IMG/VR virus record: IMGVR_UViG_3300024249_000009
Location: 1-50,166 of that record
Length of the DNA: 50,166 nt
From: a virus
Lineage: Duplodnaviria > Caudoviricetes
Strand: one strand, 5' to 3'
Part shown: positions 1 to 50,166 of the stretch, in pieces
Layout: each line of letters begins with the position of its first letter
How positions within the stretch are numbered: the stretch's first letter is position 1
Notes under the pieces: model-generated
Database searches by the model: none
What the model saw: the letters and a program-made list of their open reading frames with translations, nothing else
What the model was told of the DNA's origin: nothing
Translations under genes and position numbers: made by a program

Positions 1-393
1 GCCGCCCTCGCGGAGAAGCCCGCCGAGCGGCCACGCAACCTAACTGACCACCAGCAAGCGGTAGAGGAAGCTGCTGGAATGCCAATCGACTGGGGCATGG
101 CGAATGCTTCACAAGTTGCGGCCGTGCCAGCCAGCGTGCAGGGGAGCGGGGAGCGCGATGAAGCGCCAATGGGACGCAGCGAGTTCGATAAATTGAAAGC
201 GCAAAAAGATGCGATTATCGAGCGTGAGCGTGAGGCCATCCGCCAATCAGCACGGGAGCCGCTTTTACTGGCGATGAAAAACGCTCTCTACGCACAAACA
301 AACGAGGAAACGGACGAGATACTTGAACAGGTGCTTATAGAAAACAACTGGGGAGTAAGCGATTCCGCGTCGCCAGCGAAGGAGCAGCCATGA
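1..393 (+). CDS. Hypothetical phage protein, 5' truncated
   Basis: Frame is open from base 1 to TGA at 391-393. Confidence 0.6.
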   Translation, partial: AALAEKPAERPRNLTDHQQAVEEAAGMPIDWGMANASQVAAVPASVQGSGERDEAPMGRSEFDKLKAQKDAIIEREREAIRQSAREPLLLAMKNALYAQTNEETDEILEQVLIENNWGVSDSASPAKEQP

Positions 394-417
394 AACCCCA
401 GCGAGCGAAGAAGGCGA

Positions 418-648
418 ATGAGTCCCTGTGAGCACATCAAGTTCCCGGATGGCAGCGTGGCCATCGTGCGTTTTGCGAAACGCCGTGGGAAGAAGTGTGC
501 GTTCTGCCATCTGCAAGCTACGCGAGAATGCGATTACGAGCTGGGCCGCACGCTCGACGGCCGTGTGATCACCTGCGACGCGCCGATCTGCGCCAGTTAC
601 GCGAAGCCGATTGGTGAGAACAAGGATCTCTGTCCACGCCATTCGTGA
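418..648 (+). CDS. Small Cys-rich (Zn-binding) phage protein
   Basis: CAFC...ECDY...TCDAPIC...DLCPRH; purine-rich RBS upstream. Confidence 0.7.
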   Translation: MSPCEHIKFPDGSVAIVRFAKRRGKKCAFCHLQATRECDYELGRTLDGRVITCDAPICASYAKPIGENKDLCPRHS

Positions 649-649
649 A

Positions 650-686
650 TATATACTCTTGACCACTATATATACTGTCCTTTAAG
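650..686 (+). promoter_or_regulatory. Promoter/operator with two TATATACT boxes flanking TTGACC
   Basis: TATATACT at 650-657 and 669-676, TTGACC at 659-664, in an AT-rich gap before ATG 687. Confidence 0.6.
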
Positions 687-1397
687 ATGAGCCCGATGCG
701 AGATCCGGCCACCGCTGACAGTTGCTTGGTTTATGTTGCGTGGTCCAAGAGAGGTACTTGCATCTACGTCGGCAGATCGTTTATCGGAATGCAGCGATTC
801 AGGAAGCATGAGACGTTTGAAGAAAATCAGAAAAATATCGAAGTCCTTGAACTGAACTGGTGCACAAATCGACAGGAGGCAATTGATCTCGAGAAGCGGT
901 TGATCAGGGAATACAAGCCGAGGGCGAATAAAATTAAGTACACCGCAGGTCAGATGACCCCGAGGAGAAAGTTCAGGATTGATCACTTGAAAACCTATCT
1001 CTTGAAGCTGGACGACGATGTTTACGAAAAATGGAAACGAGCGGCTGATCAAGATGACATGAAGCTTGCTGAGTGGATCCGCTCTCAGTGCCAGAGACAA
1101 ATATCTTCCCCGGCCCGGGAAGCGAAGGTGAGAAATGGTAAGCGTGCAGACAATCGTGCGGCGCACTCCGTACGGATGGGAAACCCTGCTCGTCGTGAAC
1201 GGCGTAGTCGGCCGCGCGGAAGAAGTCCTGTGTCTGGAGGAGTTCATCGCACCTCCGTCACCTTCGTGGACAAAGAGGGAAGAGGAACTGATCCTGTTCC
1301 CGCCGCCGTTACCGCAGGAGATGGTGGACTTCATCGATGCGACAGACCGGACTGCCAGATCTGCAAGTTCCGCAGGGAGTTGAAAGGTAAGAAGTAA
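687..1397 (+). CDS. GIY-YIG endonuclease fused to a ribbon-helix-helix domain
   Basis: LVY...IYVGRS...RFRKH...EKRLIREYKP.AN, then KTYLLKLDDDVYEKWKRAA...LAEWIRSQC; C-terminal HRCDRPDCQIC. Confidence 0.75.
   Translation: MSPMRDPATADSCLVYVAWSKRGTCIYVGRSFIGMQRFRKHETFEENQKNIEVLELNWCTNRQEAIDLEKRLIREYKPRANKIKYTAGQMTPRRKFRIDHLKTYLLKLDDDVYEKWKRAADQDDMKLAEWIRSQCQRQISSPAREAKVRNGKRADNRAAHSVRMGNPARRERRSRPRGRSPVSGGVHRTSVTFVDKEGRGTDPVPAAVTAGDGGLHRCDRPDCQICKFRRELKGKK
1135..1383 (+). CDS. Possible nested hypothetical protein in an alternative frame
   Basis: AAGGTGAG upstream of ATG; globular-looking sequence overlying the low-complexity tail of 687-1397. Confidence 0.35.
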   Translation: MVSVQTIVRRTPYGWETLLVVNGVVGRAEEVLCLEEFIAPPSPSWTKREEELILFPPPLPQEMVDFIDATDRTARSASSAGS

Positions 1398-1414
1398 AAT
1401 ATCGGGGAGGAAAG

Positions 1415-1613
1415 ATGGGCACACTCAGCACACTCGATCACACGGGTGACACGCGCATCCAGTGGGATCCGGAAAATCCACGGCTGGATCGACACGCCTG
1501 AAGGCGGCCACATCGTCTGCCCGGGAGACTGGATCATCACGGGCGTCGCCGGCGAGAACTATCCGTGCAAGCCGGACATTTTCGCGAAGACGTACGAACC
1601 AGTTCAGGAGTAG
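1415..1613 (+). pseudogene. Out-of-frame chimera: MGTLSTLDHTGDTRIQWD start joined to a PGDW/PGDYG-type C-terminal fragment
   Basis: Strong RBS, ATG 1415, stop 1499-1501; the +1 frame from about 1476 reads IHGWIDTPEGGHIVCPGDWIITGVAGENYPCKPDIFAKTYEPV to TAG 1611-1613. Confidence 0.55.
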
Positions 1614-1624
1614 GATAGGCAGCC

Positions 1625-1891
1625 ATGATCTACTTCAACACCAGCGACGAGAAGCACATTCTCATCATCGATCTCGAGGGCCTCGATCTCCTGCGCCAAG
1701 GGAATGCGATTATTTCTCCGGACGGTCTGGTCTTCGTCGCCATCTCTGTTGATGAGAGCTGGACGGCCCAGCAGTTCCAGAAAGAATTCACGACTGGAGA
1801 TAAGAAGCTCACCGCCGAACGAATGAAAGCGATCCTCGCCGAAGGTTTGTTGCGTCCCGATCCGCGAAAGAAGCCTAATGAAGAACGCTAA
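1625..1891 (+). CDS. Hypothetical phage protein
   Basis: 88-aa ORF with genome-typical codon usage. Confidence 0.65.
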   Translation: MIYFNTSDEKHILIIDLEGLDLLRQGNAIISPDGLVFVAISVDESWTAQQFQKEFTTGDKKLTAERMKAILAEGLLRPDPRKKPNEER

Positions 1892-2486
1892 AGGCGATCC
1901 GATCTACAAGCACATCGAGTTCAAAGTGTTTGTGGGTGGGAAAATATTCCCGATCAAGTTCACTGCGAATCCCGGGAAGATGTTCAATCAAGCGAACATC
2001 GATCACGAGCTCGAGCGCGTCGCCGCGTACATCGAGGAAAAGTTTCCGAATCTCGAGTTTCGGATGGTGGAATTGCTCCCGAACCGATTCAACTTCATAG
2101 CGGTTGGGCAGCGAGGAAAGGTAAAAGATGAAAGCACGCAAGACAACAGAGAGACCGCCAACAATACGGAAGATGTGGCAAGTGTTGATGGAGGTGGCCA
2201 AAAAAGCGAACGATCAAGCGAACGAGATATATGTCCTGCAGAACAATCTGCCGGGGAATCGAGATCGAGTGGTCAGCAACCAGATGACAGCGGCTACGGA
2301 AAGCGAGCCGAAGACGTCGTCGATGCAGACCGTGGAGAGGCGAGTATGCCATGTGAACGGCCATCAGATCTGCCAAATCGACAGACAAGTGCCGAACACG
2401 GAGCTCGCGGATCCATCGAAAGCGTTTCACCGCACGACGATCACGAAGCAGGAACTGATCTGCCTGCACTGCGGCATGACGCTTGA
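1878..2486 (+). CDS. Hypothetical protein (globular N-terminal ~80 aa, disordered tail overlapping the next gene)
   Basis: Overlaps the upstream stop; N-terminal part is protein-like. Confidence 0.6.
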   Translation: MKNAKGDPIYKHIEFKVFVGGKIFPIKFTANPGKMFNQANIDHELERVAAYIEEKFPNLEFRMVELLPNRFNFIAVGQRGKVKDESTQDNRETANNTEDVASVDGGGQKSERSSERDICPAEQSAGESRSSGQQPDDSGYGKRAEDVVDADRGEASMPCERPSDLPNRQTSAEHGARGSIESVSPHDDHEAGTDLPALRHDA

Positions 2487-2508
2487 AGAAATTCGCACGG
2501 CGAAGTAG
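2128..2508 (+). CDS. Hypothetical protein with C-terminal Zn-ribbon motif
   Basis: GAGGAAAGGT upstream; CHVNGH...ICLHCGMTLEEIR. Confidence 0.65.
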   Translation: MKARKTTERPPTIRKMWQVLMEVAKKANDQANEIYVLQNNLPGNRDRVVSNQMTAATESEPKTSSMQTVERRVCHVNGHQICQIDRQVPNTELADPSKAFHRTTITKQELICLHCGMTLEEIRTAK

Positions 2509-2515
2509 ACTCCCC

Positions 2516-2630
2516 TGCAGGTGTGCTGGATGTGAAAGTCCGGAGGCTGTTAACCTGGGAGGGAAGGCAGCCTCTGGCGCATTGCGGAAAAGCTGTACCG
2601 CGAAAATCAGCCGAGACAAGTAGCGCGGCA
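2516..2630 (+). ncRNA. Structured leader/ncRNA candidate upstream of gene 2647
   Basis: CCGGAGGCTG/CAGCCTCTGG stem; alternative CTGGAT-GTGAAA-GTCCGG hairpin; GCGG/CCGC and GCCG/CGGC hairpins. Confidence 0.4.
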
Positions 2631-2646
2631 AATACAAGAGGACAAT

Positions 2647-2901
2647 ATGGCTGATGTGATCGCGAAATTCCGCGTTGATTCAGTAGAGAACTTTTTCCAT
2701 CCACCAAAGGCGCACAGCGTGAAGCTCTCGGCTGTGTACCCATCGAAAGATGATGCGGCGAACATGGAAGAGAATAAGCGTTTTTCAGAAGCGACACCGA
2801 GTGGACAGATCACCATGTACATCTCGAATCCGGCAGTCTACGGTACGTTCGTTCCCGGTGATGAGTTCTACGTGGAGTTCACGAAAAAGTTGAAGGTTTA
2901 A
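2647..2901 (+). CDS. Conserved small phage protein (AKF.V...ENKRFSEATPSG.I.M.I.NP...G.EFYVEFT type)
   Basis: AGAGGA RBS; motif pattern recognised from a widespread phage hypothetical family. Confidence 0.8.
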   Translation: MADVIAKFRVDSVENFFHPPKAHSVKLSAVYPSKDDAANMEENKRFSEATPSGQITMYISNPAVYGTFVPGDEFYVEFTKKLKV

Positions 2902-2918
2902 CCCATACAACCGCGAAA

Positions 2919-3064
2919 GGCAACACGGCGGCAGCGACGATGCAGATGAAGCACAGGGATGGCGCGAAGGGTAAGCCGTGTAGACGGCGCGAGACCGGAG
3001 CCGAAAACTCCAATCCATCTCCGAGAGCAGATGCGTAGTACGTCGGGCTCGTCGCCGTGTTGCC
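2919..3064 (+). ncRNA. 146-nt rod-like structured RNA candidate
   Basis: 14-bp closing stem GGCAACACGGCGGC (2919-2932)/GTCGCCGTGTTGCC (3051-3064), further nested stems, TTTT at 3067-3070. Confidence 0.6.
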
Positions 3065-3072
3065 ACTTTTAG

Positions 3073-3081
3073 TGATAACCT
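3073..3081 (+). promoter_or_regulatory. Extended -10 promoter candidate giving a leaderless TerL mRNA
   Basis: TGaTAACCT 6 nt before GTG 3088; no SD upstream of TerL. Confidence 0.4.
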
Positions 3082-3087
3082 CTCTCC

Positions 3088-4740
3088 GTGGCCACCGCAG
3101 TTCAAGACCCAGCTCGCACGCTGAAAATCTCCGACTTCTACAGACCTTGGCCGAAGCAGGAACTCTTTCACTGTCTTCCGGCGAAGCATCGTCTGCAGGT
3201 TGGAGGATTCGGGTCTGCGAAATCACGCGCACTGTTGATGGAAGCAATCGCGTGCCTCACCGACTGCCCCGGCGCCAACGGTATCATCCTCCGCAAGACC
3301 ATTCCTGATCTGAAGCGCACCGTCATCGACAAGTTTGAAGTGGACGTCCCCAAAGCCTTCTACGAAAAGGGATCGCAAGAGAAGGGCACGTTCAACAAGA
3401 GCGATCACATCGTGTACTTCCCGCCAGTCTGGTGCGACGACTACGATCCTGAAAGCGGAGAAATAATCTACGAAGACGAAACGAAGAAGAAGCCGAAGCG
3501 CGTGATGCGCCAGAGCAAGCTTTACTTCGCGGCCTGCGAACGCATCGAGGATGTCGGCAAATATCTATCGACGGAGTTTCTCTTCATCGGCTTCGAGGAG
3601 CTCGGCGAGTTTCCGTACCTGATCTACGACGCGATGGAAGGACGCAACCGCTGCACGATACCAGGCGCGCGGCCCTGCATGGCATCAGCGACGAACCCCA
3701 TGGGCGTGGGCTGGGGCTGGATCAAGAAGTTGTGGATCGAGAAGAAGCCAGTGCATGGAATGGATCCGGAGAAATATAATCCGGACGACTATCAGTACGT
3801 GCACTCGACCGTTGACGACAATCCCATCCTGATCAAGGACAAGAAGTACGTCGAATCACTCGAGAAATCTCCGCTGCGCGAGAAGATCCGCTGGGGCAAC
3901 GTCGAGACCGTCAGCGGCCAGTACTTCGATAACTGGGAAGAGAATGCGCGCGTGCTGCCGGCGTCGAAGTTCATCTTCGAGCGGTGGCAGCCTGTGTGGG
4001 TCGGCTGGGACTATGGCTTCGGCCACTTCGCGGTGATCACGTTCTGGACGAAGGCGATCCTGAAGCCACGCTTTGAAAGCGAGAAGCCGCGCATCGTGAA
4101 TGTGACACTCGCGGAACTCGTGCTGCACGAGAATACGCCAAAGCAGCAGACGGAAGCTTTGATCGCCATGATCCCGCGAGTGAAGAACGAAGACGACGGA
4201 ACTGAAGGCTACGCGTGGGACATCGATTCAGTCCACCTGTCGTGGGAACGATTCAATCGCACGGTAGAGAACAGGACTGTGGCTGACGAGATCGGAGACT
4301 ACCTCTCGGCCGCTGGATTGCCCCGTCCTACTCGCAGCAACAATGATCGCGTGGCTGGGTGGACGACGATGTACGAAATGATCGACAGCGACGAGTGGTT
4401 CATGATCGAGGGCGCCTGCCAGACAGTTGCAGAATCTGTTCCGCTGCTGGTTCGCGGCGATGGCATCACTGTTTCGGCGGAAGATGTCGTGAAGCCGAAG
4501 GGCGTGAGTTTAACGGATGACTGCGGCGACTCCCTGCGGTATGCTGTTGCTGGATTTCTTTTGGAAGCCAACGAGAAACCACGTAACCAACTTCTTCGGG
4601 AAAAACTCGCTGGCATCAAAGACCCAATGCAACGCCACATAGCTGCATTCCGTGAATGGAACAAAGAACAAGCCGAAAATCGAAAACCACAAGGCCCCGG
4701 TAAAATCATTCCGTCATGGCAAAGGCGAATAAGGCCGTAA
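3088..4740 (+). CDS. terL: Terminase large subunit
   Basis: PWPKQ adenine motif, Walker A-like GGFGSAKS, Walker B-like FIGFEE, ATNP coupling motif, nuclease VGWDYG and DDCGDSLRY. Confidence 0.95.
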   Translation: MATAVQDPARTLKISDFYRPWPKQELFHCLPAKHRLQVGGFGSAKSRALLMEAIACLTDCPGANGIILRKTIPDLKRTVIDKFEVDVPKAFYEKGSQEKGTFNKSDHIVYFPPVWCDDYDPESGEIIYEDETKKKPKRVMRQSKLYFAACERIEDVGKYLSTEFLFIGFEELGEFPYLIYDAMEGRNRCTIPGARPCMASATNPMGVGWGWIKKLWIEKKPVHGMDPEKYNPDDYQYVHSTVDDNPILIKDKKYVESLEKSPLREKIRWGNVETVSGQYFDNWEENARVLPASKFIFERWQPVWVGWDYGFGHFAVITFWTKAILKPRFESEKPRIVNVTLAELVLHENTPKQQTEALIAMIPRVKNEDDGTEGYAWDIDSVHLSWERFNRTVENRTVADEIGDYLSAAGLPRPTRSNNDRVAGWTTMYEMIDSDEWFMIEGACQTVAESVPLLVRGDGITVSAEDVVKPKGVSLTDDCGDSLRYAVAGFLLEANEKPRNQLLREKLAGIKDPMQRHIAAFREWNKEQAENRKPQGPGKIIPSWQRRIRP

Positions 4741-4743
4741 AAG

Positions 4744-5151
4744 ATGACCTTCCAAGTAGGACACCAGCTTAGAAAAGTCCACGGACATACTTCCGGCAGT
4801 GGGAAGAACGCGAGAGTAAGCAGGACGTACCAATCTTGGCACTGCATGAAATTGCGTTGCCTTCGTTCCTACCACAAACACTTCAAGGACTACGGTGGAC
4901 GCGGAATAAAAATTTGTCGAAGATGGATGAGCTTTGCCAATTTCCTCGCCGACATGGGAGTGCGCCCAGCAGGAAAAACGCTCGACCGTTGGCCCAACAG
5001 AAACGGCAACTACACGCCACGAAATTGCCGATGGGCAACTCCTAAGCAGCAAGCCGAAGGCCGACGACCATTGCCGCCATTTTCACGCGAGCATCGTCAG
5101 CACATAAGCGAAGCAGCAAAACGTCGAGAGCAACGAAGGAAGAAAATATGA
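4744..5151 (+). CDS. HNH homing endonuclease
   Basis: YGGRGIKICRRW.SFANFLADMG.RP.GKTLDR...GNYTPRNCRWAT, plus a NUMOD3-like basic tail. Confidence 0.9.
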   Translation: MTFQVGHQLRKVHGHTSGSGKNARVSRTYQSWHCMKLRCLRSYHKHFKDYGGRGIKICRRWMSFANFLADMGVRPAGKTLDRWPNRNGNYTPRNCRWATPKQQAEGRRPLPPFSREHRQHISEAAKRREQRRKKI

Positions 5152-5693
5152 GCTTCTTCGCAAATCTTTTCCGTAATCGTAGGGCCGAAGCGGCCGAGGC
5201 GAATGCCGAACGCATCGTGGCGCTGTGGAAAGAGCAGGTCTGCCGGCAGATCGAGATGGAAGCTCGATTGGTTGAAGCGCATCGTGTCCACGTCGCCGCG
5301 ATCGAAGCGCTGAACCTCCAACTTCAGTATGAGTCCATGCGAGAGCGCACCGAATTGAAAAAGGCTCACGCCGACGAGCTGAAACGTGTTATAGAAGAGA
5401 AACAGAAATTGTGGGACGAGCTCACGAAAGTGAGATACGTCGAGACCCCAGCACTCCGGCAAGTGCAGGTGAACACAACGGAAGACAGCGCACCGCCGCC
5501 ATCGCCGAAGTTAGAGACTCCAGTCGGCACTCCCTGGCAGCGAGTACAGCGATTCTACGCAGAGCAACAGGAAGCGGCAGCACGAACCCGTTTCACGAAG
5601 CCTGCGGAGGCTCCTGTAAAGGGAGAGACAAATGGCAATGATGGCGAAGGACGGGACTCGGCACCACTCGGCAAGCCGAGCTCGAATGCATGA
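5148..5693 (+). CDS. Coiled-coil hypothetical protein
   Basis: ATGA coupling; heptad-rich helical composition. Confidence 0.7.
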   Translation: MSFFANLFRNRRAEAAEANAERIVALWKEQVCRQIEMEARLVEAHRVHVAAIEALNLQLQYESMRERTELKKAHADELKRVIEEKQKLWDELTKVRYVETPALRQVQVNTTEDSAPPPSPKLETPVGTPWQRVQRFYAEQQEAAARTRFTKPAEAPVKGETNGNDGEGRDSAPLGKPSSNA

Positions 5694-6102
5694 TGAGTTG
5701 TCCACGAGCAAAGGATCCGCGACAGTAACACCGATGCGGACGCCCGGAGCTGGCGAGAAAGATGGAGGTCAGGGCCCGAAACACCCGCAACCTTCAACGA
5801 CTTCGATCACCGATCACGTCAACGAACACGGTCCAGCGCACGCGGTCCATCACGAGTTCGACAAAGGCTCGAATCTTCACCACGTAAGTTCCTTCCACGG
5901 CGACGCAAAACCCGGAGAGAACGACCACCCGGGCGCGCACCACTCGCAGCACAAAACTCACGCCGCCGCTCACCAGCACATGGGCAAATCCATGGGCCTC
6001 GATCACGAAGCCGAAGATCGTCCCGAAGAAGAGGGCGACGAGACTCCGGATTCGACAGAGGATCAGGAAACCGGAAAGCACGCAATCCCCGGCCTCGCGT
6101 AA
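5632..6102 (+). CDS. His-rich hypothetical protein
   Basis: AAGGGAGAG RBS; 21 His in 156 aa; acidic tail. Confidence 0.75.
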   Translation: MAMMAKDGTRHHSASRARMHDELSTSKGSATVTPMRTPGAGEKDGGQGPKHPQPSTTSITDHVNEHGPAHAVHHEFDKGSNLHHVSSFHGDAKPGENDHPGAHHSQHKTHAAAHQHMGKSMGLDHEAEDRPEEEGDETPDSTEDQETGKHAIPGLA

Positions 6103-6108
6103 ACCGCA

Positions 6109-6573
6109 ATGCCGTGGACCTACAAAATCGAAGCATGCCCTTCGTGCGGGAAGAAACGGAGAATCCAAACCTGCAGGAGTAGACGACTCTGCAAGGATTG
6201 CAGTAATGCGATAAATTCGCGCAGAGGTGCTGCCAGCAACCTGTTCAAGCACGGTGGAACAGGACGCACTGAGTTTGTTATTTGGTGCTCGATGCGTCAA
6301 CGCTGTATGAATCCAAAGCATCCGGCCTACGCTGACTACGGTGGACGCGGGATCAGGATTTGTGAACGGTGGAACAAGTTCAAGAATTTCCTGAAAGACA
6401 TGGGGCCGCGCCCCAAAGGCAAATCGCTGGACCGTCGAAATAATGACGGCGATTACACTCCGCGAAATTGCCGGTGGGCCACGCGATTCCAGCAAGCGAG
6501 AAATAGAAGGCCACGCCAGAAGTTAACATTGGAACGGTGGCTGGGGATGGTGGCCCATTCCATGGACACCTAA
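6109..6573 (+). CDS. HNH homing endonuclease with N-terminal Zn finger
   Basis: CPSC...CKDC; YGGRGIRICERW..F.NFLKDMGPRPKGKSLDR...NCRWAT. Confidence 0.9.
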   Translation: MPWTYKIEACPSCGKKRRIQTCRSRRLCKDCSNAINSRRGAASNLFKHGGTGRTEFVIWCSMRQRCMNPKHPAYADYGGRGIRICERWNKFKNFLKDMGPRPKGKSLDRRNNDGDYTPRNCRWATRFQQARNRRPRQKLTLERWLGMVAHSMDT

Positions 6574-6724
6574 GCAGTTCAGATTTCTGATGTCTTCAGG
6601 ATCTCCGCTCACTGAAGCTCAGAAGGAGAAAGACAAGGCCGAGGCGCACGCGGATCCCTCGATGGTTCATCGTAAAAAGGGATCGCGAATGGCCGAGGCC
6701 TTCAGGAAGGCACGCCGGGGATGA
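6557..6724 (+). CDS. Small basic phage protein, probable ATT start (MPWTPKQFRFLMSSGSPLTEAQKEK...)
   Basis: Not in the ORF track; open frame ending in an ATGA overlap with 6721; ATT CCA TGG ACA mirrors the HNH start ATG CCG TGG ACC. Confidence 0.6.
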   Translation: MPWTPKQFRFLMSSGSPLTEAQKEKDKAEAHADPSMVHRKKGSRMAEAFRKARRG

Positions 6725-7023
6725 GTGAGCTCTACGAATTCAACGCGAACGGAAGCTGGATCTCTCCGCAGATGGGGCGTTACGTTCGCGAGCATGCACC
6801 GCTGGCTCACGAAGTGCGCGTCCATCCGATGCAGATGAGGAAACTCGTGCAGCTCTATCCTCCGGAGCCGCCGAAGAAGAATGCAGATGTCACGTTGTCG
6901 CAATTGGGTCACGTATTTGCAGGCCTGCACCTCACGCAGGATCAGTACATGCCGGACAGTGAGATGCATTTCTACGACGCCTCGGGAGCGCTCGTCGCAA
7001 AGATAATCGGGCTGGAGCGGTAG
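6721..7023 (+). CDS. Hypothetical protein
   Basis: Translationally coupled at both ends. Confidence 0.7.
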   Translation: MSELYEFNANGSWISPQMGRYVREHAPLAHEVRVHPMQMRKLVQLYPPEPPKKNADVTLSQLGHVFAGLHLTQDQYMPDSEMHFYDASGALVAKIIGLER

Positions 7024-7241
7024 TGATCAACGAGAAAGCGATCAAGGGCGAAGAAGGCACCGGATACGAAGGACCAGAAGGCGGCGCTTTTCGTTGCTCC
7101 AACTGCGAGTACTTCAACTCCACCACCGACGGCTGCAAACAAGAAGACATGAAGAAAAAATCCAAGCGGGAGCGGTTGCCGAGTGGCGATGTCCTCGTTC
7201 AACCAGGCGGATGCTGTGAGTACATCGACAGGAGGAAGTGA
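7023..7241 (+). CDS. HiPIP-like small Cys protein
   Basis: GY...RCSNCEYF....GC....VQPGGCCEY resembles the high-potential Fe-S Cys spacing. Confidence 0.6.
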   Translation: MINEKAIKGEEGTGYEGPEGGAFRCSNCEYFNSTTDGCKQEDMKKKSKRERLPSGDVLVQPGGCCEYIDRRK

Positions 7242-7432
7242 TGGCCGGGAATAGGTGGATGCAGAAAGTCAGCAGCGGGATCAAGCATCGCGGCACGGAA
7301 GGCGTGTTCAGTTCTGCTGCGAAACGCGCTGGCAAGAGCACGCATGCATTTGCCGAAGAACACAAACACTCGAGCGGTAAGGTAGGAAAGCGCGCGCGCC
7401 TCGCATTGGCGTTTGCAAGCGCAAAGCACTAA
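7241..7432 (+). CDS. Small basic phage protein (GKRARLA type)
   Basis: AGGAGG RBS; WMQK...GKVGKRARLALAF. Confidence 0.8.
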   Translation: MAGNRWMQKVSSGIKHRGTEGVFSSAAKRAGKSTHAFAEEHKHSSGKVGKRARLALAFASAKH

Positions 7433-7445
7433 CTGAGGAGTCCCA

Positions 7446-10043
7446 GTGGCGACAGCAGTCCAAGATTATGCCGGGAGCGCTCAGGCGCCTGACGAGAAAC
7501 CAAGTCAGGAACCGAAGTACGACATCGGTGTCCTCGCAGGCCTCGAATGGTCCCGCGTACCGAACGCCAAGCTCGATACCAAGCAACAGAATTTACTGAA
7601 GGAGATCGCGCGCAAAGCGGCGAAGCGCGACTATCCTGCTCGGCTGATCGAAGTCATTCAAGCGTGGGAAGCGGCTCTGTTCTATCGTGGCTTCCAGTTC
7701 CTCATTCCGCAGCGTGGTGGCGGCTGGATCATCCCGGGCGAAGCGACGGGTTACGGGCCATCGATGCAGATGGACATGGCGCTCCTGCCGACGAACATCT
7801 ACTCGGCACGCGCACAGATGATCATCGCGGCCTTAACGCGTACCGTCCCGAACGTACGCTTTGCTCCAGTCCGCGCGAACTCAGACGCACAGATCACTGC
7901 GGCTGATTCCGCTGAGAAGTTCCGCAAGGTCATCAGTAAAAACAACGACCTGATCCAGATCCAGACGGACGCCTCGCGCTATCTATGGACGGACGGACGA
8001 TTCCTGTACTACTCGCGGTTTGTGAAGGACGGCCAGAGATTCGGTTGGGAAGAGGACGACGAGCCAGATGATCTCGTTCCGGAAAACGAAGGCGAGCCTG
8101 GTACGACTCCTGTTGAGGGTGCCGCTGCTGCAGCGACGCCGGAATCTCCTGAGACCGCTAAGGAAGGCGCCGAGAGCAAAGAAGTAGTGCCCGAAGGCCA
8201 GACCCACGTCGAACACGAAGCGAGCGAGACTGACGAAGAGAAAGAAGCGGAAGGCGAGCTCGGCGAATTCGAGAAGCGCACACCTCGTGGTCAGGAAGTA
8301 CGGACGGCGCACGGCAAGCTCGAAGTAAAGCTGACGCCGATGATGGCAAACGATCTTTCCGAAGTCGATGTGCTGCAGTATGAGACCGAAGTCGATATCT
8401 GCCGCGCAAAGGGAATGTTCCCGTGGGTCGCCGACGATCTGAAATCGGAAACGAATCAGGCGGCGATGGGAGAGATCGGAAGACTGGCGCGCCAGAACGT
8501 GAAGCTCGGCATGCAGTCCACGTATGTGACTTCGGACAGCATCGCGGCCGACGTCACGATCCAGCGGACGTGGATGCGTCCGAGCCAGCTGATGGACATC
8601 AAGGACAAAAGCGATCGAGACAAGATGATCGCGATGTTTCCGAACGGCTGCTACGTGGTCTACGCCGGAGAAACTTTCTGCTTCGCTCGCAACGAATCGA
8701 TGGACGACTGTTGGGCCCTCGGGCAGGCCTACTCCGGAGACGGACAGAACCGCAACGCCATGGGCACATCGACGATGCCCGTCCAGAAACGGCTGAACAA
8801 CTGGCTGGATCTGATGAACGACATCTTCGTGCGGACGATTCCGAAGAAGTGGATGGACTCGAAAGCGTTCGCTGTCGAAACGCTGCGCCAGCAAACGAAC
8901 GTGCCCGGAGACATCGGCGGATTCAAGCGCCAGCCCGGAGTACCTGTCACCGAACTGATCTTCGTAGAGCCTGCAGTAAACCCACCCGCGAATCTCGCGG
9001 ACTTCATCAAGGAATACTCAGGTCCTCTTGCGGAGCTGCTCTCGGGAGCGTATCCCGCATTAGCTGGGGGCGATGTCGGCACGGCTGACAGCGGTGTAGC
9101 CATCGCCACCCAGCGAGATTCCGCGCTCGGGCGCCTCGCACCAACATGGCACTCGATCAAGAATGCGGAAGCTGTGTCGATGAAGCAGATGGTTCGCTGG
9201 GGCGCGAAGTGTCGCGACAAGTCGATCAACGAAAAGATTCCCGGCGGCGAGACGATCACTCTCGAGATCAATGATCTCAAGGGGAATATCACGGTCTTCG
9301 CCGAGAGCGACGAAAACTTCCCGGAGACCTACACCCAGAAGAGCAACAAGCTCATGGGAGTCTTCGATAACCTCGGGAAGAATCCGCAGCTCGCCGAAGT
9401 TTTCTTCAACGCTGCGAACCTCGAGTTCCTGCAGAACATGCTCGGACTATCCGATCTCGTGATCCCGCAGGTGATCTCGCGCAACAAGCAGCTCGGGGAG
9501 ATCGAGCTGATGATGAAGACGGGACCTGTCCCGAATCCGCAGGTGGAAATGCTGCGTGAGAAGATCGAACAGATCAAAGCGAGCGGAGTGGATCCACAGG
9601 AACTCGCGCAGGCCGAGCAGGAGCTCGCTGCGATGCCGCAGAATATCTGCTCGATTCCAATCGAATCGACGGACGACAATGCCACCGAGGCGGCGACATG
9701 CTGGATCTGGATCAACGGCGACGAAGGCCGCAAAGCGAAGAAGACCGACAAGGATGGATTCGACAACGTGGTGCTACACTTCCACGAACACGATGAGGCA
9801 GCGAAGCAGGCTGCAGCAGCCGCGCAACAGACCGGAAAGCCGCCGAGCGTCAGCGTTGGATACAAGGACGTCGTGCAGGTCGATCAGGGCGCGGCACAAC
9901 AGATCTTGCAGAAGGCTGGAGTAACTCCCTCCCCGGGGGCAACCGCTCCCGCGCCAGTCCCTGCAGGTGCAGGAGCGAAATCTCCGGCACCGCCGATACC
10001 AGTCGGCACGCCGCAAGGCGCTGGTGGAGCACCGAAACATTAA
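7446..10043 (+). CDS. Portal protein
   Basis: 865 aa between TerL and scaffold; SGVAI motif; helical C-terminal barrel; GAGGAG RBS. Confidence 0.85.
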   Translation: MATAVQDYAGSAQAPDEKPSQEPKYDIGVLAGLEWSRVPNAKLDTKQQNLLKEIARKAAKRDYPARLIEVIQAWEAALFYRGFQFLIPQRGGGWIIPGEATGYGPSMQMDMALLPTNIYSARAQMIIAALTRTVPNVRFAPVRANSDAQITAADSAEKFRKVISKNNDLIQIQTDASRYLWTDGRFLYYSRFVKDGQRFGWEEDDEPDDLVPENEGEPGTTPVEGAAAAATPESPETAKEGAESKEVVPEGQTHVEHEASETDEEKEAEGELGEFEKRTPRGQEVRTAHGKLEVKLTPMMANDLSEVDVLQYETEVDICRAKGMFPWVADDLKSETNQAAMGEIGRLARQNVKLGMQSTYVTSDSIAADVTIQRTWMRPSQLMDIKDKSDRDKMIAMFPNGCYVVYAGETFCFARNESMDDCWALGQAYSGDGQNRNAMGTSTMPVQKRLNNWLDLMNDIFVRTIPKKWMDSKAFAVETLRQQTNVPGDIGGFKRQPGVPVTELIFVEPAVNPPANLADFIKEYSGPLAELLSGAYPALAGGDVGTADSGVAIATQRDSALGRLAPTWHSIKNAEAVSMKQMVRWGAKCRDKSINEKIPGGETITLEINDLKGNITVFAESDENFPETYTQKSNKLMGVFDNLGKNPQLAEVFFNAANLEFLQNMLGLSDLVIPQVISRNKQLGEIELMMKTGPVPNPQVEMLREKIEQIKASGVDPQELAQAEQELAAMPQNICSIPIESTDDNATEAATCWIWINGDEGRKAKKTDKDGFDNVVLHFHEHDEAAKQAAAAAQQTGKPPSVSVGYKDVVQVDQGAAQQILQKAGVTPSPGATAPAPVPAGAGAKSPAPPIPVGTPQGAGGAPKH

Positions 10044-10064
10044 GAAAAACATCGGGAGGAAGAC

Positions 10065-11486
10065 ATGCTTGACGATTTGATCGCAGGAGCAGGTGCAGGT
10101 GCAGCCGTAGCAGATGCAGCTGGAGCAGGTGATGGGGCCGGAGCCGGAGATGGTACAGGCGCTGGTGGTGGAGCTGGAGAAGGCGCAGGTGCTGGTGAAG
10201 GCGCTGCTGAAGGTGCTGGAGAAGGAACTGGCGAAGGCGAAGGTGGAGAAGGTGCCGGAGCTGGAGAAATTGACGATCAAGCCGGCGCCGGAGAAGACGA
10301 TGCGGAGCTGGGTGGCGAGACCGATGGTCGCAAGATCGATGCCGCGACACGCAAGGCACTCGCTGCACTCAAGAAGGTAGATCCCGCCGCAGCAAAACAA
10401 CTATTCGCAGATCACGGGCGCGCGGAGCGAATCCGCGAAGAGCTCGGCGTCAAAAATCTCAGTGAGGCCGTAACCAAAGTCCGGCAGATGGCTGCGACGT
10501 TTGAAGCCGTCGGCGGCGAAGAAGGCCTCGTCGAGATCCAGAACGAAGTCGAGGATTACCGGAAAGAGGTCGCACAGTTCTCGAATGGCGATCCCGCACT
10601 GCTCACGCAACTCCGCGAAGCGAATCCCGAACAGTTCGCCAACATGGTGACGCAAGGCCTCGAGCAGATCGCGCAGCACATGACTGCGGACCAGTTCGAC
10701 AACACGATCCTGCCGACGATGGTGGCGCGTTTGGACAAGGCCGGATTCTACGGATCGGTCACGGAACTCCTTTCGCTCATCAAGGAAGGGAAAGGTCAGG
10801 AAGCTTTCGATCTCACCACGAAGATCCACAACTGGCTGAACAACGCCAAGGGAATGGTGAAGAAGCAGCTCGACCTGAAGTCGCAGAAAAATCCGGAACG
10901 CGAAGCACTCGAGAAGGATCGCGCCGCACTCAATCAGGAAAAGCAGGAAGCGTTTGAAGGACGCGTCTCGAGTGACGTGAACCGCAGCAACAATACGGCA
11001 ACGGCAAAGATCGTCGAGCCGTTCTTCAAGGACCTAAAACTCAGCCCGGAAGGCCGCCGCGAATTCGTCAACGCTCTCAATTCCCGGATCTTCAAAATAA
11101 TGGCGAAGGATGTGCAGTTCCAGCGCGCCGCAAAATCACTTCTCGCCAAGGGCGACCAGGCGAGATCTGCACGATTTGTCAGCGCGAAGTTCGCCGAGCT
11201 TTTGCCGGATCAGTTCCGCGCACTCCGCAACGCGATGTATCCGAACTACTCGCGAGGTGGAACGGCGGCAAGCGCTGCAGCGGGAAAGAAAGCTGCGGCT
11301 GCTGGCGCGAACGGAAAAGAAAAGGGAGCCGCAGGGGCTGGATCCGGAGTGAACTACACCGGAGGGAAGCCGAACCGCGACGACGTGGACTGGAAGCGGA
11401 CGAGCGAGACGTTGTGGATCAGTGGCCGCGCGTTTCTGAACGGGAAGCCGGACATGGTTAAATTCAACTGGAACGACGTCAAGTAA
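10065..11486 (+). CDS. Capsid scaffolding protein
   Basis: Position before the capsid gene; acidic G/A-rich N-terminus; helical core. Confidence 0.7.
   Translation: MLDDLIAGAGAGAAVADAAGAGDGAGAGDGTGAGGGAGEGAGAGEGAAEGAGEGTGEGEGGEGAGAGEIDDQAGAGEDDAELGGETDGRKIDAATRKALAALKKVDPAAAKQLFADHGRAERIREELGVKNLSEAVTKVRQMAATFEAVGGEEGLVEIQNEVEDYRKEVAQFSNGDPALLTQLREANPEQFANMVTQGLEQIAQHMTADQFDNTILPTMVARLDKAGFYGSVTELLSLIKEGKGQEAFDLTTKIHNWLNNAKGMVKKQLDLKSQKNPEREALEKDRAALNQEKQEAFEGRVSSDVNRSNNTATAKIVEPFFKDLKLSPEGRREFVNALNSRIFKIMAKDVQFQRAAKSLLAKGDQARSARFVSAKFAELLPDQFRALRNAMYPNYSRGGTAASAAAGKKAAAAGANGKEKGAAGAGSGVNYTGGKPNRDDVDWKRTSETLWISGRAFLNGKPDMVKFNWNDVK
10084..10266 (+). repeat. Low-complexity coding repeat (GAGAGE/GAGAGD)
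   Basis: Tandem GGN-GCN-GAR codons. Confidence 0.8.
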
Positions 11487-11503
11487 TGGAGTAGGATTCC
11501 GTC

Positions 11504-12010
11504 GTGTTCAGATGCGAACATTGGTTCCGGAAGATTTGGGATAAGCTGGAAGAGATCTGGGAAGTGCTTGTCCAGATCTGGAGAAAACTCGAACAGGTCT
11601 GGCAAGAGATCCTGTGCATACATCGGGATATCAAGAGACTTTTGCAGTGGATTGCCCTGAAAGAGATCGACTTCGTTCAATTTGGAGGCAGTATGAATTT
11701 TTCAATCGTTCGTGGAGCAGCAGGAACCTTCACCGCAGTCCTGAATCCAGTTAATGGCGCTCAGGCTGCGGGTACAGTTCCGCAGTGGACGGCAAGCGAC
11801 AGTAGCGTAGTTCTCAATCCGAGCGCTGACGGGCTTTCGTGTGACGCCACTGCTCCGGCTGGCAGCACGTTTACGACATTCGATTTGAACCTCAAGGCAA
11901 CTTCCTCGGATCCGGCTGTCGGTGTCGTGAGCGTGACTCACACGATTGCGGTAACCGAGCCTGTGGCACCTCCGCTGCAGTCTATCGATTTCGCGCAGAC
12001 TGGCGGCTAA
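11504..12010 (+). CDS. Trp-heptad coiled coil plus Ig-like domain protein; probable second in-frame start at 11693
   Basis: W at residues 12, 19, 26, 33; GGAGG at 11684-11688 before ATG 11693; beta-rich C-terminal half. Confidence 0.7.
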   Translation: MFRCEHWFRKIWDKLEEIWEVLVQIWRKLEQVWQEILCIHRDIKRLLQWIALKEIDFVQFGGSMNFSIVRGAAGTFTAVLNPVNGAQAAGTVPQWTASDSSVVLNPSADGLSCDATAPAGSTFTTFDLNLKATSSDPAVGVVSVTHTIAVTEPVAPPLQSIDFAQTGG

Positions 12011-12033
12011 TTCGTTCCGAACCGCGAGTAGGT

Positions 12034-12079
12034 CGGGATTCCCCGGGTGCTCCCTCAGGGCGCCCGGGGATCTCGTTTT
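12034..12079 (+). terminator. Intrinsic terminator
   Basis: CGGGATTCCCCGGGTGCTC / GGGCGCCCGGGGATCTCG stem followed by TTTT. Confidence 0.75.
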
Positions 12080-12095
12080 GGTATATACTCTTCTC

Positions 12096-12347
12096 ATGTT
12101 TCGTGGCAAGAAGTGGATCAAGAAAGAACGTCGCACTCCAGAAGAAGAACATCGGATGCGATCTCAGGCCGTCAAGAAAAGCTGGAAGACACGCCGCTCC
12201 AAACGCATACTCGCTGCCTCTTCTGTTGGCTCGATCAAGGCTGGTAAAGCGAAAAGGAAGACCAGACTCCTGTTGCAGCACCATCTGGCCGAAGACGCTG
12301 GTGAGGCCATTTTCATGGAACTTCTCGATGCATTTTGTAAAACGTGA
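12096..12347 (+). CDS. Small basic protein, probably leaderless, with a NUMOD3-like segment
   Basis: TATACT 12084-12089 lies 6 nt before ATG 12096; RTPEEEHRMRSQAVKKSW. Confidence 0.5.
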   Translation: MFRGKKWIKKERRTPEEEHRMRSQAVKKSWKTRRSKRILAASSVGSIKAGKAKRKTRLLLQHHLAEDAGEAIFMELLDAFCKT

Positions 12348-12392
12348 CACACCCATCCGATCTCTCTGAAAACAAGTAGGAAGCTACCCTGC

Positions 12393-12430
12393 AAAAATTA
12401 CTTGCATCCTGAACAAGTTCGCAGTAACTT
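12393..12430 (+). promoter_or_regulatory. Sigma70-type promoter for the capsid operon
   Basis: A-tract, TTGCAT (12402-12407), 17-nt spacer, TAACTT (12425-12430). Confidence 0.65.
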
Positions 12431-12436
12431 CACACC

Positions 12437-12655
12437 GAAGAAGATGTTGGAGCCATCGGGGTCTTCCCGAAAATAAGTGCCGTACTTCCGAGGCAAGGTC
12501 AGGGGCGGGACCAATATCGGTTGAATCTCCGCAACTTCTGCATTGTTCCAAGCACATCGGGTGTAGGGAAAACTCCGCGATTGATTTCGTGTGAGTCGCC
12601 AACGTGCACGCGTTCGGGTCGCCGACCACCGTTGAGCTAATGCAGAGGTCCAACC
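12437..12655 (+). promoter_or_regulatory. Long structured 5' leader of the major capsid gene
   Basis: ACTTCTGCATTGTTC (12534-12548) pairs with GAGCTAATGCAGAGGT (12634-12649), which contains the SD; several short hairpins. Confidence 0.6.
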
Positions 12656-13996
12656 ATGGCAGCGAATCCTTTGGCAGAAGCGGCTGTTGAAGCCGTAGAG
12701 CTCGAGAATTTCGCGAAGGGCATTCCGGATCTTGTCTACAAGGGCCACACGGTCTACAACCTTTTCAAAAAGGGAAGTAAGACCTATCCGACGGCAGTGA
12801 CCACGCAGGCTGGTGGCACCGCTCGTCCGGCTTTCCGTATTCCTGTACGCATTCAGTCAGGCGCAGCTATCTTCCAGGCAACTGGAAACGGCGACGCCCT
12901 GCCGCGTGGAACCGGATCGCAGTGGGTCGGTGGAGACATTTCTCCGATTGGTCTCTTCGCCGGATGCGAGATCACGTATCTCGCCCGAATCGCAACACAA
13001 GGCCCGAAGCGCGGCTTGATCAGCTTGCGCGCGGAAGAGCTGAAGAATTCTTTCAACTCCTTCATGCAGGGCGTGGACGCGCAGTTCCTGAGCGATGGCT
13101 CGGGCGCAATCGTCCAGATCCCTTCCACCGCGGCGGTCAATAACAACACTCTGGGCGGCTCCAACCCGTCCTCGATCGTCGGTCTCGGTGGTCAGGCGAA
13201 CCAATTCCAAGAACAGCAGGTCATCCAGATCTTCCCCACTGAAGGCGGCGTGGCTCGCACCACTCCGGCGACGGCGACGGTTTCCTACGTCGATGGCGCA
13301 AACGACACCGTGTATTTTTCGACGGCTCTGCCGACGAACACAGCGGTGGGCGACTTCGTGATGATTCAGGGATCGACTGGTGCGCTGAACTCCGGCCTCG
13401 CCGGACTGTATGCGTATCAGGTCGCCTCGAACACGGGAACGATTCTGAATCTTGCGCGTTCAACCTATCCCGGCCAACTGTCCACGCCGAACATTGCGAA
13501 GGGCAACGCCGCGATCAACATGACCGACGCCTACAAGGCCGAGATTCTGATCGGCCGTGGCCTCGGTGCGGACAACGAAGCTGTTGCGGACTTCGAGTGG
13601 ATCTGTGGACCGGATCAGGAACTGGCCGTGACGCAGCTGTACACGAACGTCCTCACGCAGAATTACGTGCCGCCCGGGGAGAAGGCTCTCGACATGGTCA
13701 AGAAGCACATGTCGCCGACTTACGGTGGCCGTCCGCTGAACGTGAGCTACACCGCAAAGCAGGGCCGTCTCGATGCAGTGTGCCCGGAGACATGGGGCAT
13801 TGTGGAAACTGTAGAGCCGTCGCTCTACGATTTCGGAGATGGCGTCACCACGATGCCGATCCCCGATTTCGTTGGTCAGGGCAGCTATTTGACGTCCTCG
13901 ATCTTCTTCTACAACTGCTTCCTCAACCTCTTCAACTCGAACATGAAGGCTGGCGTTTTTATTTCCGGCGCCGCCGTTCCGAGCGTGACGAGCTAA
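12656..13996 (+). CDS. Major capsid protein
   Basis: 446 aa after the scaffold; FLSDGSG and LAGL...ILNLARSTYP motifs typical of podovirus HK97-fold capsids; strong codon bias. Confidence 0.85.
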   Translation: MAANPLAEAAVEAVELENFAKGIPDLVYKGHTVYNLFKKGSKTYPTAVTTQAGGTARPAFRIPVRIQSGAAIFQATGNGDALPRGTGSQWVGGDISPIGLFAGCEITYLARIATQGPKRGLISLRAEELKNSFNSFMQGVDAQFLSDGSGAIVQIPSTAAVNNNTLGGSNPSSIVGLGGQANQFQEQQVIQIFPTEGGVARTTPATATVSYVDGANDTVYFSTALPTNTAVGDFVMIQGSTGALNSGLAGLYAYQVASNTGTILNLARSTYPGQLSTPNIAKGNAAINMTDAYKAEILIGRGLGADNEAVADFEWICGPDQELAVTQLYTNVLTQNYVPPGEKALDMVKKHMSPTYGGRPLNVSYTAKQGRLDAVCPETWGIVETVEPSLYDFGDGVTTMPIPDFVGQGSYLTSSIFFYNCFLNLFNSNMKAGVFISGAAVPSVTS

Positions 13997-14017
13997 TTTC
14001 CAACCTGCGTGAGAAAG

Positions 14018-14039
14018 GGGGAGGAGTAACGCCCTCCCC
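14018..14039 (+). terminator. Hairpin after the capsid gene (weak terminator or stabiliser)
   Basis: GGGGAGG/CCTCCCC stem, poor U tract. Confidence 0.4.
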
Positions 14040-14063
14040 ACAAATTCAAACATCGGGTGATCA

Positions 14064-14471
14064 ATGAACGAAAATCAGACTGCAGTTGCAGGACCGATTG
14101 ATGTGCTGGACCGCCGTAGATTTGAAGACAACGGCGAACCGAAGAGCACTACGGATGTGAGCGAGAGGAAGTTCAAACTCGTTCCGCGACACAAGTGGGT
14201 GCTCATCCGGCAAGTTCAGAAAGAGGAAGTGCGGACGGAAGCAGGCGTTGTGATTCCGGCAGCAGATTTCTTCCTCATGCAGGGCGAAGACAAGTCACAG
14301 CGCGGAGTGGTCGTCGCGGCTGGGCCAGAGTCCGATCTCAAAGAGGGAGACCTCGTGATCTTCACAGCGTTCCCGATGGAGATCGAAGGCCTCAAGGATC
14401 TGACAGGCGACGAACGCATCAAGCTGGTTCGGGACGAGGAAGTGTACTCTCGGGTCGTGGAATGCCAGTAA
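14064..14471 (+). CDS. groES: Co-chaperonin GroES (Cpn10) homologue
   Basis: LVPRHKWVLIR...TEAGVVIP...QRGVVVAAGP..DLKEGDLVIF...LVRDEEV. Confidence 0.85.
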   Translation: MNENQTAVAGPIDVLDRRRFEDNGEPKSTTDVSERKFKLVPRHKWVLIRQVQKEEVRTEAGVVIPAADFFLMQGEDKSQRGVVVAAGPESDLKEGDLVIFTAFPMEIEGLKDLTGDERIKLVRDEEVYSRVVECQ

Positions 14472-15187
14472 AAGGCGCAGAGACGAGAGAATGCCCGAAG
14501 GAATATCAGGACCGACTCACGCAGATCTTCGGCGTGAATCAGTTCGGAGATCCCAACTTCAAGATCGTCTGGGGCCAGTCTACTTTCATCCGGATGGGAA
14601 ATATCTGGCGCGACAAAAACGGCAACGAGCGCGTCGGATACCGTGAACGCTACCAGTGTCACGGGATGCCCTGCTGGGTGATCATGCGATGGCACTCCCC
14701 GACGGAATACGGATCTCCCCGGGCCTACTACTCGAGCACCTTCGATTCACTCTCACGCCTGTACATGGTCGGCGAGTATCCATGGCGCGGACGGTATGAA
14801 ATCGTCCAGCCGCTGATCTCGAAAGAGTTCGTGGGTAAGAAACTCGTCGTCACACATTTCCCGCTCACGCATTTCCTGATCGACACGCTGATCCCGATGA
14901 TGGAAGCGTTCCAGAAACTTTCCGTCAAGCAGAAAGCGGCAGCGCGAGCGGCAGTGAAAGCTGTCGAGGATAAGGCCGAAACAGAAAGGATCGCGGACCA
15001 GCTCGAAGAGAACATGCCGAAGTGGTGGGGTCCGGTGTCGTACGGGAATCAGGGAATCCGCACATCTCTGCTGGACCGGAAGATGGAGCAGATCAAGAAA
15101 GTCTGGGACCGGATGAGCCGTGGTGGTCACAGGCCGAAGTTCAATCGGGGCATGGCTCTCGGCGACAAGCCGATGATTTCACACTAA
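14462..15187 (+). CDS. Hypothetical head-region protein
   Basis: ATG 14462 overlaps the groES stop; the longer 5' extension in the track is a shadow of groES. Confidence 0.75.
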   Translation: MPVKGAETRECPKEYQDRLTQIFGVNQFGDPNFKIVWGQSTFIRMGNIWRDKNGNERVGYRERYQCHGMPCWVIMRWHSPTEYGSPRAYYSSTFDSLSRLYMVGEYPWRGRYEIVQPLISKEFVGKKLVVTHFPLTHFLIDTLIPMMEAFQKLSVKQKAAARAAVKAVEDKAETERIADQLEENMPKWWGPVSYGNQGIRTSLLDRKMEQIKKVWDRMSRGGHRPKFNRGMALGDKPMISH

Positions 15188-15208
15188 AAATATCGGGAGG
15201 AAAGAGAA

Positions 15209-16105
15209 ATGGCTTCGATTCCAGTAACAGCACAGTTGGCGCAGGACCAGCGTCGAGCGCAGCAGCAGGCGAAATCGACGCAGGACGGCGCGAATCACGG
15301 CGCCACGATGATCGAGACACAGGACAGCGGCAAGGAAGCTGGCTATGTGATCTACGTCTACAACATCCTGAACAAGGAGCACACCGTTTCGCAGCCGCCG
15401 ATCTTCCCGGGCGTCATCATCCCAGCATGCAAGACGCACGAGAAATTCGCTTTCACTGTTCTTCCTCCGTTTGTGAAAGAGCCGTACTTCAAACCAGGCA
15501 CAACGGAGATGTACTACAAGAACGTCGATGGGCGGAAGGCCGCGACATCGCTTCTGAATCCCAGCGCATTCCCCGGGATCAAGTGGGAAGGCCAGCTGCA
15601 GAAGTGGGACACAGGCGATCAGTACGGAAACAATTTGAACGCCTATGGCGTGTGGTGGTCCCTGACGAAGCCGGAAGAGACCGAAAAGCTCGACAGGGAG
15701 ATCGCGCAGTTCAAGGAGCGCGTGCACCGGACGATGGACGAGCTCGTGAAGCGCGGCGAGGAACTAAGCGCCGGCGGCGACCTGAAGTCGATCACTCCGT
15801 GGATGCACTTCGCCATGGACTACCTCGGCAAGCAGGCGTCGTGGCACATGGCGACTCACCACATGATCACCTGCCCGAACTGCGGAGATCCCGTCAAGGA
15901 AGGGATCGCATATCACCGCAACAGTTTTGGAGAGCGCTGCATCGTGAATCCGGTTCGCTACCGCGAGATGCTCGAGATGAAGAAACAACTCGAGGAACAA
16001 GCTGGTGTCGAAGAGGATCCAGACGCGACGCAGGAAGCAGAGCTCGTCGGATCTGCGACTACTCCGGCCCGGGCGCCGAAAAAGAAAGTGGCGCCGAAGG
16101 CTTAA
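15209..16105 (+). CDS. Hypothetical protein with CPNC Zn ribbon
   Basis: GGGAGG RBS; typical codon usage. Confidence 0.8.
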   Translation: MASIPVTAQLAQDQRRAQQQAKSTQDGANHGATMIETQDSGKEAGYVIYVYNILNKEHTVSQPPIFPGVIIPACKTHEKFAFTVLPPFVKEPYFKPGTTEMYYKNVDGRKAATSLLNPSAFPGIKWEGQLQKWDTGDQYGNNLNAYGVWWSLTKPEETEKLDREIAQFKERVHRTMDELVKRGEELSAGGDLKSITPWMHFAMDYLGKQASWHMATHHMITCPNCGDPVKEGIAYHRNSFGERCIVNPVRYREMLEMKKQLEEQAGVEEDPDATQEAELVGSATTPARAPKKKVAPKA

Positions 16106-16112
16106 CGATCTT

Positions 16113-16173
16113 CTTGGAGGTGGCCCCGTAACCCCCTGTACACCCGATTCAGGGGAGCGCGACCACCTCCAAG
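16113..16173 (+). promoter_or_regulatory. Intergenic long hairpin
   Basis: CTTGGAGGTGG/CCACCTCCAAG (11 bp) with inner CCCCTG/CAGGGG; no U tract. Confidence 0.6.
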
Positions 16174-16195
16174 TCGAAATTTGCGAGAGGGAAAA

Positions 16196-17023
16196 ATGAG
16201 CAACGTACAACCATCTCTTTTCCCGGTGATCGAGGACGTCACGACTTTGTGGCGCGCACTCGTGAACGATACATTCACCGGAGTGAGCGGCGTTGCGGGA
16301 TCCGGTCGCATTGCAACCGACGATGCGCCATTCACTCTTCCTTTTCTGAATTCAGCGATCAACAAGGTTCTCCGGGATCTCCGCAACGAAGGCGTGACCT
16401 TTCCGATCAAGGACGGCATCGTCCTGAACGCAGTGCCTCCCGTGGTGCAGTCAGATCCGTCGGTCTTCGTGAACATCGGATACACGGGCACGAACAACGG
16501 GACGACGACGTCCGCTTCGCCAGCGCTACCAGGCGACTGCATGCAGGTTTACACGGTGCGCCAGCGGCAGACGGGATCGAATCTGCAGTTCACTCCGATG
16601 CGTCAGGCGCAGGAAGGCCTTGCATCTTCCTACCAGAACAACTGGCTCGGAATGTGGGAGTGGCGGCAGTACGCCATCTGGCTGAACGGATCGCTCGTGC
16701 CGCAGGACCTGATGATCCGTTATCAATCTGGTCAACCACCGATTAGGGTTGCTGCATCAGCGTTTTCAAGCACTCCTATCTTTATTCTGGACTGTGTTGA
16801 CGCTCTCGCCAACCTGATGGCGGGGATGTACGGACGAGCTCGCGGAGCGAATCCAGTTTCGATCAAGTCCGTCGAAGACGCAGCCGAGGGATACATCAGC
16901 GCCATGGCCGAGGAGTACATCCGTCGGCAGCAGACGGTGACCTATCAGCGGCAGTCGTATCAGGGTGGCGGATCGAACGAAGGCACGTTCACAGATCTTG
17001 GGGCAACCGGGACGGTGCAATAA
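16196..17023 (+). CDS. Probable head-tail adaptor
   Basis: Position; helix-beta-helix layout with LPGDC motif. Confidence 0.55.
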   Translation: MSNVQPSLFPVIEDVTTLWRALVNDTFTGVSGVAGSGRIATDDAPFTLPFLNSAINKVLRDLRNEGVTFPIKDGIVLNAVPPVVQSDPSVFVNIGYTGTNNGTTTSASPALPGDCMQVYTVRQRQTGSNLQFTPMRQAQEGLASSYQNNWLGMWEWRQYAIWLNGSLVPQDLMIRYQSGQPPIRVAASAFSSTPIFILDCVDALANLMAGMYGRARGANPVSIKSVEDAAEGYISAMAEEYIRRQQTVTYQRQSYQGGGSNEGTFTDLGATGTVQ

Positions 17024-18039
17024 TGTCGGTCTTCCGCAAGGACGGCTCGATCAACTCGGCGCAAGGACCAGCTCTGCAGGGCGTCGTCGTTTACGTCTGC
17101 ACGCAACCAGCAGTCACGAATACGGTGCCGCCCTCTCCGCTCGCATCCATCTTCTCGGATAGCGCGGGGCTCGTGCCGATCAATCAATCGACGAATCCGC
17201 TGCAGAGCGACGGCCTCGGCAACTGGTTTTTCTACGCGGCCACGGGCGTCTATACGATTGTGCTCTTCGATCCGATTGGACGGATCCCGACGGTAATCTT
17301 CCCGGATCAGCAAGTCGTGAGTCAGGGCGGGGGATCGGTCACGAGCGTCGCGCTGACAATGCCTGCGGAATTCTCGGTCGCCGGATCCCCGATCAGTTCC
17401 ACTGGAACTTTCGCAGTAACGAAAGCGAACCAGAACGCCAACACTGTCGCCGCCGGACCAACGAGCGGAGGCCCTGCGGCGTGGACTTTCCGGACTCTCG
17501 TCACTGCAGATCTTCCGGCGGGAGTCGGAACTGTAACGAGCGTACAGCTCGCAGTTGCAGCGAGCGCTCTTTTCACGGCGTCGATCACCGGAACGAATCC
17601 GATCATCGCCTCGGGCACGTTCACGCTGAATCTGGGTCTCGCAAACCAGAACGCGAATTCATTTCTCGCCGGACCTGCTTCAGGCGGCGCCGGCGCGACA
17701 GCTTCGCGCTTAATGGTGGCAGCGGATATTTTCGGCATCACCACCGTGGCTTTTGTGGCGACTCCGGTTTTCGACGCGTCCACTTTCCCTTCACCGCTTT
17801 TCAAGATGACGCTGACCGGAAACGTGACCTCGAGTAGTGTGACGAATCCGACGAACGGTCAATTGATCACGTTCGAGCTCACTCAGGACGGCACAGGGAG
17901 TAGGACGTTCGCGTGGCCAGCGGATTTCAAGGGAGCTTCACCGATTGCTCCGGATGCGACGCTCGTCAGCTTGCAGAGTTTTCGTCGTGACGGTTCATTC
18001 TGGCGCGCGGAGAGCCCGGGCATCACGATGGCCCCGTAA
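17023..18039 (+). CDS. Tail fibre/spike-type virion protein
   Basis: N-terminal attachment-like domain (NPLQSDGLGN.FFY); two G.VTSV.L repeats; C-terminal TQDGTGSRT..WP domain. Confidence 0.7.
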   Translation: MSVFRKDGSINSAQGPALQGVVVYVCTQPAVTNTVPPSPLASIFSDSAGLVPINQSTNPLQSDGLGNWFFYAATGVYTIVLFDPIGRIPTVIFPDQQVVSQGGGSVTSVALTMPAEFSVAGSPISSTGTFAVTKANQNANTVAAGPTSGGPAAWTFRTLVTADLPAGVGTVTSVQLAVAASALFTASITGTNPIIASGTFTLNLGLANQNANSFLAGPASGGAGATASRLMVAADIFGITTVAFVATPVFDASTFPSPLFKMTLTGNVTSSSVTNPTNGQLITFELTQDGTGSRTFAWPADFKGASPIAPDATLVSLQSFRRDGSFWRAESPGITMAP

Positions 18040-18123
18040 AGATTTTCACTCGCGCTTCGATGGGCGAGGAAAGTAAGACACTGCAGTCCTTCTCAGGTTG
18101 CAGACAATAGAAGGAGCCACACC

Positions 18124-18501
18124 ATGGCCGTCGCAACACTTACAGTTAAGGCTGGATTCGTACAGACCAACGACCAGCGTACGCAAAGCTTCTGGGGCAC
18201 GTTTCAGGTCAGCGCGCCGACGGACATTTATCCGGCCGGTGGGTTCTCTCTGGATCCTGTGCTTCTGGCAGCTCTCCAGCCGAACACTAATACTGGTTTA
18301 ATCGGATTTCAGGCGAACGGTTCCGGTGCTGGTTATATCTATCAGCGCATTCCGTCCACCGGAAAACTGATGGTCTTGCAGGTTCCTTTCAACGGATCGC
18401 TCACCACGGCGGCGCCGCTGATTCAGTATCCGTCCTCGGCGGTGTCTGGCATCTGGGCTGACGTGATCAGCTTTGAAGCCATCTATCTCCGCAACGCGTA
18501 A
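18124..18501 (+). CDS. Small virion (decoration-like) protein
   Basis: AAGGAG RBS; YPAGG motif; beta-rich. Confidence 0.6.
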   Translation: MAVATLTVKAGFVQTNDQRTQSFWGTFQVSAPTDIYPAGGFSLDPVLLAALQPNTNTGLIGFQANGSGAGYIYQRIPSTGKLMVLQVPFNGSLTTAAPLIQYPSSAVSGIWADVISFEAIYLRNA

Positions 18502-18953
18502 GCCTTATTTTCGGCTTGTTGCTTCCATGTGGCCCAACGGCAATTACTCGGCTCGTAGTTGCCGTTGGGGTCCGGGAATCTATCCAAGGTGAGACGCGGA
18601 GATTTTTTGTGACCCATATCAGCGAGAAAATTCGCAAAGGACTTTTTCCATCTGGAGCACACAGTTACACCTCTACCCCCGTACCTATGGAAGCTGTGAT
18701 AGTTGGGATTGAGACAACGCTGAAGCATGTTCCAGTAAGAAAAATATTCCGGCTTTCCCCAGTGCCCGTGTTTAGAAAGCGCGCATCCGCAACTCGTTGT
18801 TTGTTTCCCAACGAGATTTTTCCCGAGAGCGCGCTTTGTCTTTCCGCAATCGCAGAGGCACAACCAGAGAGATCCACTTTTTCTATTTGGGATCCGTTTG
18901 ATTACCACAAGTCTTCCAAAGCGGAGTCCTTGAAGTGTGAGCGCTTTTCTCAT
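18483..18953 (-). CDS. HNH homing endonuclease (antisense, leaderless)
   Basis: GLRFGRL...WLCLCDCG...TTSCGC...YGGRGVTVCSRW...NYEPSNCRWAT. Confidence 0.9.
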   Translation of the reverse strand: MRKALTLQGLRFGRLVVIKRIPNRKSGSLWLCLCDCGKTKRALGKNLVGKQTTSCGCALSKHGHWGKPEYFSYWNMLQRCLNPNYHSFHRYGGRGVTVCSRWKKSFANFLADMGHKKSPRLTLDRFPDPNGNYEPSNCRWATWKQQAENKAYALRR

Positions 18954-18960
18954 TTCGTGC

Positions 18961-18989
18961 ATTTTATAAGGGAGTAGTAAAATTAACAA
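18961..18989 (-). promoter_or_regulatory. Sigma70 promoter for the antisense HNH
   Basis: TTGTTA-17 nt-TAAAAT on the minus strand, 7 nt before ATG 18953. Confidence 0.65.
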
Positions 18990-21900
18990 CGCTGATCAGC
19001 CTTTCATCTCTGCACCGATGGAGTTGATGGGTGGCCTCTACACCGAGGCCACGCCTGAATCGCTCCCGCTCGGCGCGAGCCCCCGCGTAATCAACTGCGA
19101 TTTCATTCTTGGTTCGGTCTTTCAGCGCCCGGGAAAACAAAGCCAGTTCTACTTCGGAAGTATCTTCATCGAAAATGTCACGAAGTCGGCATCGAGTGTC
19201 GCTGGATCGCAGGCGCCGAATGAAGCCGCCTGGTCGAACCCAACCAACGCCACGAAAAATATTCCCGGGACGTACGCTTCCGTCACACTGAATTTCGGTG
19301 GTGGAACTGGTCCGATTGGTCCTGTCGATAAAGTGGTGACCGCTGGATCTAACATTGCTCAGGCAGGATTTTCCGTTGGTCCCATCACGCCGAGTCTCGC
19401 CGGAGAGTGGGCTTTCCTCGCTCTCCATTCGTCTGGAACTGTTTACGCCCCGCCTTTTGCCGTATTCGATTCCGTGAGCGTCCAAGCCAGCGCACTGTTC
19501 ACTGGCCTGAATCCACTTACTGCCACTGGAAATTTCGGTGGACCGAATCAGACATGGGCTGCTGTTCTCGCTTCGTTTTTCACAAACGGATCCACGCCAG
19601 TAGTCTTTAACACCAATCACGGAAACAACTCGGCGTCTTTCCCAGTGTCGTCGATGGTGGTCAATCTTCCGCACTCCACGGTTCAGGGGCATACGATTCT
19701 CGTGACCTGTTACGACCTCGGTGCCGTCAACCTGAACAACGTCACTGCCGTAGACAACCTCGGGAACAACTACACGCTGATCGGGAAGTCGCAGAACGGC
19801 ATTGGCGGCCGCGACATGTTCCTGCTTGGCCTTGCGAACATCCCTGCGGGAATCACTCAACTCACGATCTCAAAGTCTGGTGGTTTTGCCAGTGCCCAGT
19901 GCGAAGTGCAGGAAATCGCTAACTTCTCTTCTCCACCACCGACCCCGGGAGTGAGCCAGATCCTGCAGTCGCTGAATTTCGCATTCAACATTCCATCGAC
20001 ACAATTCGTGCTCGGCATGGAAGTCGAAGTCAGCGGGAATCAATCGGACCTGACGGCCAACTCGATCCTGACGGCGACAGTCGTCAGCGGTGGCGTTACA
20101 TCGGCGCCTGTCACTGGCCAGCTTCCTTCTGTCGATGGGACTATCGCCCTCGGCCAGCCAACTTCCAACTTCGGATTTGCACTGACTCCTGCGTTCATGA
20201 ACAGCCCGAACCTCACCGTGAATCTGGTGGCGAGCGCATCGGCGGCGAACGCTGTTTTCAATATCTATGCCGTGAAACTGAAAGTTTTCGTGACACCAAA
20301 TCCGCCGCCGAATTTCAACTACATCAAAACCTTTGCAGAGACGGGCGGCGAAGTACTGACGCTGGTGCTCGGAAGCGACGGAGTCTTCTACCAGGAAGAC
20401 GCGATCAATGCTCCGGGCGTGCTCACGGGTGTCGCCACGAATATTCTTCCGGATAGTTTCGCGCAGTCCGCGACAGTCGATGATCGTGAGTTCATCGCGG
20501 TATCGAATCTGCAGAACGGCACCGATGTACCGCGCACCTACACGCCGCCGAATTTCGACCGCCTGAGCCAAGTGGGCCCGGGAGCTCCTCCGGCGGCTTC
20601 CTCTTCCTCGGCGTCGAATACCATCGTGTCGATCACGCAGCCGACGGTGAAAAGCGACGTCGCTAATCCGGGACATCTTTCCGGGATCCTGTGGTCCGCT
20701 GGCCCCGGATCCACCGCTGTTGGAAACGTGCTCACCGTTTATTACGTCGGAACAAATTTCCAGCCAGTTGCTGATCCGGATCTCGTGATCGGCGCCGGCG
20801 TGCAACTTGCCGGAATCGATCCCTCACAATTCGCTGGCCAGACGGTGAACGGCGATTACATCATCACGAGCGTTGGACAGGGCGTTCCTCCGGGCGCGGC
20901 ACAATCGCGCTGGTATTTCACGGTGACGATGCCGTCGTCGCAGTCGATCAATCAGGCGAATCACATCGAAGCGCACGCACCGACAGGAACCTATCAGGTG
21001 ACAACGGCAACCCTGACGGCTGCCGCGCAGGTTCCGAATCTCGAGGTTGGCGGCACGCTGCAGATTTCCGGGACCGGAGGAGCTCCGACTGCCGGATACG
21101 ATGGCAGCTGGACCGTCAACGCCACGCCGAACGCTTCGCAGCTGCAGATCACGAGCACGGTGCTCAATGGAAACGTGGCGACGTACGGATTCAACCTGAT
21201 CACGGGAACGAATCCTGTCGTCGGCCAGATCATCACTGTCAGCGGAACACTGAACGGAAACGGGATCTTCAACGTCCAGAATCAGGCGATCTCCGCGACG
21301 TCGCCGGGATCGTTCTCGATCACCTTGTTCGGTCCCAATGTTTCGTCAGCTGCTGAAACCGGATCAGGCATCATTTTCGGAACGATCTTCCAATTTGATC
21401 CTCTGGTGATCGTCGGCAACAGGCTCGGTGGGAATCTCGTCACCACCGGGATCATCAGCGCTGGCGTGCGGAAGGTCTGCTACTCGTTCCTGACGCGAAA
21501 TGGCTTCATGACCCAGCCTTCGCCGATTACGACTTTCGATGTGACATCCGGCGCCGCGAACCTGCAGATCTCGAATCTCCTGACCGGACCCTCGAACGTG
21601 ATCGCCCGGGTGATCCACCTGACGGCCGCGAACGGCAGCAACTTCTACAATATTCCCGAGCCCGTTCCGATAAATGACAACGGAACGATTGTCACCAGCA
21701 CATCGACGTGGGTGAACGACAACACGACCCAGAGCGTCACACTGAGTTTTTCAGATGGTGTGCTCCTCGCCGCCGATCAGATCGATATTCAGGGAAACAA
21801 CCTCTTCGAGAATATCGAGCTCGGAAGCTGTGTTGCGCTGATCCCTTACAACCAGCGGATCTTCGCCGTCGGCGAACAGAACAAGATCACAAATCTGCTG

Positions 21901-23553
21901 AACTTTTCCTTTGACGGCGGCATTACGGCCTCCGGAGCTCCAGCCGGATGGACCGTGGATCCAACGAACGGCGCCGGCGGCAGCGTTGTGAGCTCGCCCG
22001 TTTTCGGAAACGCTTATCAGATCCTGAATTCCTCGGGCATTTCGCAAGCAACCTACGGGATGATCACGCAGAACGCGTTCGAGGATGAATTCCTCGTGCC
22101 GATCATCAACGCGTCAACGACGTACAGCGTGCGCGTGACCGCACAGGTGCCGACAGGAGCTGCTGGCGGAAATCTTGTCGTGGATCTCTTCAGCCCGTCG
22201 TTCAACAAAGTTTTCGGATCGTTCACTCAGGCGCTCTCCGGAATCGCGACAACGATGCAGATCTTTACCGGGACGCTGCTGACGACAACCTTTGCTCCAG
22301 TTCCCAGCGATCTCCTGATCCGGATCTACGCGACGACGATTGCGAATGGCGTCGAAGTGATCATTGATCGCATCGAGCCATTCCCCACGGAGACGCCGAA
22401 CCTGAACGTGCAGGTGATCGGTTCTTATAGCGAGGCTTTCGAGCAGTTTGATCGTCTGACTGGAATCGTGAAGGCGAACCAGCAGAACCAGCAGCCAGTC
22501 GTTTCCGGATTCGTGCTCTCTGGAAATTTCTATCTCGTGAAGACTGGCTCGATCGTCGCCGTCAACAGCAATGACACGACGGAGCCATCGTTCTGGAATA
22601 CGCCGCGCGTCATTTCTCAAACCGTCGGTGCTGTCGGTCCTTACGCTGTTTCGCTCGCCATCGACACGAAGAATTCCGGCGAAGAGTGGGCCGTCATCGC
22701 CAACCAGGCAGGAGCATTCCTCTTTCAGGGCAGCCAGCCGATCAAGCTTTCTGAAGAGATCCAGCGGCTCTGGAACATGATCAACTGGATCGTCGGCTAC
22801 ACAGTGTGGGTGCAGAACGACATCATCAACCGCAGGATCCTGATCGGCGTGCCGCTTAAGGCGCTGCAGGTGGATGGAACCGTGCCGACGTGGCTCCCTG
22901 CAGGACTTTTCACGGACAACAATCCGCAGACCCCGAATGCGATCCTTGCGCTGAACTACAAGCAGCTGAACACGGCGAACGCGCTCGCAAGCGACGTGAT
23001 GATCCACCGGAGCTACTCCGGGAAACTGATCGCCTCGGACATCGTGCGGAAGTGGTCGATCTGGACCGTGAAGGCGCCGTGCGCCGCCTTCGTGCAGCGG
23101 CTGGACACAACGACACCGCTCTTCCTCGGGAATTCGGATCACAACGGAAAGATCTTCGCGCTAATCGAGGGCCTGCTGCAGGATGACGGCAATGCCGTCA
23201 ACCAGATCTACGCGACAGCAGGCTTCATGCCGACAGAGGCCGCCGAAGGAATGCAGCTGGGCGTCACGCGGTTCACATTCGAGTACGCGACGATGGTGAT
23301 CGACGGATCTGGAACTGTCGTGACGACGGTCTATCCGAACACGCTCGACACTCCGTACTCGCACGTCCTGTTGCCGAATCTGGCGCTGCCGGCGTCTACC
23401 AACGGAGACGTCGAAATGCCGCTGAACGAAACCGGATCGCGTCTCTTCCTGATCTTCAGCTCGAACGCAGTTGGATCAGGATACGAGCTCTCGCGGCTGA
23501 TCGTGATGATGACAAAGGATCCATGGAGCCCGATCCGTGGCGTGAATAACTGA
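18982..23553 (+). CDS. Large tail nozzle/stabilisation protein; probable ATT start at 18982 (first ATG 19018)
   Basis: GGL.TE..P..LP.GASP...NCDF N-terminus; PIKLSEEI motif typical of P22 gp10-like proteins; AAGGGAG 7 nt before the in-frame ATT. Confidence 0.75.
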   Translation: MNNADQPFISAPMELMGGLYTEATPESLPLGASPRVINCDFILGSVFQRPGKQSQFYFGSIFIENVTKSASSVAGSQAPNEAAWSNPTNATKNIPGTYASVTLNFGGGTGPIGPVDKVVTAGSNIAQAGFSVGPITPSLAGEWAFLALHSSGTVYAPPFAVFDSVSVQASALFTGLNPLTATGNFGGPNQTWAAVLASFFTNGSTPVVFNTNHGNNSASFPVSSMVVNLPHSTVQGHTILVTCYDLGAVNLNNVTAVDNLGNNYTLIGKSQNGIGGRDMFLLGLANIPAGITQLTISKSGGFASAQCEVQEIANFSSPPPTPGVSQILQSLNFAFNIPSTQFVLGMEVEVSGNQSDLTANSILTATVVSGGVTSAPVTGQLPSVDGTIALGQPTSNFGFALTPAFMNSPNLTVNLVASASAANAVFNIYAVKLKVFVTPNPPPNFNYIKTFAETGGEVLTLVLGSDGVFYQEDAINAPGVLTGVATNILPDSFAQSATVDDREFIAVSNLQNGTDVPRTYTPPNFDRLSQVGPGAPPAASSSSASNTIVSITQPTVKSDVANPGHLSGILWSAGPGSTAVGNVLTVYYVGTNFQPVADPDLVIGAGVQLAGIDPSQFAGQTVNGDYIITSVGQGVPPGAAQSRWYFTVTMPSSQSINQANHIEAHAPTGTYQVTTATLTAAAQVPNLEVGGTLQISGTGGAPTAGYDGSWTVNATPNASQLQITSTVLNGNVATYGFNLITGTNPVVGQIITVSGTLNGNGIFNVQNQAISATSPGSFSITLFGPNVSSAAETGSGIIFGTIFQFDPLVIVGNRLGGNLVTTGIISAGVRKVCYSFLTRNGFMTQPSPITTFDVTSGAANLQISNLLTGPSNVIARVIHLTAANGSNFYNIPEPVPINDNGTIVTSTSTWVNDNTTQSVTLSFSDGVLLAADQIDIQGNNLFENIELGSCVALIPYNQRIFAVGEQNKITNLLNFSFDGGITASGAPAGWTVDPTNGAGGSVVSSPVFGNAYQILNSSGISQATYGMITQNAFEDEFLVPIINASTTYSVRVTAQVPTGAAGGNLVVDLFSPSFNKVFGSFTQALSGIATTMQIFTGTLLTTTFAPVPSDLLIRIYATTIANGVEVIIDRIEPFPTETPNLNVQVIGSYSEAFEQFDRLTGIVKANQQNQQPVVSGFVLSGNFYLVKTGSIVAVNSNDTTEPSFWNTPRVISQTVGAVGPYAVSLAIDTKNSGEEWAVIANQAGAFLFQGSQPIKLSEEIQRLWNMINWIVGYTVWVQNDIINRRILIGVPLKALQVDGTVPTWLPAGLFTDNNPQTPNAILALNYKQLNTANALASDVMIHRSYSGKLIASDIVRKWSIWTVKAPCAAFVQRLDTTTPLFLGNSDHNGKIFALIEGLLQDDGNAVNQIYATAGFMPTEAAEGMQLGVTRFTFEYATMVIDGSGTVVTTVYPNTLDTPYSHVLLPNLALPASTNGDVEMPLNETGSRLFLIFSSNAVGSGYELSRLIVMMTKDPWSPIRGVNN

Positions 23554-23562
23554 GGCTTAATT

Positions 23563-24156
23563 ATGCCCATCGACATCGAAAAGGAGATCACCTTCCTCCG
23601 CAACATTCCGGAGATCGGACGCTATCTGGGTGAAGCGTTCCGGAAGATGGTCGATGGAACAAATCTGCTGGGCCAGAATTCAGCGGTGGATGCGGTTGGA
23701 ACGATGCCGCCGCCTCCGACAGTGCAGCAGCTGCAGGTGAAGACAAACGGCGCAGGCCTCGTCCACGCCGTGATCACCGATAACAATCCGATCCAGAGGA
23801 ACCTGCACTACTTCGTCGAGTACGATACGGATCCAAGTTTTCTAAAGCCGCACGTCGTTCACCTCGGCGCATCCCGTTCAATGAACCCGTTGAACCTGCC
23901 AGCGCTCGACGACAACGGGAATCCGCAGAAGTTTTATTTTCGCGCCTATTCGCAGTACCCGGGAAGCAAACCAGGCACAGTGGTGCATTTTGGCGGCGAC
24001 ATGCCGACGGCAGTCGATCCCGGAGGAACGCAGCAGATGACGCTGCTCCCATCGACGGGATCCGGAACCGCGCAAGCGACAGGTGAGCAGGGCGGATCTG
24101 GTTTTGGTAAAGTCCTCTTCAGGCCAGCGCCCAGTGCGAAGAGGTCCGCGAAGTGA
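23563..24156 (+). CDS. Virion protein, FN3-like
   Basis: PPPP..LQV...YFVEY...YFRAYSQY. Confidence 0.65.
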   Translation: MPIDIEKEITFLRNIPEIGRYLGEAFRKMVDGTNLLGQNSAVDAVGTMPPPPTVQQLQVKTNGAGLVHAVITDNNPIQRNLHYFVEYDTDPSFLKPHVVHLGASRSMNPLNLPALDDNGNPQKFYFRAYSQYPGSKPGTVVHFGGDMPTAVDPGGTQQMTLLPSTGSGTAQATGEQGGSGFGKVLFRPAPSAKRSAK

Positions 24157-24578
24157 TCAGGCATTTCGACTTCAGTGAAATAGAAAAAGCGCGTGAGATT
24201 CACAAGGCAAACGGACTCGACGAAAGATGCTTCCCGGATCTCGAAGTCAGGACCGAGAAGGGCGATATCGTTCCGAATCCGCTTTTTGTCGTGAAAGAAG
24301 TTTTCGAGCACGAAGGCGCGCCAGTGCTGATGAGCTTTCTGAAGATCACCTCGGAGCTCTACCTGCTCGTCGATCACACGGTGGGAACGCCAGCGGATCG
24401 CTGGGAGTGGCTCAAGGCTTTCAAGGAGCACATGAAAGTGGAAGCGTGGCGGCTGGGTCTCGATCAGATGTCTTGCTGGATTCCACCGGAGATTGATAAG
24501 GCTTTCTCGAAAAGACTGTTAGAATTGGGGTTCATTAAGAGTCCCTATGTCTGCTACACGCTTTTGATCGAGGACTGA
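24153..24578 (+). CDS. GNAT-like assembly protein (P22 gp14/T7 gp13 position)
   Basis: MIRHF start, RLLELGF end; lies before the ejection genes. Confidence 0.55.
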   Translation: MIRHFDFSEIEKAREIHKANGLDERCFPDLEVRTEKGDIVPNPLFVVKEVFEHEGAPVLMSFLKITSELYLLVDHTVGTPADRWEWLKAFKEHMKVEAWRLGLDQMSCWIPPEIDKAFSKRLLELGFIKSPYVCYTLLIED

Positions 24579-24982
24579 TGCCCTACCGAAATCGTTCTGA
24601 CCGTCTTGCTCGAGCTCGAAGATTCTATAAAAACAACTCGCAAATAGTCCAAAGTGAAAACCGGATCAATCGATGGAGGAGAAACTTCAAAGTCACTGAG
24701 GATGATCTCCTGCGAATGCTCGATGAGCAAAAGGAACTTTGTGCAGTTTGCGGGGAGCCTTTTCTTGACGGTTTCAGGTCACTTACGGAAAGAGGTACTG
24801 TGGATCTTGTAGCCACAATAGATCACGACCATCGATGCTGCCCAGGAGAAAAGTGTTGCGGAAAGTGTATCCGTGGAATCGTTCACTTCAAATGTAACCG
24901 GCTAATGGGTCTGGCTGACGACGACGCAACAATTCTAAAGAAGTGCATTGAATATCTGGAAAAGCACGGCGTTACGTGTTAG
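24578..24982 (+). CDS. Endonuclease VII-like homing endonuclease
   Basis: Q..LCAVC...IDHDH.CC...CIRG.VH..CN..MG..DD...L....EYL. Confidence 0.9.
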   Translation: MPYRNRSDRLARARRFYKNNSQIVQSENRINRWRRNFKVTEDDLLRMLDEQKELCAVCGEPFLDGFRSLTERGTVDLVATIDHDHRCCPGEKCCGKCIRGIVHFKCNRLMGLADDDATILKKCIEYLEKHGVTC

Positions 24983-25019
24983 ATTCAAAACCGAATCGGG
25001 TATAGTGAGGAGCATTCCC

Positions 25020-25679
25020 ATGGCCCGATTTCTTCTCAATCCAACCTTCTCAATCGAAACAGGCCAGCTTCTTTCTCACGACGGGGAATTCTTCGAAGAA
25101 CCTAAAATCCTTTTTGATCGCGGCGCCGCCGGAACAGCGAAGAAACTCGGCCAGCAGGCCGGAGAAACCGGAGCAACGGCTGGATCCGAAGCCGCCGTTG
25201 ATCGATCCTCCGTCATTCCCGGGTTAGTTCGCGACGTCAACAATCCAACTGGATTCACTCCTGAGCAGCAGAACAATATGCTCGTGAAGCAGCAGGAAGC
25301 GGCTGGCGGTGGAAACGCAGCCGTGACCGGAGAAGGGCGCCTTGCGGCCTTGCGTACGCGCACCGCCGGAGGTTTCGCGCCGGCGCTCGCCGAAGCCGCG
25401 CGTTCAAAGGGACGCACGCTCGCGACAGGAGCTCTCGACGTAGCGAACCGCAACGCGGAGCTCGAGCAGCAGAAGCAAGCGCAGGCGCGCCAGCAACTGC
25501 TCGGACTGTACGGCGTCGATACATCGAATATGTTGAAATCCATGGGCCTGCAGTCTCAGGATCTTCAGGATCAGCTCGCCGCTGGCCGTCAGGGCTGGCT
25601 GCAGAACACCGAAGGCGTGCTGGGTACCCTCGGAAATCTCGGATCGAGTGCGGCTGGAGTTAAGAAAGCGTTCGCCTAA
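25020..25679 (+). CDS. Ejection (internal virion) protein 1
   Basis: GAGGAG RBS before ATG 25020; A/G/Q-rich helical sequence. Confidence 0.65.
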   Translation: MARFLLNPTFSIETGQLLSHDGEFFEEPKILFDRGAAGTAKKLGQQAGETGATAGSEAAVDRSSVIPGLVRDVNNPTGFTPEQQNNMLVKQQEAAGGGNAAVTGEGRLAALRTRTAGGFAPALAEAARSKGRTLATGALDVANRNAELEQQKQAQARQQLLGLYGVDTSNMLKSMGLQSQDLQDQLAAGRQGWLQNTEGVLGTLGNLGSSAAGVKKAFA

Positions 25680-25688
25680 GGGAAACTG

Positions 25689-27509
25689 ATGGCTCTCTCT
25701 CTCGATGACATCATTGCAGCTCCGACAGATCCCGATCTCCTGAACCAACATCTTCAGGGATTAGGGCTCTTGAAGCGGCCGGAAGAAACGGCGCCCGTGC
25801 AGGTTGCGCCGATGTCTACGGTAACGCCGCATTCTGACGTCGCTCCGATGTCGCCAGTGAGAACAGAAGCAGGAGCAGCTGCGCCACTGACTGGTCTGAA
25901 TCGCGAGCTCGCTCTTGGTGCAACGGTTCAACCGAACAAACCTGTGGCGCACATGGCGGATCTTTCCGGGGGACCAGAGATCGGCGCTTCCGCAACACCT
26001 GAGGGTGGAGTCACCGTGAAGCCGATGACTCTTCCAACTCTCACGCACACAGAAAAGATGGCGCTTCCGCAAACCTCTCCCGGGGTCTCTGATGTGGGTA
26101 GCGCGGGATTCACGCGCAACGAGCTCGAGCGGCTCGAGGAGCAGAAAGCGCATCCGTGGGGAACTCCTGAAAATCATCCGGGCGCTCTCGGGAAGATTGG
26201 CCACGTCGCTGGCAAGATCGGAAATATCGCGCTCGATGTTTTGGCGCCTGGTATCGGCGTCAATATTCCGGGAACCGATCTGAACCGGATGGCGAATGAA
26301 TCCGAACTGAAGCGTGAGCTCGCTTCGCGCACTGCAGCGGAAGGCCAAGCGAAGAACCTCGCCTCCGAAGAAGCAGCTCGCGACGTCACTACCGCCGAGG
26401 GCCGTGAACGATTGAAGAAAATGCAGACCGAACAAAGTCTCGAGAAGGATTCCGAGGGCAATATCACCGGATGGAAAGGCCCTGACGGAAAACTTCACTC
26501 GCTTGATGAAGAGGGAACTCCGCAGGCGATCAAGGACATCGCCGCTGAAACGACAGCGAAGCAGACGAAACCGACGATCGAGAAGATGGACAACGGCGAC
26601 ATCGTTGCCATCACTCCGGGAGTCAATGGAGCTCCGGCGAAATCGCAGGTTGTCTATCACGGGGATCCTAAAGTCGAGACCGAGGTAACGCAACGCAGCG
26701 TCGGTGGTCAGGAGCACAAGATCCTGATCAACAAGAAAACGGGCGAGGACATCAAGGATCTCGGCGCATTCAAGACCGAGGTCTCTCCGACGGCAGCGTT
26801 ACAGAAGGAAAAAGCCAACGAGCGTGTTGTTCTGGCCTACGACGATCAGAACAGAGCGCACCTGATGTCGAAGGCTGACGCTGATGAAGAGCACATGCAT
26901 CACATCACTGCGGCGCAGTCCGGCGACATCGACAAGGCCAAGACTCACCACACTGTACTGAACACGCTGCAGACGCAGCTCAACAGCGTCGTGGATGCCA
27001 GTAAGGCGCTCGATCAGGGATATGCACAACGTGCGATTATCGCGAAGGCGCTCTCCCATTCTTCGACCACAACCTTCGATGAACTGGTTCGCGCCGCTGC
27101 ACTCTCTGGAGCAACGGAGCCAACGAAGAAGTATGTTCAGGCAGTGATTGCACTCCGCGAAGCAAGTCTTGGACTTCCAAAGGAGATCACTGGTGGATCG
27201 CGTGTTTCCGAAGTGCAGGCTTCGGCCTTGTGGGCTACGGCTCCTTCCGCCAGCTCACTGAACAGTCAGTACGCAATTGACCAATCGAAGAAATTCCAGA
27301 AAGACATTGATCGCCTGCGGGAGCGCGCTCCTGAAGTTCGTGGCCTGACAGTTGTCGATCCCAATGACGCGATCAAAACCAAGGAAGCCGAGAAGCAGCA
27401 CGCGATTGGTGGAGGCGAGGAAGGAAAATATACCGTCGGCCAAGTCGTTAAGGGTTACAAATTCAAGGGCGGCGACTGGAAGAAGAAAGAAAACTGGGAA
27501 AAGCAATAA
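25689..27509 (+). CDS. Ejection protein 2
   Basis: Position; C-terminal GYKFKGGD....NWEK motif typical of DNA transfer proteins. Confidence 0.65.
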   Translation: MALSLDDIIAAPTDPDLLNQHLQGLGLLKRPEETAPVQVAPMSTVTPHSDVAPMSPVRTEAGAAAPLTGLNRELALGATVQPNKPVAHMADLSGGPEIGASATPEGGVTVKPMTLPTLTHTEKMALPQTSPGVSDVGSAGFTRNELERLEEQKAHPWGTPENHPGALGKIGHVAGKIGNIALDVLAPGIGVNIPGTDLNRMANESELKRELASRTAAEGQAKNLASEEAARDVTTAEGRERLKKMQTEQSLEKDSEGNITGWKGPDGKLHSLDEEGTPQAIKDIAAETTAKQTKPTIEKMDNGDIVAITPGVNGAPAKSQVVYHGDPKVETEVTQRSVGGQEHKILINKKTGEDIKDLGAFKTEVSPTAALQKEKANERVVLAYDDQNRAHLMSKADADEEHMHHITAAQSGDIDKAKTHHTVLNTLQTQLNSVVDASKALDQGYAQRAIIAKALSHSSTTTFDELVRAAALSGATEPTKKYVQAVIALREASLGLPKEITGGSRVSEVQASALWATAPSASSLNSQYAIDQSKKFQKDIDRLRERAPEVRGLTVVDPNDAIKTKEAEKQHAIGGGEEGKYTVGQVVKGYKFKGGDWKKKENWEKQ

Positions 27510-30500
27510 ATGGCTACTGAAGAAAAAGGGCCGTGGGAAGACGAGGAAGATGGGCCGTGGAATGAGAAAGTAAAAACGGCCTCCGCTGCAGCTACGGCTG
27601 AACCTCCGTCCGATGAAGAGATCGAAGCGGCGTACGGCAAAGACGTCTCTCCGAAGATCCGCGCAGCCGTAAAAAGCGGCGTCGCGCCGATGAAGCCGCC
27701 GACGAAGTTCGAGCAGGATCGTCCACAGATCAAAGAAAATTACGGATTCACTCCCGGCAACGTAGCCAAAAATGCAGTGGAAGGCGCAGCTGGCCTCGTT
27801 AAATCTGGTGCCGAGGGTCTGTACGACATCGGTTTCGGACAGGGCAAGGACGAAGAGGGAAATATCAAGCACGGCGTCGGTGGACTTGTCGGGATCAACG
27901 ACAAAGGCGAGTTCGCTCCCATGGAGCGCCTCAACGCACTCACGCAGAAATATGTAACGGATCCCGCAGTCGCCGAATGGAATAAAGGAACTGAAGAAGG
28001 CGGCCTTGCTGGCATCGGTCACAAAGCACTGTCGACGATTCCTCTGGTCGGCCCGTGGGCCGGAAGTATCGGCGAACAGGCTGGGACCGGAGATATCGGT
28101 GGTGCCACTGGTCAGGTCGCTGGCCAAGTCGCTCTTGGTGAGCTCGCTCATCACGCCCCGGCGCTTGCCGACAAAGTTGTGCGTGGAACTCCGCTCACGG
28201 AAGCTGGAAAGCTCGCGGCTGCGAAGGAACAGGCACTAACCGTCAAGAAACCGTCGATGACGGAGACGGAATACTCCGCGAAGGTTCAGGCGGCCATGCC
28301 GGATCTCCAGAAAGTCGCGCAGGACAATGCCGGGAAGATTAAAACGCCGCGCGATGCCGTCGGTGCGATCAATCGTCGCGTTCAGGAGATGGAAGCGCCA
28401 ATCGGTGAGCACCTGAAGGGTCTGAACAGGCCAGAAGACATGGTGCACGTCGATCAGTACCACGATCAGATCGACAAAGCCATCGATGCGGAGATGGCGA
28501 AGCATCCCGGGCAGCTGACGGCCGCAGAAATTGAGAAGGCCAAGACCCAGATCGACAAATTTGTCGGCGATCAGCCGAAAACTCTCGAAGAAGTCGAAGG
28601 AAACCGCAAGCGATTGAATCAGGACGCGGAGGATTACTACAAATCGCGTCCGGCCGACAAGCGGGTGATGGATTCCTCTGACGCAACAGCGATTGCACAG
28701 CGTGCGGCGGCGAATGCGATCCGTTCGATCCTCTACGGGGACGACGCGAACCCCGGATTACTCGAAAAAGCTGGTGTGACGGCCGTCGACCAGGCGGGGA
28801 ATCAAGTTCCGCTCCGCGAATTCCGCCAGAAAGTCGGAAACCTTCTCGAAGTGCGCGATCATTTCGAGGATGCGATTGTCCGCGCGGAACAAACCGGAAA
28901 CTGGAAGGCGTTCGATAAACTGCACAGCGGTTCTTCGTTGGCCGCTGGTGGTTTGGGTGCCATCGGTGGACTTGTGGCTGGTGGTCCGATTGGCGCGCTG
29001 TTCGGAACGCTCGCTGGCGAGGGTGTGAAGGCGTGGGGCGACTACCTGCGCTCAAAAAATCCGAATCTGAACGTCCAAAAAATGTTCCGGAATCTCGAGG
29101 CTACCGGAAAACCGAATACGATCGAGCCAGTCACGAAGGATATCCAGCATCAGTACCAGAACGCCATCGGACCACAGACTTCGGACTTCGCTGAACCAAT
29201 TGGGCCAGCGCGGCCGCCGGGGAATTTTCAGATGGAAGAGCTCCGGCCGAATCAGGATGCCCTCTGGCAGCAGCAAGTAGGCCAGCCGCAACCGCTCGAG
29301 ACCGGGGCCCCTTCGCCGGGACGGCACGTAGAGCCCATAGGACCGCAGCCACAGGCCGAAGCGCCTCTCGGACCCATCCAAGGCCAGCAGATCCCTTTGC
29401 ACCTCCCCAGCGGCCCGGAGGAGGCCCCACTGTTCGGTATAGAGCATCCTGCCCCCCGGGCACGAACTTCCGGAGCTCCGGAGGCCCCTGCGGAACCTCC
29501 GGCAGCCGTCGGAGGGCCCGGGCGAGAGGGTACGCTCGGCCGGATCGACTTGACGCCACAAAAGACGTCCATCGAGGACCTGAAAGTCGGCGACACCTTC
29601 GTCGACGACAAGGGAGATCCGCGCCGGATCACGGATATCACCGAAGACGGTACGGTCAAGACGGCCGACCACACGATGCGCGATTACAAAGCTGACGAGA
29701 TCGAGCACCTCGGCGAGATCAACTCTCCACGGGCGCAGCTGGCGCGCGGTGGCATGCTCCATGTCGGAGATGAAGAAGGCCGTGAAATGATGTTCGCTGG
29801 TAATAATCCAGAACATGCGGCTGAATTCCACGAGGCAGTTAAAAACACACCGGGAGCAAGATTGAACAAGGATGGCTCCGTTACACTGACAATCTCACGC
29901 CGACAACTGCCAGAACAGGCTGGTGAGCGTTCCATCCGCTCGGGTGTCTTCTTTTCGCCAGAAGAGAAATCTCCGTTCGCAAAAAGCTATACAGGAAAAA
30001 GTGGATATGGCGGCCCGATGAAGATCGTCGAGCAGGATGTCACTTTCAAAAATCCGATTCTCTCGAAAGGAGCCACTGGCGGGAAGGTTCCAGAACGTGT
30101 CTACGATGAACTGAAGGGCAAGAATTCCTACCAAGAAATGCGGAAGGATGTTCTCGATCACACGGGTACATTGCAATGGAACAAACCGAGTTCCGCTGAA
30201 TTGGCTCAACGCGTTGGTGATGTCCTTGAAAAATACGGAGCTGACCGCGACTATGCCGAAGACATCATTCGCAACAGTAAGAAGGGTAGCACGTTGCCCT
30301 ATGCCATTCAGGAACACATCGTTGCACAGGCCGTACGCGATGCTGGCTACGACGCAGTGCTGGGATACTCGAAGACTGGTGGACAGCCGCGTCTATCTGA
30401 ACTCTTCGATGTAAACCGGAAGGAATACCCTTGGCGATCACGCATGACCGAAATCGGCGAAAAGTCAGATCGTTACGATCTTGGAGAAATTGGCGGCACG

Positions 30501-32294
30501 GAAACTCCGCGCGGCGAAGAAGTAGCGCCGATGGAGCGCCCGACAGAAGGGAATAAAATCGGAGAGCCGGAGAGGAAAGAATTCCTCGACGCGATTAAAA
30601 AACTTGGTGGAGATACTGAGCTCGCAGACGAGCAGTGGCATGAGATGAGCGAAGAAGAACGCGCTCACGCGCTCGACAGGTACCGGGGCCAGCTCGAAGG
30701 GAAGGGACCGAGGACTGAGCCCGTCCAGTCTGTCGAAAAGGCCATCGATGCGCTAAAGGAACGCGTCAAGGATCGATCACACAAAGGTCAGGAGCGCGAT
30801 TATCAGGTGGCTCCGTCTGGCGAAGTAAATCCGCGCCAGCTCTACCAGACGACGTTCCTTCTCGATGACGGATCCGCGCTGCAAGGCGATATGGGAATCA
30901 AATCGCACATGCAGCTCGCGCGTGAGGTTGGCCAGCATCACCTGAACGATGCGAATGCGATCCGCATCGTCACGCCGGATTCGTACGAGCTCCACGGCAT
31001 GCCGTCAGAAGCGCAGCTCGCGGAAATGAACCGCTACTTCCGTGAACTGCCGCGCGAGGGTCGGCAGAACGTCCACGACGCCGGCTACGTGTACTGGGAT
31101 TTCTATCCGAAAGAAGTGACCGGATACTCGGCTGACGCGGTGCACGCGGATCACGCGACAGGAGCTGGATCGTTCTCCGATTTCCGCAGGGCTATCGACG
31201 AATATTATTCTCCGACGACAACCGTCAAGGTCTCTCCTGACGGATCCTCGGTCAAGCTGATGGAGAATCCTCTCGATGTGAAAGGCAGCGGAGAGAAGGG
31301 GCGTGTCACCACCTCAGATCTCCTGAAGGCCTTCAATAAGTACACGAAGCAGGCCGTCGGAAAACTGTCGATGGAAAAAGCGGAGCCAGCAGAAATGGTA
31401 GAACGCGCAAAATCTTTTGCCGAGGATGAAGCGAGATATCAGCTCGCACGGGACAACAGTGGCGCCGCCTGGTACACGAAGCAGATGGACGAGCACGATG
31501 CCGTAGCGCAACAGATGCGTCCAGATCTGCGGGATCCCGCGAAGCTTAGTATGTTCAAAATGGCCGAAGCAATTCTTTCTGCTGGGCAGAAGCCGTACGG
31601 AAATTTCAAATCTGCGATGAAGGCGTGGGATGTTTACGCTAAGACCGGAAAATTCTCCGAGCGGAATCCTGCTACAGGGAATTCGTGGGGCCCGAGAGCC
31701 GCTATAGCTTACGGAAATGCGTTCGGCATGCTCAACAAGCTGATCGAGGAGCATGGCGAGCAGGGCGCATCCGACTGGCTGTTGTCCGACCATCCGGTCA
31801 GTGAGTTGCGGAAATACAACGAAAGTGTTTCGGGGAAAATGGATTCGCAGCGCCCCGGCGTTCTGATCCTCGGCGAGAAGCGTGGACCCTTCGCGCAAAA
31901 TCTCCATAAAATCGAGAGCGCGTTCACTGCGGATATGTGGGTGGCGCGGACGTGGAACCGCTGGATGGGAACTGCGGAGATCGATCCGGAGACGGGCGAT
32001 CCTGCAAGCGATGCCCCGCGCAATGACTCCGAACGCGCACTGATGCGCGAGGCGTTCGACGCGACAGCTGAAAAACTGGGATTGTCAACGAGTGCCCTGC
32101 AGGCCGTGATGTGGTATTACGAGCAGGCGCTCCATGGCGCGCATGGCGTGCCGAAGGAAAGCTGGAGCTTCTCAGACGCGGCGAAAAGGGCTTCGGACGA
32201 AGAGGCGGAAATTGAGACGAAGACACTGAGCGGGAAGGCGATAAAGCGCAAGCCTGCTGCTACTTTGTCGCCTGTCCGTCGGAAATCTTCTTGA
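27510..32294 (+). CDS. Large polyvalent ejection protein with ART-like and HhH DNA-glycosylase-like domains
   Basis: GPWE N-terminus; Gly-rich hydrophobic segment; GVFF...A.SY...KNP...AGYDAV; GEK.GPF.QNL...TADMWVAR...LQAVMW. Confidence 0.75.
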   Translation: MATEEKGPWEDEEDGPWNEKVKTASAAATAEPPSDEEIEAAYGKDVSPKIRAAVKSGVAPMKPPTKFEQDRPQIKENYGFTPGNVAKNAVEGAAGLVKSGAEGLYDIGFGQGKDEEGNIKHGVGGLVGINDKGEFAPMERLNALTQKYVTDPAVAEWNKGTEEGGLAGIGHKALSTIPLVGPWAGSIGEQAGTGDIGGATGQVAGQVALGELAHHAPALADKVVRGTPLTEAGKLAAAKEQALTVKKPSMTETEYSAKVQAAMPDLQKVAQDNAGKIKTPRDAVGAINRRVQEMEAPIGEHLKGLNRPEDMVHVDQYHDQIDKAIDAEMAKHPGQLTAAEIEKAKTQIDKFVGDQPKTLEEVEGNRKRLNQDAEDYYKSRPADKRVMDSSDATAIAQRAAANAIRSILYGDDANPGLLEKAGVTAVDQAGNQVPLREFRQKVGNLLEVRDHFEDAIVRAEQTGNWKAFDKLHSGSSLAAGGLGAIGGLVAGGPIGALFGTLAGEGVKAWGDYLRSKNPNLNVQKMFRNLEATGKPNTIEPVTKDIQHQYQNAIGPQTSDFAEPIGPARPPGNFQMEELRPNQDALWQQQVGQPQPLETGAPSPGRHVEPIGPQPQAEAPLGPIQGQQIPLHLPSGPEEAPLFGIEHPAPRARTSGAPEAPAEPPAAVGGPGREGTLGRIDLTPQKTSIEDLKVGDTFVDDKGDPRRITDITEDGTVKTADHTMRDYKADEIEHLGEINSPRAQLARGGMLHVGDEEGREMMFAGNNPEHAAEFHEAVKNTPGARLNKDGSVTLTISRRQLPEQAGERSIRSGVFFSPEEKSPFAKSYTGKSGYGGPMKIVEQDVTFKNPILSKGATGGKVPERVYDELKGKNSYQEMRKDVLDHTGTLQWNKPSSAELAQRVGDVLEKYGADRDYAEDIIRNSKKGSTLPYAIQEHIVAQAVRDAGYDAVLGYSKTGGQPRLSELFDVNRKEYPWRSRMTEIGEKSDRYDLGEIGGTETPRGEEVAPMERPTEGNKIGEPERKEFLDAIKKLGGDTELADEQWHEMSEEERAHALDRYRGQLEGKGPRTEPVQSVEKAIDALKERVKDRSHKGQERDYQVAPSGEVNPRQLYQTTFLLDDGSALQGDMGIKSHMQLAREVGQHHLNDANAIRIVTPDSYELHGMPSEAQLAEMNRYFRELPREGRQNVHDAGYVYWDFYPKEVTGYSADAVHADHATGAGSFSDFRRAIDEYYSPTTTVKVSPDGSSVKLMENPLDVKGSGEKGRVTTSDLLKAFNKYTKQAVGKLSMEKAEPAEMVERAKSFAEDEARYQLARDNSGAAWYTKQMDEHDAVAQQMRPDLRDPAKLSMFKMAEAILSAGQKPYGNFKSAMKAWDVYAKTGKFSERNPATGNSWGPRAAIAYGNAFGMLNKLIEEHGEQGASDWLLSDHPVSELRKYNESVSGKMDSQRPGVLILGEKRGPFAQNLHKIESAFTADMWVARTWNRWMGTAEIDPETGDPASDAPRNDSERALMREAFDATAEKLGLSTSALQAVMWYYEQALHGAHGVPKESWSFSDAAKRASDEEAEIETKTLSGKAIKRKPAATLSPVRRKSS

Positions 32295-32430
32295 GCTTCG
32301 GGACGTAATCCTTGCGAGCCGCGCCCATGGCCTCGCTGAATTTCTCAGGGCTGGGCATCTGGCCGGACTTGATGAGTTGCTGGGCAATATTGCGGAGTTC
32401 CGAAGGCGTCAACTGTTTCTCGTTGTCCAT
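32260..32430 (-). CDS. Small antisense protein (56 aa)
   Basis: GGAGG RBS 5 nt before ATG; helical MDNEKQLTPSELRNIAQQLIKSGQMPS; overlaps the 3' end of the polyvalent gene. Confidence 0.7.
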   Translation of the reverse strand: MDNEKQLTPSELRNIAQQLIKSGQMPSPEKFSEAMGAARKDYVPKLKKISDGQATK

Positions 32431-32511
32431 GGATTCCTCCAGTTCGTAGTGTACCCCCAGACCGCGATCCCTCCTATAGTCCACCCGTTATCCTTGTTCT
32501 GGTACTTTGGT

Positions 32512-32949
32512 TTAGTGCCCCCGTACTGCCTTAGAGCACTGTTTCCTGATCCAACTCGCCAAAGAAATATGTTCTGCTTTCGCAGCCGCTACAAGGCGAG
32601 ATTTTAAATCCGCATCAAGCTTCAGAAGATAGCGACCTTGGTACGGACCACGCAAAAATTCAGCCATCGTACGATTGTTCTTTCTGGTATTGCACTCCTT
32701 GCAGCAAGGAACTGCATTCCGTGCTGTGTACCCATGGCGGTTATTTTTCCGGTCGATTCCGGACCATTTAAACTCACGTCCTCTTCTTCTGAAGACTAAA
32801 CTTGGAGCGCGTCCACAGTACCGACAATTCCGGTGAATTATCGCAACGAACTCTTTTTCTGTCAGTGTCCAGTTTTTCTTCTTATATTTAGCGTCGTTAC
32901 GTACTCTCCTGAAGAGGTGATGCTCAAGCGGTTTCAGTCGTGGACTCAT
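32512..32949 (-). CDS. HNH endonuclease fused to a ribbon-helix-helix domain
   Basis: CRYCG...GIDRKNN.HGY...NAVPCCKECN..K, then RYLLKLDADLKSRL..AAKAE.ISLASWIRKQC. Confidence 0.85.
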   Translation of the reverse strand: MSPRLKPLEHHLFRRVRNDAKYKKKNWTLTEKEFVAIIHRNCRYCGRAPSLVFRRRGREFKWSGIDRKNNRHGYTARNAVPCCKECNTRKNNRTMAEFLRGPYQGRYLLKLDADLKSRLVAAAKAEHISLASWIRKQCSKAVRGH

Positions 32950-32969
32950 GTGTACCTACAGTATATACT
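32941..32969. promoter_or_regulatory. Divergent promoter centred on the palindrome AGTATATACT
   Basis: Plus strand TGGACT-17-TATACT; the 10-bp palindrome at 32960-32969 gives TATACT on both strands. Confidence 0.6.
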
Positions 32970-32983
32970 CCGTCTTGTCCCTA

Positions 32984-33181
32984 ATGGCCATTCCCGTCGA
33001 GATCACGGTAGAGAAGGCGCTTGACCAGATAGCAGCAAGGAAATGCGTCCCCATCGGGATCCTCTCGTACGACATGGAGAAAGAGACGCTGGTGATCGAG
33101 CTCGTGGGCCAGATCCATCCGGACGAAGTGAACGCCCTCCTCATAAAGCTCGGAATCGAAGCGAACTTCACAGAAAAATGA
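32984..33181 (+). CDS. Small hypothetical protein
   Basis: MAIPVEITVEKAL...; ATGA overlap with the next gene. Confidence 0.65.
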   Translation: MAIPVEITVEKALDQIAARKCVPIGILSYDMEKETLVIELVGQIHPDEVNALLIKLGIEANFTEK

Positions 33182-33603
33182 ACCTGACTTATCATCCGAT
33201 CATTCACGGTCAGGGAAGACGTGGAAAACACACTCGAGCATATCGCTCCTACAACGACGCCAAAAAGCGATGCACCAATAAAAAAGCCACTGGCTACAAG
33301 AATTATGGTGGTCGAGGCATCAAATTTCTCTTTACGTCCTTTCAGCAGTTCTTCGCAGAATTGGGGCCGCGCCCGAAAGGCAAGACCCTTGATCGAAGAA
33401 ATAACGATGGCCACTACGAACCAGGCAATGTCCGATGGGCAACACGACGAGAGCAGAATCTAAATCAGCGTTACCGTCCGGACAGACGCGAAAGAATGCT
33501 GGGCAACAAACTCTTCTTGGGACGGCAGCACACTAAAGCAACAAAACTTAAAATGTCGAAGGCTGCAGTCAGGAGATGGAATGCGGATCGCACTCGTCAC
33601 TAA
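33178..33603 (+). CDS. HNH homing endonuclease with NUMOD3 tail
   Basis: YGGRGIKF...LGPRPKGKTLDR.NNDGHYEPGNVRWAT...GRQHTKATKLKMS. Confidence 0.9.
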   Translation: MNLTYHPIIHGQGRRGKHTRAYRSYNDAKKRCTNKKATGYKNYGGRGIKFLFTSFQQFFAELGPRPKGKTLDRRNNDGHYEPGNVRWATRREQNLNQRYRPDRRERMLGNKLFLGRQHTKATKLKMSKAAVRRWNADRTRH

Positions 33604-35449
33604 CTGGAACGGTATAGGATTGACCCGCGATGGAGAACTCCTTCGGAATTTCCTTCAATCCAAAGGGAACGAAGTTTTTGAATATCAGTGGGACGGTGAA
33701 GCGCCGACTGAGAAATTCGATCTGGTTATTTTCCTTGAAGTGATCCCGCGAAACTTTCTCGAGCTCGCTCCTGTTAAGTGGGCTTTTTTGAACCCGGAGT
33801 GGTGCAAGCCGGATGTGATCAAGATGGCCGAGCGGCACATCGACAGGATCTTCGCAAAGACGCACGAAGGCCAGAGGATCCTCGAGGGGACATTTCCGGG
33901 CAAAGTTTTCTATACGGGCTTCCTGACGCGCGATCAATTCACGCCGGCGATAAAACGCCAGAAATGGTTCCTGCACATCGGGGGAAATTCTTCGATGCGC
34001 GGGACACAGGCTGTGGTCGACGCATGGAAATGGAAAAAGGACGGCTTTGAGCTTCAGTGCAAGCTCTTCGTCGTCTCTTCGGTCTTGCAGGATAAGCCGA
34101 ATCTTCTAAACGTCACCTACATCGAACGCGCGACGGAAGAAGAGCTCTACAGTCTGCAGAACCAGTGCATGTTCCATATCTATCCGAGCGGCACCGAGGG
34201 CTTCGGTCATGCGCTCCACGAATCGCTGAGTGTCGGCGCTGTCCTACTCGCTACGGATGCGCCGCCGATGAATGAAATTAGCAACGCGTACCGGATGAAG
34301 GCGAAGAAGGTCGGCAAGTACAATCTTTCGGATGTCTATGAAGTGGACGCTATCGAGATCTTTGAATCGGTGCAAGCGGTCCTGACCGTCTATGATGGAC
34401 CGCCCCAGTCGTGGCATTTCCCGCGAAAAGAATTTGAATCGCTGAACGCGGAATTCGCGACGCGATTCGAGAAGGAACTGCTTGCCATGGAGCCGGGAAA
34501 GAAAGCTCCAGTGGTCCGCACCGCGAAAACGAAACCGAGCATCGCGTTTATCGGAAATTTCAAGGCCAGCGAGAGCACAGAGAACATGATCCGCTGGGCG
34601 CTCGAGGAACGTCTCGGCTACGACGTCGAGCAGTTGCAGGAAAACGAAGTGAATCTGGCAGCGATCCGGAGCGCGTGTCTTTGGAACGACGCTCTCTTGT
34701 GGGTGAAGACTCCAAACTGGCTGCAGGTGACGAACCGTGAGATGGAGGAACTGCTCGAGGAGATCAAAATTCCGTCGTTCTCGATTCACCTCGACAAGTT
34801 CTGGGATATCACGGAGAGAGAGCCGCAGATCGGCGTGCATCCTTTCTGGAAGACCGATTTCGTTTTTACGGCCGACGGATCCGCGCAGGACAGATTCAGG
34901 GAACGCGGAGTGAATCACATCTGGATGAAGCCAGCGGTGAGTGAAGTCTACTGCCACCCAGGCTGGACGTGGGATATGTACCGCTGCGACGTCGGCTTCG
35001 TTGGAGCAAAGGACTACCACGCGCAATATCCCTTCAGGAAGCAGCTCGTCGAGTTCCTCGAGAAGACCTACAAGGAACGCTTCCAGCACATCACAGGCCT
35101 GCGCGGCCACGGCCTGAATGATTTCTATGCGAGTTGTTCTGTGGCCATTGGAGATTCCATCTTTGCGGGCACGCCATATTATTATTCGGATCGTGCCCCG
35201 GAAACGACAGGGAGACAAGGATTTTTGTTACACCCTAAAGTTGACGGACTTTGCATTCCTTGTGCTACCTATCAACCACAAGATCTCGATGATCTCAGAA
35301 ATCAAATCGACTTTTGGATCGCCAATCCACAGCAGCGCCGTGAGAAAATTATTGAATGTTTCGACCATGTGATCTCTCACGATACTTGGACGGTGAGGCT
35401 TAGGGAAATTTTAAGGATAGTTTTCGATGGGCATAAAGCACACTTTTAA
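33581..35449 (+). CDS. Two-domain GT-B glycosyltransferase (GT4-like plus CgeB-like)
   Basis: PS.TEGFGH...ES...GA.L.ATDAPPMNE; second domain CDVGFVG...LN.FYAS...YYSDR..E.TG..HTW..R. Confidence 0.85.
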   Translation: MRIALVTNWNGIGLTRDGELLRNFLQSKGNEVFEYQWDGEAPTEKFDLVIFLEVIPRNFLELAPVKWAFLNPEWCKPDVIKMAERHIDRIFAKTHEGQRILEGTFPGKVFYTGFLTRDQFTPAIKRQKWFLHIGGNSSMRGTQAVVDAWKWKKDGFELQCKLFVVSSVLQDKPNLLNVTYIERATEEELYSLQNQCMFHIYPSGTEGFGHALHESLSVGAVLLATDAPPMNEISNAYRMKAKKVGKYNLSDVYEVDAIEIFESVQAVLTVYDGPPQSWHFPRKEFESLNAEFATRFEKELLAMEPGKKAPVVRTAKTKPSIAFIGNFKASESTENMIRWALEERLGYDVEQLQENEVNLAAIRSACLWNDALLWVKTPNWLQVTNREMEELLEEIKIPSFSIHLDKFWDITEREPQIGVHPFWKTDFVFTADGSAQDRFRERGVNHIWMKPAVSEVYCHPGWTWDMYRCDVGFVGAKDYHAQYPFRKQLVEFLEKTYKERFQHITGLRGHGLNDFYASCSVAIGDSIFAGTPYYYSDRAPETTGRQGFLLHPKVDGLCIPCATYQPQDLDDLRNQIDFWIANPQQRREKIIECFDHVISHDTWTVRLREILRIVFDGHKAHF

Positions 35450-35987
35450 GGATTTAAGCGGTCTGCGATTCGGAAGACTCACCGTGCGTTGGCCTTCTGG
35501 ACGGCACGGTGGAAGAACGCGGTGGCTATGTTCCTGTGAATGTGGAAGTATTCGACCATCCATACCCACAGACCATCTTGTTCGTGGAAACACAAAGAGT
35601 TGTGGATGCCTTCAACGAGAAAAGGCGGCACGAACAGGTGCTGCCAAGAAACTTCCAAACCATGGTGCAGGAATGAACGCACTGTACGCGAGATATAGAA
35701 TCGCTGCCACTCAACGTGGCCTTATATTTGGCATTTCCAAGAAAGTCTTTGTTTTCACGATTCTTTTAGATTGTCACTACTGCGGTGCAAAACCACGAAA
35801 ATGTTACGTAAATAAGTCTGTTTTCTGCGTGAGCAACGGAATCGACAGAATGAACAATTCAAAAGGTTACGAGAAATCAAATATCGTGCCCTGTTGTTCG
35901 ACGTGCAATTTCATGAAAGTGAAAATGTCCCACGATGAATTTATCAAGCAATGTCGTGCTGTAGCAAAATTCAGGGAGAAAATCTGA
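35427..35987 (+). CDS. HNH homing endonuclease
   Basis: DLSGLRFGRL...WLCSCECG...KSCGC...CHYCG...NGIDR.NNSKGY...NIVPCC..CN.MK. Confidence 0.9.
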   Translation: MGIKHTFKDLSGLRFGRLTVRWPSGRHGGRTRWLCSCECGSIRPSIPTDHLVRGNTKSCGCLQREKAARTGAAKKLPNHGAGMNALYARYRIAATQRGLIFGISKKVFVFTILLDCHYCGAKPRKCYVNKSVFCVSNGIDRMNNSKGYEKSNIVPCCSTCNFMKVKMSHDEFIKQCRAVAKFREKI

Positions 35988-36310
35988 TGCCGAAATGTAC
36001 GAAGGTCGATTGCAAGAACGATGCTACGAAAGCGCTGAAGTTGGTTTTCCGCAATGTGGCCGACGGTCCGAGCGTCACCGCATATATCGCGCTCATCGTC
36101 TGCGACGAGATCCACATGCCGGAGGAGGAAGTCGTCCAGTTCTATACGGAAAATTTCGAGACACTCTGCCTGTGCATCGAAGAAGTCGGCAAGATCAAGC
36201 CGAACATTGCGCTCACAAGATTTTCGTGGGTGCCGCTCGAGGAAGCGGAAACCAACTGGGCGGAAGCGCTCGATAGAGCGAAGACCGTCAATCTCGTGGA
36301 GGAAAAATGA
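35987..36310 (+). CDS. Hypothetical protein
   Basis: TGATG coupling; MPKCTKVDC. Confidence 0.7.
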   Translation: MPKCTKVDCKNDATKALKLVFRNVADGPSVTAYIALIVCDEIHMPEEEVVQFYTENFETLCLCIEEVGKIKPNIALTRFSWVPLEEAETNWAEALDRAKTVNLVEEK

Positions 36311-37188
36311 TCCCGGTGATCTGGCACCACTCGGATGGTTTCTGGGACTGTGCGTTTCCGAGATACATCCTCGATCACGCCGCGCGCTGCATGCACGTCG
36401 TCGGCCTCGACAAGGTGCCGATGTTTTTTGGGCAAGATACCGCAGTGGTGGTTGTGCCTGGTCGGCACTCGGATCATCTCGATCAGTACGCCAGCCTGCG
36501 CGAGGTCGCAAGCGATTTCAAGAAAGTGATCTACATCATCATCGGCGACGAAGAGGGCGTCTTCCAAGTTCGTGCGCTCCACAATGAGAACGCGAAGATC
36601 TGGTGGTTCATGCCGCCATTCAATCCGAAGCAGGAAGTGGACCGTGTGGCGCCGAACGGCTGGCCGACAAATGCGATCGAGATGATCGGTGAGGCGCGAA
36701 AAGCGAGCCGGGGAATCCGCAGCTTCGACTGGAGCTTCATGGGACAGGTGACGCACCGGAGGCGGGAGGAATGCGTCGCTGCCGCGAAGGATATCCCCCG
36801 GGGGCACCTCCTGTGCACGACTGGCTTCACGAAGGGAGACACGCGAGAAAATTATTACGACGTCATGGTGAGATCCCGCGCGGTCCTTTGTCCTTCGGGG
36901 CCCTGCACGCCGGACTCGTTCCGGCTTGCAGAGGCCCTCGAGGCCGGATGCATGCCGATTGTCGATGACGCGACTCCGAACCCGCTCTATCCTCCGGGCT
37001 ACTGGAAATACGTCTTCGCGAATAAGCCGCTCCCATTTCCACTGGTCACCGATTGGAAAAATCTTCCTTTCATACTTGAGTTCTGCCGGGATAACTGGGA
37101 GCACCGCATCGGTGCATGCCGCCTCTGGTGGAAGAGCCAGAAGGAACGCATGATCGCCGAGATGAAAGAGGATCTCAATGAAGAATAA
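36307..37188 (+). CDS. Exostosin-like (GT47) glycosyltransferase
   Basis: SFMGQ...RR...S..VLCPSG...DSFRLAEALEAGCMPI. Confidence 0.8.
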   Translation: MIPVIWHHSDGFWDCAFPRYILDHAARCMHVVGLDKVPMFFGQDTAVVVVPGRHSDHLDQYASLREVASDFKKVIYIIIGDEEGVFQVRALHNENAKIWWFMPPFNPKQEVDRVAPNGWPTNAIEMIGEARKASRGIRSFDWSFMGQVTHRRREECVAAAKDIPRGHLLCTTGFTKGDTRENYYDVMVRSRAVLCPSGPCTPDSFRLAEALEAGCMPIVDDATPNPLYPPGYWKYVFANKPLPFPLVTDWKNLPFILEFCRDNWEHRIGACRLWWKSQKERMIAEMKEDLNEE

Positions 37189-37936
37189 GATCACCGTTCT
37201 CATTCCGACGTCACCGATCCCGAGTCATCCGTCGACGGCAGTGATCGAAAAAGCGATCTCGTCCGTTCGCCAACATCTGCCCGACGTCAGGATCATGGTT
37301 ATGATCGATGGTCTCCGGGACGAGCAGAAACACTACCAGGCACAATACCTCGAATACATCAAGAACCTTGTCGGGATCTCAATTTTCCACGAAAAGAATA
37401 TTTGCCTGATGCCCTTCATGGAGTTCACGCACCAGGCGGCGATGACGCGCAAGGCGCTGGAGATGGTGACGACACCGCAGATCCTCTTCGTGGAACACGA
37501 CACATTTTTTCTTGACGGTTTGCCGATCGATTTCGAGGGGATCTCGAAAGTGATCGAAGCCGGCCACGCAAACATGATCGGCTTTCACTGTCAGTGGGAA
37601 CCCTGGGTCATCCCGGAGCACGAGCATTTGATGCTCGACAAGGAACGCGTCTATTTTGACGGCGTGCCGATGATCCGCACATGGCAGTGGAGTCAGAGGC
37701 CGCACGTTGCCTCGGCTGACTTCTATCGTCGTATTTTACATTCTTATTTCAGCAAAGACTGTCGTACATTCATCGAAGATCAAATGCACCCAACAGTTCT
37801 CGCCACCCGTGCGGCCGCTGGAGATGATGCATGGAACCAGTGGCGGCTGATGATATATGCTCCAGATGGATCAATTAGAAGAACATGGACCACTGATGGT
37901 CGTGGGAGTGATCAAAAGTTCGATTGTAAGCCATGA
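37178..37936 (+). CDS. GT-A fold glycosyltransferase
   Basis: ITVLIPTSPIPSHP...DG...LFVEHD...QWSQRPH. Confidence 0.75.
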   Translation: MKNKITVLIPTSPIPSHPSTAVIEKAISSVRQHLPDVRIMVMIDGLRDEQKHYQAQYLEYIKNLVGISIFHEKNICLMPFMEFTHQAAMTRKALEMVTTPQILFVEHDTFFLDGLPIDFEGISKVIEAGHANMIGFHCQWEPWVIPEHEHLMLDKERVYFDGVPMIRTWQWSQRPHVASADFYRRILHSYFSKDCRTFIEDQMHPTVLATRAAAGDDAWNQWRLMIYAPDGSIRRTWTTDGRGSDQKFDCKP

Positions 37937-38457
37937 AGACGCTAGATCTGACAAACCAAGAATACGGAAGATTGACTTTCCGTTGGCCAATTGGACGAAG
38001 AGGAGATGACATTATTTGGTTGATTTCCTGTGTGTGCGGAAATCTCCTAACAACTAACGCCGCTCCGATTCGCCGTGGAAATACGAGTAGCTGTGGATGT
38101 TTAAGGAAAGAGATGTTGGTGGCTCGCACGCGAACCCACGGAATGAATGGAACGCTCGAACAGACAATGTGGCTCTCGGCAAAAGTCCGTGCAAAGAAGA
38201 AGCACGTTCCTTTCAACATTGAACTCTCTGACGTCATCATTCCAGCATTTTGTCCATTGCTCGGAATTCCAATTCGAAAGAGCAAAAAATCACTCAGTCC
38301 CAATAGCCCTTCGCTCGACAGAATTATTCCCGCACTAGGTTACGTAAAGGGAAATGTTCGGGTTATAAGCCACAAAGCGAACACTGCAAAAAGTAATTTG
38401 ACCATCGAAGAGATGGAGACTCTACTGACGAACTGGAGGAAGTCATGTCCACAGTGA
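37933..38457 (+). CDS. HNH homing endonuclease
   Basis: YGRLT...SSCGC...CPLLG...SPSLDRI.P..GYVKGNVRVIS..AN..K. Confidence 0.9.
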   Translation: MKTLDLTNQEYGRLTFRWPIGRRGDDIIWLISCVCGNLLTTNAAPIRRGNTSSCGCLRKEMLVARTRTHGMNGTLEQTMWLSAKVRAKKKHVPFNIELSDVIIPAFCPLLGIPIRKSKKSLSPNSPSLDRIIPALGYVKGNVRVISHKANTAKSNLTIEEMETLLTNWRKSCPQ

Positions 38458-39194
38458 GCATCGCTGAAGCAGAATTTGTACCCAGAAAACTCAATGGCGG
38501 TGAGTATACGGTGAAGATGCCGAAATTTCTCGCGGAGCATCCAAGCTGGGACAACTGGGAAAGGGAACGATTCGCCAGTATGAAAGAGAATTTGAAGCAA
38601 GGCGACGTATTGTTCGACGTTGGATCAGAAACTGGATCTATCTCCGCAATTTATGCGAGATTTGTTGGACCGGAAAATATCGTCCTTATGGAATCGAATC
38701 CGGACAACTGGCAGAACATCTACGCGACGTGGCAGGCCGAAGGCCTTGCGGATCCGCTTGCTACGTTCTGCGGCCTTGTCAGCGATCAGACGCAGGTCCC
38801 GAAGACCAACTACGATCCCGCGTACATGGGAGCGTGGCCACTACCAGCGCTAACTGGGAGGGTGTGGACGCCGCGATCCTACCGCTACCTCCACGAGCAC
38901 GCGCACAACACCGCGCAGATCACCCTCGATGATTTCTCTGCAACGAAGAAGATTATTCCGAAGGCGATCACCATCGACGTCGAGGGTGCGGAGTTCGAGG
39001 TGCTGCTCGGTGCCCGGGAGCTACTCAAAAAATCGCGGCCGCTCGTCTGGGTGAGTATCCATCCGGATCTGATGCTCGCGCACTACAAGCACTCGGTGAA
39101 AGAAGTTCTGAGCCTGATGGCGCTGCTAAATTACAGGGATACGTGGCTCGCCAGCGACCACGAGATCCACTATCTCTTCAGGCCGCTGCTATGA
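38445..39194 (+). CDS. FkbM-family methyltransferase
   Basis: LFDVGSETG...ITLDD...ITIDVEGAE.EVL.GA..LL...RP. Confidence 0.85.
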   Translation: MSTVSIAEAEFVPRKLNGGEYTVKMPKFLAEHPSWDNWERERFASMKENLKQGDVLFDVGSETGSISAIYARFVGPENIVLMESNPDNWQNIYATWQAEGLADPLATFCGLVSDQTQVPKTNYDPAYMGAWPLPALTGRVWTPRSYRYLHEHAHNTAQITLDDFSATKKIIPKAITIDVEGAEFEVLLGARELLKKSRPLVWVSIHPDLMLAHYKHSVKEVLSLMALLNYRDTWLASDHEIHYLFRPLL

Positions 39195-39928
39195 ATCTGC
39201 ACGACGACATCACGGTGGTGATCCCCACCAGCCCCATTCCCAGTTGCCCGACAACCACGCTGATCGAGCAGACGATCAACAGTATTCGCGTCCATCTTCC
39301 CGACGTCGACATCCTCATCCAGGCGGATGGAGTTCGTCCGGAGCAGGAAAAATTCCGCGAGCCCTACAGGCTCTATATCGAAAGACTCGAGAACATCTGC
39401 TCCGATCCGGACAATAACATCACGATGATCGAGTTTGAGGAGTTCCATCATCAGGCGGCGATGATGAAGCGGAGCATCGGAGAAATCGGAACTCCGTTTC
39501 TCTTCTACGTCGAGCACGATCTTCCACTACTTCCGGATCCGATAGACTTCGTCGGAATGGTCCGGTTGCTTCGCTCCGGCGCCCTCAACCAGATCCGTCT
39601 GCACTACTGGTCGCAGATCCTCGACGATCATAAATACTTAATGCTCGACGAGAAGCCGCTGTTGATGGACGGCGTTCCGATTGTCCGTACTGTGCAGTGG
39701 TCACAGCATCCCCACGTCGCGCGTGTAGACTTCTACCAGCGGCTGATGGACGCGTTCTCTCCGAACTGCCGGACAATGATAGAAACTAAAGTGTACGGGC
39801 TGGTGCAGTCGGCGCGCTGGGACGATTACCGTTGCGGGATCTATGCCCCGGAGCCGAATCTCCGCAGGATCTACCACACGCATGGAAGGGAGGAAGAGCC
39901 TAAATGGGAAGAGAACTTTACATTCTGA
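39191..39928 (+). CDS. GT-A fold glycosyltransferase, paralogue of 37178-37936
   Basis: ITVVIPTSPIPSCP...YVEHD...QWSQHPH. Confidence 0.75.
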   Translation: MNLHDDITVVIPTSPIPSCPTTTLIEQTINSIRVHLPDVDILIQADGVRPEQEKFREPYRLYIERLENICSDPDNNITMIEFEEFHHQAAMMKRSIGEIGTPFLFYVEHDLPLLPDPIDFVGMVRLLRSGALNQIRLHYWSQILDDHKYLMLDEKPLLMDGVPIVRTVQWSQHPHVARVDFYQRLMDAFSPNCRTMIETKVYGLVQSARWDDYRCGIYAPEPNLRRIYHTHGREEEPKWEENFTF

Positions 39929-40260
39929 GATCCACGAAAGGTCAATTCCTTCCCGGATCTCAAATCAGATTAATTCACGGCGGGGACCGAAGAGGGAAAA
40001 GAACTTCGACCTATGTTAGTTGGGTCGAAATGAAAAAGCGTTGTCTCAATCCGAATTGCGTCCAGTACAAGTATTACGGCGGCCGTGGAATTAAGATTTG
40101 CGCGAGGTGGCTGAAGTCTTTCAAAAACTTTCTCGCCGACATGGGTCATCGACCAGTAGGAAAAACCTTGGACCGTATAAAGACGAATGGACATTACAGG
40201 CCCTCAAACTGCCGTTGGGCCACGCACACGCAACAGGTGCGAGGTAGGAGAAAGCGGTAG
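39904..40260 (+). CDS. HNH homing endonuclease
   Basis: YGGRGIKICARW..SF.NFLADMG.RP.GKTLDRI..NGHY.PSNCRWAT; start uncertain. Confidence 0.9.
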   Translation: MGRELYILRSTKGQFLPGSQIRLIHGGDRRGKRTSTYVSWVEMKKRCLNPNCVQYKYYGGRGIKICARWLKSFKNFLADMGHRPVGKTLDRIKTNGHYRPSNCRWATHTQQVRGRRKR

Positions 40261-41010
40261 ATGCTCACCCCGATACAGTTCGCCGACATGCAGGAAGTCT
40301 GGATGCAGGTCATGGTCAAGCATCCTGAATTCACTCAAGCGCACGATCCTTCCGGGAACTACCACTCGGTGCGGGAAATCGTTCTCGGCGGATCGACGGG
40401 CTGGGCCGGAGTCCACCGGAGATTCACGCCGGCGCCCGGGATGCGCGTGATGGATGTCGGTGCGAATGCCGGGATCTGGTCGGCCTTCTGTGCAGTGAAA
40501 GGCGCGTACGTCGTGGCCTACGAACCTTTCGCAGCTCCGTACCTGCTCCTGACGATGATGATCGAGAAGACGAAACTCGAGAAGCGGATCACCGCGCTCA
40601 ATGCCGCTGTGTGGCACAAGGATGGCTGGCTCCCTTATATCGGTAACATCACTTCGCTCGATGGCGCCTGCACCGTTTTCAACGGAGGACTCGAGACGGC
40701 CGGAGTTCCGTGGACGCGGTCAGACATCGTCAACGCAAAAAAAGTTGCGTGCGTCAGCTTCGATGAAGCCATCGGGTCTTTTGAGTGGGACTGTGTGAAG
40801 ATGGACGTCGAAGGAGCGGAAGCCGAGATCATCGCATACTCAAAACCTGAGACACTGAACAGAATCAGGTTCATGTACATCGAGTTCCATCCATGGATAC
40901 CGCAAGATCTCTACGATTCGATGATCAGAAAACTTCAGGATTTCTTCACCTTCGAGGGTCTCTACGTCAACGATCAAGGCCGCTGGGAGGCGGCTTACCT
41001 CACCCGATAA
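40261..41010 (+). CDS. FkbM-family methyltransferase
   Basis: VMDVGANAG...VAYEP...VKMDVEGAE...IEFH. Confidence 0.9.
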   Translation: MLTPIQFADMQEVWMQVMVKHPEFTQAHDPSGNYHSVREIVLGGSTGWAGVHRRFTPAPGMRVMDVGANAGIWSAFCAVKGAYVVAYEPFAAPYLLLTMMIEKTKLEKRITALNAAVWHKDGWLPYIGNITSLDGACTVFNGGLETAGVPWTRSDIVNAKKVACVSFDEAIGSFEWDCVKMDVEGAEAEIIAYSKPETLNRIRFMYIEFHPWIPQDLYDSMIRKLQDFFTFEGLYVNDQGRWEAAYLTR

Positions 41011-41011
41011 C

Positions 41012-41716
41012 ATGGCACCGAAATCAATTAACCGCGAAAAAGTGGAAGTGACATCTGGCGGAAAACGCGCCTCTCTGTTTACGAGAGAACCCGTCGATTT
41101 GGACATCATTGCGGAAATTTGGAAGCGCAACGTATACAAAGCGTTCCCAGAGAATGGGATGCGCGTCATGGACGTCGGTGCCCATAAAGGATTTTTCTCC
41201 ATTCTTTGTGCTCTTCACGGAGCAATCGTAACTTCTTTCGAGCCTCATCCGTCGACATTCTTGGAACTCACTGCGAACATCAAGCTTAACTCAATGGATT
41301 CACAGGTTTTTCCAAACAAATTAGCAATCTGGTCGGAGAACACGATTCTTCGCCTTCATCAGAATCCGGGAAATCCCGGCGGCAGTAATGTGCATCGGGA
41401 TCGCTGTGAGTGCGTTGGTGCTTGCAAGGACCTTCCCGTTGTGGAAATCCCCTCAGTCAGTTTCACTTCTGCTTTAGGAGAGAACGAGTGGGATATTGTA
41501 AAATTGGACTGCGAAGGAGCCGAGTACGATTTCCTCTGCAAGACTCCCGACGATTCCTTATCCCTGATCCGCTACCTAACGATGGAAGTTCACGACTGGT
41601 CCGGTGTGGAAGTCTACCGCCGGATGGTCAGGAAACTTTCACGCATTTTCCACATTAAGGGCGAAGGGAAGAACGGGAAATTGTTCTACTATCTCCACGC
41701 CACAAGGAGAACATGA
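41012..41716 (+). CDS. FkbM-family methyltransferase
   Basis: VMDVGAHKG...SFEP...VKLDCEGAEY...MEVH. Confidence 0.9.
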   Translation: MAPKSINREKVEVTSGGKRASLFTREPVDLDIIAEIWKRNVYKAFPENGMRVMDVGAHKGFFSILCALHGAIVTSFEPHPSTFLELTANIKLNSMDSQVFPNKLAIWSENTILRLHQNPGNPGGSNVHRDRCECVGACKDLPVVEIPSVSFTSALGENEWDIVKLDCEGAEYDFLCKTPDDSLSLIRYLTMEVHDWSGVEVYRRMVRKLSRIFHIKGEGKNGKLFYYLHATRRT

Positions 41717-42198
41717 TCATGCAACCATTCGTAAGTTACGCCACAAATACGGGACAAACCACGCATCTTGCATCTGGAAACGACATTGCAGTTTACCCCT
41801 TCACTGTGCCATTCAAGATGGATGTGCGAGCACTCTGCGCGTTCATCGGAGTTGGTGACGGATCTAACAATTCCGACATCGGCATCTACGATGTGAACGG
41901 AACATTGCTCGGCCACATCGGTGCTCAAAAGATTGGAACGGCAGCCGCTCAAAGTTTTGGAATTTTGGATGGACCGATTATTCTCGAACCAGGAACTTAC
42001 CTGTTTGCATTCACCAGCGAGGACGTTACTTTGGCGTGGGCCGTTGGAAGCCCTGCTTATCCCATCAGCCTTTATTCCACCAACTCCGTGTCAAGCGGTG
42101 GAGAACTGCCAGCGTCAATTGATGTGCTGTCCGAAATTGGGGAGGACATCACTGCCGCTCCACATCAGGGTTATCCGCCAGTGATGATTCTGCGTTAA
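41713..42198 (+). CDS. Beta-sandwich protein, possibly a virion appendage domain
   Basis: YPFTVP...DIGIYD..GTLL..G...LEPGTY.FA. Confidence 0.6.
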   Translation: MIMQPFVSYATNTGQTTHLASGNDIAVYPFTVPFKMDVRALCAFIGVGDGSNNSDIGIYDVNGTLLGHIGAQKIGTAAAQSFGILDGPIILEPGTYLFAFTSEDVTLAWAVGSPAYPISLYSTNSVSSGGELPASIDVLSEIGEDITAAPHQGYPPVMILR

Positions 42199-42206
42199 AC
42201 AATCAA

Positions 42207-42236
42207 GGGGCGTTCTTCGGAACGCCCCACTTTCTT
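42207..42236 (+). terminator. Intrinsic terminator with UUCG loop
   Basis: GGGGCGTTC-TTCG-GAACGCCCC followed by ACTTTCTT. Confidence 0.7.
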
Positions 42237-42241
42237 CAAGA

Positions 42242-42841
42242 ATGGATACGATGGCACCGAAATCACACTGGGAAATAGATCCTTGGGACGACAAAGAAAT
42301 TTGGAAGCGTGTGATCGCACACGAAGAATACGATCCTCTGGAAGCGCGCGACCAAGCGCGATTAATCTTCGGTCTCGATACCGGAGCTCGCTGCCTTGAA
42401 ATCGGCGCCGGAGTTGGCAGACTGCTAAAAGAAGGCGGCCATGGATTCTTTCAATGCGTGGGAGTGGACTCCTCGATTTCTCTCGTGGCCAGATCGACAC
42501 GCTTTCTGATGTTTGAACCGATGTGCCGCGTGATCCTTACCGACGGTGTGCACCTTCCGTTCCCAGATGGGCATTTCGATTTCGTGTACTCGTTCACCTG
42601 TTTCCAACACATGGAGTCACTCGAGACGATCCGCAAGAATCTTTGCGAGGCTGTGCGAGTGTTACGGCCGACACGGAAATTCAAGATGCAGACCGTCTGC
42701 GGCGTCCGGGCGTCCGGGCGCTATGACGGATATGTTTTTGAATCCACCTACGAACTGACTGCCGAACTTTTTAAAGCTGGATTCAGCGAAGTGAATGTCG
42801 TTCAACAGGGCGACTGGTTGTGGGCCACAGGAGTAAGGTGA
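42242..42841 (+). CDS. Class I SAM methyltransferase (Methyltransf_11-like)
   Basis: LEIGAGVGR...GVD.S...LPFPDGHFDFVYS...FQH...RVLRP. Confidence 0.9.
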   Translation: MDTMAPKSHWEIDPWDDKEIWKRVIAHEEYDPLEARDQARLIFGLDTGARCLEIGAGVGRLLKEGGHGFFQCVGVDSSISLVARSTRFLMFEPMCRVILTDGVHLPFPDGHFDFVYSFTCFQHMESLETIRKNLCEAVRVLRPTRKFKMQTVCGVRASGRYDGYVFESTYELTAELFKAGFSEVNVVQQGDWLWATGVR

Positions 42842-43827
42842 TGATTATTGAAGCCGTGGTTGTGACGACGTACAGAAGGCCTGAGCTGCTCTACTGCTGC
42901 CTGAAGCGAATCCGAGAAATCGATCCATGGATCCCGATCTACGTCTTCCCGGACAGAGCGAGCGTCAACGACAAGGAACTTGCTCCGGTGATCGAGGCGT
43001 TCCAGAAAAACGTGCAGTGGAACCTCGTGCCGGATCACGACTACCATGGGAATTCGTATAATACGATGGAGGCCTTCCGGCTCGTCTACAACAATGACCA
43101 CGGGATCGTTTATTACGTGGAAGACGACGTGATGGTGCACAAGGATTTCTTTTCGTGGCACCGGGAGCAACACGAGTTCTGGCCGAGGATCTTCGGAACG
43201 ATGGCGTGGGTCTTTAACCGTCACGCGCCGATTGTCGATGACGTTCTCTTCCAGCCTTGGTACTACGCCATCGGGAGCTGCTTCAAGAGAGACAAACTGA
43301 AACTGATCGTCGAACATGCCACGCCCCGGTATTACGAAGATATGGCTGGCTACGTCGGAAAGCACTTTGGCGACACGCCTCTCAACAAGAGGCCGTTCGG
43401 AATCGAGCATTTCGAGCAAGACGGCCTGATCCAGAGGGTTCTCGACAGGGACAAGACGCAGACGATTTCACCGGGGATCACGAAGTGCAGCCACGTCGGC
43501 ATGTACGGCTACAATCGCGGCTGGAACACGGGGATCGATCTTTTCTCCGGGCTCGATCGCTTTGAGGATCGCGTGGCACGTCTCGAGGCATTCATTGCGG
43601 ATCCCTATGAGCGCGCCGAGATGTTCGGCAGGGAAATCGTGGAGCGCGAGATCGGGCACGAGCTCCCGAAACGCGAGCTCCGCTATAAAGTGAAGCATCC
43701 GTTCGGATGGGAGAGCGAATATATTTCCGAACGTGTCCTTACTCCGAAAGCGTTGCCGACACGCGTCAACTCCGTGCGCGTTACGGAAGAAACGATCTTT
43801 GAGCTCATAGGAAACGTGGTACAGTAG
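42841..43827 (+). CDS. GT-A fold glycosyltransferase
   Basis: VVVTTYRRPELL..CL...YYVEDDV.V..DFF...HVGMYG. Confidence 0.75.
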   Translation: MIIEAVVVTTYRRPELLYCCLKRIREIDPWIPIYVFPDRASVNDKELAPVIEAFQKNVQWNLVPDHDYHGNSYNTMEAFRLVYNNDHGIVYYVEDDVMVHKDFFSWHREQHEFWPRIFGTMAWVFNRHAPIVDDVLFQPWYYAIGSCFKRDKLKLIVEHATPRYYEDMAGYVGKHFGDTPLNKRPFGIEHFEQDGLIQRVLDRDKTQTISPGITKCSHVGMYGYNRGWNTGIDLFSGLDRFEDRVARLEAFIADPYERAEMFGREIVEREIGHELPKRELRYKVKHPFGWESEYISERVLTPKALPTRVNSVRVTEETIFELIGNVVQ

Positions 43828-43848
43828 CAATCGATTCATCTGCCAGAA

Positions 43849-43887
43849 ATCGGGCTGGCCTCTAAACTGCTTTGGAGGCATCCCGAT
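43849..43887 (+). promoter_or_regulatory. Hairpin occluding the SD and start of gene 43886
   Basis: GCCTCTAAA-CTGC-TTTGGAGGC plus outer ATCGGG/CCCGAT. Confidence 0.55.
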
Positions 43888-44563
43888 GACCGCTTACGAC
43901 AACACACCACAATCAGTAGTCGAAATGCTGATCCCGGGCAGGCCTTCCTATGCTTACGGATCGAAAGCCCCCGGGCCGACCTGCCGGATGATCATCGATC
44001 ACGACTCAGTGACCACGAACGTCGTGACGCTAACTGTCACCATCACTGATGGAAATATTCCTCTCGTCGGCGACCTGATCTACGTCTACGCCACATCGAA
44101 CAGCGCCGGAGCGTTGAACCAGACGACAGGAATTGCGATCTCTGCCGTCAACATCACCGCCACAACTGGCAAAGGCACCATTCAATATCCGAAGACTGTC
44201 GGCAACCAGGGCAACACCGTCGATACCGGATATGCACTTTCGACGCCGCAGGAAACTGCAGAGGCTCTGACCACCAACAAGAGCCGAGCGTTTGCGATTC
44301 AGAACACTCTCGGGCGCGGTTACGGAGTGAGCTGGGCTTTCACATATCCATCGGCGCCGGCATCCGGATCCATCCAGCTGGAGGGCGCGATAAACGACGT
44401 CGATAGCGAGTACACAATCATCGGAGCCGCGAACACAACGGTGTCCGGTTATAACGAGGTTTTTGCCACCGTTCCGGAGCTCGTCAACTTCGTGCGCCTG
44501 CACGTCACCGCCGCGAGTGGTGGAACGAACCCGACAGTTATCGGGAAGATCCTACAAGCCTAA
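43886..44563 (+). CDS. Virion structural protein (beta-rich)
   Basis: GGAGG RBS; T/G/A/N-rich; IQLEGA...NFVRL. Confidence 0.65.
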   Translation: MTAYDNTPQSVVEMLIPGRPSYAYGSKAPGPTCRMIIDHDSVTTNVVTLTVTITDGNIPLVGDLIYVYATSNSAGALNQTTGIAISAVNITATTGKGTIQYPKTVGNQGNTVDTGYALSTPQETAEALTTNKSRAFAIQNTLGRGYGVSWAFTYPSAPASGSIQLEGAINDVDSEYTIIGAANTTVSGYNEVFATVPELVNFVRLHVTAASGGTNPTVIGKILQA

Positions 44564-44576
44564 GAGGCGCTAAAGT

Positions 44577-47249
44577 ATGGCAATAGGGTTTGTCCAAGCG
44601 CCTGCGGCCCCGGCATCGGGAACGTCCAGCCCTGTGACGCTGGCGTTTGGCTCGAACAACACGCTTGGAAATTTCCTCATTGCGTTCGTCCAGCTAAACA
44701 GCGGAGCCACGTTCACGAGCCTGACCGATTCGCAAGGGAATTCATGGTCGCAGGCTGGAGCATTTCAGGCCGACAGCGGTGGCAATAAGATCGGCGTGTT
44801 CTTCGCCATGAACGCGAAGGCTGGCGCGAATACCGTGTCTCTGGCCTTCACGGGCGGAATCACAGTTCGACTGGGTACAGCGGAATATTCCGGCGTCGCT
44901 CGAACTTCCGCATTTGATACTTCCAACGGCGCAGCGGCAACCTCTGCATCCGTAACTGGCGGCGCGATCACTCCAGCTGCAGCTGGTGAGCTGTTCATTC
45001 TCGCTGGCGTGGCGTTGACTGCGCCAACTTGGGCAGCAGGCACGAGCATCAGCACAGTCTTGTACGGTGGCGCGAGAGCAGCAAACCTCGGCTATAACCT
45101 GTCTGGCGGATCCGGCAGCCTGACTCCCACCATGACCATCGCCTCTGCGGCTAACGCAGGCGTTGTGGCAGCGTTCACGCCGGGATTCACGATCTCTGGA
45201 AACATTGGTGTTCCCTTTGGACTCGTTTCTTACACGGGAACCGTCAGTGGTTCCGTGCAAGCTGATGCGTCTGGAAACTATACGATTCCTACTTTGGGAA
45301 ACGGATCGAGCCTCACGATCACGCCATCCGCAAACGGCGTTACGTTCTCGCCGACGAATTCCTCGCAGACAATCAGCGGTGCCAACATCACGGGAGTGAA
45401 TTTCACTGCGACCATTACCCCCGTGATCGGCGTCTGGTCGGATCAGGGCACGGTGATCAACACGATCAGCGGAAATCACCTCGAATCCAGCACCCTCATG
45501 TACGAGGCAAACCCAGTCATAATCTCTCCTAACCCGGATGGAAAAGTTTTCAAGATTTGGGGCAGCACAGTTGCCGGGCCATGCTACTCGGAGTCTTCAG
45601 ACTGCGTCACTTGGCATGACTATGGAAGCAATCCATTGGTCGCTCAGGGGCCGGGACAGTTTGAAACCAAAGTGAAAAAAGTCGGCAGCACGTACTACAT
45701 GTTCACTGGTCCGATTCCCGGTGGTCCGGTTGCAGTGTACACATCCACGGATGGCGTCACGTTCAGCTTGCAGAACGCAAGTGCCATCACTGTGGGTGGC
45801 GTGGGAACGGATGACCACATCTGGGCCGGGCAGCTTGCAGTCGTCGATATCGTGGGCGGAACTTGGTTCGCTTACTACGCGGGACAAGCGGTAGCAAATG
45901 GTCCGTATGTGATGATTCAAGCTACTTCACCTGATGGCATCACTTGGACGAAAAACTACAGCAATGAAATCACGAGTTTTGGCCCGAGCAATTTCGATTT
46001 TCACAAAGTGAACGGAGTCTACTACGGCTGGTCCCAAGTAGTCATAAATGGCATTCCGAATTTCGGCTCTCTCGGTTTACCGTCGGACATCATGCGTTAT
46101 TCGTCGTCCAGCCCATCCGGCCCGTGGACAGCGCTTGCAACTCCGACGTTCTACAGGACGCTGGCTTCTGAAGGCATCGGCCTGACGACAGGTCAGGTTG
46201 CCGATCCTTCGATGGTGGAAGTGAACGGCGTCACTTATATGACCTTCACCGCAAAGTCGGCGGGACAGACTGGGAACAACGGGATCGTCAATCTGGCAAA
46301 AGCCAACGCGACCATCGCACAAATAGTTGGCAGCTACGAAGGTGTGGTCAACGTCCCGATCCCCGGTACAGGCGGCTTCGAGATCAACGGCATTGGCGCA
46401 GGTCAATCGGGACAGATCGCCAGCGACAATTTCAACCGCGCCGATTCAAATCCCATCGGAGGAAACTGGACAACTATAAATGGAGCCGCTGTCACTCAGC
46501 TTTTGTCCAACCAAGCAACTGCCGCTGTCGCGGGGACAACCGGAGAATCTTGGTGGAACGCGAACGCGTTTCCGAATGATCAGTGGGCACAAATAACGCT
46601 CCCCGTTTTCTCCGCTTCTCCGACTTCTTTTGGTGGCGTGGCTCTGCGGATGAACATGTCAGGGGTGTACACAGATTATCGCTGCTTCATCGCTTCAAAC
46701 GGCAACGGGAACATAGGGAGATTCAATGCGGGATCGAGCCTGAGTCTGTTCAACCACGCCACCACCGTTGCGGCAGGAAATACGGTAACAGGTACAGTAA
46801 TGGGAATCGTTTTGGCGGTCTACGACGGCCGGAACTTGCTCGGGATCGCAAACGATGGGTTGGTCACTTCCGGCGCAGCTGGCCTTCTGATCGACCCGGT
46901 GACGTCGGTAGCAAACGCGGCCGCCGACAACTGGTCAGCTGGCAGCATCGCCGCTTCTCCAAGCATCGTTTTTGGCATTCGAGGAAATGCCGGGATTGCG
47001 GGAGCAACAGTCAGTTGGGTGGGACCTACATCGGGCTCCACAACCGCAGACGGCTCGGGTAACTTCAACACTGGAGAGATCCTTCCGAACGGAGTGTATA
47101 CGGTCACGCCCACTTTGGCGGGGCACGCGTTCACGCCAGCGAACAAATCGGTAATCGTTTTGAATGCGGACACGACTGGAGTGAACTTTACGGCCGCAGC
47201 ATCCGGTGGCGGTACGGGAGAGAAATTCGACTTCACGTTTCGATTCTGA
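44577..47249 (+). CDS. Multidomain appendage/adhesin with a GH43/GH32-like beta-propeller, two prealbumin-like repeats and a lectin-like domain
   Basis: Asp-box-like S.DG.TW repeats, GSNPLV, ADPSMV; two A D.SGN[YF]...TP....F.P....TGVNFTA repeats. Confidence 0.7.
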   Translation: MAIGFVQAPAAPASGTSSPVTLAFGSNNTLGNFLIAFVQLNSGATFTSLTDSQGNSWSQAGAFQADSGGNKIGVFFAMNAKAGANTVSLAFTGGITVRLGTAEYSGVARTSAFDTSNGAAATSASVTGGAITPAAAGELFILAGVALTAPTWAAGTSISTVLYGGARAANLGYNLSGGSGSLTPTMTIASAANAGVVAAFTPGFTISGNIGVPFGLVSYTGTVSGSVQADASGNYTIPTLGNGSSLTITPSANGVTFSPTNSSQTISGANITGVNFTATITPVIGVWSDQGTVINTISGNHLESSTLMYEANPVIISPNPDGKVFKIWGSTVAGPCYSESSDCVTWHDYGSNPLVAQGPGQFETKVKKVGSTYYMFTGPIPGGPVAVYTSTDGVTFSLQNASAITVGGVGTDDHIWAGQLAVVDIVGGTWFAYYAGQAVANGPYVMIQATSPDGITWTKNYSNEITSFGPSNFDFHKVNGVYYGWSQVVINGIPNFGSLGLPSDIMRYSSSSPSGPWTALATPTFYRTLASEGIGLTTGQVADPSMVEVNGVTYMTFTAKSAGQTGNNGIVNLAKANATIAQIVGSYEGVVNVPIPGTGGFEINGIGAGQSGQIASDNFNRADSNPIGGNWTTINGAAVTQLLSNQATAAVAGTTGESWWNANAFPNDQWAQITLPVFSASPTSFGGVALRMNMSGVYTDYRCFIASNGNGNIGRFNAGSSLSLFNHATTVAAGNTVTGTVMGIVLAVYDGRNLLGIANDGLVTSGAAGLLIDPVTSVANAAADNWSAGSIAASPSIVFGIRGNAGIAGATVSWVGPTSGSTTADGSGNFNTGEILPNGVYTVTPTLAGHAFTPANKSVIVLNADTTGVNFTAAASGGGTGEKFDFTFRF

Positions 47250-47254
47250 AGAAA

Positions 47255-47884
47255 ATGACAAACTATATCACCATCGTAAACACAAACTTCCCGCAAGCGG
47301 ATGGCCCACTCAATCCGGCTCAATGGACAACCCTGCCGGGAACAAGTGCGATGGCTGTCGCCAGCCACCTTGCAGAGGCTTCGGTTAACAACACGCCTTG
47401 TGCAGCGTTTTGGAGTGCAGATTCTTTTCCGTTGGTCGGAAACCAATGGTGCGAAGCTGCTCTCCATCAATTGGGTGGAAACACGGCGAACTTCGTCGAT
47501 ATTTTCATACTTACCTCCGAGCCGTCTGTTCTGGGAGGTTTTTTCGCAGAAGCCGTATCAAATGGCAATGGAACCATCGGTATCAGTCTGTTTGACAATA
47601 CGTCAGAATTGCAGATCGGTCCTACGTTCAACGTGACATTCGTTGTCGATGCGATCTTGAGGGTCGAGTTCATCAACGGTGTGGTCACGATGAAATATAA
47701 CGGCGTGACCATCGAATCGATTGGTGGGCTCTCTTCTCACAATTCTGATTCCGGGCCTCCGGGGATGTTCGTGGGCACAGCGGATGTGGTGACCAACGCG
47801 ACGGTGTCACATTTTTCCGCTGGAACAATTGTTCCGAGTAGCGGTAGTTCTGAGTTAGACTTTGGTTTCCGCTTTAAGTTTTAG
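47255..47884 (+). CDS. Lectin-like beta-sandwich protein, paralogous to a domain of 44577-47249
   Basis: NF..AD....WTT..G...W.A..FP...QW shared with the upstream protein. Confidence 0.65.
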   Translation: MTNYITIVNTNFPQADGPLNPAQWTTLPGTSAMAVASHLAEASVNNTPCAAFWSADSFPLVGNQWCEAALHQLGGNTANFVDIFILTSEPSVLGGFFAEAVSNGNGTIGISLFDNTSELQIGPTFNVTFVVDAILRVEFINGVVTMKYNGVTIESIGGLSSHNSDSGPPGMFVGTADVVTNATVSHFSAGTIVPSSGSSELDFGFRFKF

Positions 47885-47903
47885 AAAGTCGAAGGAGAAA
47901 GTC

Positions 47904-48812
47904 GTGAAGAAAATCTACCCAGCCTTGTTGTTCACACTCGCCCTGTGTCTCGCTCCCTTTTCAATGGCTCAAGTCAGCTTGTGGCCATCCACAACAGTTC
48001 CAGCGGTTCCAGATAACATAGACACTCGGCCTGCCGAATTGGGCGTGCAGTTCAAATCGGACGTCGCTGGAAAAATCACCGCGCTGCGCTTTTACAAAGG
48101 AGCCCACAATACCGGGACGCACACTGGCCACCTCTGGAGCAGCACGGGAACACTGCTGGCGAGCGCCACCTTCACAAGCGAGACGGCTACGGGCTGGCAG
48201 CAGGTTACGCTTTCAACTCCTATTGCGATTTCAGCCAACACGATCTACGTGGCTTCGTATTTCTCTCCAACCGGAAATTTCAGTTACACGCGTCCATATT
48301 TCACGGTGAGCTGGGACACTCCACCGCTTCATGCTCCAGCCAGCACGACGACACTTCTGAATGGCGTCTATGCCTATGGAGCGACGAGCACTTTTCCCTC
48401 TTCGAGTTTTCAGCAATCAAATTATTACGCGGACATAGTGTTCGTCTCTGGTCCACAATTTCCCACGTCAGTCACCACGACTGTCGGTCCTGTCGGCATC
48501 ACGCTAACTTGCGGATCCACAGGGTCCGTAACACTTGGACCTTTGACTTTCACCTGCAACGCAATCGGACCAGCGCACAACGTGCTGGTTGCCTGGACGG
48601 CGTCTACGAGCGTGGTGGTCGGATACAACGTCTACCGCAGTACGACGAGCGGCACTGGCTACGCCAAGATCAACACGTCGCTCATCAGCGCCCTGAACTA
48701 CACGGACGGAAACGTGCAAAGCGGAACCACTTACTTCTATGTGGCCACAGCCGTGGACTCGAGCGGTGCAGAGAGTGCGTTTTCAAATCAGGGCACGGCG
48801 GTCATCCCGTAA
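47904..48812 (+). CDS. Secreted DUF4082 + FN3 domain protein
   Basis: AAGGAG RBS, GTG 47904; signal peptide MKKIYPALLFTLALCLAPFSMA; ELGVQF.SD..G.I...RFYK...GWQQV; C-terminal GYNVYRS...Y.D..V..G.TYFY..TAVD..G.ES..SN. Confidence 0.85.
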   Translation: MKKIYPALLFTLALCLAPFSMAQVSLWPSTTVPAVPDNIDTRPAELGVQFKSDVAGKITALRFYKGAHNTGTHTGHLWSSTGTLLASATFTSETATGWQQVTLSTPIAISANTIYVASYFSPTGNFSYTRPYFTVSWDTPPLHAPASTTTLLNGVYAYGATSTFPSSSFQQSNYYADIVFVSGPQFPTSVTTTVGPVGITLTCGSTGSVTLGPLTFTCNAIGPAHNVLVAWTASTSVVVGYNVYRSTTSGTGYAKINTSLISALNYTDGNVQSGTTYFYVATAVDSSGAESAFSNQGTAVIP

Positions 48813-49138
48813 TGAACCCCAAGAAAAAGTCACTGGGGATCTATCTGACGACGGGGAGGGATGAGATCTTGGTTCACATCCCGCTTCGTTTCGTCCTCGA
48901 AGACATCCCGCAACCTCCAAATCTGGAGCAGCTCAAACGGGCTTACCTGACAAAGCGCGAAGAAGAAGTTCTGCACGGCGTGATGGAAGGGAAGGGCAAC
49001 AAGGAAATCGCCGAGGATATACATCTGACCGAACGCACCGTGAAATTTCACATATCGAGTCTTCTGGCGAAGCACAGGGTTGTCTCGCGCATTCAGCTGT
49101 ACGGCATCTACGCAAACGCAGGTGGAGAACGGCAATGA
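48812..49138 (+). CDS. LuxR-type HTH regulator (no receiver domain)
   Basis: LTKREEEVL..V.EG.GNKEIA..I.LTERTVKFHISSLLAK; TAATG coupling. Confidence 0.9.
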   Translation: MNPKKKSLGIYLTTGRDEILVHIPLRFVLEDIPQPPNLEQLKRAYLTKREEEVLHGVMEGKGNKEIAEDIHLTERTVKFHISSLLAKHRVVSRIQLYGIYANAGGERQ

Positions 49139-49551
49139 TGAGTCTCTGGGAATGGTTCATGCAAAATACGCTGCTGATTTTCGGTGTACTCTTCGCGTTC
49201 TACATCATCGCGTTCAATAAATTACCCGGCATCACGGGATGGCAGGCCTTTCTCGACAGCTTTGAAAGCAAGGGCGGCCAACTCTTGTTGCTGTGGGTAT
49301 CGGACGGTTTAGTCCTTCTGCTGCTCATTCATTTCTGGAAACTATTCGATGCCCAACTCCAGACCACCATCGTTGGAATTCTTTCGGCGGTGAACGGCGC
49401 TTTCCTTGGTGCGATTGGTGCACGTAACACCAACGAAGCCGGAGTGAATGGAAGTGGGAAGGGCCCAGCAACACCTGCACCAGCACCAGCACCTGCGCCG
49501 AAGCCGTCGCCGGCGCCGGCGCCGACTGCTGTGACTGACGTGCATCCGTAA
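49135..49551 (+). CDS. Holin-like membrane protein
   Basis: Three hydrophobic segments, Pro/Ala tail, upstream of the endolysin. Confidence 0.55.
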   Translation: MMSLWEWFMQNTLLIFGVLFAFYIIAFNKLPGITGWQAFLDSFESKGGQLLLLWVSDGLVLLLLIHFWKLFDAQLQTTIVGILSAVNGAFLGAIGARNTNEAGVNGSGKGPATPAPAPAPAPKPSPAPAPTAVTDVHP

Positions 49552-49568
49552 AAACAAGGGGCCACTTA

Positions 49569-49877
49569 ATGGGGATCCACTGGGACGGCACGATCACGCT
49601 GGGGAACGTGATTACGTTCTTTCTTTTCGCACTCGCGCTTATCAATTTTTGGAGAGCGCAAAGTGCTGCAAAAGAAGCGCAGTTGGAAGCCAAAAAGGAT
49701 CTCGAGTGGCGAATCGCCAATCTTGAAGTTTGGCGCAAAGAGCACATGATCGACTCGGATGCGAGAGATCTTCTTCTAAGGAAGCTCGATGGCGCTACAG
49801 AGCTTCTCGAGTATCTGGTAAAAGAGAGGCATCGGGACAACGAGGGCAGGCGCAAGCCGAGAGAGGGACAGTACTGA
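49569..49877 (+). CDS. Single-TM plus coiled-coil protein (holin/antiholin-like)
   Basis: ITLGNVITFFLFALALINFW, then a charged helix. Confidence 0.6.
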   Translation: MGIHWDGTITLGNVITFFLFALALINFWRAQSAAKEAQLEAKKDLEWRIANLEVWRKEHMIDSDARDLLLRKLDGATELLEYLVKERHRDNEGRRKPREGQY

Positions 49878-50166
49878 TGCAGTTTTCTGAGCACTTCGAT
49901 AGCAGCGAATTCGAGATGGACGCGCCGATTCCGGCAGAGTGCGTGGATGTGGCGATAGAGTTCTGCACGCTGGTCCTCGAGCCGATCCGCGCTTTCATCG
50001 ATGAACCCATGGATATCACGAGCGGCTACAGGCCACCAGGCGCGAACGCAGCGACGCATGGCGCCTTACACAGTGAGCACATCTGGACCGCACGCCATTG
50101 TGCCGCAGATTTCACTTTCAATACTTCAATCGGCAGGATTTCTTCCATCAGGGCGCTCTTCAATCT
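49877..50166 (+). CDS. Peptidase M15 family endolysin, 3' truncated
   Basis: Manual translation: MQFSEHFDSSEF...LEPIR......ITSGYRP...N...HGA.HSEH......AADF. Confidence 0.85.
   Translation, partial: MQFSEHFDSSEFEMDAPIPAECVDVAIEFCTLVLEPIRAFIDEPMDITSGYRPPGANAATHGALHSEHIWTARHCAADFTFNTSIGRISSIRALFN

Follow-up and report, generated by a model that had tools for sequence, protein, structure and literature searches.

A candidate mobile HNH cassette at the start of a small phage head-module gene, with a probable restart at AUU

How can a nuclease gene sit on the start of another gene and leave that gene readable? The question is raised by a locus in the window analysed here (the whole stretch of DNA, 50,166 nt, a linear virus record with an estimated completeness of 76%), in which the first codons of an HNH-family gene return in slightly altered spelling near its 3' end, where they head a small gene that begins with ATT. 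The answer that we favor, with a probability of roughly 0.8, is that 6121-6600 is a mobile HNH cassette lacking a start codon of its own, which was inserted after codon 4 of the small gene, likely by homing, and which likely rescues this gene with a new Shine-Dalgarno (SD) site, an AUU start and its own version of codons 1-15.

Two copies of one gene start

The window sequence is contained in soil metagenome runs, and of eight genome matches of the small gene four bear the label Acidobacteria, Terriglobia or Terriglobales. The locus belongs to the head module, in which the terL gene is followed by an HNH gene, two genes without a name, the HNH gene at 6109-6573 and four small genes. An 865-aa gene of this module is presumed, by its position alone, to encode the portal, and a weak major-capsid match was found at 12656. 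The genes concerned are the following.

3088-4740: terminase large subunit
4744-5151: first HNH gene, directly after terL
5632..6102, + strand: upstream His-rich head-module gene (host), its stop 6 nt 5' of the MPWT start, as in empty alleles
6109..6573, + strand: open reading frame of an HNH-family endonuclease, 154 aa, with a CxxC..CxxC N-terminus, a YGGRGI/DR-N-N core and a tail overlapping the new start
6557..6724, + strand: small basic gene, 55 aa, likely AUU-initiated (380 homologues; start survey), its stop overlapping the next start
6721..7023, + strand: next head-module gene, coupled to the small gene by an ATGA overlap

Three small His-rich or basic proteins are encoded between the terminase and the presumed portal (5632-6102, 6557-6724 and 7238-7432); they are conserved in many relatives and have no family match.

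The arrangement described in the original prediction was recovered from the letters. The HNH frame opens at 6109 with ATG CCG TGG ACC, and at 6557, in the +1 frame relative to the HNH gene, ATT CCA TGG ACA CCT AAG CAG opens 55 codons. A GGGGA motif at 6543-6547 precedes this ATT by 9 nt. No in-frame start lies nearby, as the frame is closed by a TAA at 6524 and the first in-frame ATG, GTG or TTG is found at 6590; at the other end the TGA of the small gene (6722-6724) overlaps the ATG at 6721, which is the coupling that had been claimed. The two 12-mers differ at three positions, all of them third codon positions. The pattern ATKCCNTGGAC, picked after the fact, is found at 6109 and 6557 and nowhere else in the 50 kb window, where 0.20 occurrences are expected and two out of 100 shuffles reach two. 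An upstream MPWT was also seen by chance in one of 115 other distinct loci (L036), where it lies inside another gene and was rejected as a start duplication. Since such chance copies arise, the 12-mer alone is only suggestive and the evidence from homologues has to decide.

A profile search with the small gene found 380 proteins. Among the 120 of these that were listed, 115 start with M/V-PW and three with MPY at residue 1, and the remaining two are extended upstream; the MPWT start expected in relatives free of the HNH gene is thus present in the family. The opposite outcome, homologues that start at MSSGSP (ATG 6590) and lack PWTPKQ, would have spoken against a displaced start, and none of the 120 listed proteins starts with MSSGSP. 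A Met at the position of 6590 occurs in only 16 out of 132 loci. The ATG CCG TGG AC of close relatives agrees with the beginning of the HNH gene and not with the ATT copy, which bears out the claim that the HNH gene occupies the native start of the small gene. The distance of 6 nt between the stop of the His-rich gene and the HNH ATG falls within the native spacing, which ranges from −1 to 15 nt over 26 loci.

The small gene has no match in annotated phages, Pfam, PHROGs, NCBIfam or Atlas, and its relatives make up a soil-phage head-module family without a name. In one clade of this family (L036, L037, L079, L035) the small protein runs into a His-rich acidic C-terminal region, which resembles a fusion with a His-rich neighbour domain.

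Filled and empty alleles

A contig assembled from one run, X16 (899 nt, depth 62), provides the comparison of a filled and an empty allele. It matches the window from 6085 to 6669 and then continues into unlike flanks, which are of the type of locus L088, an empty allele. Compared with the L088 flanks, the contig shows three differences in 187 positions on the left and two in 232 on the right (98–99% identity). Placed on L088 it has a single joint, after L088 position 3012, where 32 nt (codons 5–15) are skipped and 480 nt stand in between. This insert corresponds to window 6121-6600 with 19 differences in 480 positions (96%), and the other differences of the matching piece are L088-type flanks. 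The elements of the insertion are listed below.

6109..6120, + strand: codons 1 to 4 (MPWT) of the small gene in native form, serving as the HNH start and left boundary of the cassette; 12 nt identical in the empty L088
6121..6600, + strand: mobile cassette, 480 nt, consisting of the start-less HNH gene, the Shine-Dalgarno site, ATT and small-gene codons 1-15
6557..6600, + strand: replacement 5' end (ATT and codons 2-15), 15 of 32 nt identical to the replaced L088 segment

To the left of the cassette the window and L088 are only 59% alike, and to the right of it 62-73%, while the cassettes of X16 and the window are 96% alike. A near-identical cassette is therefore present in two phage backgrounds with flanks far less alike, and the claim that the HNH unit is mobile finds its support here, the filled recombinant being one assembled contig in one run. 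Insertion at the start, as originally predicted, holds as well; the replaced stretch has to be revised, from four codons to about 15. The recipient lost its codons 5-15 and received the cassette's codons 1-15 instead. L088 probably did not arise by excision, because its codons 5-15 share only 15 out of 32 nt with the cassette version.

The exchanged tract in X16 ends at the ends of the cassette, and the DNA immediately adjoining it is of the recipient type on either side. As judged from the sequences, the boundary evidence for the cassette is unusually clean, and so tight a tract suggests a cut near the start of the gene. Among the loci examined none was an empty allele flanked as in the window, DNA patterns for the tail and head of the cassette returned only two copies from viral contigs, both identical to the window, and the contigs of run X1 gave no match onto L088.

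The two PWT copies had also been read in another way, as sites between which splicing or ribosomal bypass removes the HNH gene. The TGG codon common to both copies would be agreeable to such a joint, as would the first six residues of the HNH protein, MPWTYK, which fit the family pattern MPWTxK. The TAC AAA behind the first copy, however, belongs to the cassette and not to the host. No Rfam match was obtained in 4600-7500 at E up to 1, so that no group I or group II ribozyme core is recognised around the reading frame, and open reading frame fills the whole 448 nt from one copy to the other, which leaves no room for a ribozyme. In bypass of the gene 60 type the take-off codon is described as being followed by a stop in most cases, or by a hungry codon, with a gap of about 50 nt before the landing codon (10.1101/2022.08.31.505936), whereas here the 448-nt gap is open and no stop follows the first copy. 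A strong SD site before the ATT would moreover be unnecessary. No joint skipping the HNH gene was seen in the contigs of runs X13, X14 and X15, which as contigs cannot show absence. We regard this reading as highly improbable, and it finds no support in the data above. Inspection of the sequence also led us to reject a +1 frameshift that would carry ribosomes from the HNH frame to that of the small gene, as no slippery re-pairing is given at ACC TAA.

With neither an Rfam match nor sequence other than open reading frame in the insert, and with a stop of its own, the HNH gene is not placed inside an intron or intein. In being an HNH-family gene free of intron and intein, with filled and empty alleles, it agrees with free-standing phage homing endonuclease genes. 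It also resembles a gene-end replacement, since codons 1-15 are carried and recipient codons 5-15 are lost, the translation from ATT being the inferred part.

Probable initiation of the small gene at ATT

To survey the native starts, 169 loci were fetched (the best 80 of 121 viral matches, the best 80 of 122 metagenome matches, plus others), of which 116 are distinct. As the first DNA patterns favored Met or Ile at position 1, a pattern blind to the start codon was run in addition, giving 52 stretches from 39 distinct loci. In this survey position 1 is ATG in 27, GTG in five, ATT in four (including the window type), TTG in two and ACG in one, which accounts for all 39. In the pooled set of 132 loci, counted after exclusion of a poor match (L009), ATG occurs 108 times, GTG 11, ATT seven, TTG four and ACG two times. 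Because only start-like codons occur there, position 1 is likely the initiation site, and ATT is tolerated at it.

An HNH gene lies directly upstream in only one of the 132 loci, the window's own type, with 114 loci offering at least 600 nt of upstream sequence for inspection. ATT or ACG starts with no HNH gene seen upstream are found in eight out of 131 loci (L008, L093, L211, L224, L068, L139, L129, L237). Six of these start with ATT, four of them clearly: in L008, L093, L211 and L224 a stop lies one to four codons upstream of the ATT. Less clear are L068, with an in-frame ATG 12 codons upstream, and L139, which is cut 16 nt upstream. On the family tree the ATT starts require six changes, at least three by well-supported branches, in a quick and weak tree of 49 columns with few resolved forks. 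No cassette scar is visible in the ATT alleles free of the HNH gene. The rate of non-canonical starts in this family is unusually high, and gene callers would miss these genes.

The signals around the ATT of the window are the following.

6543..6547, + strand: Shine-Dalgarno core GGGGA in the HNH tail, 9 nt before ATT; duplex −10.8 kcal/mol; unchanged in X16
6544..6561, + strand: predicted 7-bp hairpin over the SD site and AUU; z −0.73, not above chance; pairing probability 0.18-0.61
6085..6094, + strand: arm complementary to 6539-6548 (SD region), 10 bp with one G-U pair; a weak lead

Calculated with an E. coli-type anti-SD, the duplex energy at the ATT is equalled by only ten of 131 native alleles. 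Alleles with a start other than ATG have the stronger SD sites, with a median of −7.7 compared to −5.95 kcal/mol (23 versus 108 loci, p = 4e-4). The arm at 6085-6094 belongs to the end of the His-rich gene; among the partners of the SD region within 4700-7400 it ranks first by only 0.6 kcal/mol, and its pairing probability varies from 0 to 0.69 with the window that is folded. The stretch 5900-6900 showed no promoter-like site. The distance from the ATT down to the HNH stop is 14 nt, which falls within the seven codons given as the re-initiation window in a review of homing (PMC2988022).

AUU starts have been confirmed for infC and pcnB of E. coli, and AUU is reported to give 1-2% of the AUG output in an E. 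coli reporter (10.1101/063800); the expression of the small gene is possibly reduced for this reason, perhaps strongly. One may go further and suppose that the frame is not translated from 6557 at all, so that the gene is silenced, or yields a 44-aa product from ATG 6590, and that the phage tolerates this. Besides the weakness of AUU in reporters, the predicted hairpin over the SD site and AUU and the lack of an assigned function of the small protein would agree with this. The conservation pattern does not, as PWT-x-K-Q-F-R-F-L is kept as protein while third positions differ. A Met at residue 12 is, as stated above, confined to few loci, and ATG 6590 has no SD site (−1.8). ATT heads the gene behind a close stop in the four clear native alleles, and both the SD site and the ATT are unchanged in X16. 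We consider a silenced or shortened gene decidedly unlikely; the putative AUU initiation of the small gene at 6557 is, on this comparative evidence, well supported.

Proposed homing, possible immunity and comparable elements

The HNH frame matches PHROGs 3377/8790/374 with E-values of 1e-36 to 8e-39 and has no match in Pfam. Its predicted model (pLDDT 89.7) resembles viral HNH models; a Foldseek comparison with the PDB yielded nothing at E up to 0.001, with PacI in third place at E 1.7. An Arg that is invariant in 70 out of 70 relatives is located where the canonical base is a His. From the sequence we infer nuclease activity. Compared with X16 the codon changes comprise 13 synonymous and five nonsynonymous ones (pN/pS about 0.11), and by this measure purifying selection is acting on the HNH gene.

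An MPW start is found in three out of 119 other listed homologues, all within the five closest (P0124, P0126 and P0127 with 71%, 59% and 57% local identity). P0124 and P0125 keep the tail WLGMVA(H/Y)SMD, which in the window overlaps the SD site and the ATT; the (H/Y)SMD part of the two proteins would allow ATT CCA TGG AC to be read in the other frame. The additional conservation of the tail in P0124-P0127 is not significant (p 0.24 and 0.17), and P0128 and P0323, although related to the HNH protein, do not begin with MPW. Judged by its closest members the lineage looks specialised. Scans with the HNH protein and P0127 returned generic HNH loci, with the small gene nearby only in the window's own type (75 loci). 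The search with the N-terminal region returned the query only, and the representative-protein search yielded mostly multi-domain HNH proteins and no new entry beginning with xPW.

Four more HNH genes of this family are present in the window (4744-5151, 18483-18989 on the minus strand, 33043-33603 and 39904-40260), either intergenic or coupled by overlap and without a duplicated start. A capture of the start by the first of them (4744, MTFQ versus MSFF) was considered and is likely chance, as the starts in the downstream family vary and no peptide is duplicated. Two HNH genes interrupt an apparent cluster of glycosyltransferase and methyltransferase genes at 33581-41010, as labelled by eye. Independent nuclease insertions are also seen in the head module of relatives (L008, L069, L162, L073, L169), comprising an endonuclease frame, HNH genes that lie intact behind terL, and a fragment. 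The endonuclease frame precedes the His-rich gene of L008, at about 1016-488 nt before the start of the small gene, and by its motifs we take it to be endonuclease VII-like. From these arrangements the head module looks like a hot spot of nuclease insertion. The same design at another gene was observed in L280:2390-3037, an HNH gene whose first approximately 15 codons, MSKTQVPLDKIR, duplicate the start of a 677-aa downstream gene, MSKTYVPLDQIR; the latter begins 18 nt after the HNH stop and restarts with ATG.

For the locus in question we propose the following course. Ribosomes leaving the His-rich gene would start at the native ATG and produce the nuclease, which in a mixed infection would cut an empty allele close to the first 15 codons of the small gene. 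The break would then be repaired from the filled phage through homology whose left arm stops within the MPWT codons and whose right arm begins at codon 16. The cut-then-copy steps are modelled on known homing as reviewed (PMC2988022). The small gene would be re-initiated at AUU, aided by the strong SD site and by ribosomes terminating at the HNH stop, which would also open the predicted hairpin. In terms of sequence the filled allele is likely resistant, its target being both split and respelled. Splitting of the site may suffice, and the divergence of the copy may simply protect the cassette from deletion.

The anatomy and the AUU start could be as described and the HNH protein could still cut elsewhere, for example in terL or the portal gene, or be a passenger. 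Co-conversion or ordinary recombination would then have transferred the cassette, whose respelled start would be no more than that of a foreign allele. Free-standing T4 endonucleases are described as cutting hundreds of bases from their insertion sites (PMC2988022), the four further HNH genes show no start duplication, and the synonymous usage of the cassette is ordinary within the close clade (0.30; native range 0.17-0.39). Against this, the tract exchanged in X16 is exactly the cassette, where a distant cut is expected to convert the flank towards the cut, and the MPW start is kept in relatives down to 57% identity. A cut elsewhere therefore appears unlikely to us, and homing into the gene start remains the preferred reading.

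For the ATT spelling as a determinant of immunity to cleavage the comparative evidence is mixed. Among 54 scored positions, just two cassette bases, the T of ATT and the A of CCA, are absent from all 14 nearest native alleles. Family-wide, the synonymous similarity of codons 2-15 is the third lowest of 131, that of codons 16-40 being at the median. The six loci with ATT and no HNH gene seen upstream weaken the claim, as does the ordinary synonymous usage within the close clade, and for MobA in T4 sequence differences in the homologous replacement are reported not to block nicking by themselves (10.1101/2022.08.31.505936). A rather doubtful extension would be that the HNH lineage recognises the start block ATG CCS TGG AC with ATT CCA as the immunity determinant, that the scattered ATT, ACG and TTG starts are escape alleles selected by the nuclease, and that pairing of the cassette tail to the upstream gene's end may restore translational coupling over the insert. 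If this were true, a selfish element would be driving a gene family to non-AUG initiation.

Among known systems the cassette most closely resembles, in our analysis, MobA with its homologous replacement (homR) in the T4-type topoisomerase gene. This phage HNH cassette is likewise reported with a short target deletion (55-75 nt there), a diverged homR overlapping the nuclease frame and recent insertions in several clades; it differs in splitting its gene internally, having its own start and needing a bypass signal (10.1101/2022.08.31.505936). Here, in contrast, the cassette entered at codon 4, the small gene is kept in one piece, the nuclease borrows the host start and the rescue would consist of a new SD site and ATT. 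The WHO elements at yeast FBA1 share with the course proposed here homing without splicing, a carried resistant gene end and a native fragment across the nuclease gene. They are described as eukaryotic elements of kilobases at the 3' end with an intein-like nuclease and shown allele-specific cleavage (PMC7282813), whereas the cassette concerns the 5' end, has an HNH nuclease and 480 nt, and its cleavage is predicted only. In fungal mitochondrial mORFs (Allomyces atp6; Glomus atp6, atp9, cox2 and nad3) an endonuclease frame similarly brings a respelled foreign gene end and leaves the duplicated terminus; these are reported as C-terminal replacements in mitochondria with LAGLIDADG or GIY-YIG nucleases, where a new start codon is not needed (PMC3630166). 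By this comparison the cassette works like the gene-end-replacing WHO and mORF elements and is not a member of them, given its 5' position and HNH nuclease. The free-standing seg/mob genes of T-even phages and the IPA-HNH genes agree in being intron-less HNH genes in a structural module, without an initiation region of their own and overlapping a neighbour. They differ in lying between genes or splitting them and in cutting far away, and in the portions of these reports that concern them no carried replacement start is described (PMC2988022, PMC10448857). Our search of the phage literature, weighted to open-access papers, found no description of such a start-replacing layout. The locus looks like gene-end replacement, a known principle, acting on the 5' end of a gene, where the nuclease borrows the host start and the gene probably restarts without AUG.

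The locus offers a minimal, precisely bounded case of 480 nt for probable homing without splicing at the 5' end of a gene, and the natural pair of filled and empty alleles makes the target and the rule of immunity testable on short DNA. For annotation it means that gene callers truncate or miss such genes and give the nuclease the N-terminus of the host gene. For the phages, it would represent a route by which selfish nucleases swap start codons for AUU, a start confirmed in very few bacterial genes.
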